Virus record (IMG/VR): IMGVR_UViG_3300043411_001118
Span: 39,808-103,807 of that record
Strand: one strand, 5' to 3'
DNA: 64,000 bases
Source of the DNA: a virus
The notes below the pieces were generated by a model. It was not told the DNA's origin, made no database searches, and was given only the letters and a program-made list of their open reading frames with translations. Of the stretch, positions 1 through 64,000 are shown piece by piece; the stretch's first letter is position 1, and every line of letters starts with the position of its first letter. The position numbers and the translations under genes are program-made.

Positions 1-218
1 GCTGGAACTGGATGCCTTCGTTTCGGAACACCCATAATTTTTGGAAGATCAAATTGATAGTCTGGATTATATTGTACGCCCAAAATTGCTTTCAATTCGG
101 GAACCAAATTACAATAATATTTTAATGCATCGACTCGATCTTCCTCTGGATGAGCAAGAATTTTTTCGACCATTTCGGCCATTGTATATTTGAAATCGTG
201 AACTGGTTTTACGAACAC
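1..218 (-). CDS. Partial conserved T4-like hypothetical protein downstream of RNase H (DUF6433-like); runs off the window
   Basis: Manual translation: (V)FVKPVHDFKYTMAEMVEKILAHPEEDRVDALKYYCNLVPELKAILGVQYNPDYQFDLP..., open to the window edge; starts right after the rnh stop. Confidence 0.6.
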   Translation of the reverse strand, partial: MFVKPVHDFKYTMAEMVEKILAHPEEDRVDALKYYCNLVPELKAILGVQYNPDYQFDLPKIMGVPKRRHPVP

Positions 219-1073
219 TTAAAAATCTCCTACAGAACCAGAAAGTTGTCTCAGACCATTCGACAAAAGGAAATTATATATTTTTGAACGTCCAACCGGC
301 TTATGGTTATCGTATGTTTGAATGATCTTATCCTTCAATGCTTCTGGTGTAAAGGATAGGTCAATTAGCCACTGATTCCTTTCATAGTTTTTCTTCTTAA
401 CCTCAGTATCACAAACAGCATCAAGAGGCATTTTGATCCATTCATCAAGTTTGACTTGGTAAATGTTTTTCTGCCTCTTATCTGGATTCATGATAGCATC
501 ATCATCCGATAGAAAATTCGGAACCCCGTCTCCCTTATCACCCTCAAAAATCTTTCTCTTGAGAGCAATGATTGGGCAATCTGGTTTTAAAAACCTCTTT
601 TTTCCTGGAGAAAATTGAGACACCAAGGGATATTTTTGAAGTTGAATAAAATCTTCATCTGACGAAACGATCACAATCGGTTCAACAGTTCCAAATCTTG
701 TTGCTAATACTCCGATAATATCGTCTGCCTCTGCGCCATCAACCTCCACAAGTTTATAAGGCATGTTATCTCGTAGTTCGGATTTGATGATATCAAAGCA
801 CTTAAAAATTTCTTCCCAATCGAACCCAGATTTTTCTCTAGCAGATTTCCTCTTTCCCTTATAATGAGTGAATCGCGCCTTCCTCCAAGTATTTTTTGCA
901 TCACAGCAAATAACTAGTTCGCCGTACTCATGAAAAAATTTTCTTCGATAAAATAACAGGGTTTTGTATGCCATGTGTCTTACGAGATCCACTGATATCT
1001 CAGCATTTGGATCGGACCCAATTTGGATCATAAGACTTGAAATCATTATTTGACTGAAATCTATTAACTGCAT
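219..1073 (-). CDS. rnh: T4-type RNase H / 5'-3' exonuclease
   Basis: LIDFSQI, WRK..F..YK..R, EADDIIG, SSDEDF.QL and GDKGDGVPN motifs. Confidence 0.95.
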   Translation of the reverse strand: MQLIDFSQIMISSLMIQIGSDPNAEISVDLVRHMAYKTLLFYRRKFFHEYGELVICCDAKNTWRKARFTHYKGKRKSAREKSGFDWEEIFKCFDIIKSELRDNMPYKLVEVDGAEADDIIGVLATRFGTVEPIVIVSSDEDFIQLQKYPLVSQFSPGKKRFLKPDCPIIALKRKIFEGDKGDGVPNFLSDDDAIMNPDKRQKNIYQVKLDEWIKMPLDAVCDTEVKKKNYERNQWLIDLSFTPEALKDKIIQTYDNHKPVGRSKIYNFLLSNGLRQLSGSVGDF

Positions 1074-1189
1074 GATTAACCCACCCAAAAATCGTACATA
1101 AATTTTACCAATGTCATTGTCGAAAATGTTATAATAAGAATAAGGGACACATAAAAAAAGAAGTTTGCAATCTTATACATATTTGATCC

Positions 1190-2572
1190 TTACAAAGTAA
1201 CTAGTTCCCAGTCTGGTTTACGAACATTGATTTCTGATGTGTGGAAATATAATTCCAATGCAGCCATCAATTCATAATCCTTCTCTGTTCCACCAACGCG
1301 CTCCAATTCAATATCTCCAAGAAGTGTTTCGAATGTTGGATGAAAATCGTCCTTGGTCAATTCCGACACAGATTCAACATCCCTGTTAGAAATTTTCATC
1401 TTCCCGCCATAGCGATACTTGCAATATCGATCAAAGTATTGAAGATTTTTTCCAGATAATACCGGAACATTATTAACAGCGAATCGAGAATACAAATGAT
1501 TGGCCTCAATGTTTTTTAGAGAAACTAAGTGCTGTATGTTGTTTCGATGTATCGCCTCATGTAATGCATCGATTCCCTCAAACGGAAGTTTGTAAATGTG
1601 AGCCTCTACATCACAATCAATTGGTGGCCAAAAATTTCTAGTGTTCATTTCAGAAAATTCTTCACATGCCACAGCCGCAAGCATTCCTATTTCTTCTGTT
1701 GGTGTGTATGTATCATCAACATAAAATTGAGACATGGCACGATTGAAATAGAATACTGAATTCTTCCCTTCTCCAGCTTGGTACTTGTTTAAATTAATCC
1801 AAAGTGCGTAATTTTTATCTCCACACAAATATGCAAATTGAGACACGTTAACAACATCATCTAATCTATTTGTCGATGAATCTTTCCAGACCGGAAAGAC
1901 CCTCTTAACAATTGATCCTGGTTCTTCTAAGAGTCTTGGTTCGTAAGCAACATAATTTCGAATATCTGCGCCGTAAGTTTCGGCCAAATATTTTGCAAGT
2001 TTGATTGTTAAATTAACATCGTCCCTGGACTCATGCGTTTGATCTCCGGTCATTAGACCGAATTTCGAACAAAGATTTTCCAGTTTCAATGTCGTTTTCT
2101 GATCGATGATATCAATCTTATCGAGGAATTTTTGTTCACATGTTGCGAGACGTTGCGCCATATGTAACAAGTCTTTACATTGAACCGCCTTCCCCCAATA
2201 TGGAGAAATGCCATTACGAATCATACATGTTCTTAAATATTTGATATCGAATTTATTTGAGTTATACCCAATCAATCGAACTGGTTCTCCTGAGCTATCG
2301 GCCCTCTCAGAAATTCCTCTAACAAACCTTTCAATCTTAACCATGGCTTCAACCTCTGTCATTGCATATGGATCGCTTTGATGATCCATAACATTAATGC
2401 GGTTGATTTTGATTGCCTTTGGTTTCGGAAGAACCAATCGATTTAATTTGATTGAAGATGAAAGAGTTTCGAGAACTTCCCAAGTTTCATCAACTAAAGT
2501 GAAACAAAAATTTAGAATTTGGCCAGTAGTTGCAAGATCTGTGGTTTCCAGATCGTAAAAAATTGATTTCAT
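1190..2572 (-). CDS. DEDDh 3'-5' exonuclease, exonuclease I (SbcB)-like
   Basis: FYDLETT (Exo I), GYNSNKFD (Exo II), HESRDDV (Exo III); 460 aa. Confidence 0.8.
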   Translation of the reverse strand: MKSIFYDLETTDLATTGQILNFCFTLVDETWEVLETLSSSIKLNRLVLPKPKAIKINRINVMDHQSDPYAMTEVEAMVKIERFVRGISERADSSGEPVRLIGYNSNKFDIKYLRTCMIRNGISPYWGKAVQCKDLLHMAQRLATCEQKFLDKIDIIDQKTTLKLENLCSKFGLMTGDQTHESRDDVNLTIKLAKYLAETYGADIRNYVAYEPRLLEEPGSIVKRVFPVWKDSSTNRLDDVVNVSQFAYLCGDKNYALWINLNKYQAGEGKNSVFYFNRAMSQFYVDDTYTPTEEIGMLAAVACEEFSEMNTRNFWPPIDCDVEAHIYKLPFEGIDALHEAIHRNNIQHLVSLKNIEANHLYSRFAVNNVPVLSGKNLQYFDRYCKYRYGGKMKISNRDVESVSELTKDDFHPTFETLLGDIELERVGGTEKDYELMAALELYFHTSEINVRKPDWELVTL

Positions 2573-2589
2573 TTCTACTCCGAGAAAAT

Positions 2590-2847
2590 TTAATCAATTC
2601 TGACACAATAGTATTTGTCTGTATAGATATTGCCCCATGGCTTTAAAATTACACTAGAATCGTCCGGGGTAATCTTTTCAAACCGGACAGACGAATTTAT
2701 AAAATCGTGACCCACATAAGTCACCTTGTCTTTACAATAATCATCATGACTCATCTGGTGATATAAATGGTACTTCTCCCCGACAATCATCTTCGATTCG
2801 GTTTCTTTGTGGGCTTCAAACTCTTGTTTGGTTATTGGTTCGCTCAT
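2590..2847 (-). CDS. Hypothetical protein
   Basis: 85-aa ORF tightly packed in operon. Confidence 0.6.
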   Translation of the reverse strand: MSEPITKQEFEAHKETESKMIVGEKYHLYHQMSHDDYCKDKVTYVGHDFINSSVRFEKITPDDSSVILKPWGNIYTDKYYCVRID

Positions 2848-2850
2848 GAT

Positions 2851-3138
2851 TTATTTGGACCTCTTCTTAGGTTTGGGACGGTCTGCCAGATTCATTTCTT
2901 TCTCAAAGAATTTTAAAAAATCTACGTCGAGTGGTTTTTGTGGCCATCTCGAAATGTTAGAAATATAATTTGTTCCCATGCATGGAGAGATCACATCAAT
3001 TATCAAAGAGATTGGCGTATGTCTAAAATTAAGACTGAGTGTTCTAGTAATTCCGTGATTAACCGAAATTTCCACACTGTCCAGTAGATACACGTCAAAC
3101 GTTTTCTTCTTCCATTTTAATGTTCTGATTTTCCACAT
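2851..3138 (-). CDS. Hypothetical protein (start revised to MWKIRT...)
   Basis: ATG overlaps the stop of the upstream ORF (TAATG). Confidence 0.6.
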   Translation of the reverse strand: MWKIRTLKWKKKTFDVYLLDSVEISVNHGITRTLSLNFRHTPISLIIDVISPCMGTNYISNISRWPQKPLDVDFLKFFEKEMNLADRPKPKKRSK

Positions 3139-3317
3139 TATGATGTCACCAAAATTAAATCCTTTTCTTCGGTGGTGTGAATCTCTTTTAATGGTAGTTT
3201 TTCGAAGTTGTCTGGAACGGAAAGCCAAACTAGCCTTTCCTTACCAGTCAGTGGATCAAAATCGTTCAACTGAAACAGCAACGTTCTTAGCTCTTGAATG
3301 GTTATTTGTTTGTCCAT
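3138..3317 (-). CDS. Small hypothetical protein (59 aa, not in ORF track)
   Basis: MDKQITIQELRTLLFQLNDFDPLTGKERLVWLS...; follows a TTGACA promoter; translationally coupled to the next gene. Confidence 0.6.
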   Translation of the reverse strand: MDKQITIQELRTLLFQLNDFDPLTGKERLVWLSVPDNFEKLPLKEIHTTEEKDLILVTS

Positions 3318-3363
3318 TATGACCCTTGATGGTTATTACTTTACCCATTTAGAATTCTCGCTT

Positions 3364-3391
3364 ATCTTACCAAGTATATAATGACTGTCAA
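3364..3391 (-). promoter_or_regulatory. Sigma70-type early promoter
   Basis: TTGACA-N16-TAAGAT on minus strand. Confidence 0.5.
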
Positions 3392-3409
3392 GAATCGATT
3401 TTATTAAAA

Positions 3410-4231
3410 ATGAAAAAATACTTAATTCCTCCATGCGCTTATCAAGGCGGCAAACAACGATTATCTAAAATCATTGTTGACGAAATTTTAAAAAATACAG
3501 ATTCAACAACCAACTTTGTCGATCTCTGTTGTGGGAGTGGTGCAATTTCTTTGGAGTTAATCAATCGAGGAACTTCTCCAAAACAAATAACAATGGTCGA
3601 TCTTTCTCCGTGGGGTTTGTTCTGGGAATCGATTGGAAACGAAACCTTCAATCTGATGACATGGAAGTTTTGTATTGATTCAATCCCAACAGATCCTAGA
3701 CTGATCAAATCTTACGTTGAACACATTCGAAATTCTAAACCAGGAGAAAATAAATTATATGAATTTTTAATTTTACAGGCATGTTCGTTTGGTTCCACAC
3801 CGGTCTATATTAAAAATGGTATTTGGAATCAATGTGGCTTCAGAAACTACTGGACCCCAACAGCTACGAGCAATAGAAAATCTCATGTGAATCCGATGAT
3901 GCCTATGCCACAAACCTTATATCAAAGAGTTGTTGATATAGTACAAACTGCTAATGGAGTTTGTGGATATTGTACAAACGTAGAAACGTTCGCCCCCGAA
4001 AAATCTTCTGTTGTTTATATTGATCCACCATATCAGAAAACTTCTGGGTATGGATATAATTTTGATTACATGACATTCATTAAAAATAATCCAACCACAA
4101 AAATTTATCTATCAGAAGGAATTTCTTTATCCGAGAATTCGATTCTTCTTTCAAATATCAGAAAGAAGGGTGGAATCAGTGGATCAAGAAAATCTTCCAA
4201 CGAAGAATGGCTTAATATTTTTGGTTCCTAA
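3410..4231 (+). CDS. DNA adenine methyltransferase (D12/Dam-like class)
   Basis: YQGGK, DLCCGSG (SAM binding) and IDPPY catalytic motif. Confidence 0.85.
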   Translation: MKKYLIPPCAYQGGKQRLSKIIVDEILKNTDSTTNFVDLCCGSGAISLELINRGTSPKQITMVDLSPWGLFWESIGNETFNLMTWKFCIDSIPTDPRLIKSYVEHIRNSKPGENKLYEFLILQACSFGSTPVYIKNGIWNQCGFRNYWTPTATSNRKSHVNPMMPMPQTLYQRVVDIVQTANGVCGYCTNVETFAPEKSSVVYIDPPYQKTSGYGYNFDYMTFIKNNPTTKIYLSEGISLSENSILLSNIRKKGGISGSRKSSNEEWLNIFGS

Positions 4232-4995
4232 AGATTCGTTTGTGGTAGTTTTATAGCAACCATTCCAACCGCCTCAACTAGCTTCGCATCGTCAATTAAG
4301 TGGTCAGCGAGCCGCGCCATAACCTGAGACGCATACTTTTCTGCCTGTGTTCCTGTCCCATTGTATTCACGGAAACACTCCCTCAGCCTTTTACTCTTTG
4401 GGTTAACTTCGCGCCTGTCGTAAAGACACTGTGAGATTATTTTGAGTCCACAATCCAAATTGGTGCTGGTCGATAATAGGTCTGTGTAATTTTCGATCCC
4501 ACAAAAATCCTTCCAGATGATATATGACACTTGCATTAAACCAAACGAAGAGAATTGAAGATCGTACTCGATATCATTCATCCACGCTTGCTTTGGATAT
4601 TTTTTGCTATATTGGGTTTTCCAAGATTCCTCAAACCGAATTCTTGTTGGAGCAAGGTTCGATTCCTGGTCCACGATTGCCCAGGTGATGGCCGGACTGA
4701 CCCCGTACTTCGATGAATACGTTCTAACGACTGTATCTAGGTCGGCAACGGATGGACCGTTCTCTGGTCTATACTCAATAACTTTAAAATGCTCTTTGAT
4801 TCTGTATGAATAATAGTCAACTTTATCTTGTGACCAAGTGAGAGCCTGTTCTGTATATTTTGCAACTTGAACTGAAACCAAAATGAACGCGATTAAAAAG
4901 AAAGAATACTTAAAGGTTCTTTTCCAGAATAATTTTTTTCTATTTGGAATTTCCTGCTCTTTAGTGAGCGTAATAATATTTTCAGAATTAGACAT
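4228..4995 (-). CDS. Lytic transglycosylase (SLT domain) with N-terminal membrane anchor
   Basis: AIVDQESN (catalytic E), FGLMQV, YNG; hydrophobic segment FKYSFFLIAFILVSVQVA. Confidence 0.85.
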   Translation of the reverse strand: MSNSENIITLTKEQEIPNRKKLFWKRTFKYSFFLIAFILVSVQVAKYTEQALTWSQDKVDYYSYRIKEHFKVIEYRPENGPSVADLDTVVRTYSSKYGVSPAITWAIVDQESNLAPTRIRFEESWKTQYSKKYPKQAWMNDIEYDLQFSSFGLMQVSYIIWKDFCGIENYTDLLSTSTNLDCGLKIISQCLYDRREVNPKSKRLRECFREYNGTGTQAEKYASQVMARLADHLIDDAKLVEAVGMVAIKLPQTNL

Positions 4996-5039
4996 ATAAT
5001 CTCCTGTTTCTGATTAAAAAATTAAACTACAATAGAGCG

Positions 5040-5068
5040 AGAATATCAAACCGATCCAAAATTGTCAA
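5040..5068 (-). promoter_or_regulatory. Sigma70-type early promoter upstream of the SLT gene
   Basis: TTGACA-N17-TATTCT with TG extension; GGAG RBS downstream. Confidence 0.55.
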
Positions 5069-5102
5069 AACAAATTTACTTTGTTGGGAACGGTGTTTGA
5101 AA

Positions 5103-5177
5103 GGTTGCAGGGACGGGATTTGCACCCGTGTTCTACAGAGTATGAGTCTGTCGAGATACTAGCTTCTCCACCCTGCT
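5103..5177 (-). tRNA. tRNA-Met(CAT), initiator-like
   Basis: Cloverleaf AGCAGGG-TG-GAGA...TCTC-G-ACAGA-CTCATAC-TCTGT-AGAAC-ACGGG-TGCAAAT-CCCGT-CCCTGCA-ACC. Confidence 0.85.
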
Positions 5178-5183
5178 ATGAAT

Positions 5184-5510
5184 CTATTCGTTATTTATGA
5201 TTTTGAAGTCCAAGATAGTATCCAAGTTGAACGATCTCCATTCATTGGTCTTGGTTTCAAGGACCGGCAAATTTTTTGGATTCTTGGCCCTTGGCTTAGT
5301 TTCTTCCCCCAATTCTGCCTTTGTTGGTGGAAGCATTTCATTTATTAGTGTGCATTCCATCACGCGCTTCGTTCCATCAGCTTTTTGAAAAGTGACTTCG
5401 CAAATATTCTGCTTCATACATTGCTGCATGACGTGTCTGAGCGTATACAAGTATTTTTGCTCTAGAGTTAATTCGGTAACAGACGTTGGTTCCATTGTAT
5501 TTTCTGTCAT
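5184..5510 (-). CDS. WYL-like/SH3 beta-barrel protein (T4 61.1-like)
   Basis: VTFQKADGTKRVM.CTL ... WRSF motif. Confidence 0.75.
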   Translation of the reverse strand: MTENTMEPTSVTELTLEQKYLYTLRHVMQQCMKQNICEVTFQKADGTKRVMECTLINEMLPPTKAELGEETKPRAKNPKNLPVLETKTNEWRSFNLDTILDFKIINNE

Positions 5511-5965
5511 AACACTTTTCCTTGATATCGATCAGTCGTATGATGATCGGTTAGTCTATTCTGTCTTTCAACAAATTTCAAATATCCCTCCGGGATGTAT
5601 TGCTTATTTGCTGCGCGATATTCATCAGAAAGTTTGTCGGTCCTTCCAGATAAAATTGTTTCATAATCGTACTTCCATTTCTCTGGAACGTCAAATACAA
5701 ATGCCCTGTAGCCAGGTTCGGGAATATACTCGATTATATAATTTGGATATTTTGTAATACGATCTACTTGTTCATAATATTGTTTATCGCCATAGCCAGT
5801 TTTAGATAGCCATAGATGCAATTTTAGAACATATTTTGGCTGATTATTATGTTGTATGGAGATGTCACAAAAATTCGGAAGATCGTTTAAAGGAATTTCG
5901 AAGAATGGAAAAAACCAGAACGCACAATTTTCTTTTCCGCTTGCAAAATCACGAACTTTTCTCAT
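5507..5965 (-). CDS. Hypothetical protein
   Basis: 152-aa ORF overlapping both neighbours. Confidence 0.6.
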   Translation of the reverse strand: MRKVRDFASGKENCAFWFFPFFEIPLNDLPNFCDISIQHNNQPKYVLKLHLWLSKTGYGDKQYYEQVDRITKYPNYIIEYIPEPGYRAFVFDVPEKWKYDYETILSGRTDKLSDEYRAANKQYIPEGYLKFVERQNRLTDHHTTDRYQGKVL

Positions 5966-6569
5966 TTGGTTTTATGATATTTTGGTGGAGATACTTGCAC
6001 AAATAGTATGCATCAATTAAATCGTCCGTTGGATTAGTTTTCTTCAATCCTTCAGTTCCGAGTAGTATACCTAATTTGATGCCAGTTTGCTCCAAAAAGG
6101 ATTCATAAATTTGATCTTTTTTTGCATTCCCCTTTCCAGTAGCAAATTTTTTTAGTGTGCCAGGAGAGATTGCGGAATATTTTATTCTTGGATGATTTTT
6201 GTAAAATTTGTGTTTAAGAACTCCACCATTTTCTCCGATATGAAATCCGGCACCCCTTGATCCATAGGAGTAATCCTCTAATAAGATTACAGATTGTGGA
6301 AGGATTTTGGACATTGCCCAGGATGACAAATCATCAAATCTTTTCTCGCTGTCATTAAACAATGGAGCCAATGTTCCAATAATATTTTTTTCGTAAACTC
6401 CAGCCTTACTTTTCTGTGTGGTATAGAAATTGAATATGCAAGTCTCGTACTTGAAATCTAACCACAGAGGATGGGAACAGATCGCAGGACTTGTCATCGA
6501 CAAGTCAATTCCAACAACGTTATAATAAATATCATCAATACCAAAGTCTAAACTTCGATTCGTCTTCAA
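5949..6569 (-). CDS. RuvC-like Holliday junction resolvase
   Basis: GIDLSMT, LEDYSY, ENGGVLK, KKFATGKGNAKK, DLIDAY. Confidence 0.85.
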   Translation of the reverse strand: MKTNRSLDFGIDDIYYNVVGIDLSMTSPAICSHPLWLDFKYETCIFNFYTTQKSKAGVYEKNIIGTLAPLFNDSEKRFDDLSSWAMSKILPQSVILLEDYSYGSRGAGFHIGENGGVLKHKFYKNHPRIKYSAISPGTLKKFATGKGNAKKDQIYESFLEQTGIKLGILLGTEGLKKTNPTDDLIDAYYLCKYLHQNIIKPNEKSS

Positions 6570-6721
6570 TCCGAATCGTCTACCTCTTTCTCAAAATCAT
6601 CGTCATCTTCCTCAGTAACAATTTCTTCTCCGCAAAACGGACAGAAACAAATTGGTTCGCGCACCTCATACAAAACCGAATATACAATATCGCAATTCGG
6701 ACACTCGATCTTAACTTTCAT
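6566..6721 (-). CDS. Small zinc-ribbon protein (51 aa, not in ORF track)
   Basis: MKVKIECPNC...FCPFCGEE plus acidic tail; stop overlaps resolvase start. Confidence 0.7.
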   Translation of the reverse strand: MKVKIECPNCDIVYSVLYEVREPICFCPFCGEEIVTEEDDDDFEKEVDDSD

Positions 6722-6917
6722 TCAGCAATTTCCTTTTATCTTGTGATTGATTTTCTACTTCCCCTAGTTCTTGAAAGTCAGTAAAACTCATTGAAGTCTT
6801 ATGAACAAGGTTCATAAAATCTTTAAATTTGTTAAGTGCAGCCGCCGAATCTTTCGCGGTACAGCCCCACTGTCGGCTTGTGTTTTCGATGTTATATGTG
6901 AATTGATATTTCTTCAT
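6711..6917 (-). CDS. Hypothetical protein
   Basis: 68-aa ORF with AGGA RBS. Confidence 0.55.
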   Translation of the reverse strand: MKKYQFTYNIENTSRQWGCTAKDSAAALNKFKDFMNLVHKTSMSFTDFQELGEVENQSQDKRKLLNES

Positions 6918-6931
6918 GTTTCCTTATATAG

Positions 6932-9202
6932 CTAATTCAATGGTTGTTTATTAAAATCAACCGGACATGCCCCACCATCACACTTCACATGAGAAAAATC
7001 TAAGTCTTCCTTCTCTTCTCTAATTATTGCCCTAGAAATTTCTTCGTATTGAGCCTTAGTAATTGGTTCTTCTGGTTGATATTCATATGCGGTCATATCT
7101 GCTTGTGGCATGACCGAACAACACTTAATTTTTTTCTGATGTAAGTACAACATCCGTTTAAATTCTGCATAAGAAACTAATTCTGGACGATACTTAAGAG
7201 TATAAGAAATCTGATTTCCGTATTGTTGTTCTTGTTGAACCCCATTTTCATCTATCCCATCTATCCAATATTTTTCTCCGAGAACCAACCATTGATATTG
7301 CTCTCCTGGTGTAGCATCTCCTGCCATAACCAACCTATCCTCCATCCCCAATGACGCAATTGTTGGACAAGTCGGAAACCCGATAATAACGGTTCCTTGA
7401 TAAGTTTTTAATTCTCTTGTTGGATACCCAGATTTTTTATACGTCTCGACCAAAGAATCATCCGAACGAAACTGCACCCATCGTAAATAATAACTCATTG
7501 CGGGAAGGTGCCAGCCTTCAGTAAGACCAAAAATTTTCGATGTAGTACCGGCTGGCTTGATGGTTGTCATCGTATGTGGAATATTTCGTCCAAGAATTTT
7601 TGAATATTTTTCGGACTCATCTTTTACTGCATGGTTAAATCTATTGAGCGTTAACCAAAAATCTTTTGATTTCTTTTCATCGATTAAATCTCTAAAACCA
7701 TAACCAAAAAATTTCCATGCGAATTCGTGAATACCTGTAATACCAACTCCAATCCGATTTGTTCGATCTACTTCTTTCTTGTATAAAAAATCCATTAGAT
7801 TTGTTCTGATGAGCGCCCGTGTAGTTGCGCGAAACGCATCTTCTGCTTCATCTAACGTATCGGCATGAAATGGAACAACATCAGCTATTGTGCAATAGGC
7901 ACCAAGCATGTTTAGAGCCACTTCACCACATGGGTTAGTGATCATTACATTTTTTTTCTTCTTTGCTCTCTTTGCCAGTTTACTCATCAGTATTTGAGTA
8001 TCATCATTAAGCTGATATTTTTTACTTCCAACGTAATCGCCCCGATTCAAATCTTCCCATCCAGACAAATTTTGAGCCAACTTATCTTGATTAATAATCC
8101 CCGGTTCTCCTGTTCCATCTGCATAAGAACAGAGTGTTAATAATTCATGAACCTTTCTTGCATGAATTGCTAATTCGGATTTGTATTTCGAGTCTTTCTT
8201 TTTGAGTGATAGTAAATCCCAATATTCTTTATCGACCGTAACGCTATTATTTGAAGACCACAAAAAACTGAACAAGGACGATTGTTTTCTGAGATTAATT
8301 ATTTTTTCTAAATCCGCGCCGATAAATTCTATCGGACGCTTTATTTGAATAAAGTCTAAAATTGTTTTGTCTCTCCAATTTTTTGTGGACATCCGGGCTG
8401 CGCGTCTCGCACCACCAACCAATACACACTCCGCGAAATAATGATCAATGAACAGTGCTTGTTTCCATGCCGACAGGCCAGCGCCTTTTAATGATGCTGC
8501 CTTTTGAAAAGCGTTCATCAATGGAACGGGACCACTCGCAGGACGATTTTGCATCCCACCAATCAAAGAACCTCTGCACCTAACTTTTGAAAAATCCAAG
8601 ATCAGCATTTTATCTCGGTGAATTTTTTCGAACGCCGAATTTTCCCAAATTTCTAATGCCTTAGCCCAACCTTCTCGACTATCTGGAACCTCGAACCAAA
8701 GAATGTCCTTTCCGTTTCCGTATTTGTGTTTAGCATCCCTAGCACTTTCATGTGCTGAAAAATCGAAATCTTTGTGCGTTTCGTCTAAAACACATCTAAT
8801 CGTTGGAGCATTATCCCAATTCACAACAATAACATCATCATCATATGCACGACCCACACCCGACCCATTTAAAAGCAAATAAAATAATAAAAATGATGTT
8901 GGGGCAGTAGCACAATTGGTAAAAACCTCTCCATTTCTTAGTGGCTGATTAATATCTCCATGTTGTAAGTGTCTGCCCGATAACAGAATAGTTCCCTTAG
9001 CAATGTGTTGCTCTAAAATATTCCCCTCTTGTTCCCCACGATTCTCATCAGGATCTAATAATGAATTTCCTAATGCAACACGCTTTGCAACATCCCCCCA
9101 AGATTCCCTTTCCCCATTTTCTTTAATTCTTAATATTGTTCTTTCAGCAACAGCTTGACCCATACCAGAGTCTAATTCTCTAACAAATATTTTATTGGAC
9201 AT
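6932..9202 (-). CDS. nrdJ: Class II (adenosylcobalamin-dependent) ribonucleotide reductase
   Basis: TNC, NPCGE, TIKPAGT, C-terminal CDGGACP redox pair; no adjacent beta subunit. Confidence 0.9.
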   Translation of the reverse strand: MSNKIFVRELDSGMGQAVAERTILRIKENGERESWGDVAKRVALGNSLLDPDENRGEQEGNILEQHIAKGTILLSGRHLQHGDINQPLRNGEVFTNCATAPTSFLLFYLLLNGSGVGRAYDDDVIVVNWDNAPTIRCVLDETHKDFDFSAHESARDAKHKYGNGKDILWFEVPDSREGWAKALEIWENSAFEKIHRDKMLILDFSKVRCRGSLIGGMQNRPASGPVPLMNAFQKAASLKGAGLSAWKQALFIDHYFAECVLVGGARRAARMSTKNWRDKTILDFIQIKRPIEFIGADLEKIINLRKQSSLFSFLWSSNNSVTVDKEYWDLLSLKKKDSKYKSELAIHARKVHELLTLCSYADGTGEPGIINQDKLAQNLSGWEDLNRGDYVGSKKYQLNDDTQILMSKLAKRAKKKKNVMITNPCGEVALNMLGAYCTIADVVPFHADTLDEAEDAFRATTRALIRTNLMDFLYKKEVDRTNRIGVGITGIHEFAWKFFGYGFRDLIDEKKSKDFWLTLNRFNHAVKDESEKYSKILGRNIPHTMTTIKPAGTTSKIFGLTEGWHLPAMSYYLRWVQFRSDDSLVETYKKSGYPTRELKTYQGTVIIGFPTCPTIASLGMEDRLVMAGDATPGEQYQWLVLGEKYWIDGIDENGVQQEQQYGNQISYTLKYRPELVSYAEFKRMLYLHQKKIKCCSVMPQADMTAYEYQPEEPITKAQYEEISRAIIREEKEDLDFSHVKCDGGACPVDFNKQPLN

Positions 9203-9281
9203 ATGACCTTAATAATTTTTGGATGTGTGTTTATATATCCAGAACGATTTTTAGTAAAGAAGTTTGAACGAAAACAACTAA

Positions 9282-10205
9282 TTAAATTTGAGATAATTTT
9301 CTTTGTAATTTTGCAAGACCGTGAATGCATCCCAATTTGATATCGGATTTTCTCTTTGATGGCTCTTTAGCCTCAACCGAATCCTCTTCTAGCATATTCA
9401 ATACCGAATGCCATAACAAAAAATAATCTCCACCACTGAATTTGTGGACCGCAGATTTTAATTGTTCATCTGTTAACATCTGATCTAAATTTCTTCCACA
9501 AAATTCTGTACAAACTTCATATCCATCTACAGTTACACCAAATTGATTATTTGGAATAGCATGTCGCATGTCGTGGAATTCTAAAAAATCTGCCCCCGCT
9601 GGTCCTTGAGACGGCGCACTTCCAGATGGATTTCTAATTGTTTTAATTGATGGATCGACAGAATTTATTACATCAACAACTTTTTGTGCAGCCGCCGATG
9701 TGAAATTATCTTCGAGTCCTAAAACGATTCTTAACTCTCCGACACCATGCGCCTTATGAAAATCTACAATATCCTCGATCCGATTTCTCAAATGAAAAAA
9801 TGTTTTTGGATGATCGTGAACCAATCGTTTATTATACGCACCGGGATCTAATTTATAGAGTAAATTCCTAGAATCGATCTGGTTTTTCCTGCGATCAACT
9901 TCGTTTGACAGATAGATTATTGTTGTGGAATTTTCTCCAGCAATCGAGTACCACTTCTTAATATTCTTCTTTCTTCGACCAAACGAATTCCATACAAAGG
10001 ATATAACCTTACGCCCTTCGATATGATGATAAAAAGACAAAACGACATCAGCATGTTTTGGTGAATAACCTTGAAGTCCGAGTGGAGCTAATCCTATATC
10101 CATTACATTTTTCCTAGCACTAAAATTAAAGATTGGTTCAGTAAACATCAACAATGATAGGCATATACTTGTGACCGTGTAAAATACAGATTCGTGGATG
10201 GACAT
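9282..10205 (-). CDS. Putative exported/membrane-anchored protein of unknown function
   Basis: N-terminal hydrophobic segment; shares motifs with 30035-31291. Confidence 0.6.
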   Translation of the reverse strand: MSIHESVFYTVTSICLSLLMFTEPIFNFSARKNVMDIGLAPLGLQGYSPKHADVVLSFYHHIEGRKVISFVWNSFGRRKKNIKKWYSIAGENSTTIIYLSNEVDRRKNQIDSRNLLYKLDPGAYNKRLVHDHPKTFFHLRNRIEDIVDFHKAHGVGELRIVLGLEDNFTSAAAQKVVDVINSVDPSIKTIRNPSGSAPSQGPAGADFLEFHDMRHAIPNNQFGVTVDGYEVCTEFCGRNLDQMLTDEQLKSAVHKFSGGDYFLLWHSVLNMLEEDSVEAKEPSKRKSDIKLGCIHGLAKLQRKLSQI

Positions 10206-10253
10206 ATTTAAATTCGTTACTCTCCTAGTGATTTAGGGAATAACGAATTTAAC

Positions 10254-11279
10254 CTAGCACCGCTTCCACATTTTAAACTTAGCTAACGCCAATGCCCCAG
10301 AGAATGTGTTGTCATCAATTATTTTGTGAACCTCTTGAGAGGATTTCCCAGATAAAACCATGTCATTGATATCCTTATCAACAATCGTCCTTGGCCATAC
10401 CACCACATATCCCCCAGACTTAATGACCTGTTCCTGATTTTTACAGACCTCAAAATTCCTTGGCTGATTGTCAAACACATACACCGGATCTTCTATTTTG
10501 ATTCCTGTCTCATCCTCAAAAGTTTTGAGCTTCTGTTTTAGAGAAGCATTCATTGCAGCTAGAGCATTTGGGAGAAATAAAGAATCAATTGGACCCTCAA
10601 CCACGTATGTTTTTTTGTTTGGTGTCCAAGTATCAATCCCATACAACATAGCATCGTCATCGAGTTTTGTTGTGATATAACGTAGTACATTTGGATCTGT
10701 TGAAAGTGTGCGCCCCTGGATCGCAACAACCCCACCAGACTTATTAAAAACGGGAATAACTATTCTCGACTCTACATTTCGTTCTTTGTATCTTGTGGGA
10801 AATGTCGTATTAACCAATCCCCAGAAATCGTCCGTGTAATATAATCTGTCATATTTTTCAATTGGAATTTTTCTTCCATCCAAATACTTTCGCGCCGGAT
10901 GCTCAACATCTAATTTTGAAATCAATGTTGAACCAACAAATTTTTTCTCAACATCTTTCTTAACTGGTCGAATTAATTTTTTCTGAGTCGGCCTCTGTGG
11001 ATTGACCTTATTTTTATGAAGTTCGAGGATGTACTCTCGATGTAACGATGGATCGATATCCTTCAAGAAATTATAAAACGATTTTGCAATCCCACAATTA
11101 TGACAATAGAAATATATCTCCTGATTTTTTCCAAGGAAATATCCGCGAGTTTTTCTCTTACTCTTTTTTGAATCTCCACAAAATGGACAAGAACAAACCC
11201 AGAGTCCAACATTTTTCTGTTTAAAATTTCTTAATTGATTCGAAACGAATCTTAGATATTGAACCTCAAGATAATACAT
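10254..11279 (-). CDS. gp61: DNA primase
   Basis: CPFCGDS...CHNC zinc finger, TOPRIM EGPIDS, KDINDM. Confidence 0.95.
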   Translation of the reverse strand: MYYLEVQYLRFVSNQLRNFKQKNVGLWVCSCPFCGDSKKSKRKTRGYFLGKNQEIYFYCHNCGIAKSFYNFLKDIDPSLHREYILELHKNKVNPQRPTQKKLIRPVKKDVEKKFVGSTLISKLDVEHPARKYLDGRKIPIEKYDRLYYTDDFWGLVNTTFPTRYKERNVESRIVIPVFNKSGGVVAIQGRTLSTDPNVLRYITTKLDDDAMLYGIDTWTPNKKTYVVEGPIDSLFLPNALAAMNASLKQKLKTFEDETGIKIEDPVYVFDNQPRNFEVCKNQEQVIKSGGYVVVWPRTIVDKDINDMVLSGKSSQEVHKIIDDNTFSGALALAKFKMWKRC

Positions 11280-11284
11280 TGGGG

Positions 11285-11563
11285 CTAGACCCCGCTATAC
11301 AAGCCAAGAATTTTTTTCGAGATGGCCTCTAAATTTTTTCTTGAATCCCTATAAGCTGAAATTTCTTTCTTGATTTGATCTTTACTGAATTCAAATTTGA
11401 TCCAGGTTCTTTGGCGAATTGTTGTATCGATTTGAAAAAATATTTCATCAACAGTGAATTTTTTCTCATAAACTCCATCATATAAAATTCCACCAATCAA
11501 CTGAATTAAATTATCATCATTCGGATCGATCATTTTAATTCCTCCGAACATATCATCCAACAT
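11285..11563 (-). CDS. Hypothetical protein
   Basis: 92-aa ORF with GGAG RBS. Confidence 0.6.
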   Translation of the reverse strand: MLDDMFGGIKMIDPNDDNLIQLIGGILYDGVYEKKFTVDEIFFQIDTTIRQRTWIKFEFSKDQIKKEISAYRDSRKNLEAISKKILGLYSGV

Positions 11564-11575
11564 CGTATTTCTCCG

Positions 11576-11881
11576 CTAAGGTCTATAACCTATATTATAA
11601 TACGACTTACATGCCCTAACAATAGCTGATTGTTCCTCAGAAAATCTTTTAATATCGTCCATGTTTAAAGAGAAGTTTTTATAGGACTCTGGACTCATTG
11701 ATATCCAGACCGCATCTTTTGAATCGACGAAAACCTTATATTCGACAGACCTAGCTGTGATTGGTTTTGGATCTTCGAATACAAATGGGAGTCTCGCAAC
11801 CCTAGAAACAACAATTTCAATCGGCTTAGAACACCCGACTAAGATCAGCAAAATCAGAAAAATACTTCTTGGTAGCGTCAT
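11576..11881 (-). CDS. o-spanin (outer-membrane lipoprotein)
   Basis: Lipobox LVGC, Pro-containing region; overlaps the i-spanin. Confidence 0.8.
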   Translation of the reverse strand: MTLPRSIFLILLILVGCSKPIEIVVSRVARLPFVFEDPKPITARSVEYKVFVDSKDAVWISMSPESYKNFSLNMDDIKRFSEEQSAIVRACKSYYNIGYRP

Positions 11882-12203
11882 TAATCCTCTTTTCGACTAG
11901 CCCTGGTTTCGCCTTTAAAAGTCTAGAAAACCCATCATTCTTTCTATTCAAACTTCGTTTTAACCTTTCGTGACGAACCTCCGAACTTCTAACAATACTT
12001 AGCCTATCCGATAGGAACTTCTGCAACATCTCATGATCTAATTTTTGATTGGTTATAGCCTCAGATGTGAGCCTCATTAACTCAGTTTTGATGGTACTAG
12101 CTTCGGACAAGGCTAGGATTGCCGCCCGTTGTGTGGCCATATACGACCCCAGGAAGGTCATAACAAGTAGTAAGACAGGATAGATTATAAAACTATACTT
12201 CAT
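11826..12203 (-). CDS. i-spanin
   Basis: N-terminal TM, helical body, KPGLVEKRIN motif typical of T4-like i-spanins. Confidence 0.8.
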   Translation of the reverse strand: MKYSFIIYPVLLLVMTFLGSYMATQRAAILALSEASTIKTELMRLTSEAITNQKLDHEMLQKFLSDRLSIVRSSEVRHERLKRSLNRKNDGFSRLLKAKPGLVEKRINDATKKYFSDFADLSRVF

Positions 12204-12435
12204 CTTTGGATGGATCTATAAGTCCTTGAATATACTCAAGAAGTACAGAAGAATTGCTCATCTCTCCCCAGGACGATTTCTCGCCTCCGATCTTCACACA
12301 CTCCCTATTACAAAAATCTTGAGCGTTTTTTAAAATGAAGTTGGCGCAGGATGTGTATGCCTCGATCAAATTTGGATCGAGCTTCTGAACAGATTCATAC
12401 GAAAATTTCCTAGCTTCTAGACCAACTGCACTCAT
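12193..12435 (-). CDS. Hypothetical protein
   Basis: 80-aa coupled ORF. Confidence 0.55.
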   Translation of the reverse strand: MSAVGLEARKFSYESVQKLDPNLIEAYTSCANFILKNAQDFCNRECVKIGGEKSSWGEMSNSSVLLEYIQGLIDPSKDEV

Positions 12436-13130
12436 GGATTCACCAATTGATATCTAACATTTTTTACTTTTCTTGGAATGAGATATTGTGGACCAGTCTT
12501 TTTAAACCATCTTCGAAAAATATCTTTCTTAAGATTGCTCAACCGATCAATGAATAACGTTCCAATCAAATGATCCATTTCGTGCTGAACACAACACGCC
12601 GCCTTTCCGGTGAAGGTTTCTGTTTTTTCTTCACCTGTTCTAGTCTGATATTTTAACGTCACACTATCAAATCTGTTTACCTTTTCAGACCACCCATGAA
12701 ATGACAAACATCCCTCAATGGAAATGATCTCTCCGCTTGTATCAACAAATGATGGATTGATAAATTCTCTTGCGTCTGTGAAATTATCTGAAACATCCAT
12801 CACAAACATGCTCATGTTAAGTCCGACCTGAACCGCCGCAACGCCATAGCCGCCGTATGCATACATTGTGTTTTTCATTCGGTCTAGGCGAATTGCAACA
12901 TCTTCATCAAAGATTGTTACTTTATTTGCAATCGTCCTGAGTGGACCCACTCCCAATTGAGAATTTAACTCCTTACTTGTCAGAGTCAAAATCTTATATA
13001 ACTCAACAACGTCTCTTTCATCTGTTGTTAATTTTGGAGTCTCTATTGGAGTCTCTATTGGAGTCTCTATTGGAGTCTCTATTGGAGTCTCTATTGGAGT
13101 CTCTATTGGAGTCACGGCATTTTCTTGCAT
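12432..13130 (-). CDS. def: Peptide deformylase with N-terminal TPIE repeats
   Basis: GYGVAAVQVG, EGCLS, QHEMDHL. Confidence 0.95.
   Translation of the reverse strand: MQENAVTPIETPIETPIETPIETPIETPIETPKLTTDERDVVELYKILTLTSKELNSQLGVGPLRTIANKVTIFDEDVAIRLDRMKNTMYAYGGYGVAAVQVGLNMSMFVMDVSDNFTDAREFINPSFVDTSGEIISIEGCLSFHGWSEKVNRFDSVTLKYQTRTGEEKTETFTGKAACCVQHEMDHLIGTLFIDRLSNLKKDIFRRWFKKTGPQYLIPRKVKNVRYQLVNP
13034..13113. repeat. Perfect 12-bp tandem repeat (TTGGAGTCTCTA x6 plus 8 bp) encoding (TPIE)6
   Basis: Read directly from sequence. Confidence 0.95.
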
Positions 13131-13370
13131 TTAATTTTCCTGTAAATCTAAATCTCTAATTTCCTGAATACCATATCGTTTTGTTCCAAGATAGTACCCA
13201 CTCGAATCTCTTTCTAATTTCGATACTTGTTTGGTATCAAAATAAATTACTGCTAAATCATTTTGGATATTCGTTTTGTATGTTACTCCGATAGTTCTTA
13301 AATATTTTTCGATATCTTCCAAATCGTCGATTTGTTCTTTTACAAGAATTCGTCCGAGTCCCACTATCAT
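13131..13370 (-). CDS. Hypothetical protein
   Basis: 79-aa coupled ORF. Confidence 0.6.
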   Translation of the reverse strand: MIVGLGRILVKEQIDDLEDIEKYLRTIGVTYKTNIQNDLAVIYFDTKQVSKLERDSSGYYLGTKRYGIQEIRDLDLQEN

Positions 13371-13579
13371 TTGATAACCGTTTTAATCATCCGAATAAAG
13401 GCATCCAGTTCTTCTGGATCGAATGCCCACCTTTCAGTTTTCAAAACTATATAGTCACCTTGACCCGCATTATATTTTTCGATTTCAATAAATTGATCAT
13501 CTTCGTTTGGACCGCAAGAATCGGATGGTTGAGAATATGTGGATTTTACCAGAATTGGATCGGGATTAATGTTTGCCAT
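13367..13579 (-). CDS. Hypothetical protein
   Basis: 70-aa coupled ORF. Confidence 0.6.
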   Translation of the reverse strand: MANINPDPILVKSTYSQPSDSCGPNEDDQFIEIEKYNAGQGDYIVLKTERWAFDPEELDAFIRMIKTVIK

Positions 13580-13632
13580 TCAAATAAAATAGCAGATTTA
13601 TAAAATCTGTAAAGAACTACTGTTAGGTGTCC

Positions 13633-14568
13633 CTACCACTTAGTTCCAAAAGACAACACCCCATATGTGTGTGTGTTTGCCTTTTGTTCAACATAATCCT
13701 TAGTTCTAATATTGTAGTCGAATCGAATGATGTAGTTGTGATACTCAACATGAATACCCATATTCATTGAATTAACAACGGGTTCTGAATCAACAGTATG
13801 AATATTATCCTGAAACAAACTCCCATCATAATGGAGATTTCTAACAACCGCACGAGCCGACAAATCAAGAGAAGTATAACAAATAAAATCATCCAATTTC
13901 TGAGCATTGTCCATACCCGGAACATTGTATCCGAGTCTCCATCCATGAACGAATTCGAAATCTGTATGGACCGTTCCTGCCCTATAATTTGTTGCTCCGA
14001 CAGAAACAAAATCCCAATCACGAAAATTAGAACGATGGTTTTCCCACATCCTAGAATAGTTAATGTTCAATGTTGGTTCATCTGCAATCTGATTGTCCCA
14101 TCCATTTGGTGGTGCGCCCTTTCCCAGATCGTTATGAATAAATTTTTGAAGTCCCTCCGCGCCCGAATACTTTCCGACAACACCCAATGCAATTTCTGTA
14201 CTGATTCTTCGTTCACTATTTGCATTGATTCTCTTGGCTCTAAATTCTAAGAGTCCAGAATATGGAACATCATCTTCAATGACATTCGGATTTCGAATGT
14301 CATCTGGTGTGTACATGTTCTGTTCCACCGTGAATAATATTCTGGAAAGTTTCTTTGGATCTTGATCATCTACAACCAAAGAAGGAATCGTTTCTGCAAA
14401 ATTTTTAATCGTCTCCGAAGCCTTTTCAGCTTCAATGTTAGTCTGAAACCTAATCTGGGACGTAAAATTTTCATCTGTATTTCCGATGATGTCGTTTGAG
14501 AGATTGAACGAATGTCTTCCGGTGCAACTTGATAGGATTAGTATACAGAGAATTAAGATTTTTTTCAC
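13633..14568 (-). CDS. lpxR: LpxR-family lipid A 3'-O-deacylase (outer-membrane beta-barrel)
   Basis: Signal peptide; ND...D..FT, QNMYTP, D.PYSG, Q..IH and GWDNQI motifs; C-terminal aromatic residue. Confidence 0.85.
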   Translation of the reverse strand: MKKILILCILILSSCTGRHSFNLSNDIIGNTDENFTSQIRFQTNIEAEKASETIKNFAETIPSLVVDDQDPKKLSRILFTVEQNMYTPDDIRNPNVIEDDVPYSGLLEFRAKRINANSERRISTEIALGVVGKYSGAEGLQKFIHNDLGKGAPPNGWDNQIADEPTLNINYSRMWENHRSNFRDWDFVSVGATNYRAGTVHTDFEFVHGWRLGYNVPGMDNAQKLDDFICYTSLDLSARAVVRNLHYDGSLFQDNIHTVDSEPVVNSMNMGIHVEYHNYIIRFDYNIRTKDYVEQKANTHTYGVLSFGTKW

Positions 14569-14579
14569 GAACCGATTCC

Positions 14580-15029
14580 TTAGTTATAAGCAAACTCCAT
14601 TCCGTATTCGTGTAATAGTGGTTCCAATACCGATTTCAGATGTGGATTGAAACAGTATATAGGTATGTTAAACTTCAGCGCCCAACGGATTTCTGTGGCC
14701 ATTTGAAATGTAATTTCATCTCCGGCCAACCACAACTCATCAAAAAATCCTTTCTCAAAATATACATAATTCATTTCAACAGCTTTTTGAAGTTCTCCTG
14801 CATGTGCTTCATCAACTAAACGGTATGACATGTAGTATGGGGTTATTGGATTAACGAACGGATAATTTTTTATAATGTGGTGAACGAGATTTTCGATTTT
14901 GATCAAGTTGCCGTCTAGGTTATCTCCGATAGTTGGATGAGAAATGTAGGCAACGAACCGGGACGATTTGACTTGATCGTAGAGATAACTTTTATTCTTA
15001 GCTTTACTCATGTTGTTAACCGTATGCAA
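14580..15029 (-). CDS. DUF4406-like (nucleoside deoxyribosyltransferase-fold) protein
   Basis: YISHP..GD...N and DELWLAG..I...M..EI.WA pattern. Confidence 0.6.
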   Translation of the reverse strand: MHTVNNMSKAKNKSYLYDQVKSSRFVAYISHPTIGDNLDGNLIKIENLVHHIIKNYPFVNPITPYYMSYRLVDEAHAGELQKAVEMNYVYFEKGFFDELWLAGDEITFQMATEIRWALKFNIPIYCFNPHLKSVLEPLLHEYGMEFAYN

Positions 15030-15097
15030 CCTTACTTATTCAGACAACACTAGTTTATCAGAGATCTACTATTTGTCTAGTTTGGCTACTTCCAAAT

Positions 15098-15667
15098 CTA
15101 TTTATTTGGTTTTGGGCGGCGTGTGAGTTTTAAGAAATCGTCAAATGTCTTCTTTTTGTATTTTTCTTGTGCAGATTTTGAAACGGCTGGATCATCTCCA
15201 TCATGACCCGTTCCGGCAATGGCTCCGGTCCCGACTGCATTAGCCGCTGCATCCTCAGTGAATGACTTGATCCATTCCTCAAATTCTTTTCTTCTTTCCT
15301 GAACCATTTCAAACCAATCCGTAACAGACTCAACTAATAGATCTGGATCTCGATCATAGTCTTTATTATTCTGTTCTTTTAATAGGAACAATGCAGCCGC
15401 GAAGGACGCGATTCTGGTTTTTCCGAATGGAAGTTTTTCTAAGATTCTTTTTAAATTGAATACCAATCTATCAAATAGTGTGTATGCATTTTTTTCTTCT
15501 GGAGTTTTTAAATCTTTCCCTTTCTTTAAAACCTTCCCATCCTTATCGATAATTCCCAATTCGAATGCTTTAGTTTTTTCAAATGGTGTGGTCAGACGCT
15601 TCAGTGTTGAATACAACATCAACAAATCAATCGCAACATTTTCTGTTAGAAAACATTTTGTTTTCAT
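15098..15667 (-). CDS. Conserved T4-like head-associated hypothetical protein
   Basis: TPFEKT.AF.LGIID..G, AYT.F.RLVFNLKR, ASFAAAL.L.KE; N-terminal MKTKCFLTE. Confidence 0.7.
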   Translation of the reverse strand: MKTKCFLTENVAIDLLMLYSTLKRLTTPFEKTKAFELGIIDKDGKVLKKGKDLKTPEEKNAYTLFDRLVFNLKRILEKLPFGKTRIASFAAALFLLKEQNNKDYDRDPDLLVESVTDWFEMVQERRKEFEEWIKSFTEDAAANAVGTGAIAGTGHDGDDPAVSKSAQEKYKKKTFDDFLKLTRRPKPNK

Positions 15668-16077
15668 GTCTTTCCTAAAGTCTCTGCTACTTTTAAATCA
15701 ACCGATATATCCTTTGATACAATATTTTCACCATTAATTAGTGGAATTGTATCTGGCATCAGAGAAAGATAAATCAAAAACGTCTTGAGTGTTGAATAGT
15801 GTTTCTTATCTATTCGAAAAAACAAAATCCTCGTTGCAGCCTCGACCCCAAAAATATTGTATAGCACAATAATATGATTTAAAATCAATCTACAGTGTTT
15901 CTCTGTAATGATCTTTCTCTGACGGTATTTAGAAAATAACCGTTTGATATACTTGATCGTCTTTAGATCTTCTTGAAAATCTTCAATGGATAAGCACTGA
16001 GGATTTTGATAATGCCTCATGCAATATTGAGTAAAATTTTCTTCTAAGAGTGGTTCGCAAAATAGCATATTACCCAA
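15664..16077 (-). CDS. Conserved T4-like hypothetical protein (DUF7207-like)
   Basis: Y.NPQC...EDF.EDL...KYIKRL, RLILNHIIVLYNIFG. Confidence 0.75.
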   Translation of the reverse strand: MGNMLFCEPLLEENFTQYCMRHYQNPQCLSIEDFQEDLKTIKYIKRLFSKYRQRKIITEKHCRLILNHIIVLYNIFGVEAATRILFFRIDKKHYSTLKTFLIYLSLMPDTIPLINGENIVSKDISVDLKVAETLGKT

Positions 16078-16104
16078 GTATATAGGGCCATTATGCTATT
16101 TCAT

Positions 16105-17343
16105 TTATGCGATTACTCTTGTTCCTGCTGCTGCTCCAACCGGGGCTGAAATGGTTTTTGTTGCTGCTGTTGCCGCTGTACCACCAGCAAATGTAGCTGC
16201 ACCAAACGATCCATTCGTTAATGTCTCTGTTGATGCAAGAGAGTTTCCACCAGTTCCAGCCGTCTTCGCCGAGAAAACTGCATCCAGTGAATTTTGATCA
16301 GCATCAAGTGCTGACACCGCCGCATGAATCGTCATTGACGTTGCGTAATTTGTTCCAGCTACTCCAGTCAAGTTAACAGCCGCAATCAAATTCGCTAACG
16401 ACTCAGCCGCACTCGATCCAATTTTTACGTTTCCATCAACATCAGTAAGTGTTGTTTGGAATGTATATGTTCTTGAACCAAGAACAACTGTCTCTGTATT
16501 GAGTGGTTGTCCAGTCAGTGTAAGAGTAGCAACCGCCGCAACTGCTCTGTTGCTTTCGACAATTGTTCCACCGAGAGTTTGTGCGCCAATAGAGAGTGTT
16601 CCACTATTAGTAACACCACCAGTGAATGTCGCTCCGGGAAACGATCCATTCGTTAATGTCTCTGTTGATGCAAGAGAGTTTCCACCAGTTCCAGCCGTGA
16701 GTGCTGTGAAAACTGCTGTGTCTCCAACGCCCATAGCCGCGCTTACTGTAGCATGTGCAGTAGTAGCCGCCGCATATCCTGTTCCAGAACCAGCGCCAAG
16801 CATAACAGCCGCAACTAAATTTACTAAAGATGCGTTTGCACTAGCTCCAATAAAAACGTTTCCGTCCACATTTGTTAATACAGTTTGGAACGTGTAAGTT
16901 CTTGCACCGATTGTGACGGTTTCTGTGTCTAGTGGTTGACCGACTAGTGTGAGTGTTCTCGATGCTGCAACCGACGATGGTACTAGTTGGTTTGTTGAAT
17001 TGTCGCTTTGCTTATTATAAACAACTTCCGACACACCAGACTGAGCCGCCGCATAAAGTGTGATGTCTCCACCACCTTGAGTCGATGAAACAACAATGGT
17101 CGAACCAGCCGTAACATCAACTGGTTGACTAAATCGAGTTTTAACCGATAATGCCGCGCCCTGAGTTAAAGATGCTGCAACGAAATATACCTCAGCCGCC
17201 GCACTTGCTCCAGCTTTGCTCGATCCTCTTGGAATGGCAACGTAAACTTCACCAGTCGTAACACCCTCCCATCCACGATGAGTTAATACGCAATCTTCGC
17301 TTGTCACCCATGAAGGTGCAGATGTTAAGGACCAACGTGCCAT
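16105..17343 (-). CDS. Virion decoration/structural protein with duplicated beta-rich domain
   Basis: Ala/Gly/Thr-rich; two ~120-aa repeats; late promoter and GGAG RBS. Confidence 0.7.
   Translation of the reverse strand: MARWSLTSAPSWVTSEDCVLTHRGWEGVTTGEVYVAIPRGSSKAGASAAAEVYFVAASLTQGAALSVKTRFSQPVDVTAGSTIVVSSTQGGGDITLYAAAQSGVSEVVYNKQSDNSTNQLVPSSVAASRTLTLVGQPLDTETVTIGARTYTFQTVLTNVDGNVFIGASANASLVNLVAAVMLGAGSGTGYAAATTAHATVSAAMGVGDTAVFTALTAGTGGNSLASTETLTNGSFPGATFTGGVTNSGTLSIGAQTLGGTIVESNRAVAAVATLTLTGQPLNTETVVLGSRTYTFQTTLTDVDGNVKIGSSAAESLANLIAAVNLTGVAGTNYATSMTIHAAVSALDADQNSLDAVFSAKTAGTGGNSLASTETLTNGSFGAATFAGGTAATAATKTISAPVGAAAGTRVIA
16204..16698. repeat. Identical 60-bp direct repeat (16204-16263 and 16639-16698)
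   Basis: AAACGATCCATTCG...CCAGCCGT is exact in both copies. Confidence 0.9.
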
Positions 17344-17381
17344 TCGATTTCTCCTAGAATTGAAATATCTTTCTAAGTGGT

Positions 17382-17388
17382 TATTTAG
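17382..17388 (-). promoter_or_regulatory. T4-type late promoter (CTAAATA)
   Basis: Upstream of structural gene; same motif precedes gp18/22/23. Confidence 0.65.
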
Positions 17389-17400
17389 CAGATTGAGGAA

Positions 17401-18159
17401 TTATTGAATGGAGCTAATTAGCTTTCTGGCACTAACAATTTCAAAAAAGGTTCTACCTATGATAGAATTCAACTTATCCAGTCTGAACAGGGTATCTCCC
17501 CAGATTGGTCTATAATGTAGACAGTTCTCCGATGGAACAGCTAACAATTGACCTGTCGTTCTCATCGTCCCTCGACCATCTCCCATCCGTAAGGGAGAAT
17601 CGTCCTGGTCCAATTGCATCAATACGTCCATCAATTCGATTGGAGTCTTACTCATCGACATCGATATTTCTGGAATTTTTATATCATCTCGATTAGAAAT
17701 GACTGTTGACGATGACCTTGATAACTCTTTAACAGCCGATGAATATACACCATCTATATTACTGCCATCTAACACAAATGCTTTCTCGGAATTCATCACC
17801 AAAACATTTCCTGTGATCTCTTGTTCCTTTAAAATCTCAATTGACTCTTCTGGAGTTGATGCATATAAAGCTTTTCTGACTCTCAGACCCTCCGGTGAAT
17901 TGTATTTTCTTTCTTCTCGATTCGCCCGTCTAATATCGGATATCTCATTTTCGATATCGATTCTTGGACAAACCAAAACAACTAAACCGTGTTCGTTTAA
18001 TCCTTCGGAGAATCGACTGACCTCATCCCAAAGGAACAAACGTTCGATATCATTTCGAAAACTCTTTCTGATTCTGATCCTTGGCTTATAATTACAGTCT
18101 CGATTCTTCGCCGCGACAAATCCAACACCATTAAAATATTTGCAAACTATAGTTGACAT
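17401..18159 (-). CDS. Ntn-hydrolase-fold protein (putative peptidase/amidase)
   Basis: N-terminal M-S-T-I, AKNRD, SEGLNEHGL. Confidence 0.65.
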   Translation of the reverse strand: MSTIVCKYFNGVGFVAAKNRDCNYKPRIRIRKSFRNDIERLFLWDEVSRFSEGLNEHGLVVLVCPRIDIENEISDIRRANREERKYNSPEGLRVRKALYASTPEESIEILKEQEITGNVLVMNSEKAFVLDGSNIDGVYSSAVKELSRSSSTVISNRDDIKIPEISMSMSKTPIELMDVLMQLDQDDSPLRMGDGRGTMRTTGQLLAVPSENCLHYRPIWGDTLFRLDKLNSIIGRTFFEIVSARKLISSIQ

Positions 18160-18935
18160 TATCCAAACCTTTTCTGATAAGCATTAAAAAGCGAGAACTG
18201 TTTTTTCACCATAGATGCCCAAGATTTTGCTCGATTTTGGAGTGAGTGATCTCCCTCGATGAAAGTTGCGTAATATGCATTAATCAAATATGAAACGACA
18301 TCTGCTGAGTATGTGTCATCGGGAAGATTGTATTTTTTAATCGCCGCCTGTGATACATCCCAATATGCATTTATCCGCTTATCAATGTCATCAGGAAGAA
18401 TGAGTCGCGGAACATCATCCACCAAATAATCGATAAACCCATAAAATTTAGTAACTGGAACACCACTAAATTTCAGAACTATCCCCTGTACCCACGGCTG
18501 AAATTCTATGTCTTGAAAAATATATTTAGCACCATCCAACCCACGTCCACCTGTCTCATAATTAAGAGTTTTCCAAGGCGTTAGTTTTTGTCTGGAGTGT
18601 ATGAATTCGTGGATAAATGTTGATAGTAGGGTTTGTGCAGTTCTGGGCTTATTCCATATCGAATCGTGAACCGTAGGAACTCCCAAATAAATTTCATCTG
18701 GTGTCCTGAATTCTCCGTTAATTGATCCCGATATACGAAACACAACCTCCATTTGCGGCCCAAATTGTTTCGTTTCGTTTGAAAGTTGATCGGCCATTGA
18801 TACCAGATCAACATTACCCTTCGCCCCCATGTCACGAATATTTTTTGAAATAATTTCTTTGGACGATTGATAGAGTTTGTAAAACTTATCAATGAACGAT
18901 TCATTCAGAAACGATTTAAAGGAACGCCCTGACAT
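18159..18935 (-). CDS. Putative zincin metallopeptidase, head-internal protein
   Basis: IHEFIHSRQ ... QDIEFQPW; N-terminal SFKSFLNE. Confidence 0.65.
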   Translation of the reverse strand: MSGRSFKSFLNESFIDKFYKLYQSSKEIISKNIRDMGAKGNVDLVSMADQLSNETKQFGPQMEVVFRISGSINGEFRTPDEIYLGVPTVHDSIWNKPRTAQTLLSTFIHEFIHSRQKLTPWKTLNYETGGRGLDGAKYIFQDIEFQPWVQGIVLKFSGVPVTKFYGFIDYLVDDVPRLILPDDIDKRINAYWDVSQAAIKKYNLPDDTYSADVVSYLINAYYATFIEGDHSLQNRAKSWASMVKKQFSLFNAYQKRFG

Positions 18936-19729
18936 TATCCAAACCTTCTTCGATATATCTGAAACAATTTAAATTCTTTTTTAATAACCTTGATCCAAGA
19001 CGTTGCTCGACTTTTTAACTCATCATTACCAATTTGGAATGTCGTATTATATACATCTATTAAATTCGAAACTGCGTTTGTTGTTGATGGATCTTTAGGA
19101 ATATTAAATTTTTGTAAGATTTTTGAAGTAGCGACAACAATTTCAAATTGTCGTTGACTATCTGGACCCAAAAAAGAAAATTTCATTTCTGGAACTTCGG
19201 TTATTAGTGAATCGACAAACGCATTAAAATTTCCTTCGGGAACATCTATAAATCTTAAAATGGTTCCCTGTATCCACGGTTGAAATTCCAAATCTTGGAA
19301 CATATATTTGGCTTGTTTTAGTGAAGATCTGCCACGTTGAATATAGGATGATTTAAAATATTCCGCTGAAATTTCTTGCCGAGAATGAATGAACTCATGA
19401 ATTATGGTCGAAATCAATTTGGTTATTATATGTTCTTTTCTCCAAACAGGATCAACAAACATCGGAACATATAAATTTATTTTTTTATCGTCTGAAAAGT
19501 ATACTCCGGAGATTGAGATGTTATTTTTTCTATTTTGTATAAACTCAATTTCAATCTTATCTCCAAACCTAGAAAATTCCAAAGAAATTTTCCTCTCAAT
19601 TTTAGGAATGGCATCAGAAATTTTGTTGTTTGCTACTAGCTCATCATTCAAAATTTTTGTGATATTCTGGTAAACAGTATAGAACTTGTCCACGAACGAT
19701 TCATTTAGGAATGTCTTGAATGTTCGCAC
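18935..19729 (-). CDS. Putative zincin metallopeptidase, tandem paralog
   Basis: IHEFIHSRQ ... QDLEFQPW; N-terminal MRTFKTFLNE. Confidence 0.65.
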   Translation of the reverse strand: MRTFKTFLNESFVDKFYTVYQNITKILNDELVANNKISDAIPKIERKISLEFSRFGDKIEIEFIQNRKNNISISGVYFSDDKKINLYVPMFVDPVWRKEHIITKLISTIIHEFIHSRQEISAEYFKSSYIQRGRSSLKQAKYMFQDLEFQPWIQGTILRFIDVPEGNFNAFVDSLITEVPEMKFSFLGPDSQRQFEIVVATSKILQKFNIPKDPSTTNAVSNLIDVYNTTFQIGNDELKSRATSWIKVIKKEFKLFQIYRRRFG

Positions 19730-19737
19730 TGGACCAC

Positions 19738-20955
19738 TTATTTAAAATCTAATTTTTCGAACGCCTCATCGATTGACTCTTTTTTTAAGTCATCGGATTT
19801 TTTCTGAACATCTTTCTCTCGACGATCCGCTTCACGCTCTTGTTGTTTTTTCTTGAAGTCTTTCTCTCGCGCCTTTTCTAAATCGTAGGCTTGCTTATCC
19901 TTAATTCGATCAAGATCGTCTGTTTGTTTTTCTTTTGTTTTCTGAGCCTCTGTCTTATCGAGATCTGAACCTTCCTCTTGGATGTCTACAATATACTGAG
20001 TTGCTAAAAACTTAGTAGCACCCACTCGATCTCCATTAAACAAAACTTTTGGTGCTAATAGTGGTTGGTGCATATTTCCGGATTTAGTAATGATATACCG
20101 ACCATTTTCTTTACGAACAAAAATAGTTCCATTGACCGTATCTGCAACAGCAATTTCTTCATCACGATCAAGTATTTTAATATCTTCTTTTGCCGTTCTC
20201 AATCGAAGACCATCTATTTCTGATGGTGACAGACTGCCAGACTCGTACATAGATTTTTTGTTTTTAGGATCGTCTGGATCTGATCCATAAATTTTATCTG
20301 GATCTAGTTTGTATTTCTTTATTTCTTTATCAATACCAGCTTTAATTTGTTTTGCTAATGTTACGTTTCCGTGTTTTCTGGTTATTTTATAGTCAGAAAC
20401 CCAATGAGCTAAACCCTTTAATACACCATCAGGAACCGACTCATAAAGATTTCCTTCAATATAATTCTTTGCTAAGAAGCTTTTAGCCCCGCCCCTATCG
20501 CCATGAAACACCACTTGTTTTGGTTTATCTTTTGATTGAGTCGTAATGCGATACTGTCCATTAAAAATACTGATGCCCAGTGGTCCAATTTCCGTATCAA
20601 AAACCTGTGCATGTGGAGATTTGTTACGATTCTTTTGAAACTGGTTATCTGCAACTTGAAGATCTCGTTCGGCCTGATCTTGTCGGAGTTTTTCTGAAGA
20701 CTCTGTTATGGTGTCTTTCCCCTTGATCATATCAGTCAATTCTTTTTTGATTTTCTTAGCAACTTCCCCGCGCCATGAGGATGCATTGGAAAGAAATCCC
20801 GCAAGAATAGATGATGCACTGTCCATAATATACTTGTCTGACATCGAGTGAAGATCATACATAGCCTCAAGATATGGCTTAGCTGCAAAATTTACTGGCT
20901 TCCAGTTGGCTTTGATCTCATATGCGATTGTTGAAATTGGACGATTTTTTGCCAC
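19738..20955 (-). CDS. Modular putative head-internal protein
   Basis: Modules delimited by ITE/LYE/MYE/IQE; two homologous internal modules; charged helical tail. Confidence 0.6.
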   Translation of the reverse strand: MAKNRPISTIAYEIKANWKPVNFAAKPYLEAMYDLHSMSDKYIMDSASSILAGFLSNASSWRGEVAKKIKKELTDMIKGKDTITESSEKLRQDQAERDLQVADNQFQKNRNKSPHAQVFDTEIGPLGISIFNGQYRITTQSKDKPKQVVFHGDRGGAKSFLAKNYIEGNLYESVPDGVLKGLAHWVSDYKITRKHGNVTLAKQIKAGIDKEIKKYKLDPDKIYGSDPDDPKNKKSMYESGSLSPSEIDGLRLRTAKEDIKILDRDEEIAVADTVNGTIFVRKENGRYIITKSGNMHQPLLAPKVLFNGDRVGATKFLATQYIVDIQEEGSDLDKTEAQKTKEKQTDDLDRIKDKQAYDLEKAREKDFKKKQQEREADRREKDVQKKSDDLKKESIDEAFEKLDFK

Positions 20956-21183
20956 TTAATTGATCTCCTGCTGTGCTTTGATAATTGAACTAAGGAGTGT
21001 TGCTAAGACACCCTTTTTAAGAACCGTTTCGATATCCTTAAACTCATCTTTGGAAGCCAATTTTTCTAGCTCTCTAAGAGTTTCTACAATCTCTTTTTTA
21101 GCTCGACTCATAGAGACTGTTCCATATCCACTAACATGAATTTGTGGATCGATATCTTCACAAAGATTTTTTAAAGTTTTCAC
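20956..21183 (-). CDS. Small putative head-internal protein (start revised, MKTLKNLCE)
   Basis: GTG overlaps upstream TGA; CTS-like N-terminus. Confidence 0.6.
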   Translation of the reverse strand: MKTLKNLCEDIDPQIHVSGYGTVSMSRAKKEIVETLRELEKLASKDEFKDIETVLKKGVLATLLSSIIKAQQEIN

Positions 21184-21422
21184 TGAATCTCTTCCCAGTC
21201 TTCCCATTTCAACAGATCAATTTCTGCTGTCATGGTAAACTCTATATTCTTAAACCCTATTTCCTCAAGATCCTTTCTCAAGTCCTTAAGTATTTGGTTA
21301 TACTTCCGTTCTCGAATACTGAGTTTTCGGTCTAACTTATTTATTTCTTTTGACTTTAGAAGCTTTCGGCGATGACTTTTAGCCTTCTCAGTGTTTAACC
21401 TACGATATGGCTTTGGTCTCAT
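21180..21422 (-). CDS. Small basic hypothetical protein
   Basis: 80 aa; TAAATA 5 nt upstream of ATG. Confidence 0.6.
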   Translation of the reverse strand: MRPKPYRRLNTEKAKSHRRKLLKSKEINKLDRKLSIRERKYNQILKDLRKDLEEIGFKNIEFTMTAEIDLLKWEDWEEIQ

Positions 21423-21427
21423 AACGG

Positions 21428-21433
21428 TATTTA
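21428..21433 (-). promoter_or_regulatory. Late promoter (TAAATA) heading the internal-protein cassette
   Basis: Intergenic motif. Confidence 0.55.
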
Positions 21434-21485
21434 ATACAGAACAACCACATTTTACTGTATAGGAAACTATACACTTTCAGGAAAA

Positions 21486-22340
21486 TTAATAGTTCCTAAT
21501 GAGTAATTCTGATACCTTGGAACTGTTTGTTGGAGCGCCCATGGCCTGAGTAGAAGAAATTTTTTCGATATTAAATTTCTTATATAACGTATGAACCTCT
21601 TCAACATCAGATTGAGATAGTAACCATTTGGAACCTACTCGATCCAATCTTGTTAATAGCGCGGCCAATATTTTGTGTTCATCTGGACCAAACGAATCTT
21701 TGGTGTAAGATGTAAAGGATTCCTTGATGACTGGATAGTATGGTGGATCTATATAAACGAAATCTGATTTCCTCGTTACGCTTTCGCGCACTACTTCTTT
21801 GTAGTCCCGCAAATTAACATCAGCATTTTGAAGTGCATCAGATGCAGCCAGCATTTTATCTTTGCAAACAAAATCAACATCGACTTTTTTATTCCAAGGT
21901 GTGTTATAAAATCCTGAAGAATTGACTCTCCATAGACCATTAAATCCAGTCCGGTTAAGTGCTGCAAATCTAGCAGCGCGTTTTTCTGAGGATAATTTTT
22001 TATAACTATCTTCCCTGTCTAATTGTTGTAAAATTTTAAATGTCGCTTCTGGATTTTCATTATAAATTTTTTGATTATTTTCTAATTCTTCGATCAACTC
22101 TTCCGGATTATTTTTTAAGACTCGAAAAAAATTAATCAACTCTGGATTAGTGTCACTGATAATAGACGATAACTTGGTTTGTGTATCAGATTGTTTACTT
22201 TGAATGGCAAAGAACACACTGGCCCCACCACAAAATGGCTCGAAGTACCTCTCAAATTTTTCTGGTAATCGAGACATTATCTGAGGAAGTAGTTTTCTCT
22301 TTCCACCAACCCATTTAATTGGAGAAATAATGTTTTTCAT
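21486..22340 (-). CDS. dam: DNA adenine methyltransferase Dam
   Basis: KWVGGK, EPFCGG, FNGLWRVN..G.YN.P, IDPPY. Confidence 0.92.
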   Translation of the reverse strand: MKNIISPIKWVGGKRKLLPQIMSRLPEKFERYFEPFCGGASVFFAIQSKQSDTQTKLSSIISDTNPELINFFRVLKNNPEELIEELENNQKIYNENPEATFKILQQLDREDSYKKLSSEKRAARFAALNRTGFNGLWRVNSSGFYNTPWNKKVDVDFVCKDKMLAASDALQNADVNLRDYKEVVRESVTRKSDFVYIDPPYYPVIKESFTSYTKDSFGPDEHKILAALLTRLDRVGSKWLLSQSDVEEVHTLYKKFNIEKISSTQAMGAPTNSSKVSELLIRNY

Positions 22341-22552
22341 TGATCACCCTCATCTACTGAATCATCCATTTCAGATAATTTTTCCATGATAAATTCCATC
22401 GTATACTGCATTCCCAATTTAAAAATATCTCCAACTAAATTATTTTTAGACGGTTCATCACCAAGCGCATTTCCTATCAGCAAATCTTTTTTATTGGATA
22501 ATTCATCCATCAATGACCAGATGGCTAATGTGCTAATGTTTTTATATTTCAC
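22337..22552 (-). CDS. Hypothetical protein
   Basis: 71-aa coupled ORF with GGAGG RBS. Confidence 0.55.
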   Translation of the reverse strand: MKYKNISTLAIWSLMDELSNKKDLLIGNALGDEPSKNNLVGDIFKLGMQYTMEFIMEKLSEMDDSVDEGDQ

Positions 22553-22561
22553 AATTCCTCC

Positions 22562-23974
22562 CTAAAAAAATGGATCATCCTCTACTGTTTCTCTAACCTC
22601 TGCTCTGAGCCTCGTACCAGATTTTGTTTTGTCAAATGATGGTGTGTCATCCTTTTCTTTCTCTTTATTTTCTGGTTGATCTACATCATACAACGTCATT
22701 CGAGATCGGTCTACTCCAAGAGCAAATCTACGAACAGCCGAAACATCATTGTCCCGGAGCTTCATCACCTTAATGATATATTGGCCCATTGTTTCTAATT
22801 CTTCGGTTGTGATAATTCCGAACATTGTGTCTGTTACTTGAGGAAGTCCAAAGGACTCCGACACATCATCCAAATCCAAGTCTGGAGCATTCAATCCTCC
22901 ACGATTTGTTTGTGTTGCTGTAAAAACCGCTGTGTTTGTCTCGGAAGCCAGACCACGAATTTCACTTGCGATTGTTCGAACCGTCGAATACAGATCAGAG
23001 TTTTTTCCTAATTGCTCAATACTTCTCATTTCATTTAAGTAATCGATGACTATGATATCTGGAACAAATTTCTTTTTTAAAGCTAGCTCTGATACCAAAT
23101 GTTTAATGTGAAAAGCACTGATAGATTTTGCTGGATAGTCTTTAATAATCAAGCGTCCAGGAACGCGCCTTCTAACATCATTCATCTTTGAAATATATTC
23201 GGTGTGGTGCATGTTCTTAATTGTGTTTACTGGAACCGCGAACAAGTTAGCATCGATTCTTGATCGAACTTTATGTTCTGACATTTCAACCGAAACGTAG
23301 AGAACATTTTTTCCGTATGACACATATGAACTAGCGAAGTGACACAAAAATAATGACTTCCCTTTGTTTGGTGGTGCCATAAAAACATTCAGTGTTTTCC
23401 TGGTGAATCCTCCATCGGTGATTCGATTAAACATTTCCAAATTACATGCAAGCACATCTTCTTTATTTTGATAATTCAAATATGCTTGTTCGGATTCCTC
23501 GAAGTAATCGTGTCCAATTGATGGATCGAATGTTAGGGATAGTGCCTCCCGAAATAGTTCTGGAATCTTTCCCCTAGACAAATTCTTATTCTCTGATTCA
23601 CTCGCAATCTCTGCTGCCTGTAGTGTTGCATGTAAAAATGATTGATCTCGACACCATTTTTCTGCTCTATCGAGCATCCATTTAGGATCAATTTTTTTAG
23701 GATGTTCTAGAAATGGTACGTACTGCTTAATTTTTGCATAGTCATCCTCAGTCAATTCGGAACTTTCTGAGAAATTAATTAACACCATTTCGAGTGTTGG
23801 TGTTCCCTTATATTTTTGAATGAGTTTTGAGATGCATGTAAAAATTAATTTGTCTTGTCGTTCTTGAAAAAAATCTTCTTTTATGAATGGATACGCCGTG
23901 GAAATGAAACTGTCACTATGAAGTAACTGGTTTAAAATTAATATTTCAATTCGATCATCCGACATCGGAAACAT
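22562..23974 (-). CDS. gp41: Replicative DnaB-like helicase
   Basis: Walker A APPNKGKS, IDYL, TATQTNR, SESFGLP. Confidence 0.95.
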   Translation of the reverse strand: MFPMSDDRIEILILNQLLHSDSFISTAYPFIKEDFFQERQDKLIFTCISKLIQKYKGTPTLEMVLINFSESSELTEDDYAKIKQYVPFLEHPKKIDPKWMLDRAEKWCRDQSFLHATLQAAEIASESENKNLSRGKIPELFREALSLTFDPSIGHDYFEESEQAYLNYQNKEDVLACNLEMFNRITDGGFTRKTLNVFMAPPNKGKSLFLCHFASSYVSYGKNVLYVSVEMSEHKVRSRIDANLFAVPVNTIKNMHHTEYISKMNDVRRRVPGRLIIKDYPAKSISAFHIKHLVSELALKKKFVPDIIVIDYLNEMRSIEQLGKNSDLYSTVRTIASEIRGLASETNTAVFTATQTNRGGLNAPDLDLDDVSESFGLPQVTDTMFGIITTEELETMGQYIIKVMKLRDNDVSAVRRFALGVDRSRMTLYDVDQPENKEKEKDDTPSFDKTKSGTRLRAEVRETVEDDPFF

Positions 23975-24266
23975 CTATCATATTTAAAGTTTGGTGTTTA
24001 AGAATATCCAACACAACAGAATAAACTTGTTTTCGAATACTCAAAAGATCTAACTGCTTTGGGTTTTCAACAACTGTCATAGTAAAAGAAATTTCGAGTT
24101 CGTTTGTTAGACTTGCTCCGACATGAACGCCGTCTACATTTACTATGGTCCCGCGAAATCGTAAAGACGTTAATTGAATATAACTTTTGAACGGATTATC
24201 ACCAGCAACAAATTTATATCCAATAAGCCATTTACGAAACCATCGAAATATTCTTCGCTTTAGCAT
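23955..24266 (-). CDS. gp40-like protein (syntenic between uvsX and gp41)
   Basis: Synteny and ~100-aa beta-rich sequence. Confidence 0.45.
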   Translation of the reverse strand: MLKRRIFRWFRKWLIGYKFVAGDNPFKSYIQLTSLRFRGTIVNVDGVHVGASLTNELEISFTMTVVENPKQLDLLSIRKQVYSVVLDILKHQTLNMIDVSDVG

Positions 24267-25341
24267 TTTTTCGTGGTTCCTTTTTGATTTCTGTTTCTTC
24301 TACATGAGTTTCTGTCGGAGTCTTACTTCCATAAGTAAAAATTTTCTGGGCTGCGACATCGACCGCCTTTAGAATTTCTTCAGTAAAGTATTTCGCCGGA
24401 TTTTCTTCGATTTCTGATCTAGATGCGGATACACCGTTTGGCATCACAATAGACCGTCCATCGACAGTAAATGCTCCACCCTCTAGAGCGATATCCAAGA
24501 GTCCAGAATATTTTTCTAAGCCATTTAAAAACGTCATCGAGAGATCAACTTCTTTCCCCTCGACCGCCTTTCGACCCTTGATTAATTGGCATCGGATAAT
24601 GTTTCCAATCTGTTTTTTCTCTTCGTCCCTAGCTTTACTCTTTGATAAGTAAACAATTGAACTAGCGGAATATTTGAGCGCATTTCCACCCGACATATCG
24701 CGTTTAGGACCATACATTTCCATAGTTGCATGGGTATGGTTAGTCACGATCATCGTCACACCAAGTCTCCCGGTGGTCATAGTCAATGTTCTAAAGGCAC
24801 CCTTGATTAACTTGGCCTTTCGACCCATATCCCCTTTCAGTTCTCCCCCGACAGAATTTTTGATCTCATCGTTTGTGGCTAATTGTCCAAGGGAGTCTAG
24901 AACCATTAAAAGTGGTGGTCTATTTTCTTCTTCGACCTTCCCATACTCTTCTAAAAATTGCATTGTGCTAATATGAAATTCCTCAACCGTTCCAACCGAT
25001 GTCATTGAAATTCTAGTTAGATCGGTACATCTTGGTCTTAAAATATCCTCATCGATTGCATGTTCTGAATCATAGTATGCAACAATTCCCTCTGGATGCA
25101 TTTGCAAGAAATTTTCACATATGCCTAAAGTGATATAGCTCTTTCCGCAAGCCTCTGCCCCCGCAATCCCCGCAATTTTTCCACCAGGAATTCCGCGAAA
25201 AATCGACCCAGATACTAGGGCATTAAATGCGTAACATCCACTATCAATGTAGTAAGAAATATTTCCTTGCAATCCTTCAGACGCAATTGTTGTATATTCA
25301 TCATCCAGTTTTTTAAGTATTTTCTTTAGTACCGCTGACAT
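24232..25341 (-). CDS. uvsX: RecA-like recombinase
   Basis: GAEACGKS, YDSE, LDSLG, TNHT, SGG.ALKY. Confidence 0.95.
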   Translation of the reverse strand: MSAVLKKILKKLDDEYTTIASEGLQGNISYYIDSGCYAFNALVSGSIFRGIPGGKIAGIAGAEACGKSYITLGICENFLQMHPEGIVAYYDSEHAIDEDILRPRCTDLTRISMTSVGTVEEFHISTMQFLEEYGKVEEENRPPLLMVLDSLGQLATNDEIKNSVGGELKGDMGRKAKLIKGAFRTLTMTTGRLGVTMIVTNHTHATMEMYGPKRDMSGGNALKYSASSIVYLSKSKARDEEKKQIGNIIRCQLIKGRKAVEGKEVDLSMTFLNGLEKYSGLLDIALEGGAFTVDGRSIVMPNGVSASRSEIEENPAKYFTEEILKAVDVAAQKIFTYGSKTPTETHVEETEIKKEPRKNAKAKNISMVS

Positions 25342-25350
25342 GTTTCTCCT

Positions 25351-26481
25351 TTAATCGTATGAAATAAATTCGCTTAGTGTTCTAGTTCTCTCAACCTTCC
25401 AGCCGATAGAATCCAAAATCGTTTTTGTTGGTTTCAAGAATCCTCGTTCAAATAGTCTATCCCGATCTATGTAATCCTGTAAAAGAAACTCAGGTGGAAG
25501 CATTTCATTGTATGCAACGACAGCCTCAAATATTGGGTTTGGTTTTTTAAGGAAAACATACTTTCCCTTTGTTCCATCTACAATCGGTGGATACTTTAAT
25601 TCTACGCCCCTTTCCCTTAACTTTGCGTTGTAAATCAATGCAGCTTTAACCTGAACAGGAGACCCCTTAATAAAAATCTTATTTGGATCTGAATACTTTT
25701 TAAGGTTATTCATTCCGCATGGGATGGCGATATCGTCCAAGGACATTTTGGCAAAATCGTCCTTAAATGATTGAATGTAATCCATGACAGTTTCTTCATC
25801 TGTCTGCAATATAAGCTTGGTCAATTCTTTCAATTTCGGTCTGCATCCAACTGCTGTTGATGATCTAACGGAGTCAAGTCCAACAATCTTAATCTTTGGT
25901 TCTTTATACCGAACACCCTCAGAGTCATAGACACTCAATGCGTATCGTTTCTTTCTAGTCCAGAATCCTCGACTGGCCAAAATTTCTCGCTTCATAGAAA
26001 TTTTATTGGCATACACATTCATATATTCAGCTAGTCGATCAAAACAAGCATTGATGCATGGCTGCAATTGGTTCTTTGTGAACTGATCTAAAAATTCTAT
26101 TCGATCTTCTACCAGGGACGATTCGCAAGCCCCATCAACAACACTCTGCAAATTGATGTATGTAGAATCGGTGTCCATTCCGATTACATAATCTTTATCT
26201 TTGGTTTTGAGATATGAATTTAAATATTCATTGATATATTTCTCGACCCAACGAATGATGAATTGACCAGATACCGTGATTGCTTCTGCTAAACGTACAT
26301 CATAAAATCTAAAATATGAATTTCCACAAGCACCATACGCAGAATTCAACTGAGTTTTTTTGGTGTTCTGAATGATATTATATTTTACAATTTTATTTTT
26401 CGTCTCGTTATATAACGATTTCAACTCATCGTCTGTGAGATTGGACAATTCTTTCATATAAGAATTATATTCTAACTTCAA
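25351..26481 (-). CDS. gp43: Family B DNA polymerase, C-terminal half (gp43B)
   Basis: K..LNSAYG, DTDS, KKRY; alternative ATG at 26457. Confidence 0.95.
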   Translation of the reverse strand: MKLEYNSYMKELSNLTDDELKSLYNETKNKIVKYNIIQNTKKTQLNSAYGACGNSYFRFYDVRLAEAITVSGQFIIRWVEKYINEYLNSYLKTKDKDYVIGMDTDSTYINLQSVVDGACESSLVEDRIEFLDQFTKNQLQPCINACFDRLAEYMNVYANKISMKREILASRGFWTRKKRYALSVYDSEGVRYKEPKIKIVGLDSVRSSTAVGCRPKLKELTKLILQTDEETVMDYIQSFKDDFAKMSLDDIAIPCGMNNLKKYSDPNKIFIKGSPVQVKAALIYNAKLRERGVELKYPPIVDGTKGKYVFLKKPNPIFEAVVAYNEMLPPEFLLQDYIDRDRLFERGFLKPTKTILDSIGWKVERTRTLSEFISYD

Positions 26482-26508
26482 TTTTTCGTATAGGATACGC
26501 GCAATAGC

Positions 26509-26781
26509 CTAAGAATTCTGTATTCTTGGATCGACTCCAAGAGATTTTGCCCAAGGAACTAGTTTATCGTGAAAACATTTTGGACACATATCATAACTGA
26601 TAAATCTATATTTTTCTGAGTTTGGATCTTTGAAATCGAAGTTTGAAGAATTAATTTCGATGCTCTCGCTCGATGTTGCTTCATCACCACGAAGAATGAT
26701 CTCATTACAAAAATCGCAAGTGGTTTTCTCTAATTCTTCTATCTTATGTTCTGGTACTACAACGGTCCTATAATGATGCAT
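26509..26781 (-). CDS. Zinc-binding hypothetical protein between the polymerase halves
   Basis: CDFC ... DMCPKC. Confidence 0.65.
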   Translation of the reverse strand: MHHYRTVVVPEHKIEELEKTTCDFCNEIILRGDEATSSESIEINSSNFDFKDPNSEKYRFISYDMCPKCFHDKLVPWAKSLGVDPRIQNS

Positions 26782-28276
26782 TTATATCTCCTTTATTGGT
26801 TTGAATATCTATTCCACGGCGTTTCATTTCAGCACGAATTTTCTCTAGATCCTTTTCTGCCGAGATCATAATTTTCTTCGCTGTATCGCGATCCTCATAC
26901 ATTTTCATGAGGATTTTTGGAAGAAATCCCTGAACATCATTTCTAAATGTGTATCCACTTGCCGCCAAACTAACACCCCGTTCTTTGATAAGATCAAGAT
27001 GCGAATTATCGACGAGTAAATCAGCTACACTCGTTTCTAATTTTTCTGGTAGAATTGTCTCTGGCGAAATATTCCACTGAGCAATGATGTGAGGATACAG
27101 AGATTTTAAATCGAATGACGCAATGTAATCGTACATTCCAGGAATCGGATCTTTAACATAAGCCCCCTGATAATTCTTACCACCATCGTTATCGACCTTT
27201 GGTGGAAGTACCAATTTCTCTCGTTTGAAAATATTAAAAATAATGCTCTCCCACATTTTAACTTGAGAAAACACATCGATGAAATTGACCTTCGCATCAT
27301 ATGCAAGTCCAATGGCCATCGTTATGATCTGGAGCTTATCTTCTAGCGCCCGAACGAGAACAACGTCTCGCAAGTTGTACTGCAAAAATTTGTTATAGTC
27401 TTCCTTATACATCTTGTGAAGCGATCCATGTTCGGAGTAGTCCAACTTCTTGAGTCCAGTTTCAACCGATGAAATATAATCCAGGGTATAACTAGCTTGG
27501 TTTGGATTTCTTGAGAACTTTTTATAAAGATCAAAATAATCGAGAACCGCGACACCCATCGGTTCTTCGACATCAAACTCTCTTTCATTCCTGGAAAACT
27601 TCCGATGAGATGAAAGTTTCCATGGAGACAATAGCTTCGCTCCATCCTCACCAGATAGTCGATTAATTCGATTTACAATATAGGGAATGTCGAATGATGA
27701 AATATACCAGCCAGTAACAATGTCTGGAATTATTTTATTCCAGAGTGTTAGAAATTTTTCGATCAATTTAACTTCATCGGCGCAATAAATGTACTCAACC
27801 CCGCCCTGATCTCCTGGATCAAATGTTGGACTCAAACCGAACACATAATAGACACCATTCACGCCCATCGTAATTGCATTAATTTTTTCTTGAGCAACTT
27901 CTGGTAGTGGAAATCCGTTTTCTGATTCGCACTCAATATCTAAGTACGCCGTAACAATTTTTGTGTGATCAAAATCTATTGTTTCGTCAAACGTATCAAC
28001 AATATATTGGGATAAGAATCGATCATTTCCGTAGATGGTAATTCCCTCTACGTCTCGATATTTTTTTAGAAAATTTCTTGCTGACTTGATATCATCGAAA
28101 TGGTGACGCTCAACAGATTCTCCCTGATATGTTTTATATTCAGAAGATTTTTTTGACTTCGTGAATAGTGAAGGTTGAAATCCTTTGACCGGAGCTATGA
28201 CGCGCTTACCGTTTTCAATTCCGCGATAAAGAATATCGTTGCCCCAAACTGACACATTCGTATAAAACGGATTCAT
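26768..28276 (-). CDS. gp43: Family B DNA polymerase, N-terminal half (gp43A: exonuclease plus motif A)
   Basis: DIECE, FDIPY, YN..DV, SFDLKSLYP. Confidence 0.95.
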   Translation of the reverse strand: MNPFYTNVSVWGNDILYRGIENGKRVIAPVKGFQPSLFTKSKKSSEYKTYQGESVERHHFDDIKSARNFLKKYRDVEGITIYGNDRFLSQYIVDTFDETIDFDHTKIVTAYLDIECESENGFPLPEVAQEKINAITMGVNGVYYVFGLSPTFDPGDQGGVEYIYCADEVKLIEKFLTLWNKIIPDIVTGWYISSFDIPYIVNRINRLSGEDGAKLLSPWKLSSHRKFSRNEREFDVEEPMGVAVLDYFDLYKKFSRNPNQASYTLDYISSVETGLKKLDYSEHGSLHKMYKEDYNKFLQYNLRDVVLVRALEDKLQIITMAIGLAYDAKVNFIDVFSQVKMWESIIFNIFKREKLVLPPKVDNDGGKNYQGAYVKDPIPGMYDYIASFDLKSLYPHIIAQWNISPETILPEKLETSVADLLVDNSHLDLIKERGVSLAASGYTFRNDVQGFLPKILMKMYEDRDTAKKIMISAEKDLEKIRAEMKRRGIDIQTNKGDINASL

Positions 28277-28283
28277 TAAACAA

Positions 28284-28574
28284 TTAACCCTTGATCAAAG
28301 TTGGAATTGCTATGTTACTTACAAATTGAGTATATGAATTTTGTAATTTGTCCATAACCTTATCAATGACATATGATACCGCGCTACGGGGAATGTGTAT
28401 AGTTTTAGCGTCCGATAACATTTCCACGATGTTAGACATCGTTGGTTGAATTTTGTCATGAGTTTGAATTAGATGAAGATTGACCGGTTTTTCAATCGTA
28501 TAACCTTCATCAGAAGATATCAATTTTCCAATGACCATAGGATTTCCGATCAAAACCAAGATAACGATTTCCAT
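28284..28574 (-). CDS. Conserved hypothetical (Sm-like) protein upstream of gp43
   Basis: Synteny; GAGG RBS. Confidence 0.6.
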   Translation of the reverse strand: MEIVILVLIGNPMVIGKLISSDEGYTIEKPVNLHLIQTHDKIQPTMSNIVEMLSDAKTIHIPRSAVSYVIDKVMDKLQNSYTQFVSNIAIPTLIKG

Positions 28575-28590
28575 TTAAAACCTCTTAAAT

Positions 28591-28619
28591 AAAAAAGGAC
28601 CGGCTTGTGGCCGGTCCTT
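28591..28619 (-). terminator. Intrinsic terminator after the lysozyme gene
   Basis: AAGGACCGGC-CACAA-GCCGGTCCTT followed by T-run. Confidence 0.85.
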
Positions 28620-28647
28620 CATGGAGTACACAATTAGAACTTTTAAG

Positions 28648-29379
28648 CTATTCCACGCCCCTAAGTTCTTTATCTTGTTTATGCCGGATTCCAAATTCTG
28701 TCAAGAACCATGACAGTGCGCCAAGTGCCAACACAGCCGATTGACCCAGTGGACCGTCCGGATATAACTCAATGACGGCCTGTAGAATGGCCGTAGCGAA
28801 GAGTCCGAGCCTACCAAGCAGAACCTTTTTTCCATCAATAAATTTGAACAGACCAGCCAAAAGGGGAATCCTTTCAAACATTGTTCTGACAACAACATCG
28901 TTAACCACCTGATTTGTTTTGATGACTAATTTTTTTGCTTCCTTAACCACAACACTCTCCGTAAACAAATTAATTTCAAAATTTCTTCTATTGATCAGAC
29001 CCTTATTTATATGATTTTTAACATAGATCCATCTTCTCATTTGTGCTGGAACTTCATCAAACTTTAAACAATTTATTTTCTTAAGAAGTGTGGACTGTCG
29101 AAAAGCATTAATTCCGACATTAAAAACAAAAGAAACAAGAGCATCAAACTGGTTTTGATTTAATTTTGCAACTACATGTTGATTAATACAATCTTCTGAT
29201 TCGCGCACATCCCGAATTAAAAATTCTTCGGCTTTTTCTTCGGTAATTTCCATGTCCGGAACAACATTTTTTGTTGTGCCATATCCAATCGTCCAGACCC
29301 CACCCTCATCCGGGTAAGATTTTAGTCTTAGATCCTCAAGAGATTTTAAAAACAATAATCCGCTGGCACTTAATTTCAT
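28648..29379 (-). CDS. GH24 lysozyme with C-terminal two-TM (holin-like) domain
   Basis: E-x8-D-x5-T triad (EDLRLKSYPDEGGVWTIGYG), NQFDALVSF.FNVG, GLINRR; hydrophobic tail. Confidence 0.9.
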   Translation of the reverse strand: MKLSASGLLFLKSLEDLRLKSYPDEGGVWTIGYGTTKNVVPDMEITEEKAEEFLIRDVRESEDCINQHVVAKLNQNQFDALVSFVFNVGINAFRQSTLLKKINCLKFDEVPAQMRRWIYVKNHINKGLINRRNFEINLFTESVVVKEAKKLVIKTNQVVNDVVVRTMFERIPLLAGLFKFIDGKKVLLGRLGLFATAILQAVIELYPDGPLGQSAVLALGALSWFLTEFGIRHKQDKELRGVE

Positions 29380-29387
29380 CCATTTAT

Positions 29388-30038
29388 TTAGGTGTCAACA
29401 TTAATCAAACAAATTTCTGTATCCATAAAAAATGGTTTGTTGTTTGGTCGATATTGAGAATCACAAATTGAAGCATTGATAAATGTAGTACCAGTTTCTT
29501 GATCTAACTTACAGCCGTATGCTTCGTGAATATGTCCGAACACATGAAATTTTGGTTTGACAACCTTAACACAATCCCACAAATCCGGACACCCAACTAC
29601 ATCTCCATCATCTGTTTTATCTAACATTCCGAATGGTGGACAGTGTGTAACTAAGATATCTAATCCAGATGGAACCATAGCCCACTTCTCTACCAATTTT
29701 TCTGAAGAAAGGTTGAATGCCCAATCACAAAAAATTGGTTGATATGGGGAACCGTAGATTCTAACTCCATCGATAACAACCTCTTCATCCTCTAGGTAAG
29801 TAACATTGAATAACATTTCCTTGGCTAACTTCTTATTTGTGTCACACAACCAATCGTGATTTCCAGCAACAAAAAGTTTGTGCTTATGAGGAAGTTTACC
29901 AATCCAAAAATTGAACTCAGAGATTTCGGAAACCGTACCACCCATGGTAGCATCTCCGGAATGAATTAATATATCTCCATCAGGAACAACCAACTTGTTA
30001 GTTCTTGAATGTGTGTCCGAAATAAAAACGATCCTCAT
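29388..30038 (-). CDS. Metallophosphoesterase
   Basis: SDTH, HSGD, GNHD, THCPP, GHIHE. Confidence 0.9.
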   Translation of the reverse strand: MRIVFISDTHSRTNKLVVPDGDILIHSGDATMGGTVSEISEFNFWIGKLPHKHKLFVAGNHDWLCDTNKKLAKEMLFNVTYLEDEEVVIDGVRIYGSPYQPIFCDWAFNLSSEKLVEKWAMVPSGLDILVTHCPPFGMLDKTDDGDVVGCPDLWDCVKVVKPKFHVFGHIHEAYGCKLDQETGTTFINASICDSQYRPNNKPFFMDTEICLINVDT

Positions 30039-31291
30039 CGATAAGTTCCTTGTCTACGAATAGAATTAAATCTGAGACACGCGCCCCCACCCAATTCAAC
30101 AAATCCCCACTCCCCGTCCAACTTCTCATAAAGTTCTGAAGGATGTTCTCCTGAGCAATTTCCCATATACCATCGATGAGTATTTGGAAGTTCTGAAAAT
30201 GTTCCGTAGTAACAAAACTCCGCAACTGGTTTTCCAAATCGATCAATTACAGTTAAACGATCTCCAACTTTTCCAGATTTCTGAATAATCAATAATTGCT
30301 TATTTCCTCTAGAGTCACCTTCATTTGGTTGACCATTACAATATGCCTCAGCATCTGTTTTATTAATTTCCTTTCCTGGCATGATGTCCCGAACAGTTTT
30401 GCATCGTTTTGGTGCCTCTGGTTTAAATTCTTCTGGTAACATAACCAAATAAGCTTGCTCAAATTGTTCGGATGTTGGTTTATTAGTTCTCTCTAGTGGC
30501 ATAGTGAACCCATCCTCGCCATTACAACGAAGGTTCAATTCATTCCACCAGCCGTAGGTCTGATGCTCACCAGATATACGATGTTGAAACGCCTTACATC
30601 CTAATTTATTTTCTTGCTTCTTAGGACAATCTGATCGCATGTTATCACCATCAAACATGCTGGCACCATCCCCAGAAACAGAAAATGCCCGAACCTTCGT
30701 TCCGTGTAATTCTTTTTTCATTCCCGCTGGTGTAACCCCACTCATCGGAGAATTGATAATTTGACAAGACGGACAACCGCGCTTCGCGGCTTTTTTCATT
30801 TCGGTTACAAGATTATAATCTTTGACATCGTGTTCGAGTGCTGGAGATATCCACCACTCAACATGCGGATTCAGCAAAACCAAACGATCATTAACTTCTT
30901 TTGCCCTCTGTTCAATTGCTGCTAAATCTGTTGGCTTTGGAACTCCCGGTGGACAAACATTATTTCTCCAACAAGTAGCGTCAATCAAATCAATCTGAAC
31001 TAATTCGAGACCACCCAGATCAATTCTTTTTTGAACACAAGGAATCGGATCTCCGAATGTAGCTAGCAAGGTTGACATTGCTGGAAGTTTTGGAGCCTTC
31101 AAAAATCGTGGACAATATTTTGCTACAGCGAGAACATCATACCCCTGTTTCGTTTTCTTGCCGTTTGTTTCGACCAAATCTAATTCAGATAAATTTTGGC
31201 TTCGAGCAACAGATTGAACTTGTATGTCATTGTTAGTCGCCGAACAAGAACACAAGATAGAGACTAAGATCAGGCCAATTATTTTTTTCAT
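30035..31291 (-). CDS. Cys-rich lipoprotein of unknown function
   Basis: MKKIIGLILVSILCSC lipobox; 418 aa. Confidence 0.7.
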   Translation of the reverse strand: MKKIIGLILVSILCSCSATNNDIQVQSVARSQNLSELDLVETNGKKTKQGYDVLAVAKYCPRFLKAPKLPAMSTLLATFGDPIPCVQKRIDLGGLELVQIDLIDATCWRNNVCPPGVPKPTDLAAIEQRAKEVNDRLVLLNPHVEWWISPALEHDVKDYNLVTEMKKAAKRGCPSCQIINSPMSGVTPAGMKKELHGTKVRAFSVSGDGASMFDGDNMRSDCPKKQENKLGCKAFQHRISGEHQTYGWWNELNLRCNGEDGFTMPLERTNKPTSEQFEQAYLVMLPEEFKPEAPKRCKTVRDIMPGKEINKTDAEAYCNGQPNEGDSRGNKQLLIIQKSGKVGDRLTVIDRFGKPVAEFCYYGTFSELPNTHRWYMGNCSGEHPSELYEKLDGEWGFVELGGGACLRFNSIRRQGTYR

Positions 31292-31300
31292 TTCTTTCCT

Positions 31301-31840
31301 TTAAAAATCTTCGTGAAGTAATTCGTGAATAGTATCCATCGGATCTGCATGATAATGGTGTAAAGAATTCCACAGTCTCGGAAACAATATTGCATCCCCG
31401 CCGTGTTCTTTAAATTGATTTACGTTGTGATCGTAATCATCAAGTAAAATTTTGTTAGGACATGCCATCAAATATTTGTTTGGTCCAATCATGTACCGTC
31501 TAAATTTTGGATGGATGTGTTTTTTCATCCACAAAACTTTCTGAGATGCCGACTGTTCACTCCTAGATGGAGATGTCGCAATATACCAATTATTTTTAAA
31601 TCGGGTTTCGGCAATCTCAAGAATTTGTTTTGCCCATGGATATGGTTCTAAATCGACCCAAAAATTTGGGAATGCGTTGACCCGATCCCAAATTTCATCT
31701 TCAGACATCCCAAACACTTTGGTAATATCGTAGACTCCGAGTGGATAGTCGATACTATCCAAGGGACGATTCAATACTTTGCAAAGACCGCCCACAAAAT
31801 CTACGAGAACCCCATCCATGTCGATTAATAGTTTTTTCAT
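31301..31840 (-). CDS. HAD-family 5'(3')-deoxyribonucleotidase
   Basis: DMDGVLVD, K..W, LLDD. Confidence 0.85.
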   Translation of the reverse strand: MKKLLIDMDGVLVDFVGGLCKVLNRPLDSIDYPLGVYDITKVFGMSEDEIWDRVNAFPNFWVDLEPYPWAKQILEIAETRFKNNWYIATSPSRSEQSASQKVLWMKKHIHPKFRRYMIGPNKYLMACPNKILLDDYDHNVNQFKEHGGDAILFPRLWNSLHHYHADPMDTIHELLHEDF

Positions 31841-32307
31841 ATCTTGATAAAGCACATCCATTTAGTCTTGCCAGTTTTGCCACTAGTATGCCCAAACAAC
31901 GGAGTTTTAGAAAAACAATCCAGAACCTCGTTTAACTTGATTTCGCAAACGCTCCATTTAAAGATCAGCGTTCCGTTAGGTTTTAATACTCGCCAGCACT
32001 CGTCAAATCCTTGTCGTAGATCCTGTCGCCAAGTTTCCTGGTTCAGTGTTCCATATTTTTTATCCATTAAACCTTCCACACCCTCTTTCATGTGCGGCGG
32101 GTCAAAAAGGATGAGCGAGAAACTGTCGTCATCGAACGGCATTTTTCTAAAGTCAACTAACTGATCTGGCTCTACCAGATGGTTTGGTTGTTCTTTGATA
32201 TGCCCTTTCCGCGCCTTTCTATTGTCAATATACAGGACATTCGGATGTTTTTTATTGAACCAACAATACCGCCCTCCACAGCAAGCATCTAAAATTATCT
32301 TGCTCAT
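31837..32307 (-). CDS. SAM-dependent amino-methyltransferase
   Basis: ILDACCG, FDPPH, RVLKPNGTLIFKW. Confidence 0.85.
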   Translation of the reverse strand: MSKIILDACCGGRYCWFNKKHPNVLYIDNRKARKGHIKEQPNHLVEPDQLVDFRKMPFDDDSFSLILFDPPHMKEGVEGLMDKKYGTLNQETWRQDLRQGFDECWRVLKPNGTLIFKWSVCEIKLNEVLDCFSKTPLFGHTSGKTGKTKWMCFIKI

Positions 32308-32325
32308 AACTCCCTTTTACAAAGT

Positions 32326-32709
32326 CTAAAATGGTATGTCGTTATCTTTAACATCTGGCTTCTTTTCTTCGTTCACTACCTGATCACCATTGTAATTTCC
32401 CTCTGCACCACCAGCGCGGAATGCCTCGATTGCAAATTCTTTAGTAACTGGAGCCTGAGTACATAGTACATCATGAACCGCCTTCCATTTATGAAATCGC
32501 GCTAGATCATCTGGCCAATCAACATTAAATGCAACCAAATTTAAATTTCCATACATCAACTTTGGTTTTACAGATGGATTCTCACTAACTTTCCATGCCC
32601 ACAAAGATCTATAATCTGCATCTGATAGTGCAACCACCAAATCAATATCAGAATCTTCTCTAGGATAGCCGTATACTCTAGATCCTGTGATATAAGATTT
32701 CATTTCCAT
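32326..32709 (-). CDS. Minimal Pol-beta-family nucleotidyltransferase
   Basis: GSRVYG...SDID. Confidence 0.75.
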   Translation of the reverse strand: MEMKSYITGSRVYGYPREDSDIDLVVALSDADYRSLWAWKVSENPSVKPKLMYGNLNLVAFNVDWPDDLARFHKWKAVHDVLCTQAPVTKEFAIEAFRAGGAEGNYNGDQVVNEEKKPDVKDNDIPF

Positions 32710-32711
32710 AA

Positions 32712-33455
32712 TTATTTCCCAGTTGATCCAAATCCTCCGATTCGGATTGTTTTTACTTTAGGTTCTTTTCTCATAATTCTTGTTGTGCATTGGATATAGG
32801 TATTGATTTCTCCCTGGACGATTCGATCACCATTTTTGATAGTGATTGGAGTCCTGGATAAATTGATGATCGGTGCCATGACTTCATCGACATAATCCTC
32901 ATCGACAACCCCCTCCCCATTCACTAGGGACACACCCTCTTTCAAGGACAATCCAGAACGAGGATGCAACCGAACCATATGCTTCTTTGGGATGTCTAAT
33001 TTGAATCCAAGTGGAACAAGCACCCTCTCATTTGGCTGAACCACAATACCATCAGCTTTTAAAGTGATATCATGAACCTTGTTTAGCGCGTCAAAAAATT
33101 TTACAACCATTCCATTCTCTAGGTTCGCGTAGCAATCGAAACACGCCGATCCAGGAGTCATGTACTCAGGAAGTTTAGCAGTATCCCGCACCAGAAAAAT
33201 TCCAAGGGATGGCGGTTCAACATATGTTGTTGGTTTTTTATTGTTGGTCTTTTTAACTGTCGTTGGTGTGTGGTTTTTTATAACCTCCACGATTTTTTCG
33301 ACTTCACCACAGCCGTTATCTTCTTGTGTATATTCACAAACCAACAACCCAGAAGGAGATTTATCATCCACGGCCTCTGGTAAAATTTCCTGAACATCCT
33401 GATCTGGTTTAATGCTAGTTATTTTATCTGATAAAATTAAAACATCTTCTGTCAT
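32712..33455 (-). CDS. dut: Trimeric dUTPase with N-terminal extension
   Basis: SACFD, PRSGL, GVVDEDY, GDRIVQ, RIGGFGSTG; ATG overlaps regA stop. Confidence 0.92.
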   Translation of the reverse strand: MTEDVLILSDKITSIKPDQDVQEILPEAVDDKSPSGLLVCEYTQEDNGCGEVEKIVEVIKNHTPTTVKKTNNKKPTTYVEPPSLGIFLVRDTAKLPEYMTPGSACFDCYANLENGMVVKFFDALNKVHDITLKADGIVVQPNERVLVPLGFKLDIPKKHMVRLHPRSGLSLKEGVSLVNGEGVVDEDYVDEVMAPIINLSRTPITIKNGDRIVQGEINTYIQCTTRIMRKEPKVKTIRIGGFGSTGK

Positions 33456-33856
33456 TTTTCTTCCTTTTTTAAACCAAGCTGATATTTTGGTGAGAGTGTC
33501 CATATATTTTTTTCACCATGAGGAATAACTTTAACCTTTGCATCTGAATTTTCGACTTTGGTTCGATCTATAATTTTGATCCAACCCCATTGCTCCAACA
33601 ACAATGCAATTTTATTTCTACGCGCAACATCCTCTGGAGATAGTGTTGTTTCCTTTCCATCGAGCGCATACAATTCTTTAAAATGAACAATGTAATATTT
33701 TGTTCTTTTATTTTTCGATAATATATGGCAACTCTGAAAGAGTGTCTTTGACTTATGTGAAGGAATTCCCATTCTCGTTAGTGTCTCTCTAACAATATTA
33801 AATGAGTCTTCCTTGACCAATTCTACTTCCAGTAAGGAATCTACAACCTCTGTCAT
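33452..33856 (-). CDS. regA: Translational repressor RegA
   Basis: VRETLTRMG, LFQSCHIL, YYIVHFKEL, RRNKIA.LL..WG. Confidence 0.95.
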   Translation of the reverse strand: MTEVVDSLLEVELVKEDSFNIVRETLTRMGIPSHKSKTLFQSCHILSKNKRTKYYIVHFKELYALDGKETTLSPEDVARRNKIALLLEQWGWIKIIDRTKVENSDAKVKVIPHGEKNIWTLSPKYQLGLKKEEK

Positions 33857-33857
33857 T

Positions 33858-34238
33858 TCAATCTCTAATATTATTTTCTTGTCGATATAATAAATATTCA
33901 TCGACCAGTGGTTCTGGAAGAATCTTCAATGCATCATTTAGCTTCTTTGTACTATACCCAAAATATTTTTTCAGTAAAGTATGCCTTTCGTTCTTCTCTA
34001 TTTTCTTAAATTTTAAAAACCTGCGACCCCTACGAATCGAAGACATTAAAAAATCGTGATGCATCTGTTTGCTGATTCCATGCAACAGATTCATTTCATG
34101 AGCGATAATGACCGTATCTATTGAATTTGAGAGCATCCTATTGATGACAAATGGAACATACTCTTTTTTGTTCTCATCTCTGAGTAGTCCTTTTTTGTGG
34201 TTAGTAACGTCATTTAAAAAATCAAACAACTTGGTCAT
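33858..34238 (-). CDS. gp62: Clamp loader small subunit
   Basis: Y.PFVINR.LS, EMN, YFGYS; synteny. Confidence 0.9.
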   Translation of the reverse strand: MTKLFDFLNDVTNHKKGLLRDENKKEYVPFVINRMLSNSIDTVIIAHEMNLLHGISKQMHHDFLMSSIRRGRRFLKFKKIEKNERHTLLKKYFGYSTKKLNDALKILPEPLVDEYLLYRQENNIRD

Positions 34239-35179
34239 TTGAGTAATGCCTTTCCTTTGATCTCAACCAAACAGGCAAGGACATGAATGTACTTGTCTGC
34301 TGCCATGTGGTGATGCATTTGAAATTTACCAAGAATTTTAATCAGTGATTGAAGTGCTAAATCATCTGCCACATATTTTTTTAGTGTCGAATACATCGTG
34401 GAATAAATTGTTTCGGCATCTTCAGTATAATTTCCCAACACCCAATCTTCTAATTCAGTATGGCCCTTACTTTTTACAACCTCGTAGATCTCTTCTTTTT
34501 TCTTAACAACCAAAATTCCTTCATCGATCAATCCATGGGCTTTAGAGTAGACCTCTAAATCCATGATCATCCCGCGCAAATCTGGAAATTTTCTTGCAAC
34601 GAATGCAGCCACAGCCTTTGGTGTGTATGTAATTTTTTCATTATCTAGAATGGCAACAATTCGTTTTAATGATTGTTCCGCAACAACTTGCTTTTCTTGT
34701 TGTGACAAGCCAAATTTTATTTCATGAAATCTAGAGTGTAGAGCATCGATTATTCGTGATGGATGATTCACAGTAAAGATAAATCGAACGTTTTCTGAAT
34801 ATTGTTCACTGAAAGATCTGAGCGCCGGTTGCGTACTAGATTGATTCAAATGATCAGCTTCATCAATCAATACAATTTTTTGGCCTCCGAGCAAACTTTT
34901 TGTTGTTGAAAAATCTTTTATTTTTGTTCGGAATACATCAATTCCTGATTCATCGGAACCATTGATAAAAATATATGTAGCATTTAATTCATTGATTATG
35001 GCTAGTGCCAGTGAAGTTTTTCCGGTTCCGGGACTTCCAGATAAAATCAGATTAGGAATCGATCCGTCTTTTAAAAATGATTTCGCTTCTTTAAGGATTC
35101 TTTCTGGGAGTACACAACCAGAAACTTTAGTGGGTCTGTATTTTTCTACCCACAGATTTTGTATGATATTTTCCATCAT
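34235..35179 (-). CDS. gp44: Clamp loader large subunit
   Basis: WVEKYRP, GSPGTGKT, DEAD. Confidence 0.95.
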   Translation of the reverse strand: MMENIIQNLWVEKYRPTKVSGCVLPERILKEAKSFLKDGSIPNLILSGSPGTGKTSLALAIINELNATYIFINGSDESGIDVFRTKIKDFSTTKSLLGGQKIVLIDEADHLNQSSTQPALRSFSEQYSENVRFIFTVNHPSRIIDALHSRFHEIKFGLSQQEKQVVAEQSLKRIVAILDNEKITYTPKAVAAFVARKFPDLRGMIMDLEVYSKAHGLIDEGILVVKKKEEIYEVVKSKGHTELEDWVLGNYTEDAETIYSTMYSTLKKYVADDLALQSLIKILGKFQMHHHMAADKYIHVLACLVEIKGKALLK

Positions 35180-35339
35180 TGACCCTCTTCAAATATTTCT
35201 CTGCAATCTTCTCGCAACGTGCAGCACGAGCCTGTAACCGTCTGCAATTTGCGCCGTGTGCTTGACAAGATTCTTGATGTAGATGAGATGCCAATTGAAT
35301 GAATTTCAATGCTCGAATTTCTATCTGAAGTCGATCCAT
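35127..35339 (-). CDS. Possible small hypothetical protein between gp45 and gp44 (frame uncertain)
   Basis: Fills a 170-bp gap; an alternative frame 35176-35391 also exists. Confidence 0.35.
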   Translation of the reverse strand: MDRLQIEIRALKFIQLASHLHQESCQAHGANCRRLQARAARCEKIAEKYLKRVNDGKYHTKSVGRKIQTH

Positions 35340-35347
35340 AGATCGAT

Positions 35348-36028
35348 TTATTTATTTTTCTTTGCATGTGATGGTAGTAAAGTTGATGCAATCCAGTATG
35401 TTACCTTGCATGTTGTGTTTCTAAAAATGATTCGATCATCCAACACCGTTAGCTCATAGTCTCCATCAAGTAAGTCCAAATACTGAATTGAAATGTAAAC
35501 TTGAAACGGCTTGTTTGATTTTACAGAAGTCTTTTTTGTGAATTGATGTTTGTGTGACTCACTTCTTTGATGTATCACCACTTCGACATTATTTTCTTTG
35601 TCTGTTCTGATACAGAGATCATCCAATTTCAAAGACGCAGAAACCTTAGAAATTCTTTTTAGTTCGTCTTTGGTCAGTGTAATTTTTGAAAACGCGCCAT
35701 CCTCTGGAATCTTACCCCGTTTCTTAACAACCCTCAGTGTTATTGGATCTGCCGTTCGATACATTACCTCTTCTTCTAAAGAGGAAATATGAACAAAATC
35801 CTTTTCAATTTTAATTTCTGCATCTTTAATTAATTTTAAAACGCCAAGAAATGATGTAAGATCATACAAATAAAATTCATCATCAAATGCATCTTCGAGT
35901 GTCGCCTCAGCAATTACATGGTGTTCCGGGGAAGCACAAAGAATTGTGTTCCCTTTCGGGATATAGATTTCTTGATTTATGTGAGAAAAATTTTCGAGGA
36001 TGTCAAAGGACGATTCAGAAAGTTTCAT
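35348..36028 (-). CDS. gp45: Sliding clamp
   Basis: MKLS....IL.NFS.IN, YDL..FL, YWIA; synteny. Confidence 0.9.
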   Translation of the reverse strand: MKLSESSFDILENFSHINQEIYIPKGNTILCASPEHHVIAEATLEDAFDDEFYLYDLTSFLGVLKLIKDAEIKIEKDFVHISSLEEEVMYRTADPITLRVVKKRGKIPEDGAFSKITLTKDELKRISKVSASLKLDDLCIRTDKENNVEVVIHQRSESHKHQFTKKTSVKSNKPFQVYISIQYLDLLDGDYELTVLDDRIIFRNTTCKVTYWIASTLLPSHAKKNK

Positions 36029-36049
36029 GGTTTAATTTTTGAATTAAGT

Positions 36050-36077
36050 GGCTGGAGACCATTATCGATCTCCAGCC
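36050..36077. other. Hairpin upstream of gp45
   Basis: GGCTGGAGA-N10-TCTCCAGCC. Confidence 0.5.
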
Positions 36078-36119
36078 TAGCAGGAACACAGTAGTTTAAC
36101 GGACAAAAAACCAAATCAA

Positions 36120-36359
36120 CTAAGCATTTAGAGAGTAATGATTAACTCGTTCACCTCTTCGCGGCCCAGTCTTGAAAACCTTGGTTGACAGCTTGATCGG
36201 TAGACGCTTAGTTTTGCGTAGTTCAGATACACGAGATGACAGGCTTTGGATGCCATATTTTTCACGAGCCTCTTCGGTCGTTAGAGTCTTGCCCTTTCGT
36301 AGCATAGTCTCGATCAATTCATTTTGCGTTTTAGCGCGTTTTGTAGTGTTAGTAGCCAT
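36120..36359 (-). CDS. Winged helix-turn-helix protein
   Basis: LT..EA...YGI.SL.SRVSELR pattern. Confidence 0.75.
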   Translation of the reverse strand: MATNTTKRAKTQNELIETMLRKGKTLTTEEAREKYGIQSLSSRVSELRKTKRLPIKLSTKVFKTGPRRGERVNHYSLNA

Positions 36360-36429
36360 TTAAATTCTCCTAAGTTTTAAGAAGTAAAAATTCATTCTAC
36401 ATCAAATCAGAAATCCGTAAAGTGTAAAT

Positions 36430-36594
36430 TTACCATCTTACATTTGGTTTTGGAGCAACGCCAAGAAAAATCAAAATTACAATCAATACAAACGGAATTA
36501 AAATCGGACTAATGACCCAAAACCAACTCCATGCAATGATTCCACCAAGTTTTAGCCCAATAAACAACACAGTTAATGCACCAACAAAGTTCAT
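36430..36594 (-). CDS. Small two-TM membrane protein (54 aa, not in ORF track)
   Basis: MNFVGALTVLFIGLKLGGIIAWSWFWVISP...; GGAG RBS. Confidence 0.7.
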   Translation of the reverse strand: MNFVGALTVLFIGLKLGGIIAWSWFWVISPILIPFVLIVILIFLGVAPKPNVRW

Positions 36595-36611
36595 CCTATT
36601 CTCCTTTAAAG

Positions 36612-38738
36612 TTAATCAAACACCGAAAAATTGCCATCCTTCCTAAATTTTAGAGTCCTTTCAAACCTCTCCGCAATGCTATTTTTATGGGAGATTACCA
36701 CGATATTGCTATCCGTAAAGACCTCCGTATCCAAGAGCTTCAACACGTTCTCTGTTGTCTCGACATCCAAGTACGAGTCGAAGATCTCATCCATAACAAG
36801 TAGGTTTGTGTTAAGAGAATTCTTTAACTTAGCAATCGCCCTCCAAGTGAATAACAATGCCAAATTGATCCGCTGCCTCTCCCCCTCAGAAAAGTTTGCA
36901 TAAGAAAATGTATCCCGCCCCCTCGACAGAATCGACTCTTTAAACTCTTCATCGATAGTGAATGTCACATAGAAATCCATCGAAGTTAGGTACTGGTTGA
37001 TGTAGTGATTGATGATCGGAAGGTACTGTCTCATGATGTTGACTTTCACACCACTATCTTTCAGCATCTCCGCAATGATTTGATAGTTATTTTTATTCTG
37101 GTATTCCTCCGATAAAACCTCTTTACATTTTTCACTTTCTGATTTGAGTCTAGAGATTTCTAGTTCAGTTTCAGTCGTTTTTGGTTTTGGGATTTTTAGT
37201 TTTTGTAAGCTGACATTATGAGTTTCTAACAATCTATCCAATCCAAGGATTTCGGTTTCAGCCCCTTTAATTGACAAGGATGTTTTATTCACCACATCCA
37301 TTGCATCCTGAATTTTTCCATGAACCTCCGCATATGAATCCTTTTGTGAATTCAAAGCAGAAATTTGTTTTTGAATTTCGGCCTTATTAACCTCATATGA
37401 TTTTTCGATTACAACGGCCTTCGATCCTATGTCAGAAATTACAATAGCTGACTCTGCATTTATTTTCTCTAAGGTTTTTGTCAGTGCATCCTTTTCTGCC
37501 TCAGCCAGTTTAAGATGAGATGCAGTTAATTCATCAATTTTACTAGTGGCCGAAGATTTTATGTTTGATATTTCAGAATCAATCTCAGTACATCTCAACT
37601 CAAACTTTGTAATTTCATCGAGTTTAAACTGAGCATCAATTGTTTGTTGACACGATGGGCAAAGATCATTTGCCTTGTAGAACGAGATTTTCTTCTCTAA
37701 CCCAGATTTCTCTGATAGAAGAATCGTTACTTGTCCAGTACACCCACTTTCTAAGGTGAATATTTCCCGATCTGTTGAAGTCTTATGATCTTTAACTCTT
37801 GTAATGGACTCAGAATTGAGTGTTCGAATGGTCTCTTCCATTCCCTTCAGGTGTGTTTGCAATTGAGACTTCAGCCCATTGATTTCACTTTCCTTAGCCG
37901 AACTCAGTTTTCGTTCAGCATCCAAGCAATCATTAATCTTCTGAATGATCTCAGCTTCCCCGACCAACCCCAATTTAATCTCTGCTAGCTTCTCCCTATT
38001 AGCTAAAAGCTGCTGATTCAGTCCCTCCCCATATTTTTGTATAATAACTTTCTCTTCTTGGACAGCCGCAATAGCTAGCTCTAATTTAGTGATTTGAGAT
38101 TGATTATCTTCTTTAAGCGTTTGAAGATGTCGTTCATTCAGGACGATTTTTTCTGTAATGACATTTCCCTCATGAACCTTTTCTAAGATTTTGGCCTCAG
38201 TATTTTTTAATCTTTCCTTTAGGATGATCGTCATGTACGAGAACACCTCGATCCCCAAAAGTTCTTCAATAATTTTTCTACGATCCCCCGCCGGAAGCTG
38301 CATGAACGGAGTAAAATTGGCAGCGCCCAAGAGAACAATCTGAATGAAGGATTTGAAATTGCACTTCAGAATTTGATCTTCTAAGTATGCTTGATAGTCC
38401 AAGGATTTTGCATCCTGGTTCAATAGCTCCCCATCCTTCATAATCTCAAACACATTGGGCTTGATTCCGCGCCGAATCAAATATTCTCTAGTACCAATCG
38501 AGAATTCGATTTCAACTAAACATTCTTTTGAATTAATAGAATTGATGACTTGGTTTTTGTTAACATCTCGAAATGGACGATTGTATAATCCAAACGAAAT
38601 CGCATCGAGTAATGTAGATTTTCCACTACCAGATTCGCCAATTAGGATACTTGTTTTGTGCTTATCCAGGACGATTTCTGTGAAATTATTTCCAGTTGAA
38701 AGGAAATTTTTGTATCTAATCGTTTTGAATTTTATCAT
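36612..38738 (-). CDS. gp46: SbcC/Rad50-like recombination ATPase
   Basis: GESGSGKS, CPSC zinc hook, FSEGE, MDEIFD, ISH. Confidence 0.95.
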   Translation of the reverse strand: MIKFKTIRYKNFLSTGNNFTEIVLDKHKTSILIGESGSGKSTLLDAISFGLYNRPFRDVNKNQVINSINSKECLVEIEFSIGTREYLIRRGIKPNVFEIMKDGELLNQDAKSLDYQAYLEDQILKCNFKSFIQIVLLGAANFTPFMQLPAGDRRKIIEELLGIEVFSYMTIILKERLKNTEAKILEKVHEGNVITEKIVLNERHLQTLKEDNQSQITKLELAIAAVQEEKVIIQKYGEGLNQQLLANREKLAEIKLGLVGEAEIIQKINDCLDAERKLSSAKESEINGLKSQLQTHLKGMEETIRTLNSESITRVKDHKTSTDREIFTLESGCTGQVTILLSEKSGLEKKISFYKANDLCPSCQQTIDAQFKLDEITKFELRCTEIDSEISNIKSSATSKIDELTASHLKLAEAEKDALTKTLEKINAESAIVISDIGSKAVVIEKSYEVNKAEIQKQISALNSQKDSYAEVHGKIQDAMDVVNKTSLSIKGAETEILGLDRLLETHNVSLQKLKIPKPKTTETELEISRLKSESEKCKEVLSEEYQNKNNYQIIAEMLKDSGVKVNIMRQYLPIINHYINQYLTSMDFYVTFTIDEEFKESILSRGRDTFSYANFSEGERQRINLALLFTWRAIAKLKNSLNTNLLVMDEIFDSYLDVETTENVLKLLDTEVFTDSNIVVISHKNSIAERFERTLKFRKDGNFSVFD

Positions 38739-39291
38739 TTTCTTCCCCGCCGTCTATCACAAAATCTTGTTTATTATCCATGATCATTTTGATTTCGTCA
38801 AAGTGGATAGGCTGTGATTTCACATCGACCCCGACATCATACATTTTTCCATGCGATACACTGAGCCTCCCGTGGCAATGCCCATGAATATGCCAAGCAC
38901 CATAGAACTTTTTATTCCACGACATAATTGGATAGTGACACAAGGCAATGCTCGTTTCTCCAATATTGATATTAGCTATATCTTTCATCCACTGAATCTT
39001 CGATTTCTTAACTGTCTCCGGAAATTTCTTAAGAACAGTTTCTAAAGACCTATCGTGATTTCCTCGAATCAGATATTTGACCCCACGAAGTCTAGACAAA
39101 TATTCCTTGGTTTTATTCGGATTAGCCAAACAGAAGTCTCCAAGAAAATAGACTCGATCATTGTCCTGAATCATAGAATTCCAGTTATCACAAATCCATG
39201 CATCATGTTCTGCTAGTTCGGTATACCCGCGCAATCTGGCAACATACGAATGATGAAGATGTGTATCTCCCCAGAACCAAATGTTACTCAT
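38716..39291 (-). CDS. Calcineurin-like metallophosphoesterase
   Basis: GDTH, LGD, GNHD, CHYP, HGHCH. Confidence 0.88.
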   Translation of the reverse strand: MSNIWFWGDTHLHHSYVARLRGYTELAEHDAWICDNWNSMIQDNDRVYFLGDFCLANPNKTKEYLSRLRGVKYLIRGNHDRSLETVLKKFPETVKKSKIQWMKDIANINIGETSIALCHYPIMSWNKKFYGAWHIHGHCHGRLSVSHGKMYDVGVDVKSQPIHFDEIKMIMDNKQDFVIDGGEENDKIQND

Positions 39292-39607
39292 TCAACAACG
39301 AAATTATTTTGAATAAAACGGCTTCAGCAACCTCTATACTACCAGTAATGTACATAATTATGTCGCCCCTAGAATAGAGACTACATGAGCCACTATAATA
39401 ATCTGTTACTTTCAAATGCAAAAACACATCATTCTTTCGTAAAAATGCGTTTGTTGTGTAATTGTCGGATTTCAAAATAATATACTCACCAACCCTGGAA
39501 ACTCTATTCAAAGCCTTTTCTATTTGAACTTCTATCGGAATCACAATTTCTGGTTCGTCAACCTCTTCAATTTTCTCGATGACAACTTTTTTCTTAAATG
39601 GCCACAT
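39284..39607 (-). CDS. Hypothetical protein
   Basis: 107-aa packed ORF. Confidence 0.6.
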   Translation of the reverse strand: MWPFKKKVVIEKIEEVDEPEIVIPIEVQIEKALNRVSRVGEYIILKSDNYTTNAFLRKNDVFLHLKVTDYYSGSCSLYSRGDIIMYITGSIEVAEAVLFKIISLLNE

Positions 39608-39609
39608 AA

Positions 39610-39864
39610 CTATCCTATCTTATCTGGTTCTGATTCATCTTCATCGGGATCTCTGCGCCTATCGAAGTAAAAATCGATTGCAGCCAATTTTATTTTGTTA
39701 ATATCTTCCCCCGCCTCAAACATCTCGTAACAACTTTCCACTAAGTCAACGATGTCCCGAAGAGACAACAATTCTGGTTTCGAAACCGGAACCAACGAAT
39801 TTGATTCGATCACAACCGGTTTTGATGGATCTTCGAAATCGACCCAGATCATTCTGCCACTCAT
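39610..39864 (-). CDS. Hypothetical acidic protein
   Basis: 84-aa ORF with GGAG RBS. Confidence 0.6.
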   Translation of the reverse strand: MSGRMIWVDFEDPSKPVVIESNSLVPVSKPELLSLRDIVDLVESCYEMFEAGEDINKIKLAAIDFYFDRRRDPDEDESEPDKIG

Positions 39865-39865
39865 A

Positions 39866-40018
39866 TCACTCCTTTCTAAAATGTAAAAACAATAAAACCA
39901 CCAAAAATATTATTGGACTCATTGCCAGCGGGAATATCGTCCAAAATAAACTAAAATCGAATACTCCACATAACTGAAGTATCAATAATATCACGGTAGA
40001 TATTAGCAACCAAATCAT
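39866..40018 (-). CDS. Small two-TM membrane protein (50 aa, not in ORF track)
   Basis: MIWLLISTVILLILQLCGVFDFSLFWTIFP...; ATGA overlap with ligase. Confidence 0.6.
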   Translation of the reverse strand: MIWLLISTVILLILQLCGVFDFSLFWTIFPLAMSPIIFLVVLLFLHFRKE

Positions 40019-40899
40019 ATATCAAGAACGCTCCTAAATCCCTTGAACACAGGGAATCTCGGAACATCCTCTTTTTGTCCGAATGGTTGAAATTTATACG
40101 TTAAATGTTGACCCATATATTTGTCTTGGTTTTCCCAAATCTGCTTTCGGTTTTTATCGTCGAACCCAGATCCGACCCCAAACTCCACACCAGTTTTTAT
40201 GTCCCGAACAAGAATCGTCCCTAGTGTACCCGCACCAACCAAGCCTTCTTTTTTAGAAGATCGTTTAGACAAACCTAGTTCACTTGTTACCTTTTCGTTG
40301 GTATTGTGCATCTTTTCTTCATAGCCAATAACAACAGCTTCAGCATCTTCAAACTGTTTAATCTTCAGAAGAATACCCTCGTTTAGTGTTGAACGACCAC
40401 ACTTATACTTCCCCTCTGGATTACGAATCATTACACCCTCATATCCCTTAGTGAGACATTCAGCCTCATATTCGAGTAACTGATCAACAGTACGAATTAT
40501 GACTGGCACCAAGGCAGTAACAATTTGGGATGGATGATCGATTGACCAAACCTTTAGATCTTTTACTCGGTCTACATAAGGACGATTGAGATCCCCAAGA
40601 ACTAAATCAAATGCATGATAATGAAACACTGGCTCTCCATCAAAGGACATAACCTTCGATTGAACAGCATTAAATGGTTCTCCTGGAATCATAATCTCGC
40701 CATCAATACCATCTGGAAGAATTTTTTCGAGCATCGTTCGAATATGTACGTTTGGAATTTCTTTGAATGTTCGAGTCTTAGTCTTTCCTCCCAATTTAAG
40801 GCAACGGATTCCATCCAATTTTGGAGTGGCCAAAACCGGATATTTGACTTGAGTTAAATCTTTAGCAGCAACAGCGAGAAGTGGTCTGGTGATTAACAT
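40015..40899 (-). CDS. Minimal ATP-dependent DNA ligase
   Basis: TPKLDGIR, DGEI, EGVMIR, LLKIK, PRFPVF. Confidence 0.93.
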   Translation of the reverse strand: MLITRPLLAVAAKDLTQVKYPVLATPKLDGIRCLKLGGKTKTRTFKEIPNVHIRTMLEKILPDGIDGEIMIPGEPFNAVQSKVMSFDGEPVFHYHAFDLVLGDLNRPYVDRVKDLKVWSIDHPSQIVTALVPVIIRTVDQLLEYEAECLTKGYEGVMIRNPEGKYKCGRSTLNEGILLKIKQFEDAEAVVIGYEEKMHNTNEKVTSELGLSKRSSKKEGLVGAGTLGTILVRDIKTGVEFGVGSGFDDKNRKQIWENQDKYMGQHLTYKFQPFGQKEDVPRFPVFKGFRSVLDI

Positions 40900-41328
40900 T
40901 TATGCAACCTTTTTAAATAGAGTTTTTTCCATCATCTTTACTTCAACAGCATCAATAATTTCGCAGATTTTTGTAAGTTTCTGAAAGCTCAAACTAGAAT
41001 TTAAATATTCAGAAAAATCTTTTCTATCATCAACAAATGCCGTTAATTGATTCCAGGTAATATCAACATGGCTTTGAAAAGTTAGCAACTTATATTGACA
41101 GAAATCATCAAGAAATTTGAATTCGGCTTCTTGAGAAAATATGCCAATGTCCCTGGTAGAAACCACATAAGTTCGATCTTTTATTTCTCGATATAAGTCA
41201 TTTTGTTCAAACCAATAAATAGATATTGGCTTCTTTTTATTATCTAATGCAACCAGTTTTAATAGTGGATATCTTCTCATCTGAGTAAGCGCAAACCAAA
41301 TAAATTCAGACGAATCTTTCATAATCAA
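40900..41328 (-). CDS. Hypothetical protein
   Basis: 142-aa packed ORF. Confidence 0.6.
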   Translation of the reverse strand: MIMKDSSEFIWFALTQMRRYPLLKLVALDNKKKPISIYWFEQNDLYREIKDRTYVVSTRDIGIFSQEAEFKFLDDFCQYKLLTFQSHVDITWNQLTAFVDDRKDFSEYLNSSLSFQKLTKICEIIDAVEVKMMEKTLFKKVA

Positions 41329-41341
41329 ACCATTGCTAAAA

Positions 41342-42391
41342 TTAAGAACCCGATCTCATTTGTTCAATTGCCCCGATGTAGAGATCGTGAAAAATTTCTT
41401 TTATTTCTGTCTTCTTTTCAATTCCAGCATTATCAACATAATCATAGATAATTTGCAATGTATCTTTTGCATCGATTGGCGCTTCTGGATCATTTCCAGA
41501 ATTAATTTCATCTAAAAATGATTCTACAACCGCGATAGAAATTGGATTTGATTGATTAATTCCAATCATAAATTTTTCGAACCTTGCTGCATCATTTTTT
41601 TCAATCACAGCAACCTTAACAAACTTATCCACAACCCTAGTAGTATCAAATTCAAGAGAATCGGTATAATCGACCCGCATAAAAATTGATTCGGGATTCT
41701 CGACAAACTCTAGTTCTCCGGTATTCAAATCAAAAATATTGAAGCCGCGAAGATCCCCATAGTCTCCCCAATCCATCGGATATGGGGAACCCAAATAAAC
41801 AATTTTACCGTTAGTTGATCGGCAATGAAAGTGTCCGGTCAATACCCTCTTAAACCTATCGAAGATTTTTGGATCTAGACCATGCTGAGATTCAATACCA
41901 GAATTCATCTTGAATCCCTGAACCTCAAGATGACCCATGACAAATTTAGCATTAGTGCTTTGGATTAAATCCATCGATTGCTTTTGATTCTCTGGAGAAA
42001 TCCAGGGAAGGAACAACACATCATTTTCTGGGAAGTTCATCACCACCGGATCGATGTGAATCTCGGCCCATGTGTAACCATAAAGCAACTCGTAAAGTGA
42101 ATTAATTTTGTTAGTGTTTTTGTAATAACAATCGTGATTCCCGACCAAGATCTGAAACTTATAATTTTTGAGCCTGTCAAAAACCCTTCCGCGCCAAGAA
42201 TTCAATACATCAAAATCGATGTATTCGCGCCGGTCAAACAAATCTCCCAAATGGATGATGTGCTTGATGCCCCGCTTTTCGATCTCAGGGAAAAATGTAT
42301 TTTCCATGAACCTTAAAAAGTATTCATTCAAATTTCGATCAAACGCTTTTTTCCCGATATGTGTATCTGTTATAATTGCTACTTTACTCAT
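41342..42391 (-). CDS. gp47: SbcD/Mre11-like nuclease
   Basis: TDTH, LGDLFD, GNHD, GHFH. Confidence 0.95.
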   Translation of the reverse strand: MSKVAIITDTHIGKKAFDRNLNEYFLRFMENTFFPEIEKRGIKHIIHLGDLFDRREYIDFDVLNSWRGRVFDRLKNYKFQILVGNHDCYYKNTNKINSLYELLYGYTWAEIHIDPVVMNFPENDVLFLPWISPENQKQSMDLIQSTNAKFVMGHLEVQGFKMNSGIESQHGLDPKIFDRFKRVLTGHFHCRSTNGKIVYLGSPYPMDWGDYGDLRGFNIFDLNTGELEFVENPESIFMRVDYTDSLEFDTTRVVDKFVKVAVIEKNDAARFEKFMIGINQSNPISIAVVESFLDEINSGNDPEAPIDAKDTLQIIYDYVDNAGIEKKTEIKEIFHDLYIGAIEQMRSGS

Positions 42392-42599
42392 CGTCTCCCC
42401 ACCAAGGATATTTTGTCGGTTTTTCTTTGCCTAATCTTTCTTCAATTCGAACAGCTTGCTCATCTAATTTTTCTAACCATTCGTTCGAACGAGTCGTAAT
42501 ACAATCACCTTGGAACTCTTCAATCCAAGATTCTTCATCACAGTTCGAGCAAATGCCCTTGGATACTCTACATCCACAATCTTCACAAGTTTTACTCAT
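42384..42599 (-). CDS. Small Cys4 zinc-finger protein
   Basis: CEDC ... CSNC. Confidence 0.6.
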   Translation of the reverse strand: MSKTCEDCGCRVSKGICSNCDEESWIEEFQGDCITTRSNEWLEKLDEQAVRIEERLGKEKPTKYPWWGDDE

Positions 42600-42613
42600 G
42601 ACAAAATCCGAAA

Positions 42614-43123
42614 TTATTTTTTGTTGCGCTCTTTCTCTTGTGCGCGTTTCTTCTTGCGCTCTTTCTTTTCACGATATTCATCAATGAACTCAAGCATCGA
42701 CTGGTGATAGTCCGGACTAATTGATGTTGAACCAGGAATTTGCAATTCGATTGCGTCAACTGTTTCGCTATAGGCCATACATTTTGCATAATGAAGATTT
42801 TCTTCCTGTTCGATCTTCCTTAGAAAAGCATACCAAATGATTTGCGTAAAGTATGAAAATGGATTTTTCGATTTTCGTGGGTTAAATTTCCGAACCGCCT
42901 TCAAGCAATTCTCAATCGCATCCCCGACCATTTCTTCGCGGTAGGTGTAGTTTGCAAAGTTCGGTCTCCGAGAGACCCCATCTGCAATTTTCATAAAGCA
43001 TTCCCCGATAAACTCAGGAACCCTGAGTGGTTCAGCTTTATTTTTATTCTTTTTAAATTCTTTTCTGTACTCTAAAATTGCCTTCAAAAATGCCACATTA
43101 TCAACGTAGTGTTGATTATCCAA
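42614..43123 (-). CDS. gp55: Late-transcription sigma factor
   Basis: HYVDN, GECF.KIA, NF.NYTYREEM, NPFSYFTQI. Confidence 0.95.
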   Translation of the reverse strand: MDNQHYVDNVAFLKAILEYRKEFKKNKNKAEPLRVPEFIGECFMKIADGVSRRPNFANYTYREEMVGDAIENCLKAVRKFNPRKSKNPFSYFTQIIWYAFLRKIEQEENLHYAKCMAYSETVDAIELQIPGSTSISPDYHQSMLEFIDEYREKKERKKKRAQEKERNKK

Positions 43124-43196
43124 TCAGATTCTCTTAACCTAAAATAACATCATTATATCCTCCAAAACAGGCAATAAAAATTAACACAATTAATAT

Positions 43197-43225
43197 ATGA
43201 TTACACAAGGAACAAAAATTGTCAA
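43197..43225 (-). promoter_or_regulatory. Sigma70-type promoter upstream of gp55
   Basis: TTGACA-N17-AATCAT with TG extension. Confidence 0.5.
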
Positions 43226-43227
43226 TA

Positions 43228-43806
43228 TTATACCAAACGGTTCAAACTACTGGTAGGAGATTTAAGAACCTTCTTATATTCTGCAAGAAAGTCTTCCTCT
43301 GAGAGAATTTTAAATGTTGGATTGATTAGAGAGATTAATTTGTATAGAGATTTAGGACCGCCCACTATAACCAGCTTAGAACAGCGAATCTCCTGATCCT
43401 CGCACACGTCCATACAAAACCTTCGCTTTTGGTAGTATTGGGCTGTGGACTCTTCTACAAGGCATTTTAAAATGCTGGATCTATCCCTCGCGTTCAAAGA
43501 ACTAATCGTTTTCATTAGCTGAGTGTAGGATTCTTTATTTTTAAATTCGTGTTGGAGATTTATGGGATGATACTCCAGGACGATGGAGTGTTCTGGTAGG
43601 AAAAAGTCGCAAAGCTTCTTATTTCCTATACTTCTCTGAAACGTTACTCCGGATATTAGCTTAAGGTTAAGATACTTCATGAGCATGTACGCACATGTAG
43701 CCTCTGACTTAGATTCAAATTTAATTTTATTACTGAATGAAATAGTTCTGAGATCAGAAGAGAAAAATTGATCTGGAAACCGGTCTGAAATAACTAATTC
43801 TTTCAT
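43228..43806 (-). CDS. Putative PD-(D/E)xK nuclease-fold protein
   Basis: SKSE ... CDFFL....VLEYH pattern. Confidence 0.45.
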   Translation of the reverse strand: MKELVISDRFPDQFFSSDLRTISFSNKIKFESKSEATCAYMLMKYLNLKLISGVTFQRSIGNKKLCDFFLPEHSIVLEYHPINLQHEFKNKESYTQLMKTISSLNARDRSSILKCLVEESTAQYYQKRRFCMDVCEDQEIRCSKLVIVGGPKSLYKLISLINPTFKILSEEDFLAEYKKVLKSPTSSLNRLV

Positions 43807-43811
43807 TCCTC

Positions 43812-44430
43812 TATTTACTAATTCAGAACTTTAGATCGATAAAAATTTTTCCTATTTGGATCAATCTCGTCGTACCGACCTGATGGATCAAAAACCATCA
43901 AAATTTTTTTCTTATATTGATCAATTTGGTCGGAACGACCGATCTTGATCCTTTCTTTGTTTTCTGAACATCTGTTCTTCCAATCACTCTTTCATTCTTA
44001 GAGTGTAAACTCAACTTCCTGTTGAGTGCGAATCGTTTACGATTCGCTTGTTATGTTTTCTAATGTAATTCTAAGATCTAAGATCTTTGTCGTACCGACA
44101 AATTTTAACATTCCTTTTAACTGTAGATTAACTAGATCCTTTTTTGTCGTTCCGACCACACTCAACATTCTCTTCATAATTTCCAAATCAATTATTTCAA
44201 ACTCGTTACACTCGTTTGACTGACTCGCTTTGCTCGTCAGACTTCATTTCTTAGTTTACTAATGAACAGAAGAAAAATTTTCAATTGATTATTTTTAACA
44301 TTTGTTCAACAATAATGAACATAAGATCAAAATGAACATAATGAATTATTTCTTTTTCTTGGTTTTTAAGGGATGAGGATTCTTAAGGAGAAGGGATTTC
44401 GTCAATCCTGTCAAGTGTGATTTTTTAGAA
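43812..44430. other. Structured non-coding region, candidate replication origin/regulatory locus
   Basis: Four GTCG-N3-CGAC palindromes, three adjacent hairpins, clustered GATC sites, AT-rich tract. Confidence 0.55.
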
Positions 44431-44438
44431 CACCATTT

Positions 44439-44972
44439 TTAATTAATCACTTTTCTTTCTAATTTTGTAAGGAGATCAATCAGTTGTTCGCTATTTTTAT
44501 CACTTAACTGATCATTAATATTTATTTTTTCTGACCCAGGTTTTTCTTCGTTTTTTTCAGTTTTTGAAAAATCGGCGACATGATTTTTTGATGAATTTGG
44601 ATCTTCATTTTTAGAAAATTCTTCGGATTCTTCCCACATCAACTCTCTTTTTGAGAGGGAAAATAGTCTTTCCGAGTATGCGGAAAGTACGCTTTCATCT
44701 GGTTTTGTTACCAACATGATCAAGTTTTTTGGTAGGTATGCTGGAGTTTCTTTCGAAAATGGAAGCCAATCTGTCAGGTATAATCGATAATTAATTCCAG
44801 TATCGAACGTTGGAGAAACTACAAGTTTTGATGGATTATTGAGAAAAACTACATCGGTCCAGGATTGTTCGTCATCTTCCATGACCTTTCCATCAACACA
44901 TTCAGAGATTAAAAATTCTCCGTTAGTCAAACACAAAATTAATATCGAGATGTCTTTATCTTTGTGAAGCAC
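44439..44972 (-). CDS. Conserved hypothetical protein downstream of uvsW
   Basis: L.NGE.LI ... WLPFS pattern; synteny. Confidence 0.65.
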   Translation of the reverse strand: MLHKDKDISILILCLTNGEFLISECVDGKVMEDDEQSWTDVVFLNNPSKLVVSPTFDTGINYRLYLTDWLPFSKETPAYLPKNLIMLVTKPDESVLSAYSERLFSLSKRELMWEESEEFSKNEDPNSSKNHVADFSKTEKNEEKPGSEKININDQLSDKNSEQLIDLLTKLERKVIN

Positions 44973-44990
44973 ACTGATATTTATGTGTTC

Positions 44991-46460
44991 TCAGAAGCTC
45001 ATTTGATGAAATTTGTAGGGATATCCCTTTTTGTCATATACTGCACATCGGTTTTGGAACTGAGAAATCATATAATTTTTCTTGGATTTTGTACCAAAGT
45101 CGTCCACGATATCATCTACACGAACTTCACTGGTTGCAGATCCTTTCCTCATGATTCTTCCTATGATCTGAATTACCCTTTCCTCAGCCTTACATGGTGA
45201 AGCCATGATCAAATAATACAAATTCTTGATATTCTCCCCTTCAGTAAAAACTCCATATGAGGCAATTAAAATCGAGTCCTTTTCGATTTCCAATCTTTCT
45301 TTGATCTCTTCGCGCCTGTCCATCGATATCGATCCATCGATGTAATAAACTTTTCGATTCTCTCCTGCGCGAATCTGTATCAATCGATAAAGTTCTTGAC
45401 CATGATCAATTTCATTGAAGATGACCAGACTGTTCATGGACTTCGAACAAGCGATTTCAGAAATCAGATCATTTCTTTTTGGAAGGTTTGTGATGTACTC
45501 CATTTGACCGCGATACTGTTTTGGAACATGCCTTCGATCAATCGGCCCATACTTTAGAATGATGGCATTGATTTTAACGCTCGAAATGATCTGTCTCTGC
45601 ATCAGGTCTTGAGAAGAGACTATGGTTTGGATTGGTCCAAAAATTCCACCCAATACGAGATTGTTAGCTGTGGTGTCTTTCAGACTCCCCGAAACCCCAA
45701 TTCGAAATTTTGCGTTTACTAGGTTGTCTGATATCTTGGTTAAGCACTTTGCTTTATATCGATGCGCCTCATCTCCCAAGTAAACTAGAAATTGAGTGAA
45801 CCAAGGTTTTGGTAATTCGTGAATAGATTGGTATGTAGAAATTACTATTCGCTTGGTGATTTCCTTGGATTCACCTCCAGTGATCATTTGACATTGTTCT
45901 GTTGCATTGAATGATGGATCGTTTTTTGCATATCCACCAAACTCTTTATACAATTGTCGCACTAGATTGATTCGATGTACTGTTAGAATTATTTTTTCAT
46001 CCTTGAGATATCTGATCAAAGCATATAACAACAGACTCTTTCCGCTTGATGTCGGAAGTTCCATGGTTGCTCTACGATCATTTAACGCAATGACGGTTGC
46101 ATCAATTTGAAAATCGTGTGGTTCGAAGTCTAGTTTGAATGACTTATACAGTTCTACAATTTCATCCCTAGTAACAAGCGGTTCAGGAACAAAATTATCC
46201 CCGGCCTGAACTAAGATTTTTATGTTCCGATCCTCACAGAATTTTTTAAACTGTGGATATAACCCCCGGTATAATTTTGGAACCATGGGGTTGAACAGCC
46301 GGATTTTTCCATCCCAATTACCATCGATGAAGTCAGGCATCCTTTGGTAGTTTTCGGGATAGAACGAGAAGTGGTCCTGTAAACTATAGGCAATATCTAT
46401 TTCGCACTGGATGCGAAAATGCACCTCGTTTAGAATGCGGATCATTACATAGTCAGACAT
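44991..46460 (-). CDS. uvsW: SF2 DNA helicase
   Basis: PTSSGKS, STYQS, DEAH, QIIGR. Confidence 0.95.
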   Translation of the reverse strand: MSDYVMIRILNEVHFRIQCEIDIAYSLQDHFSFYPENYQRMPDFIDGNWDGKIRLFNPMVPKLYRGLYPQFKKFCEDRNIKILVQAGDNFVPEPLVTRDEIVELYKSFKLDFEPHDFQIDATVIALNDRRATMELPTSSGKSLLLYALIRYLKDEKIILTVHRINLVRQLYKEFGGYAKNDPSFNATEQCQMITGGESKEITKRIVISTYQSIHELPKPWFTQFLVYLGDEAHRYKAKCLTKISDNLVNAKFRIGVSGSLKDTTANNLVLGGIFGPIQTIVSSQDLMQRQIISSVKINAIILKYGPIDRRHVPKQYRGQMEYITNLPKRNDLISEIACSKSMNSLVIFNEIDHGQELYRLIQIRAGENRKVYYIDGSISMDRREEIKERLEIEKDSILIASYGVFTEGENIKNLYYLIMASPCKAEERVIQIIGRIMRKGSATSEVRVDDIVDDFGTKSKKNYMISQFQNRCAVYDKKGYPYKFHQMSF

Positions 46461-46904
46461 TTATGATCCGTTTGTGAATCGTTCCCAATCAATCATGTTC
46501 TTAATCTGATATCCACGATTTTTCAGATTGAAGAATATGTTGTCTTCGATATATTTGATTTTTAAAGTCTGATCTTCCCTGCGCTTTAGCGCCTCGATGA
46601 TAACCGAATCTGAATCGATATACATGGGGAGACTTTGTTTACTGATTATTTTTTGGAATTTTGGCCAACCTAAACTAGTTAATTCAGCCAAAGATAAATC
46701 GCCCATATAATATTCTACTTTAGTCCGGTAGAGTATTTTATAGTCATGTTCGATGCGAGTCAGTTCTCGCTTTTCGATGATATACAGTTTGAAATATTTG
46801 TCGAAAACAATTGGAATTTTTCCGGCTTCGCTGGTCAGTAAATGCGGATCAATTTTCTTATCTTCATTCCATAATGTAAAAATTTCTTCGAATGATAAAC
46901 TCAT
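46461..46904 (-). CDS. uvsY: Recombination mediator
   Basis: W..D..ID, EYY.G, RGYQIKNMIDW..F..G. Confidence 0.9.
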   Translation of the reverse strand: MSLSFEEIFTLWNEDKKIDPHLLTSEAGKIPIVFDKYFKLYIIEKRELTRIEHDYKILYRTKVEYYMGDLSLAELTSLGWPKFQKIISKQSLPMYIDSDSVIIEALKRREDQTLKIKYIEDNIFFNLKNRGYQIKNMIDWERFTNGS

Positions 46905-47254
46905 AGCTGTCTGGCTCTTTCGGTTTTGATTATTTTGTTAATCCAGGTTCCCAATTTTGGATTATCAATTAGAACCGACACCAATCCATTTGTCAAACGT
47001 TCGACAGTTAATTCTTCTTCTTTAGCTTTCATTTTCACATCCCAGACTCGGAATACTGCATGAAAAATTTCATGTAAAATTGTATTGAGAAGTTCGATTG
47101 AGACTAGGCTTTCGTCGTAAACTATTTCGTAATTATTGTGGGAAAATTCCCCTTGGATTTTTCTTTTTTCGGCAGAGACTTTTGAGATTGGAGTCAGTTT
47201 ATATTTTGCATATCCCACTTTGAGACGCTTAATATTTCCTGCTCGTTTTCTCAT
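46901..47254 (-). CDS. Small HExxH metallopeptidase-like protein
   Basis: TILHEIFHA ... EE..V. Confidence 0.6.
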   Translation of the reverse strand: MRKRAGNIKRLKVGYAKYKLTPISKVSAEKRKIQGEFSHNNYEIVYDESLVSIELLNTILHEIFHAVFRVWDVKMKAKEEELTVERLTNGLVSVLIDNPKLGTWINKIIKTERARQL

Positions 47255-47748
47255 GTAGATTCTCTCCAGCTATAACGTAAGTATTTAAATGATACAGTAG
47301 AAATCGGGAACGGTAAATCTGACACGTCATTCTGAAGTTCTACACTAGTGATCGATGTCGGGAATAATGATTTATAATCGACGATGATATTAGAACGGCG
47401 TTTGTTTGATAGGATGGTCAGGGTTGCGTCCGAGAAAACCGTATTAGCGTCTTTTCTCAATTTATACTGGTTGTTATCTTCCCCGAACCCGTTCTCCCAA
47501 ATCCAGTCCCGAATTTTAAACCAGTTGACCAGATCCTCATCTACCTTAAAAGTGACAACCAAATCGTCCTGAGTAGGGCTATCCCCGGTCTCCGGAATCG
47601 GTACATTCTGGTTTGGAATCATTACTGGATTGATCGATACACCAGGCAAATTAACCCGCTGAACGAAGTACGGAAGCTCAGGCAGAATAGCAATTGATAG
47701 GGTATAGGCTGCACCCTGGAGATAGTTTAAATTGGCTGGAACACTCAT
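47251..47748 (-). CDS. gp3: Tail completion / tube terminator
   Basis: N.NYL, YFVQ.VNLPG, F.VDEDL.NW..I.DW, SDATL.IL; synteny. Confidence 0.85.
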   Translation of the reverse strand: MSVPANLNYLQGAAYTLSIAILPELPYFVQRVNLPGVSINPVMIPNQNVPIPETGDSPTQDDLVVTFKVDEDLVNWFKIRDWIWENGFGEDNNQYKLRKDANTVFSDATLTILSNKRRSNIIVDYKSLFPTSITSVELQNDVSDLPFPISTVSFKYLRYSWREST

Positions 47749-47767
47749 CAGCCATATTTAGAGTTAA

Positions 47768-47950
47768 CTAGCTCGATAGGTTTCTAAGATAAGTTACTAT
47801 TTCGTGTGCTGTCATTTGACCAATTAGAACACCATTTGGATCAAACAATAGTCTTTGTCCCACGATTTTTGGCTTGGTCGAATAACCAAGTTTTATCAAT
47901 ATCTCTTTTAGAGTCATGTCCGAGTCCAACATTTCATTAATATTTTCCAT
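47768..47950 (-). CDS. Hypothetical protein
   Basis: 60-aa coupled ORF. Confidence 0.5.
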   Translation of the reverse strand: MENINEMLDSDMTLKEILIKLGYSTKPKIVGQRLLFDPNGVLIGQMTAHEIVTYLRNLSS

Positions 47951-49047
47951 TATACACTAGCCTCCAATTGTTGGTTTTGAACTATAACTTCAGAAATCTT
48001 CGGTCGGGTTCCAAAGTAAATTCCAGTCTCTTTACCTTTAACGGTTATCTTCCCGGAAATCTTGTCTCCGACATTCAAATCCCATGCTTCTTTGATTGTC
48101 GTATTGAACCAAATCTTCCCATACTTTTCGTCGAGGATTGTTACCGCCCTTGTGTTGCCCCATTGTCCCTCGTTTGTGACCGCCTTCAAAACAGTCCCAG
48201 TGAAATCGATTTTTGTTTTTGGCTCAACTTCGATTCGAACAAAGGATTTGATTTTATAGTGTCTATCAACTTCTGCTAGAGCGATTGCTGTTACAATCAG
48301 TGTTGTATCCTTAGTTCTGAATCGTCCTAGTGCAATCTGACAATTATGCCAGAAGTTCGACCATTCAGCTTTTGACTTTTCTTCGACAAATTGTTCGGTT
48401 CGAGTCAAAATTTCGTCGTTTGTTTCTGACTTGTCCAAGGACGATTGAATCTCTTTTATATTCTCATCAGGACCACACATAAGATTTCTGACTATCTCGA
48501 TTGTTGGTTGTTGAAATGTTTCGAATGATTTTTTCCCAGAAACATATCCGTATTTTCTGACCACCCCAAGAGTGATTCTTGCTATGTCAGTGTTTCTAAG
48601 TTGGCCACTGTCGCCGCCGTATTCGTAATCTTCCTCGTTTATTTGTTCTTCGAAATTTTTAAACAAGTTCAGAAGTTTTTTGACTCGTGTTTCGCAGTTC
48701 AAGTTTTTCGCGCACGTTCCACCGACCTGAATTTGTTCTTTAGTTTCTCCTAATTCAAGAACGAAAATTTTAACACGATTATGTTTGACTCCGCATTTTT
48801 GGCAGAGTGTATAATCTACTGTCTCTAAAGATTCTTTAGTCCACCCAAATTTTGTGGTGAAGGAATTTGCCATCCCATCCTTTTCGGCCACAGCCAAAAT
48901 ACTTGGAAGATTTTCTGGTTGTTTGGCAACCACCGTGATCCACGCGACATTTCCGGTTTCATTACTGACCGTCAAAACTAATTCATTTTTCTCGGCCAAG
49001 ATTTTCGCGGCCTCTAAAGAATCTCTGTAAATTTGATACTGTTTCAT
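47950..49047 (-). CDS. Early hypothetical protein with Cys/His zinc site and possible C-terminal OB fold
   Basis: CQKCG..H.R ... VGGTC; GGAGG RBS. Confidence 0.65.
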   Translation of the reverse strand: MKQYQIYRDSLEAAKILAEKNELVLTVSNETGNVAWITVVAKQPENLPSILAVAEKDGMANSFTTKFGWTKESLETVDYTLCQKCGVKHNRVKIFVLELGETKEQIQVGGTCAKNLNCETRVKKLLNLFKNFEEQINEEDYEYGGDSGQLRNTDIARITLGVVRKYGYVSGKKSFETFQQPTIEIVRNLMCGPDENIKEIQSSLDKSETNDEILTRTEQFVEEKSKAEWSNFWHNCQIALGRFRTKDTTLIVTAIALAEVDRHYKIKSFVRIEVEPKTKIDFTGTVLKAVTNEGQWGNTRAVTILDEKYGKIWFNTTIKEAWDLNVGDKISGKITVKGKETGIYFGTRPKISEVIVQNQQLEASV

Positions 49048-49068
49048 ATTCCCTCCATCAACAAATAT

Positions 49069-49098
49069 AAGATAACATAAATTAACAAAACTTGTCAA
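49069..49098 (-). promoter_or_regulatory. Early promoter
   Basis: TTGACA-agttttgttaatttatgt-TATCTT. Confidence 0.65.
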
Positions 49099-49101
49099 AT
49101 A

Positions 49102-49365
49102 TTATTTTTGACAATATAGCTCCAATTCAAGCTTTTCATATTCAGCCCCAGAAGCGTAGACATCCCTCTGAATGGATACCAGATAGGCTTTTAATGCTGG
49201 ACTAATGAGAATAGAACCTTGGTTTATTTTAACAGCAACGTATCTAACGTAGCTGTTGTAGGTACAGATTACATCCGATACCTTAATTTTTTGTTCCGGA
49301 TATTTTCTTTTGGTGAGAAGGAATACCAGCCGTTCATATCGTTTTCGCGTCAATAATCTTTTCAT
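49102..49365 (-). CDS. Early hypothetical protein
   Basis: GGAGG RBS; own promoter. Confidence 0.6.
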   Translation of the reverse strand: MKRLLTRKRYERLVFLLTKRKYPEQKIKVSDVICTYNSYVRYVAVKINQGSILISPALKAYLVSIQRDVYASGAEYEKLELELYCQK

Positions 49366-49389
49366 ATGCCCTCCGTTGGTTACATACAT

Positions 49390-49419
49390 ATGATGACATA
49401 AATCATCCAAACGTGTCAA
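49390..49419 (-). promoter_or_regulatory. Early promoter
   Basis: TTGACA-cgtttggatgatttatgt-CATCAT. Confidence 0.65.
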
Positions 49420-49534
49420 CTAAATTGTAAGAAAAACGCACCGAATTTCTTACACGGATCTATTCAGGACTCTATTCAAAATTGACTTAAGCAAACGATG
49501 TTCTTAAAGAATATCTATTCACTTAGTAATTCAA

Positions 49535-49762
49535 TTAATGAATTAATCCGTTTGTTATATTATCCATCTCGGCGCGAATCTGATCTAGTTTGATTGCTTT
49601 CACAATTCCGAACTCTACCATTTCTGCGAGCGTAGCTCCAGAGTTTTTCATCTCAGTAAAAATTTCGTCGTATAACGCATCAGCCGTTTTTTGATCTAAG
49701 TTCATTAGTGCGATCATTAATGCGGTTGATAGTTCAGATTCTCTTTGACTTACTTTTCTCAT
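49535..49762 (-). CDS. Hypothetical protein
   Basis: 75-aa ORF with AGGA RBS. Confidence 0.6.
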   Translation of the reverse strand: MRKVSQRESELSTALMIALMNLDQKTADALYDEIFTEMKNSGATLAEMVEFGIVKAIKLDQIRAEMDNITNGLIH

Positions 49763-49776
49763 GACATCCTTTTCAT

Positions 49777-49807
49777 AAAAGGACCGGGAGAATTTCTCCC
49801 CCGGCCC
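49777..49807 (-). terminator. Possible intrinsic terminator
   Basis: GC-rich stem-loop followed by TTTT. Confidence 0.55.
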
Positions 49808-49896
49808 ATATTTTATACTACATGTAATTGTGAGGCTAGATATAAAATCCCCACAAAGCTAGTTCCGTAAAGAACAAATTTAATTATCTCGTTCAT

Positions 49897-50196
49897 TTAC
49901 TTCACCTCAGTTTCACTAGGCTTTCCAAAAAGTCCATCAAGCACACCAGTTCGGCGCGTGATCTCAACTTCTTGTTGCTTTCTGGAAATCCAGTAAGCAG
50001 TATCCTTATCAGCAGTAGCCTTACCATTGGTGATAAGTCCATTTGCTGCATCTCCGAATGCTCTAATCCCGGCAGCGTCACCTGCTAACATGACGTGGCC
50101 CTCTCCAAATGGTGATGGCGTATACGCAACACCACAAGCAGACAGGATACACGCGAGAATTCCCGCGAATAATGTAATTAACAATGTTTGAACCAT
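49897..50196 (-). CDS. Small lipoprotein
   Basis: MVQTLLITLFAGILACILSAC lipobox; AAAGG RBS. Confidence 0.7.
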   Translation of the reverse strand: MVQTLLITLFAGILACILSACGVAYTPSPFGEGHVMLAGDAAGIRAFGDAANGLITNGKATADKDTAYWISRKQQEVEITRRTGVLDGLFGKPSETEVK

Positions 50197-50333
50197 AATT
50201 AACCTTTCAAAAAACCGGGCATAATTGCCCATTTAAAACGGAGCCTAATTGCTCCTTGCCCAAATCGTCCCTGGACAATCTCGGCAAGCTCAACCATCCC
50301 ACATATTAACTATCGACACATCTCCAAAAAACT

Positions 50334-50552
50334 TTAGATCTTTCCCATCAAATCCATGATAACTACTTCTCTAAGATCCATGTGAAAAGCCAGTTCCCGA
50401 ATCTCGTGTAATTTAACAAACTCCCTCATCAATCGTTGAGTCGTTTCTAAATCCTTGAAGGTGAATCGATTCGATTTATCTTGCTTGACCGCTTGCTCGA
50501 TGTGCAGCGCCAATGAAATCAAATCAACTTTATCGCTTGTAGTTCTATACAT
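50334..50552 (-). CDS. Hypothetical protein
   Basis: GGAG RBS before MYRTT. Confidence 0.55.
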   Translation of the reverse strand: MYRTTSDKVDLISLALHIEQAVKQDKSNRFTFKDLETTQRLMREFVKLHEIRELAFHMDLREVVIMDLMGKI

Positions 50553-50554
50553 TT

Positions 50555-50758
50555 TTACTCTCCAAATCCTATACATTCAACAATTGCCGGTTCCAATTGC
50601 AATGCCCTTGTCAGCATTTCGAATATCTCTTTTTGATCGCTAGAAGTGACTATCTCGGTTTGAACTCCAAAATCTTCACTAAGAAAACTTAGTTCGTAAA
50701 AAAATTCTTCACGAACGTCATCATAAATTTTCTCTAAAACTATTTTTTCGTATGACAT
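50555..50758 (-). CDS. Hypothetical acidic protein
   Basis: GAGG RBS. Confidence 0.6.
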   Translation of the reverse strand: MSYEKIVLEKIYDDVREEFFYELSFLSEDFGVQTEIVTSSDQKEIFEMLTRALQLEPAIVECIGFGE

Positions 50759-50760
50759 AA

Positions 50761-51000
50761 TTATTCCTCAAAAGTGTGTTTGGATTTATTGAGAATGTAG
50801 TCTTGGCATTGTGTAATATTCTCTGAAGGAAGACCGAAGTTTCCCAATATTTGACTTGTTCTCTTTAGTTCTGAGACTGAACGAGTTACTGACGTTGGTT
50901 CGTTTAAGAAATATTTTCGTTGTGCTAAGATAAATAGTTTTACGACCGGTTTGAATCGACTGGTCATATCCAGGGAACTAATTAATTTTCCAATCGTCAT
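50761..51000 (-). CDS. Early hypothetical protein
   Basis: AGGAG RBS before MTIGKL. Confidence 0.6.
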   Translation of the reverse strand: MTIGKLISSLDMTSRFKPVVKLFILAQRKYFLNEPTSVTRSVSELKRTSQILGNFGLPSENITQCQDYILNKSKHTFEE

Positions 51001-51030
51001 GATGTATCTCCTATCAATCTTTACTTCTAT

Positions 51031-51060
51031 ATGATGCCACAATCTTTCCAAATGTGTCAA
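51031..51060 (-). promoter_or_regulatory. Early promoter
   Basis: TTGACA-catttggaaagattgtgg-CATCAT. Confidence 0.6.
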
Positions 51061-51069
51061 CTATTTTCA

Positions 51070-51098
51070 TTGAAATTATTGGAAACAGTGTTTATAAT
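51070..51098 (+). promoter_or_regulatory. Sigma70-type promoter for hsp20 (divergent)
   Basis: TTGAAA-N17-TATAAT. Confidence 0.65.
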
Positions 51099-51133
51099 AG
51101 TAAGTGCCTAATTTTTAAGGGAGATAACTAAAG

Positions 51134-51544
51134 ATGAATATTAGAACAATATTTGGAAATGATTATAAAGACTTACTCAATGGGTTTGGACCTACTGTAT
51201 TTGACTGGAAAGAACCAGCCGAAAAACCGTATCCAATCGAGGCATATGAGTCGGAGACTGGTTATATTTTGAGGATCGATGTTCCGGGTACACTTAGAGA
51301 AAACATCGATATAGAGGCTAATAGAGATAGTCTCAAAGTGTCATTTAAACGGAGTAGAGACACCCCAATGGAATTCAAGTCGATTTCGTTTGAAACCAAG
51401 AATGTGACGGCTATTGACCGGACTGTATATTTTAAACCAAAAATCGACCCCGATACGGTTGAGGCAAAATTGGTTGATGGTGTTCTTGAAATATCAGTTA
51501 AGAAAATTGTTTCGGAATCAAAAAAGAAAATTCTGATTTCCTGA
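51134..51544 (+). CDS. Small heat-shock protein (Hsp20/alpha-crystallin)
   Basis: DVPG...ENIDI, A.L.DGVL.I, C-terminal I-x-I. Confidence 0.9.
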   Translation: MNIRTIFGNDYKDLLNGFGPTVFDWKEPAEKPYPIEAYESETGYILRIDVPGTLRENIDIEANRDSLKVSFKRSRDTPMEFKSISFETKNVTAIDRTVYFKPKIDPDTVEAKLVDGVLEISVKKIVSESKKKILIS

Positions 51545-51571
51545 TAAATAGTAAAGCTAATGGAAATTTTT

Positions 51572-51612
51572 AATCCCTTGCACGTCCTCCAATGTGCAGG
51601 GGATTTTTATTT
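51572..51612 (+). terminator. Intrinsic terminator after hsp20
   Basis: ATCCCTTGCAC...GTGCAGGGGAT followed by T-run. Confidence 0.7.
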
Positions 51613-51634
51613 GTGTTTGATGATCAGATAGCAC

Positions 51635-51665
51635 AAATAGAAACGGGACGATTTCTCGTCCCGTT
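51635..51665 (-). terminator. Intrinsic terminator after gp23
   Basis: AACGGGACGA-GAAA-TCGTCCCGTT followed by TCTATTT. Confidence 0.75.
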
Positions 51666-51690
51666 CATTAACCAATTAAGTCATTTCGAA

Positions 51691-53007
51691 TTACATCAAA
51701 TTCTTGATGTCGATAATTCTCATGTACTTGTTAGTGTTATATGTCAGTGCGCCGTCGATTGTCGATGTAGCAAACGGATTTGATACAACAGCATATCGAG
51801 TCCGGAATCCCATTTTTGGTTGGAAGCTCGACGGATCAATTGCACGAGACAATTCAAGTGGCACGTACGGACAAAAATATATGCCAGCATCCATTTCGTT
51901 GTTCCCTTTGTACACGATACATGCATAGTTCAATGCAGCACTTGGTACATAAGGATCAACGAACACTTTAAATCTCTTGTTGAGTGTACCAACAAAAGTA
52001 TTTTGGGTGTCGCCATCATGTGACAAACTATCTTCTAGTTTGCTGTCATCCAAGAGACCAGCAATCGACAGAGCCGATGCAACATCCGAAGAACAGAGGA
52101 TGTTGTTTCCACGTCCACGTCGAGTATCTTTAGCAATGTGGTTCGCTTCTCTTTCAAGCTGAAACATCAAGCCTTTGATTTTTTCTTCCATCCATCGACC
52201 GTTTGAGTCAGCGTCTAGATCGAATTCACCGGCAACCGCTGTATTGTGTTGAGCACCTTTTTTAGCGTTGTTGTAAATACGTCGAATAAACTCTCTGTTC
52301 ATTTCGGTATTGATTTCAGTTGACAGGATATTCATCAATTCTGATTCAGCATCAAGACCATGAACGTTCTTCAAGTCTTGCTGAATTTCCATTGTCCACT
52401 CGGCTTTTAGTGCGCGAGTTTTTGCTGTCGCAGTAACTTTGTCGATGGAAATCGCCATTTCAGCCATTGTTCCACCGCCAGAGGTTCCGAGTGCTTCACC
52501 GTCAGCAGTATCCATTGCTGTTCCGGGTTTGTAATCGTTCGCTCCAGTTTGACCAGCAGGAGTAGTTCCAGCTTGTGTTCCTGTTCCGGAAAATACTGTA
52601 TTAGCTTCGTCATACAGAGCCTCTGTTCCACCCTGAGTCGAATATTTTGCACGTAGCGCGAACACCAGGCCCGTAGGACCGGACATTGGTTGGTTCCCCA
52701 TGAGGTCAGTGCTCAGGAGGTTCGGCATTGCACGTCGAACAAGTGAAATGAGGATTGGATCATAACCCTTCAGGTTTGTGTTCGTAGGAAACGCACCAGA
52801 TTGGTTAGCATGAGCCGCTTCACCCAACATATCTCCACCAGAGATTTTGTTGAAGTTGTGTTGGCTTTCTAGCATTTGAGCAACAATAGCTTTGCGCTCA
52901 AAACTCTTGATGGCAGGTAATCCTTCCATCTCCAAAAGTGGCTTCCACTTTTGAACCAATCGCTCTTTCTTAGAATTGATTTGCTGTATTTCTTGTTCAA
53001 TTAACAT
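51691..53007 (-). CDS. gp23: Major capsid protein
   Basis: KW.PLLE, LVRRAMP, QPMSGPTGLVFA, RALKA, CPYVPL, FQPKMGF.TRY. Confidence 0.98.
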   Translation of the reverse strand: MLIEQEIQQINSKKERLVQKWKPLLEMEGLPAIKSFERKAIVAQMLESQHNFNKISGGDMLGEAAHANQSGAFPTNTNLKGYDPILISLVRRAMPNLLSTDLMGNQPMSGPTGLVFALRAKYSTQGGTEALYDEANTVFSGTGTQAGTTPAGQTGANDYKPGTAMDTADGEALGTSGGGTMAEMAISIDKVTATAKTRALKAEWTMEIQQDLKNVHGLDAESELMNILSTEINTEMNREFIRRIYNNAKKGAQHNTAVAGEFDLDADSNGRWMEEKIKGLMFQLEREANHIAKDTRRGRGNNILCSSDVASALSIAGLLDDSKLEDSLSHDGDTQNTFVGTLNKRFKVFVDPYVPSAALNYACIVYKGNNEMDAGIYFCPYVPLELSRAIDPSSFQPKMGFRTRYAVVSNPFATSTIDGALTYNTNKYMRIIDIKNLM

Positions 53008-53046
53008 TTTTTTCTCCGGTTCCTAAAATCTATATTTCGTAATGTT

Positions 53047-53053
53047 TATTTAG
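53047..53053 (-). promoter_or_regulatory. Late promoter (CTAAATA) for gp23
   Basis: Intergenic motif followed by GGAG RBS. Confidence 0.7.
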
Positions 53054-53070
53054 ACTTTCAAAAATTTCAT

Positions 53071-54606
53071 TTATCGAACTGTACCTTTAATGACTTTTGC
53101 CAATGCTGAAACTTCTGAATCGACAGCCGCTTCTTCTTTAATAAGCGAGCCGTTACCCAATGCAGTTTCTAGCAATTGCTTGCCCTTAGAGGTTTTCTTC
53201 GAACTGTATACTTCCTTGAGTTGGTTAATATTTTTAACAAACTCTTCTTTTGTTTTTGTCGAAACTTGTTCCATCAATGGTCGAAGTTTTGACTGTTCAG
53301 AAAGTGGAAGATCCTTAATGGATTTTTCGATCAATGAACGTTTCTGTTCTTTGATGATGCGAAGTTTGAGTTTTTTATTTTCTTTTGTTAAAGAAATTTG
53401 ATTCTCAAGTTCTTCGTTCAATTTTTTCTTCAGTTGCTTAGTTTCAGCAATTTTTTGTTCTGCTAAATCTAATTTGTTATCTGGAAGATTAATATTGTGA
53501 TTCGAAAATACTACTTGAAGATCGCGCACAACACCTTCAGCAAGTTCAGAAACTAGTCCCGCTTGAAGCGCAACTCTGTTTTCTTTAGCCCACTGAGTGG
53601 TAACGTGATCGAGGTATCGATCTAGAGCTTCGGTGAGCGTACCCATCTGACCCTTGATCGCTTCGTTCAATTTCTTCTTGAAGACTTTGTTCAGTTTTGA
53701 ACAATGACTCTTAAGAGTAGTTTCATAAATCAGACTTGCTTTTTTCTTGAAGTCAGATTCAGAAAGAGAATTTTTGCCCTTAACAATAACGGCAATATCT
53801 TCCTGGATACTCTTTGGGAGTTCGACTTCTAGTTCTTTTTCATCATCTTCAGACAATTTTTCTTCGTCTTCGTCGCCTTCAGCTTCAACGACTTTCTTTT
53901 CTTCCTCGTCATCACCTTCAGCTTCAACTACTTTCTTTTCTTCCTCATCGTCACCTTCGGCTTCGGAGACTTTCTCTTTGTCTTCCTCGTCTTTTTTAGC
54001 AAAAGGATTTTCGCCCTCATCGACTTTCTTTTCTTCCTCATCTTCGGCTTCCGCGAATGGCTTATTTTTATCGCCATCATCTCCAGCCTTATCAGAAATT
54101 TCATCGTCAGAAATTAGATCTTTTTTATCGCCGTCAACTTCGACTTCATCTTCTTCGGTTGAGATCGACCAATCGATAAGTTTTTCTAATTCTTCATCGT
54201 CATCTTCGCCTTCGGAGACTTTCTCTTCATCGTCTTTTTTAGCGAATGGGTTTCCGGCTTCATCGACTTTCTTTTCTTCCTTGTCATCACCTTCAGCTTC
54301 GACAACTTTCTCTTTGTCCTCTTCGTCTGAATCAGCTTCGGCTAGTTTTTCTTCGTCTTCGTCGCCCTCAGCTTCGACAACTTTCTTTTCTTCCTCATCG
54401 TCGCCTTCAGCTTCAGCAACAGGTGCTTTACCAACGGCGGCAGCAGCTTTTTCGCTAGCTGGATCATTTTCGATAGTAGTGGCATCTTTACCGATACCAG
54501 CACTGTATTTTCCTTGGGCCGCAAGTTCGGCTTCATTAAGCTCCTTTAACAGCGAGGCTGTTTTAGTTAGTGTCGATTTGCTCAGTGCCGGTCTTAGATT
54601 AGCCAT
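53071..54606 (-). CDS. gp22: Prohead core scaffold with expanded acidic repeats
   Basis: LSE.DFKKKA..I.E, LD.YL......W..EN; synteny. Confidence 0.9.
   Translation of the reverse strand: MANLRPALSKSTLTKTASLLKELNEAELAAQGKYSAGIGKDATTIENDPASEKAAAAVGKAPVAEAEGDDEEEKKVVEAEGDEDEEKLAEADSDEEDKEKVVEAEGDDKEEKKVDEAGNPFAKKDDEEKVSEGEDDDEELEKLIDWSISTEEDEVEVDGDKKDLISDDEISDKAGDDGDKNKPFAEAEDEEEKKVDEGENPFAKKDEEDKEKVSEAEGDDEEEKKVVEAEGDDEEEKKVVEAEGDEDEEKLSEDDEKELEVELPKSIQEDIAVIVKGKNSLSESDFKKKASLIYETTLKSHCSKLNKVFKKKLNEAIKGQMGTLTEALDRYLDHVTTQWAKENRVALQAGLVSELAEGVVRDLQVVFSNHNINLPDNKLDLAEQKIAETKQLKKKLNEELENQISLTKENKKLKLRIIKEQKRSLIEKSIKDLPLSEQSKLRPLMEQVSTKTKEEFVKNINQLKEVYSSKKTSKGKQLLETALGNGSLIKEEAAVDSEVSALAKVIKGTVR
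53850..54420. repeat. Imperfect repeats encoding EAEGDDEEEKKVV units in gp22
   Basis: About 10 degenerate copies in the translation. Confidence 0.8.
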
Positions 54607-54632
54607 TTACGTTTCTCCAGAAAAACTAAATT

Positions 54633-54639
54633 TATTTAG
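54633..54639 (-). promoter_or_regulatory. Late promoter (CTAAATA) for gp22
   Basis: Intergenic motif. Confidence 0.65.
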
Positions 54640-54662
54640 TGTTGTTATTACTTTGAAGTATC

Positions 54663-55340
54663 TTAAAATTTCCCCATTCGATGTTTTCCCATTAAAATAT
54701 CAGCGAAAATCTTCAAATAGGTTGCGTTCTTTTTTTCCTCGTTCATCGTCAAAGATGCGGCATTTATGGTCTTTTTTAGCTTCTTTGCTTCTGTTTCTGT
54801 GAGGATGCCGTTTTCAAAAAGGTATTCTTTACATTCGAGAATTCCATTAACAAATGCTTCTGGTGCAGATGGATCAGAAACGATGTCAATTGTTGATAAC
54901 CACAAATCTTCCTGGACGATATCGACTCCATTTTCATTTGCTCGAAGTGATCCCAATGCCCTGGATGAAACACCAATCTGTACATTGTCTTTCAGAAGTG
55001 CTTTGACAATATTTCCTACAGGAGTATCTAAAATTTTTGCTTTACCAATGTAATTCGCGCCCTCTTTGTGGAGAGAAACAATCTTGTGTGACGCTCGTTC
55101 GTAATTAATTCGTGGGCTGTCTGGATGATTTAATTCTCCGACCGCTAAGTTAGTTAGAATTTTTTCTTGGACGAATTGTTGAACGGCTTTATCCATGATT
55201 TTTTCTGGATAAATTCTTCCGTTTCGATTTTGAACATCGGCCTGAAGGAAAATTCCCTCGATGTAATAACTGACTTCTCCACCTTCGTTTGCTTCAACGA
55301 GTGGTTTAACAGAATCAATACGTTCAACAATCAGTTTCAC
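54663..55340 (-). CDS. gp21: Prohead protease
   Basis: NRNGRIYP, GELNHP, GVSSRALGS, DIVSDPSAP. Confidence 0.97.
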   Translation of the reverse strand: MKLIVERIDSVKPLVEANEGGEVSYYIEGIFLQADVQNRNGRIYPEKIMDKAVQQFVQEKILTNLAVGELNHPDSPRINYERASHKIVSLHKEGANYIGKAKILDTPVGNIVKALLKDNVQIGVSSRALGSLRANENGVDIVQEDLWLSTIDIVSDPSAPEAFVNGILECKEYLFENGILTETEAKKLKKTINAASLTMNEEKKNATYLKIFADILMGKHRMGKF

Positions 55341-55754
55341 TTATAGATCTCCCGATGGCCAAGTAAATCCGACTCGCTTAAGATTCAAAATAATTGTATA
55401 TCCGCTAGCTGCCGTGAAATTTCTCGTTGACAGAAGAATGTCGCCTGTTGGAGTGACCGAATTATCCGGAATTGGTGCGGCCATTTCTTCATCTAATCGG
55501 AGCATCCCATCACCACTTAACACAACGGCGGTTGCATCGGTTGCACCGTCAAACGTCAATACAACAGAACCACCAGTAATGTTGTATGCAATTTTATTGA
55601 TATTAAATTTTGCGCCAGCTTGGTGTCCTGTGAATGTTGAAGCATCAACTTTCAAGACGCTAGCTTCACCAGTTCCATCCGAAACGTTGGTTAGTTTCAA
55701 GACGACCGTACTTGGATTTTGTTTCAAGACCTGTGTGGTTACGACATCAGCCAT
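55341..55754 (-). CDS. Conserved virion protein of the head operon
   Basis: MAD.VT.Q, N.SDGTGE..V.KVD.S. Confidence 0.7.
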   Translation of the reverse strand: MADVVTTQVLKQNPSTVVLKLTNVSDGTGEASVLKVDASTFTGHQAGAKFNINKIAYNITGGSVVLTFDGATDATAVVLSGDGMLRLDEEMAAPIPDNSVTPTGDILLSTRNFTAASGYTIILNLKRVGFTWPSGDL

Positions 55755-55755
55755 T

Positions 55756-56157
55756 TTAGTTTTTCACCGAGCTAAAAGCGAATTCCAACATTTTTAAAAA
55801 TCCACCTTTACCAGATGAAACTTTCTCAACAAAAACTCCACGATTTTTTTCACTCTTGAAGGCTTCATAGACTTGAACCAGCGCACCCGCACTGATCGAA
55901 TCTACGTCCATTGAAGAACCGTCCTTGAATTTTACCTGAGATGTTTTGTGAGTCTCTGAAATACTCTTAAGATCTGAAATGACATCTTCAGTTAGACTTG
56001 GTTTACCAAAAAGATTTTGAGCAACATTTCTTTTAAGTTCAGAAATTCTTAGTGCAATCTTATCTCGGAGAACTGAATGAACAGCTTCTCGAACACCACT
56101 GGCATCTTTTTTTCTTGCACAGTTAACAATATTTTCTAATTTCGACTGATTCTTCAT
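55756..56157 (-). CDS. Prohead core protein (gp67/gp68-like)
   Basis: Synteny between gp20 and gp21; internal LTE site. Confidence 0.6.
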   Translation of the reverse strand: MKNQSKLENIVNCARKKDASGVREAVHSVLRDKIALRISELKRNVAQNLFGKPSLTEDVISDLKSISETHKTSQVKFKDGSSMDVDSISAGALVQVYEAFKSEKNRGVFVEKVSSGKGGFLKMLEFAFSSVKN

Positions 56158-56158
56158 C

Positions 56159-56305
56159 TTACTTCTCTCTTGATTTTGGTTTTTCGGTCACAGGCTTTTC
56201 GATCACAGGTTTAACTGCTTCTTTCTTGACTTCCTTTTGCGGAACTTCTTTTGGTTGCTCAGAACCAACATAAGGCGTTCCAGAATATCCACCACGTCTT
56301 TCCAT
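56159..56305 (-). CDS. Small charged protein (48 aa, not in ORF track)
   Basis: MERRGGYSGTPYVGSEQPKE...; ATAAATA and GAGG upstream. Confidence 0.55.
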   Translation of the reverse strand: MERRGGYSGTPYVGSEQPKEVPQKEVKKEAVKPVIEKPVTEKPKSREK

Positions 56306-56324
56306 ACGATTTCCTCTTTGTTAT

Positions 56325-59300
56325 TTATTGTTTATCATCGTCAAGGTCTTCATCGATCACATCTAAAAACTCGAAGTCTCTATCAGAAACGGAAATCTCC
56401 TTTTCGTCGGATTCTTCCGACTCATCAGAATCGTCCTGGAAATCTTCATCCGATTCCTTCGATTCTGGACCACTTTCAACAGTCTCTTGATCACCAGCAA
56501 ACCCAAGTTCTTTTGGTGAATCGTCCTGATCCAATTGTTCAGTATTTTGATCTCCACCAATTTCTTCTAATTCTTCCTCAGTCAATTTGAAAAAATTCTT
56601 CTTAACGAATTCTTTTGAAATGTATCCTTCGGTGATAGGATTTTCGACACCAGCTTCTTTGGCTAAGGTAAGTCTTTCTCGCCAAATCTCAGCCTCTTTT
56701 AATTCTGAAAAATACGAGTCGGTTGCCCACTCATAAACAATTTTCGATTCATTCTCTTCCCAATCTTCCTCACTAACGATATTTTTTAATATGGATTGAA
56801 TTCGTAGTGGTTGATTAAAAAATTGTGTTGCGAATGAATTTCTTAGTTGATTGATGAAGCGCGAAAATTTTAATTCCTCTCTAGTAATTTCTGATGCTCG
56901 ACCAATTGAGAATCCATTTTCTGGATCGAGTCTCATTGTCGGAACGTTTAATGAGTTGTAGAATTTTTTCTTGAAGTAGTTTACGTCTTCTATTTCTCCG
57001 AGATTTGAATTGTTTGTGAATACTCCTACATCTAGAGCGAAGTTATGAAATGAGTGATATTGCTCATCAACATCTATCGTTAATGTTCCTACTTCGATTT
57101 TTTGTGGTAGAAATTCAATGCTCACAATTTTGTGATTATATAATTCTACTTCTTTTCTAAATTGTTTCCATCCAGAGTAACCAAATTTCTTCACAAGTTT
57201 GTAAAGGTGGGTGTGTTTAAATTGGTCGTTATTCCAATTTGCACAATGAGTATCTTTGTTGATATCAATGAAGTGTTGTAAAATGATTTTGTTTTGATTT
57301 AATTCTGTTGTGACATCATGAATCGTTGTGTGGTGTGTGGTTTTTCCAGAACAAATTTTAACGACAGCATCTAAAATGGTTTTGTCTAGAACGATGCGCT
57401 GATGTTCAAAAACCAAGTCTTTAAATTTCTTATCAGAAAATCTAGTTTTGCCTCGGATCGAATGTGCGGCACAAAGTTCTTTGTATTTTTCAGTACCCTT
57501 AAACTTACTCCATCCATTTCGTATTGATTTAGAAAATTCTTTGCGAAATTTTGGATCTGTCTTTAAGAGATCCTGGGTACGTGCATTTCCTAGTTTTCCA
57601 CTTTTCTTACATTTGATACGATGTTGTTCTAAATCGTTTCCGGTTAGATTTTGATAGTGTTTCTTAATTCCTTTTTGCATTTTTTGGCGAATACTCTTTC
57701 GTTCTTTTGTAGAAAGAGAAGCCCACCAAGACGAGGATCGTTTAGAAAGTTCCTTAGTATATTGCTCCCACATAACAGGATCGGATTTCATTTTTTCGAA
57801 TGCCAATCGAGCTAATTCTGTGGCTTGTTCTTGTTGTTCTTTAGTCTTAAATCCTAAAGATCCATGATACAACATATGATCTGTTGTGTTCATCCATCGA
57901 AGATTTTCTGGGCTATTATTAAATCGATTAAAATCTAAGTGGTGAACAACATGCTTAGATAATTTACTCGTCTCTGGATCGAAAACCATTTCATAAATTT
58001 CACCTTTTGTGCGGAAATATTCGGCAACCATTCGATGTGTAGAAACCCATTTTTTGTTATGGTTTTGATAGATCCATTCGTAATTATTTTTACTTGAACG
58101 AATTGGTGCATGTTTGGTATTGTGGGCAATTAAGCTTTCACCAACCAAAAGATCCTTTGCCTCAACACTTCCCTTTCCGATAATTGGAAATTTGTGATCG
58201 GGAGTACAGATAATTTCTTTACCATTGTCGAGTGTGAGTTTAAGAACGTTGGCACTCTTATGAGTCACACCAGCCCAACTAATTTTTCCAGGGACGATCT
58301 CACCTGTTTCTGGGTTAGTGCTATACGACCAATTTAATTTTCCTTGTTTATACTCATCAGCTAGATCTCGAATTGTTAACGTTCGTCCATCAAGCAGAGG
58401 AACTTTCGTATCCATAGCAAGACAACCACCAGGGAGAGTGTCGATTTCCGTTGCGGTACTTCCACCCTTTCGCGGAATCCAAAAATCTTCTGTCATGGCC
58501 TGAATTCTTCGTTGTGAATTGACACCACCATCAGATGAATCGTAAGAAATTTTATTTTTGAACTTAGTCATCATTTCGCGCATGTGTGATTCGACATGGA
58601 TATTTTGCATATCTCCAATATCGATATAAAACACACGTCTTTCCGGCGCTCTTGAGAGTCGATAGATAACAACCGAATCTTCCATCTCTCGGAGTTTAGT
58701 CCAAGGTCGGTATGCTTTATCTAAGTGAGAAATAATTTTCTGTGCGCGAACATCTAACTTTCCTGAGTGAACATAGATGATCGAATTGACATCCAGGATG
58801 GTTCCCGATGTGGACATTGTGTTAGTTGAAGATGGTGTATTCAGTAGTCCAACAGGATTGAAAACGAAATATTCTCTTTCGGTTTTATATACAGATACTC
58901 CAGTGCTAGAAACGTCTTTTGAAACTTCTCTAATTTTTGCAATTTGTCTTGGATCAATGAATCGAATTTCTTGAATTCCTTCTTTGATGTTGTCTTGGTT
59001 TACGACAATATGAAAATAACTTTTTCCGTCGATGTAGTTTGTTCTGAACAGTAGGTGCGCGTCTCGATTGTAATTTACTAGTCCACAAATATATTCAAAT
59101 TCTTCAGTAAGAATTTTTTTAACATCGTCACTAAAATTTGTTTTGTCTAAATTTATTGAGGTTGGACCCTCGTTATCTTCATGGACGATTGCATCGTTAA
59201 CGACTTCAGAAATGGCCCGATCACAATCGGCATCCATTGACATCATTCGATATCGAGAAATTAATTCTGCCTCTGTTCCGTAAATTCCAGACTCTAGAAG

Positions 59301-59453
59301 TGGAAGAAAGCTAGTGATCAATCCACCGGAACTGATTCCAGCATCGATGGTGACAGCACCATCGTTAGACATCTGTGGAACAACAGAAACTGCTTTTTTC
59401 TCTTTTACTTTGAGAGAGAATGCATTTCGGATGAACCCGAAAAAATCAGCCAT
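56325..59453 (-). CDS. gp20: Portal vertex protein containing an intein
   Basis: EDSVVIYRLSRAPERRVFYID, EDFWIPR, GRASEITREE.KF. Confidence 0.97.
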   Translation of the reverse strand: MADFFGFIRNAFSLKVKEKKAVSVVPQMSNDGAVTIDAGISSGGLITSFLPLLESGIYGTEAELISRYRMMSMDADCDRAISEVVNDAIVHEDNEGPTSINLDKTNFSDDVKKILTEEFEYICGLVNYNRDAHLLFRTNYIDGKSYFHIVVNQDNIKEGIQEIRFIDPRQIAKIREVSKDVSSTGVSVYKTEREYFVFNPVGLLNTPSSTNTMSTSGTILDVNSIIYVHSGKLDVRAQKIISHLDKAYRPWTKLREMEDSVVIYRLSRAPERRVFYIDIGDMQNIHVESHMREMMTKFKNKISYDSSDGGVNSQRRIQAMTEDFWIPRKGGSTATEIDTLPGGCLAMDTKVPLLDGRTLTIRDLADEYKQGKLNWSYSTNPETGEIVPGKISWAGVTHKSANVLKLTLDNGKEIICTPDHKFPIIGKGSVEAKDLLVGESLIAHNTKHAPIRSSKNNYEWIYQNHNKKWVSTHRMVAEYFRTKGEIYEMVFDPETSKLSKHVVHHLDFNRFNNSPENLRWMNTTDHMLYHGSLGFKTKEQQEQATELARLAFEKMKSDPVMWEQYTKELSKRSSSWWASLSTKERKSIRQKMQKGIKKHYQNLTGNDLEQHRIKCKKSGKLGNARTQDLLKTDPKFRKEFSKSIRNGWSKFKGTEKYKELCAAHSIRGKTRFSDKKFKDLVFEHQRIVLDKTILDAVVKICSGKTTHHTTIHDVTTELNQNKIILQHFIDINKDTHCANWNNDQFKHTHLYKLVKKFGYSGWKQFRKEVELYNHKIVSIEFLPQKIEVGTLTIDVDEQYHSFHNFALDVGVFTNNSNLGEIEDVNYFKKKFYNSLNVPTMRLDPENGFSIGRASEITREELKFSRFINQLRNSFATQFFNQPLRIQSILKNIVSEEDWEENESKIVYEWATDSYFSELKEAEIWRERLTLAKEAGVENPITEGYISKEFVKKNFFKLTEEELEEIGGDQNTEQLDQDDSPKELGFAGDQETVESGPESKESDEDFQDDSDESEESDEKEISVSDRDFEFLDVIDEDLDDDKQ
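57009..58424 (-). mobile_element. Intein (472 aa) with HNH homing endonuclease
   Basis: LPGG|CLAMDT, block B CTPDH, HNF...FTNN|S; THRMVA...HHLDFNRFNN.PENL. Confidence 0.92.
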
Positions 59454-59487
59454 TTAAAATACCCTAGAACCACGGAATTGTTCTGTG

Positions 59488-59495
59488 TATTTATA
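59488..59495 (-). promoter_or_regulatory. Late promoter TATAAATA for gp20
   Basis: Exact T4 consensus. Confidence 0.8.
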
Positions 59496-59503
59496 GTCTT
59501 TGA

Positions 59504-60070
59504 TTACAAAGTTATTGAAACGGCTTTAGCAGCAATTTCATTCAAACCAATTGGTCTGTGGTAATCAAATCTGAATTCACAGGTAAATTGTTCAACTTGA
59601 TCAACCGATTGCCAACTAACTTCGATAGGAGATAAGTTCTTTGGCCAAATGCCAGTTAATTCATAACCCTTGATTGGATTTCCACTCTTCGAATACTGAA
59701 TCACCATTCCGATACTCTTATAAGAGTTACCAGAAATTCCAGCACCATCAGTTCGAATGTTAGCAACACGATCATTAATTGCATTGTTCCAACGCTCAAG
59801 AGCATTACGAACAGCAAAATCTTCATCGTTCAGAATTGTGACAGTCCACGATTCGTATGTTCGGTCTCCAGCTTCGAAAATTTGACGACCGAAATAATAA
59901 ACAGGAATTTCTCCTAAAACTGCGCCGGGAAGGTTTGCAGACATTCCCTTGAATTTTAGTTGATAGTCTCCAGACGAATCAATTGGGTTAGTGAGGATGA
60001 TATCAAACTGAGTTGGTCTTGCTCCACCACCAGTTAGCATCCCGCGCATTAAATCGACATTATGAGACAT
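59504..60070 (-). CDS. gp19: Tail tube protein
   Basis: GGARP..F, AGDRTY..WTVT..NDEDF. Confidence 0.95.
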   Translation of the reverse strand: MSHNVDLMRGMLTGGGARPTQFDIILTNPIDSSGDYQLKFKGMSANLPGAVLGEIPVYYFGRQIFEAGDRTYESWTVTILNDEDFAVRNALERWNNAINDRVANIRTDGAGISGNSYKSIGMVIQYSKSGNPIKGYELTGIWPKNLSPIEVSWQSVDQVEQFTCEFRFDYHRPIGLNEIAAKAVSITL

Positions 60071-60100
60071 ATTGGTTCTCCAGGGTTAAATCTTCTCTAG

Positions 60101-60108
60101 TATTTATA
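60101..60108 (-). promoter_or_regulatory. Late promoter TATAAATA for gp19
   Basis: Exact T4 consensus. Confidence 0.8.
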
Positions 60109-60128
60109 TTGAAAATCGTTCTCATTTA

Positions 60129-62018
60129 TTAAAATTGTCCAACCACTTCTGAGAATGAAACGCCCGAACCAACCGCTACGAAGTTCAATCGAATGAAGTT
60201 AATCGAACGACTTGGCTTCAAGTAAATGTCGCCAACGAATTCGTTTCGATCAATGACATCGGATGTGTTGTTGGTGTTATCGCAAACAACATAGAAGTCA
60301 TATAATCCACGCTGAGACTTGACATCTCTCAAGTATGGTTCAACCATGTGTCTGAATTGCGAACGAGTGAAATCATCGTTCAATTCGAACAACATATTGT
60401 GAGCCGCACGAGCAATTGCTTTCTCAAGGATGATAAACAATCTTCGAACATTGATTCGATCAAACGCGCTTGGTTTGCCAAGCATCGTCTTATCACCAAA
60501 TAAAATTGTTCCCTGTCCAGGAAGAACCACAACAGGGTTAATGTCTGCTTGGTAGAGATCTTCTTGTTCAGCTTTAGTTGCTTGGTACGCCAACTTAATA
60601 CAATTCTTGATTCCACCGCGCTCAATTCCCGCTGGAGAAAACCAAGGTTGTCTGTTCATATCAGTCTGAACAATACATCCCGCAACACATGGGTTACATG
60701 GAACCCATCGGTATGTGTCGTTGTATCGGTCTAAACAATAAAACCAGTTAGAATCAATGATCGAATAAGAACTAGACGATACAGAGTTTCTAAAAGATTT
60801 TGCATCCGTTACTTCAGCACCGGCATTGTTTACAACATCTGCTTGCTCTGGAGATAGACAAACGACAAGATCTTTTCTGACTTCGGCGATATCATCAATC
60901 AATGCGATTGCGACTGTAGCAGAAGCAACCCCACCAATTAGAATGGACACATCTACAGAATCGTCCAGGAACAATTCATATCCTTCGATTTTATCTGCAT
61001 CATCTACTGTACTGTTCGATTCAACACCACCAGTCAATTTACTGACTACGGGAATGTTAACCGCTGTTAGAGTTGTTCCGTTAGTGGTCGAACCCCAGTT
61101 TGTTCCAGCAGAATCATGATCCATCCACCAAACATATTCAGAAAGTCTGTTTAGAACTTCCGAATAAAAATTAGATGTTCCATCATCATTCTTTGCACTT
61201 CCACAAAGAGAGAGGAAAGGATATTTTTCGAGAATCTGTCCTTGAACACCAGTCCAAAGTCCACCTTCGTCCGAGACAACTACGTGACACTCATCCGATA
61301 CCATCGAACGAGCAGCCGCATAATCAGATGTTCCTGGAGCAGCAGAAAACTGTTCCGAGAATTCCCATAATGCTGTGCAAGTTGCTCCAGCCAAGTCAAC
61401 AGCAAATGCAGATTTTAGTGTTGCTGTAGTTGCTCCACCAATCGCCGACACCAAACGTCTGTTTCCAGATGCATCAATGAGGTAATCACCAACAGTTAAT
61501 GCCGTGTTAAATGCGGTTCCGATTCCAGTAACAGCCGTTCCAGTAGTCGAAACGGTTCCAGCCAATGCTCTAGAGTTAAATGCTGTAGCAGTAGAACAGA
61601 TCGAAACCTTTAAAGAATTTCCTAGCGTTCCGGCATATTTTCCCGCCCAATTTCCAACCGCACCCTGACCAGCCGCATAACTATTGGTGTAGTGTTCTTC
61701 GTTTCGAATCAAAAGACCCGCGCCGTTTGCAGTCGAGTTTTTTGCATTTGCAGCATCGACAACGCGAACTAGTCGAAGTTTGTTTGAGTAAGAAAGAAAG
61801 TTAGCAGCGTTTAAAAATGATACACCACTATCATTGTCTGGTTTACCGAATTTTTTTACTAAAGTTTTTTCACTGTCGATAGTGACAACTTCTAGAACTG
61901 GCCCCCATTTGAATGCACCAACATATCCAGCCGCACTGACACTGATAGTAGGAATTCTATTTGTTAAATCGATTTCGGAGACTTGAACTCCTGGCCTTAA
62001 TTGAAAACTTGAACCCAT
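60129..62018 (-). CDS. gp18: Tail sheath protein
   Basis: PGV.V.EID, WFSPAG..RG, FDRINVRRL, KP.RSINFI.LNF. Confidence 0.97.
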   Translation of the reverse strand: MGSSFQLRPGVQVSEIDLTNRIPTISVSAAGYVGAFKWGPVLEVVTIDSEKTLVKKFGKPDNDSGVSFLNAANFLSYSNKLRLVRVVDAANAKNSTANGAGLLIRNEEHYTNSYAAGQGAVGNWAGKYAGTLGNSLKVSICSTATAFNSRALAGTVSTTGTAVTGIGTAFNTALTVGDYLIDASGNRRLVSAIGGATTATLKSAFAVDLAGATCTALWEFSEQFSAAPGTSDYAAARSMVSDECHVVVSDEGGLWTGVQGQILEKYPFLSLCGSAKNDDGTSNFYSEVLNRLSEYVWWMDHDSAGTNWGSTTNGTTLTAVNIPVVSKLTGGVESNSTVDDADKIEGYELFLDDSVDVSILIGGVASATVAIALIDDIAEVRKDLVVCLSPEQADVVNNAGAEVTDAKSFRNSVSSSSYSIIDSNWFYCLDRYNDTYRWVPCNPCVAGCIVQTDMNRQPWFSPAGIERGGIKNCIKLAYQATKAEQEDLYQADINPVVVLPGQGTILFGDKTMLGKPSAFDRINVRRLFIILEKAIARAAHNMLFELNDDFTRSQFRHMVEPYLRDVKSQRGLYDFYVVCDNTNNTSDVIDRNEFVGDIYLKPSRSINFIRLNFVAVGSGVSFSEVVGQF

Positions 62019-62057
62019 TTGTATTTCTCCAAAGGAAAATTCACTTGTTGCTTGATT

Positions 62058-62064
62058 TATTTAG
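62058..62064 (-). promoter_or_regulatory. Late promoter (CTAAATA) for gp18
   Basis: Intergenic motif followed by GGAG RBS. Confidence 0.65.
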
Positions 62065-62088
62065 GTTTGGGATGATTTGACTTAATTT

Positions 62089-63777
62089 TTAATCAGACTG
62101 AGGATTTACCGGAAACCAAACACACCCATCTGCAACATATGGTTGAGCTTGGTTTGATACCGATCCATCAACATACTCAGAGGAAACTGCAATACATGGG
62201 GTTGCATTCTCTGTTTGTTGCCTTTTATTCTCTCCTACCAGAGAGGATTGAATATTAGTTCCAGAAATTTCTTTGAAATATTTTTGAGTCGAGAACCAAG
62301 AAAAAAGGACCAGACCCATAACCAAATCGTCCGTGGCACCTTTCTGGGCAGCATACCCCTTACCCCGTCTGACAAAGGAAGTTATCTCAGAATATGTGTC
62401 AAAATCCTGGACTATTAAATTATTTTTTTCGACCAGGGTTTGGAAATTTTTACATCCAATTAATTTGACTTGTGTGGTTGTCCTGACCCCAAGTTTTATT
62501 TTAGTTGCAGCATTTCGACCAAATCCTTCGGTGACTTCTTGGCCTTTGGATTGTTTTGTTCCGGTCTTTAGAATATATTCGTACTGTAAATCGTCCGAGA
62601 GAATGTCTGCTACTTGTTTACCAATTGAATTCATTTCGATTAGCACCCATGCATTATTATATCTCCTTGCAACACTTTCGATCACCGTAGGATATTCAAT
62701 TGTCGATATGTTATTGTTTCTATATGTGGCAACTTGTTTGTATGGAATTTGTGTAATGTCAACTACTGAAAGAGCAGAAAAATCTTCTCCAACACCCTCT
62801 CCACTATCAGCCGTTACGACATAGATCGATTTCTCTTTTGGAATTTCATATATTCTTAAATTACCACCATCCTCTAAAGAGATTGGTGTAATGTGAATGA
62901 GTTTTTTAATAACGTGAGACGGTATTAAAGTATTTTTCGCGCCCAAAAATTCGCACTCAAATTCTTGCGCGAACATTTCAGCGGTCATTTTACTAAGCTG
63001 AATTTCTTTCCATTGCTCATCTCGATCTGGATGTTGTGACCAGTGCGCTTCAAATGGAATAAATGCGACACTCTTTCCTGGCAAACTTTTTTTCTTAATT
63101 GCCTCATCCCAAATTTTATAAAACATTTCCATTCCGTTTGTTGTGGAAATAATTATAACCTTGGATGTTGTACCAGATGCAGTTGTTGGAAAAACTGATT
63201 GAAAGAAATCGTGTTGAATTGCTCGATCAACGTGAGCAAATTCATCTAACAGGATACAGTTGTAAGATCCGGATCGTCCAGCATTTCCACTCGTAGAGTC
63301 GGCAATAACAGATGATCCGTTTTCTAATTCAATTCTACTTTTGTTCCATTCGACAATACCCTGTTGTAACCAAAATGGTAAATTTTCATAGGCTCTTGTT
63401 AACCGTCTCAAAACTCCCCGCGCCGAACTTGCTTTGTTCGCTAATACAGCAACGGAATATGCCGGATTAAAAATAATCATCCATAGAAGATAGGAAACAA
63501 CTGTTGTTGATTTTCCCATCTGTCTAGGAATTTTTGCTACGACAAATCGATTGTCATTAATGATCCTGATTAGATCTTCTTGAAACTCATAGAGATCAAA
63601 ATTGATCAAACCACGATCAAGAGAAATTATTTTTACATATTTTTTTATGAAGTAGATCGGGTCTTCCGCGCACTTCATCAATTCGCGGATCTGTTCTTCC
63701 GTAAAATCGATCTTTACTCCAGCGTTCTTTAAACGCTTATTATTTTTGTAGTAAAGTGGGGATGCCCTTGAGAACAT
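62089..63777 (-). CDS. gp17: Terminase large subunit
   Basis: PRQMGKST, LDEFA, QEFEC.F, DDLVM. Confidence 0.97.
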   Translation of the reverse strand: MFSRASPLYYKNNKRLKNAGVKIDFTEEQIRELMKCAEDPIYFIKKYVKIISLDRGLINFDLYEFQEDLIRIINDNRFVVAKIPRQMGKSTTVVSYLLWMIIFNPAYSVAVLANKASSARGVLRRLTRAYENLPFWLQQGIVEWNKSRIELENGSSVIADSTSGNAGRSGSYNCILLDEFAHVDRAIQHDFFQSVFPTTASGTTSKVIIISTTNGMEMFYKIWDEAIKKKSLPGKSVAFIPFEAHWSQHPDRDEQWKEIQLSKMTAEMFAQEFECEFLGAKNTLIPSHVIKKLIHITPISLEDGGNLRIYEIPKEKSIYVVTADSGEGVGEDFSALSVVDITQIPYKQVATYRNNNISTIEYPTVIESVARRYNNAWVLIEMNSIGKQVADILSDDLQYEYILKTGTKQSKGQEVTEGFGRNAATKIKLGVRTTTQVKLIGCKNFQTLVEKNNLIVQDFDTYSEITSFVRRGKGYAAQKGATDDLVMGLVLFSWFSTQKYFKEISGTNIQSSLVGENKRQQTENATPCIAVSSEYVDGSVSNQAQPYVADGCVWFPVNPQSD

Positions 63778-64000
63778 TTATTAACTCGGCTGTTGTTGAG
63801 GCTACAATGACATTGTTCTGAGTGTTATTTACCACCGGAACAGGATTTCCTTCAGACTTGACGGGTAAGGTGCTTCCTTCAGTTTTGTTATTCTTAGCTC
63901 GCATTTCCTTTATTTTTTCGGTTTTTTCTTGGATGGTCAGAAGCTTTTCAGCCGATTCTGCCATCGATTTAATAAGTTTTCCTATCGAGTCATAGGCCAT
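63740..64000 (-). CDS. gp16: Terminase small subunit, C-terminal part (5' end outside window)
   Basis: AY.....LIK, NN...ST.EL; overlaps gp17 start. Confidence 0.8.
   Translation of the reverse strand: MAYDSIGKLIKSMAESAEKLLTIQEKTEKIKEMRAKNNKTEGSTLPVKSEGNPVPVVNNTQNNVIVASTTAELINVLKGIPTLLQK

Follow-up and report, generated by a model that had tools for sequence, protein, structure and literature searches.

The window analysed here, a stretch of 64,000 nucleotides (positions 39,808 to 103,807 of the IMG/VR record IMGVR_UViG_3300043411_001118), is included in a 104-kb contig from an uncultured marine T4-like myophage, kin of the pelagiphages HTVC008M and Melnitz. In its variable region, between the gp41 helicase and the primase, it contains a run of genes (Table 1), all of whose features were found on the minus strand, where the initial annotation had placed them. 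As that annotation proposed, a TAAATA motif, read directly from the sequence, heads this run, whose genes mostly overlap or abut. From the 80-aa ORF onwards, the junctions are a GTGA overlap, a TAA with the next GTG directly behind it, 8 nt of spacing, two overlaps of a single nucleotide and a shared ATGA, longer gaps being found only at the gene for the 412-aa protein (57 nt before it, about 27 nt after it). Of the 182 genes of the phage, 25, every head and tail gene among them, have TAAATA in the 60 nt that precede them, and this motif, together with the presence of a gp55 homolog, makes late expression of the cassette plausible. The run is not a dedicated effector unit: it also contains a conserved DUF7207 gene and the structural-looking 412-aa gene.

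Table 1. Features of the cassette, and head and late-expression genes of the same window.
Feature	Position	Strand	Remarks
TAAATA late-promoter-like motif	21428..21433	-	5 nt before the ATG of the 80-aa ORF
80-aa ORF, very basic, no tag	21180..21422	-	first ORF of the run
75-aa ORF	20956..21183	-	GTG start overlaps upstream stop; weak tag ending L-C-E
405-aa modular protein, no tag	19738..20955	-	N-terminal domain 3-78 (phrog_13953); repeats 117-166 and 269-322; charged tail
Second TAAATA motif	19739..19744	-	9 nt upstream of the start of HExxH paralog 1; overlaps the stop of the 405-aa gene
HExxH paralog 1, 264 aa (putative zincin)	18935..19729	-	tag residues 1-10, 19700-19729; HEFIH, 19385-19399; Glu148, 19286-19288
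HExxH paralog 2, 258 aa (putative zincin)	18159..18935	-	tag residues 1-12, 18900-18935; HEFIH, 18597-18611; Glu144, 18504-18506
252-aa Ntn-hydrolase-like protein, no tag	17401..18159	-	Cys6; N19-R20-D21
412-aa Ala/Gly/Thr-rich repeat protein, no tag	16105..17343	-	own TAAATA 38 nt upstream
DUF7207 protein, no tag	15664..16077	-	conserved partner gene, preceding the 189-aa family member
189-aa protein, phrog_18642/2086	15098..15667	-	9-residue N-terminal extension ending L-T-E, 15641-15667
T4 gp21-type prohead protease, Peptidase_S77	54663..55340	-	presumed tag-removing enzyme
gp22-like scaffold	53071..54606	-	20 L/I-x-E sites, 3 of them L-N-E
gp23-like major capsid protein	51691..53007	-	L-G-E↓A at residues 61-64
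gp55-like late sigma factor	42614..43123	-	54% identical to the HTVC008M counterpart

The phage encodes an S77 protease, a scaffold and a gp23-type capsid protein. The protease matches PF03420 (Peptidase_S77) with E = 2.9e-42 and 140 bits, and the head protease, scaffold and capsid set is also recognised by PHROG assignments (phrog_207, phrog_237 and phrog_138). In the alignment of the major capsid proteins, L-G-E↓A (the arrow marking the scissile bond or, in the tags described below, the junction) falls on the cut site of T4 gp23, L-T-E↓A; that is, the T4 cut site is kept.

Four proteins of the region had been described as beginning with a short peptide in the form of the T4 capsid-targeting sequence (CTS), and these N-termini do read as described, that of the 75-aa ORF requiring an internal GTG. 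With the T4 ipII/ipIII tag, taken from the T4 record, as the reference for scoring, 4 of the 182 N-termini in the genome score at least 20 (range 20-26; 0.075 expected) and the next best reaches 10, the scores falling into two separate groups. Mutagenesis in T4 has assigned residues 4 and 7 to targeting and residues 8 and 10 to processing (PMC9026906). The strict rule corresponding to these data (aromatic at 4, hydrophobic at 7, L/I/V/M at 8, E at 10) is followed by four N-termini of the genome against 0.094 expected (Poisson P = 3e-6), and by 2 of 889 ORFs (0.2%) in the related viral contigs used as control. Among the window tags, only that of HExxH paralog 1 passes the rule as written, while that of paralog 2 passes it given a 2-residue insertion. 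When indels of one or two residues are allowed, eight proteins of the genome fit the tag, four of them in the cassette. A relaxed rule gives 8 hits against 2.4 expected, and the tags of the 189-aa and 75-aa proteins, each with an L-x-E whose Glu is residue 9 and each one T4 targeting position short, do not by themselves rise above chance. Apart from the two HExxH paralogs, the bodies of the tagged proteins are mutually unrelated in sequence and the tag codons differ between genes, which indicates that the tag is conserved as a peptide and not as a DNA repeat.

It could be argued that these peptides are ordinary segments, such as the start of an amphipathic helix or an M-K-T favoured in an AT-rich genome, and that the proteins act late in the cell and are never encapsidated. 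Lys and Thr after Met are indeed frequent in AT-rich genomes, half of the window tags show no excess of their own, and the relaxed pattern also matches clear non-cargo proteins, e.g., the sheath and a reductase. However, the gap between the two groups of scores and the excess under the strict rule, seldom satisfied in related phages, make this explanation rather unlikely, as do the comparisons with relatives presented below. The tag of the 75-aa ORF must be considered weak: an alternative ATG lies 8 codons upstream in the same frame, so that the tag depends on the internal GTG, the hydrophobic residue at T4 position 7 is missing, and no family match was found for this ORF. Of the four proteins described as carrying a T4-type CTS, the two HExxH paralogs are strong cases, the 189-aa protein gains support from comparison with its relatives, and the 75-aa one is weak and start-dependent.

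The 189-aa protein, whose gene begins with an ATGA-coupled ATG as the sole start codon available, belongs to a large phage family in which 101 of 121 members begin at the core. A real extension is found in 18 relatives, plus three from IMG/VR loci, and its last residues are L/I-x-E, placed at one and the same junction, in all 21, which being related do not amount to 21 independent events. Neither the length (6-22 aa) nor the sequence of the extension is constant, yet the Glu sits 11-13 residues ahead of an LKRL motif in 16 of the 18. The constant L/I-x-E ending argues against an ordinary N-terminal segment, and the 189-aa protein is very probably made, judging from these sequences, with a capsid-targeting-type propeptide. 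Members from cultured phages lack the extension, as do most of the family, so loading would not be general to it.

The two HExxH paralogs present a strong case as tagged proteins. They are 40% identical overall, with the tag and the residues directly after it nearly invariant (L-N-E↓S-F-(V/I)-D-K-F-Y), and the GTG start of paralog 1 is supported by the nearly identical N-terminus of paralog 2, which starts at ATG. In a metagenomic relative, P0003, a 189-aa-type domain is fused to the HExxH domain through a junction reading I-N-E↓S-L-V-D-K-F-F, in which I-N-E↓S is kept at the same point as the L-N-E↓S of the window paralogs. In the AF2 model (pLDDT 74), the chain is disordered up to residue 8 and enters its first helix at residue 10. 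Both the retained junction and the disorder of the tag speak against an ordinary N-terminal segment, although the N-terminus of two distant relatives (L007 and L008) is similar but lacks the Glu, which favours it; because of this resemblance, part of the tag peptide may be ancestral to these proteins and not a portable tag.

With respect to the activity of these paralogs, the five known relatives, at 21-40% identity, all retain H111, E112, H115 and, 33 residues further on, the Glu E148 without variation. An HExxH motif with a downstream Glu is the gluzincin ligand pattern. The model places a strand-rich region ahead of the motif helix, and the weak structural matches to residues 1-120 are mostly zincins. 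However, the best Foldseek match (IrrE, E = 0.76) is not significant, nor are those given by VIA-align (IrrE, Z 4.7, rmsd 5.0, 83 aligned; selecase, Z 3.8), and a wide structure search returned helical bundles only (Z <=6). No Pfam match was obtained for these proteins, even at lenient thresholds, and the NCBIfam HExxH model NF045830 gave 19.5 bits, below its cut-off of 175, no curated peptidase family being reached. Their description as proteases is based on the invariant HExxH plus Glu, and the zincin fold is tentative. The same searches leave a real, if lesser, chance that the metal serves another reaction, or that the proteins are non-catalytic inhibitors, wherever they are located; the strict conservation of a gluzincin pattern and the zincin-like character of the weak matches point instead to a peptidase.

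The Ntn-type hydrolase and the 405-aa, 412-aa and DUF7207 proteins are untagged neighbours, without sign of loading. The 252-aa protein is predicted to have an Ntn fold, from a comparison in which query and targets are all predicted models: its Atlas model (pTM 0.76) matches NRDE/TANGO2 clusters (PF05742) with a TM of 0.71, AAT/CBAH clusters (PF03417/PF02275) with 0.68, and viral clusters with up to 0.86. Among curated families, NF040521 (C45_proenzyme) reached 20.5 bits against a cut-off of 85, and Pfam gave no match. The nucleophile would be the Cys at position 6, so a 5-residue propeptide would need to be removed. The suggestion that this hydrolase is perhaps loaded into the head is not supported, its N-terminus being untagged, and the same applies to the 405-aa modular protein as cargo. 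The two repeats of the latter are homologous to each other, five L/I/M-x-E sites lie near its module borders, and its N-terminal domain reappears at the C-terminus of metagenomic proteins that start with an 11-residue tag ending in L-N-E. The 412-aa repeat protein, weakly similar to an 'S-layer domain protein' of HTVC008M, is probably structural. In HTVC008M, Melnitz and phiM12, too, a DUF7207 gene precedes the member of the 189-aa family.

Beyond the window, four more tagged proteins are encoded in the same genome, including a J-domain protein and a ParB-like/RelA-SpoT fusion; one of these tags matches the T4 ipII/ipIII tag at 6 of 10 residues. The ParB-like half of the fusion has a homolog in Dickeya phage XF4 annotated as 'unknown structural protein'. 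In HTVC008M, the syntenic region contains tagged N-termini, including a 19-residue form resembling that of T4 IPI, and Melnitz has one tagged N-terminus; homologs of the tagged proteins of HTVC008M were sought in this phage and none was found.

It is also conceivable, but improbable, that the tagged proteins are loaded and cut only as assembly or core components comparable to T4 gp67 and gp68, being degraded or expelled at maturation. Most T4 core proteins are fragmented and then leave the head (PMC9026906), many T4-like phages keep a gene of the 189-aa family next to DUF7207, as they would a core gene, and the L/I/M-x-E sites of the 405-aa protein lie at module borders. Nevertheless, HExxH plus Glu is strictly kept by the paralogs, which suggests an enzyme acting somewhere, the J-domain and RelA/SpoT-type tagged proteins have no obvious role in head assembly, and internal L/I-x-E sites are few in the mature HExxH proteins in comparison with the scaffold.

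Taking these data together, we give a probability of about 60% to the reading in which the tagged proteins are loaded in the head in the manner of T4 and carried into the host with the DNA. According to this proposal, the cassette would be transcribed late from TAAATA-type promoters, and both HExxH paralogs would be synthesised with a short N-terminal capsid-targeting propeptide of T4 type, as very probably would the 189-aa protein. As in T4, the propeptide would tether its protein to the scaffolding core inside the prohead, the S77 (gp21-type) protease would cleave after L-x-E, and the mature protein would remain in the head with the DNA, to exit with it at the next infection, by analogy with T4 IPI-III and Alt, and act on the host. 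With a T4-style tag on a pair of metalloprotease-like enzymes as well as on several further proteins, the phage probably brings ready-made proteins into the host, where, if delivered, they could act ahead of any phage gene expression.

More tentatively, and as a speculation that we would not yet favour, these proteins could make up an in-capsid enzyme kit (two metalloproteases, a J-domain co-chaperone and a ParB-like/RelA-SpoT-type nucleotide pyrophosphokinase fusion) acting on the host at time zero, with the 189-aa family serving as another loading module, the size of a domain, that protease-cut L-x-E joints connect to cargo. The role of module is suggested by the P0003 fusion and by viral proteins of 387-913 aa bearing the same N-terminal domain. 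If this were true, kit and module would constitute a modular cargo-loading platform in marine T4-like phages.

Capsid loading on the T4 model is a known kind of system, and it is the putative cargo that is new. With the CTS of T4 IPI, IPII and IPIII (and the Alt propeptide), removed by gp21, this distant marine phage, placed near the Kyanoviridae pelagimyophages, shares a homologous S77 protease, the same capsid cut site, a tag of about 10 residues at the extreme N-terminus with the same key positions (4, 7, 8 and 10), the presence of this tag on unrelated proteins, and the location of their genes in variable regions with late promoters. However, T4 internal proteins are small and basic, whereas the cargo candidates found here, known from their sequences, are mostly enzyme-sized (28-39 kDa) and include two HExxH proteins, a J-domain protein and a ParB-like/RelA-SpoT fusion. 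The CTS proteins of T-even variable loci likewise combine a conserved tag with interchangeable bodies, the content of the locus being wholly different between relatives, and the known examples counter restriction systems aimed at modified DNA (PMC3012670, PMC9026906), a function not assignable to the tagged proteins of this phage. Compared with the zincins (gluzincins, minimal selecase, IrrE/ImmA), the paralogs share the invariant HExxH and the Glu 33 residues later, but they stay below the cut-off of every family model and their structural matches are within noise. Finally, in the giant phages phiKZ, 201phi2-1 and SPN3US, ejection or inner-body proteins are cut after Glu by a gp21-like protease (PMC9026906); processing after a short Glu-ending motif affects a large number of proteins inside those heads, including enzymes, but with different motifs and large propeptides, whereas the phage described here has a short tag of T4 form.

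The tag of T4 was taken from the T4 record, in which ipII and ipIII start with MKTYQEFIAE; the form of ipI is 19 residues long and ends in I-T-E. When the 182 N-termini of the present genome are scored against it, four reach values of 20-26, the next best being 10 and the expected number 0.075. In T4, residues 4 and 7 of the tag govern targeting, and residues 8 and 10 govern processing (PMC9026906). A strict tag rule built from these mutagenesis positions gives four proteins in this genome, against 0.094 expected (P = 3e-6). The same rule, applied as a control to 80 related viral contigs, selects 2 of 889 ORFs, and thus N-terminal composition in general does not explain the signal. Around members of the phage family of the 189-aa protein elsewhere, tagged genes show no general enrichment (2/889 ORFs).

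The four tag-like N-termini of the initial annotation are all present as listed. In the window, the tag by itself makes a strong case just for the two HExxH proteins; each of the other two misses one targeting position. If indels of one or two residues are allowed, the number of tagged proteins rises to eight, four in the window and four upstream on the contig. A relaxed pattern gives only a mild enrichment (8 against 2.4 expected) and also matches obvious non-cargo proteins. The tagged bodies are unrelated to each other and the codons of the tags differ, so that what is conserved is the peptide. A shared DNA leader or a recombination cassette behind the tags was considered and rejected, because both the codons and the upstream sequences differ.

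Coordinates of tagged genes, promoters, neighbouring genes and head machinery (window positions unless a contig, G000:C1, or fetched locus, L002, is named)
Feature	Coordinates	Strand	Details
TAAATA, first copy	21428-21433	-	ahead of 80-aa ORF
75-aa ORF	20956-21183	-	tag MKTLKNLCE, internal GTG
75-aa/405-aa junction	20953-20961	-	TAA, then GTG
TAAATA, second copy	19739-19744	-	ahead of first HExxH gene
HExxH paralog 1	18935-19729	-	tag MRTFKTFLNE, GTG start
HExxH paralog 2	18159-18935	-	tag MSGRSFKSFLNE
412-aa protein	16105-17343	-	Ala/Gly/Thr-rich
189-aa protein	15098-15667	-	tag MKTKCFLTE
LpxR-type deacylase	13633-14568	-	PF09982, E = 3e-57
Peptide deformylase	12432-13130	-
Late sigma factor	42614-43123	-	gp55-like
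Major capsid protein	51691-53007	-	T4 type
Scaffold	53071-54606	-	gp22-like, 511 aa
Prohead protease	54663-55340	-	Peptidase_S77, E = 2.9e-42
Portal	56325-59453	-	gp20, T4 type, 1042 aa
117-aa protein	upstream on contig		tag MKTYKQILKE
J-domain protein, 339 aa	G000:C1:5272-6291 = L002:1773-2792	+	tag MKKYSTFLLE; PF00226, E = 5e-8
ParB-like + RelA/SpoT protein, 344 aa	G000:C1:11608-12642 = L002:8109-9143	+	tag MKFSQFLTE; PF04607, E = 8e-11
HD-domain protein	L002:9476-9955	-	weak Pfam match
137-aa protein	upstream on contig		tag MKSFKEILNE

The GTG start of HExxH paralog 1 is confirmed by paralog 2, the two proteins being 40% identical overall, with hardly a difference in the tag and the following seven residues. 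The 189-aa protein starts at an ATGA-coupled ATG, the sole possible start in its frame. The 75-aa and 405-aa ORFs lie in the same frame, parted by a single stop codon and an immediate GTG. Coupling, read-through or chance may lie behind this arrangement; PHROGs matches the downstream part only and thus lends the one-gene reading no family-level support, and frames in phase have a one-in-three chance of arising.

The proposal that TAAATA heads a coupled run of genes was borne out: the motif lies 5 nt ahead of the ATG of the 80-aa ORF, after which the genes abut or overlap. Taking into account that it occurs within 60 nt upstream of 25/182 genes, all head and tail genes among them, TAAATA is a credible late-promoter core in this phage. 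Within the stretch, neither sigma-70 promoters nor intrinsic terminators are enriched. In about a dozen genes (e.g., the copy at 21428-21433 and others at 28xxx, 43xxx and 44xxx) the motif ends only 5-6 nt ahead of the start codon; should it be the late -10 element, such messages would have no leader or hardly any.

Among the tagged proteins encoded upstream, the J-domain protein has the HPD motif, and its gene directly follows those of the tagged 117-aa protein and a 421-aa late protein on the plus strand. In the 344-aa protein a ParB-like nuclease-type domain is fused with a RelA/SpoT nucleotidyltransferase domain, and its gene is preceded, at 5 nt, by a separate TAAATA. The small HD-domain protein encoded nearby on the opposite strand is a possible alarmone hydrolase.

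Concerning the identity of the putative cargo, H111, E112, H115 and E148 are invariant in five HExxH sequences sharing 21-40% identity, and this is the ligand pattern of gluzincins. The two paralogs had been annotated as proteases; the motif and the conserved Glu fit this, but no curated family model reaches its cut-off, and 'metallopeptidase-like' is a fair description, with 'protease' kept as putative. Structure searches return weak rows only, a good part of which are zincins (IrrE, selecase, M61, M48, CapP), all within noise, and Foldseek and VIA-align, run with both models, give no significant solved-structure match. Nothing was obtained from Pfam, PHROGs or PADLOC, and nothing useful from PDB sequence profiles. 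As for homologs, a word-based search finds only the self-match, and neither tblastn against 50,697 phage records nor two metagenome scans find any. A HMMER search of 1.8 billion representatives recovers the two paralogs, a metagenomic 459-aa fusion (P0003), a spurious RTX-repeat protein and nothing more; two distant relatives of 227 aa came from IMG/VR.

Comparisons of its Atlas model suggest that the 252-aa protein has an Ntn-hydrolase fold, with Cys6 and N-R-D at residues 19-21 and a weak C45 match. Its homologs are absent from the IMG/VR scan, and the phage records give only a weak match of 59 residues. The suggestion that this enzyme is also capsid cargo was not maintained, the untagged protein offering no basis for an estimate. 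The 405-aa protein, equally devoid of a tag, contains two real internal repeats (score of 75, against 23 +/- 4 for shuffles) and five L/I/M-x-E sites near module borders, a number that is about the chance expectation. Metagenomic proteins that start with an 11-residue tag ending in L-N-E have, at their C-terminus, a counterpart of the N-terminal domain of the 405-aa protein (residues 3-78, phrog_13953); Gordonia and Mycobacterium phages encode this domain as a small protein on its own. The 412-aa protein has a large internal duplication, a local G+C of 43% (about 37% elsewhere) and a weak similarity to an 'S-layer domain protein' of Pelagibacter phage HTVC008M. The 189-aa domain has no match among solved structures, but it matches the N-terminal part of longer viral proteins (387-913 aa), with which a carrier role would fit. 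The predicted mature cargo is mostly basic, with a pI near 9.

With regard to cleavage, the capsid protein retains the cut site of T4, its L-G-E|A at residues 61-64 aligning with L-T-E|A of T4 gp23. In T4, replacing the Glu at P1 by Asp prevents processing and leaves targeting intact. The scaffold contains 20 L/I-x-E sites, three of them L-N-E; long acidic repeats in its first half, with units like K-V-V-E-A-E-G-D-D-E-E-E-K, bring it to about double the length of its T4 counterpart. AlphaFold models HExxH paralog 1 (pLDDT 74) with a disordered stretch at residues 1-8 and a first helix from residue 10 on.

The family of the 189-aa protein comprises 890 matches. Of 121 inspected members, 101 start right at the conserved core, as do those of HTVC008M, Methylophilales phage Melnitz and phiM12; 18 have a real extension of 6-22 residues, widely differing in sequence, and 18/18 end in L/I-x-E, with the Glu 11-13 residues ahead of an LKRL motif in 16. 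Three further extended members in IMG/VR loci follow the same pattern, giving 21/21, although these related cases are not 21 independent events. Being invariant within otherwise free sequence, the junction resembles a protease site. P0003, the only clear HExxH relative among the 1.8 billion representatives, lies on a 2-kb contig; a domain of the 189-aa family (residues 1-190) precedes its HExxH domain, and the junction, I-N-E|S-L-V-D-K-F-F, falls at the position of L-N-E|S-F-(V/I)-D-K-F-Y in the window proteins.

The linear IMG/VR contig (103,807 bp, estimated 57% complete), of which the window is bases 39808-103807, has almost all its genes on the minus strand. Its T4-type head and tail genes also include those for tail tube, sheath and large terminase. 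The portal protein owes its length to an intein that contains an HNH endonuclease (PF07230 in two parts, plus PF14890 and PF13392). The cassette region is flanked on one side by UvsX, a gp41-type helicase and Dam methylase, and on the other by DUF7768, LpxR, peptide deformylase and ribonucleotide reductase; the full-length LpxR-type outer-membrane lipid A deacylase and the peptide deformylase are encoded directly downstream of the cassette.

The nearest cultured relatives are HTVC008M and Melnitz, both Kyanoviridae. In HTVC008M the helicase-to-primase region is a run of hypothetical genes, and tag-like N-termini occur only in this syntenic region (107-116 kb). They number four, none annotated, in this variable helicase-primase region (107221-116426), and one is a 19-residue form that starts like T4 ipI and ends in Q-L-E. 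No homolog of the HTVC008M tagged proteins was found in this phage, nor was homology found between the 137-aa tagged proteins of both. In Melnitz, one tag-like N-terminus adjoins the DUF7207 gene (a partner of the 189-aa family). Phage homologs of the ParB-like portion of the tagged RelA/SpoT protein number in the hundreds, that of Dickeya phage XF4 being annotated as 'unknown structural protein', and in Paraglaciecola virus GD1 neighbour genes start with tags sharing up to 7/10 residues with T4. Uncultured phages reached through these homologs contain long series of tagged genes. In two IMG/VR loci reached via P0008 (L096:9959-19635 and L117:1163-16828), 6-10 neighbouring genes share one leader of 10-21 residues ending in L-x-E, for example in forms starting with M-K-I-T-K and M-I-K-L-K.

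It is most likely, by analogy with T4 for each biochemical step (PMC3012670, PMC9026906), that the cassette would first be transcribed late, the tag would then bind the scaffold core, the S77 protease would cut after L-x-E, and the mature protein would stay with the DNA until ejection in the next infection. The predicted mature N-termini of the window proteins would follow Glu10, Glu12 and Glu9. Processing and head loading of the two HExxH proteins and of the 189-aa protein are given a probability of roughly 0.6. Their action as delivered effectors is proposed more tentatively, and the 75-aa ORF is an unlikely cargo.

SAR11 and OM43, hosts of related phages, rank with the most abundant marine bacteria. 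If delivered, proteases, a chaperone partner and an alarmone-type enzyme would be available pre-made for the first minutes of infection in dominant ocean heterotrophs, and the tag would offer an easy sequence criterion for spotting injected effectors of uncultured phages. HTVC008M and Melnitz, which are cultured and encode tagged proteins of their own in the corresponding region, make the idea open to direct test.

The capsid targeting sequence of T4 is the textbook phage route for loading proteins delivered with the DNA, and to our knowledge its cargo is mostly confined to a few T-even proteins. Its use by T4-like phages to load varied proteins has been suggested in reviews (PMC9026906); a full-text literature search found no paper on tag use in marine T4-like phages. 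The mechanism proposed here is that of T4, and the novelty lies in the lineage, the enzyme-sized cargo, the fusion linking two cargo families and the junction rule of the 189-aa family. A tag sharing 6/10 residues with that of T4 survives in a distant marine lineage, where it sits on enzyme-sized proteins with functions that are regulatory or without assignment.
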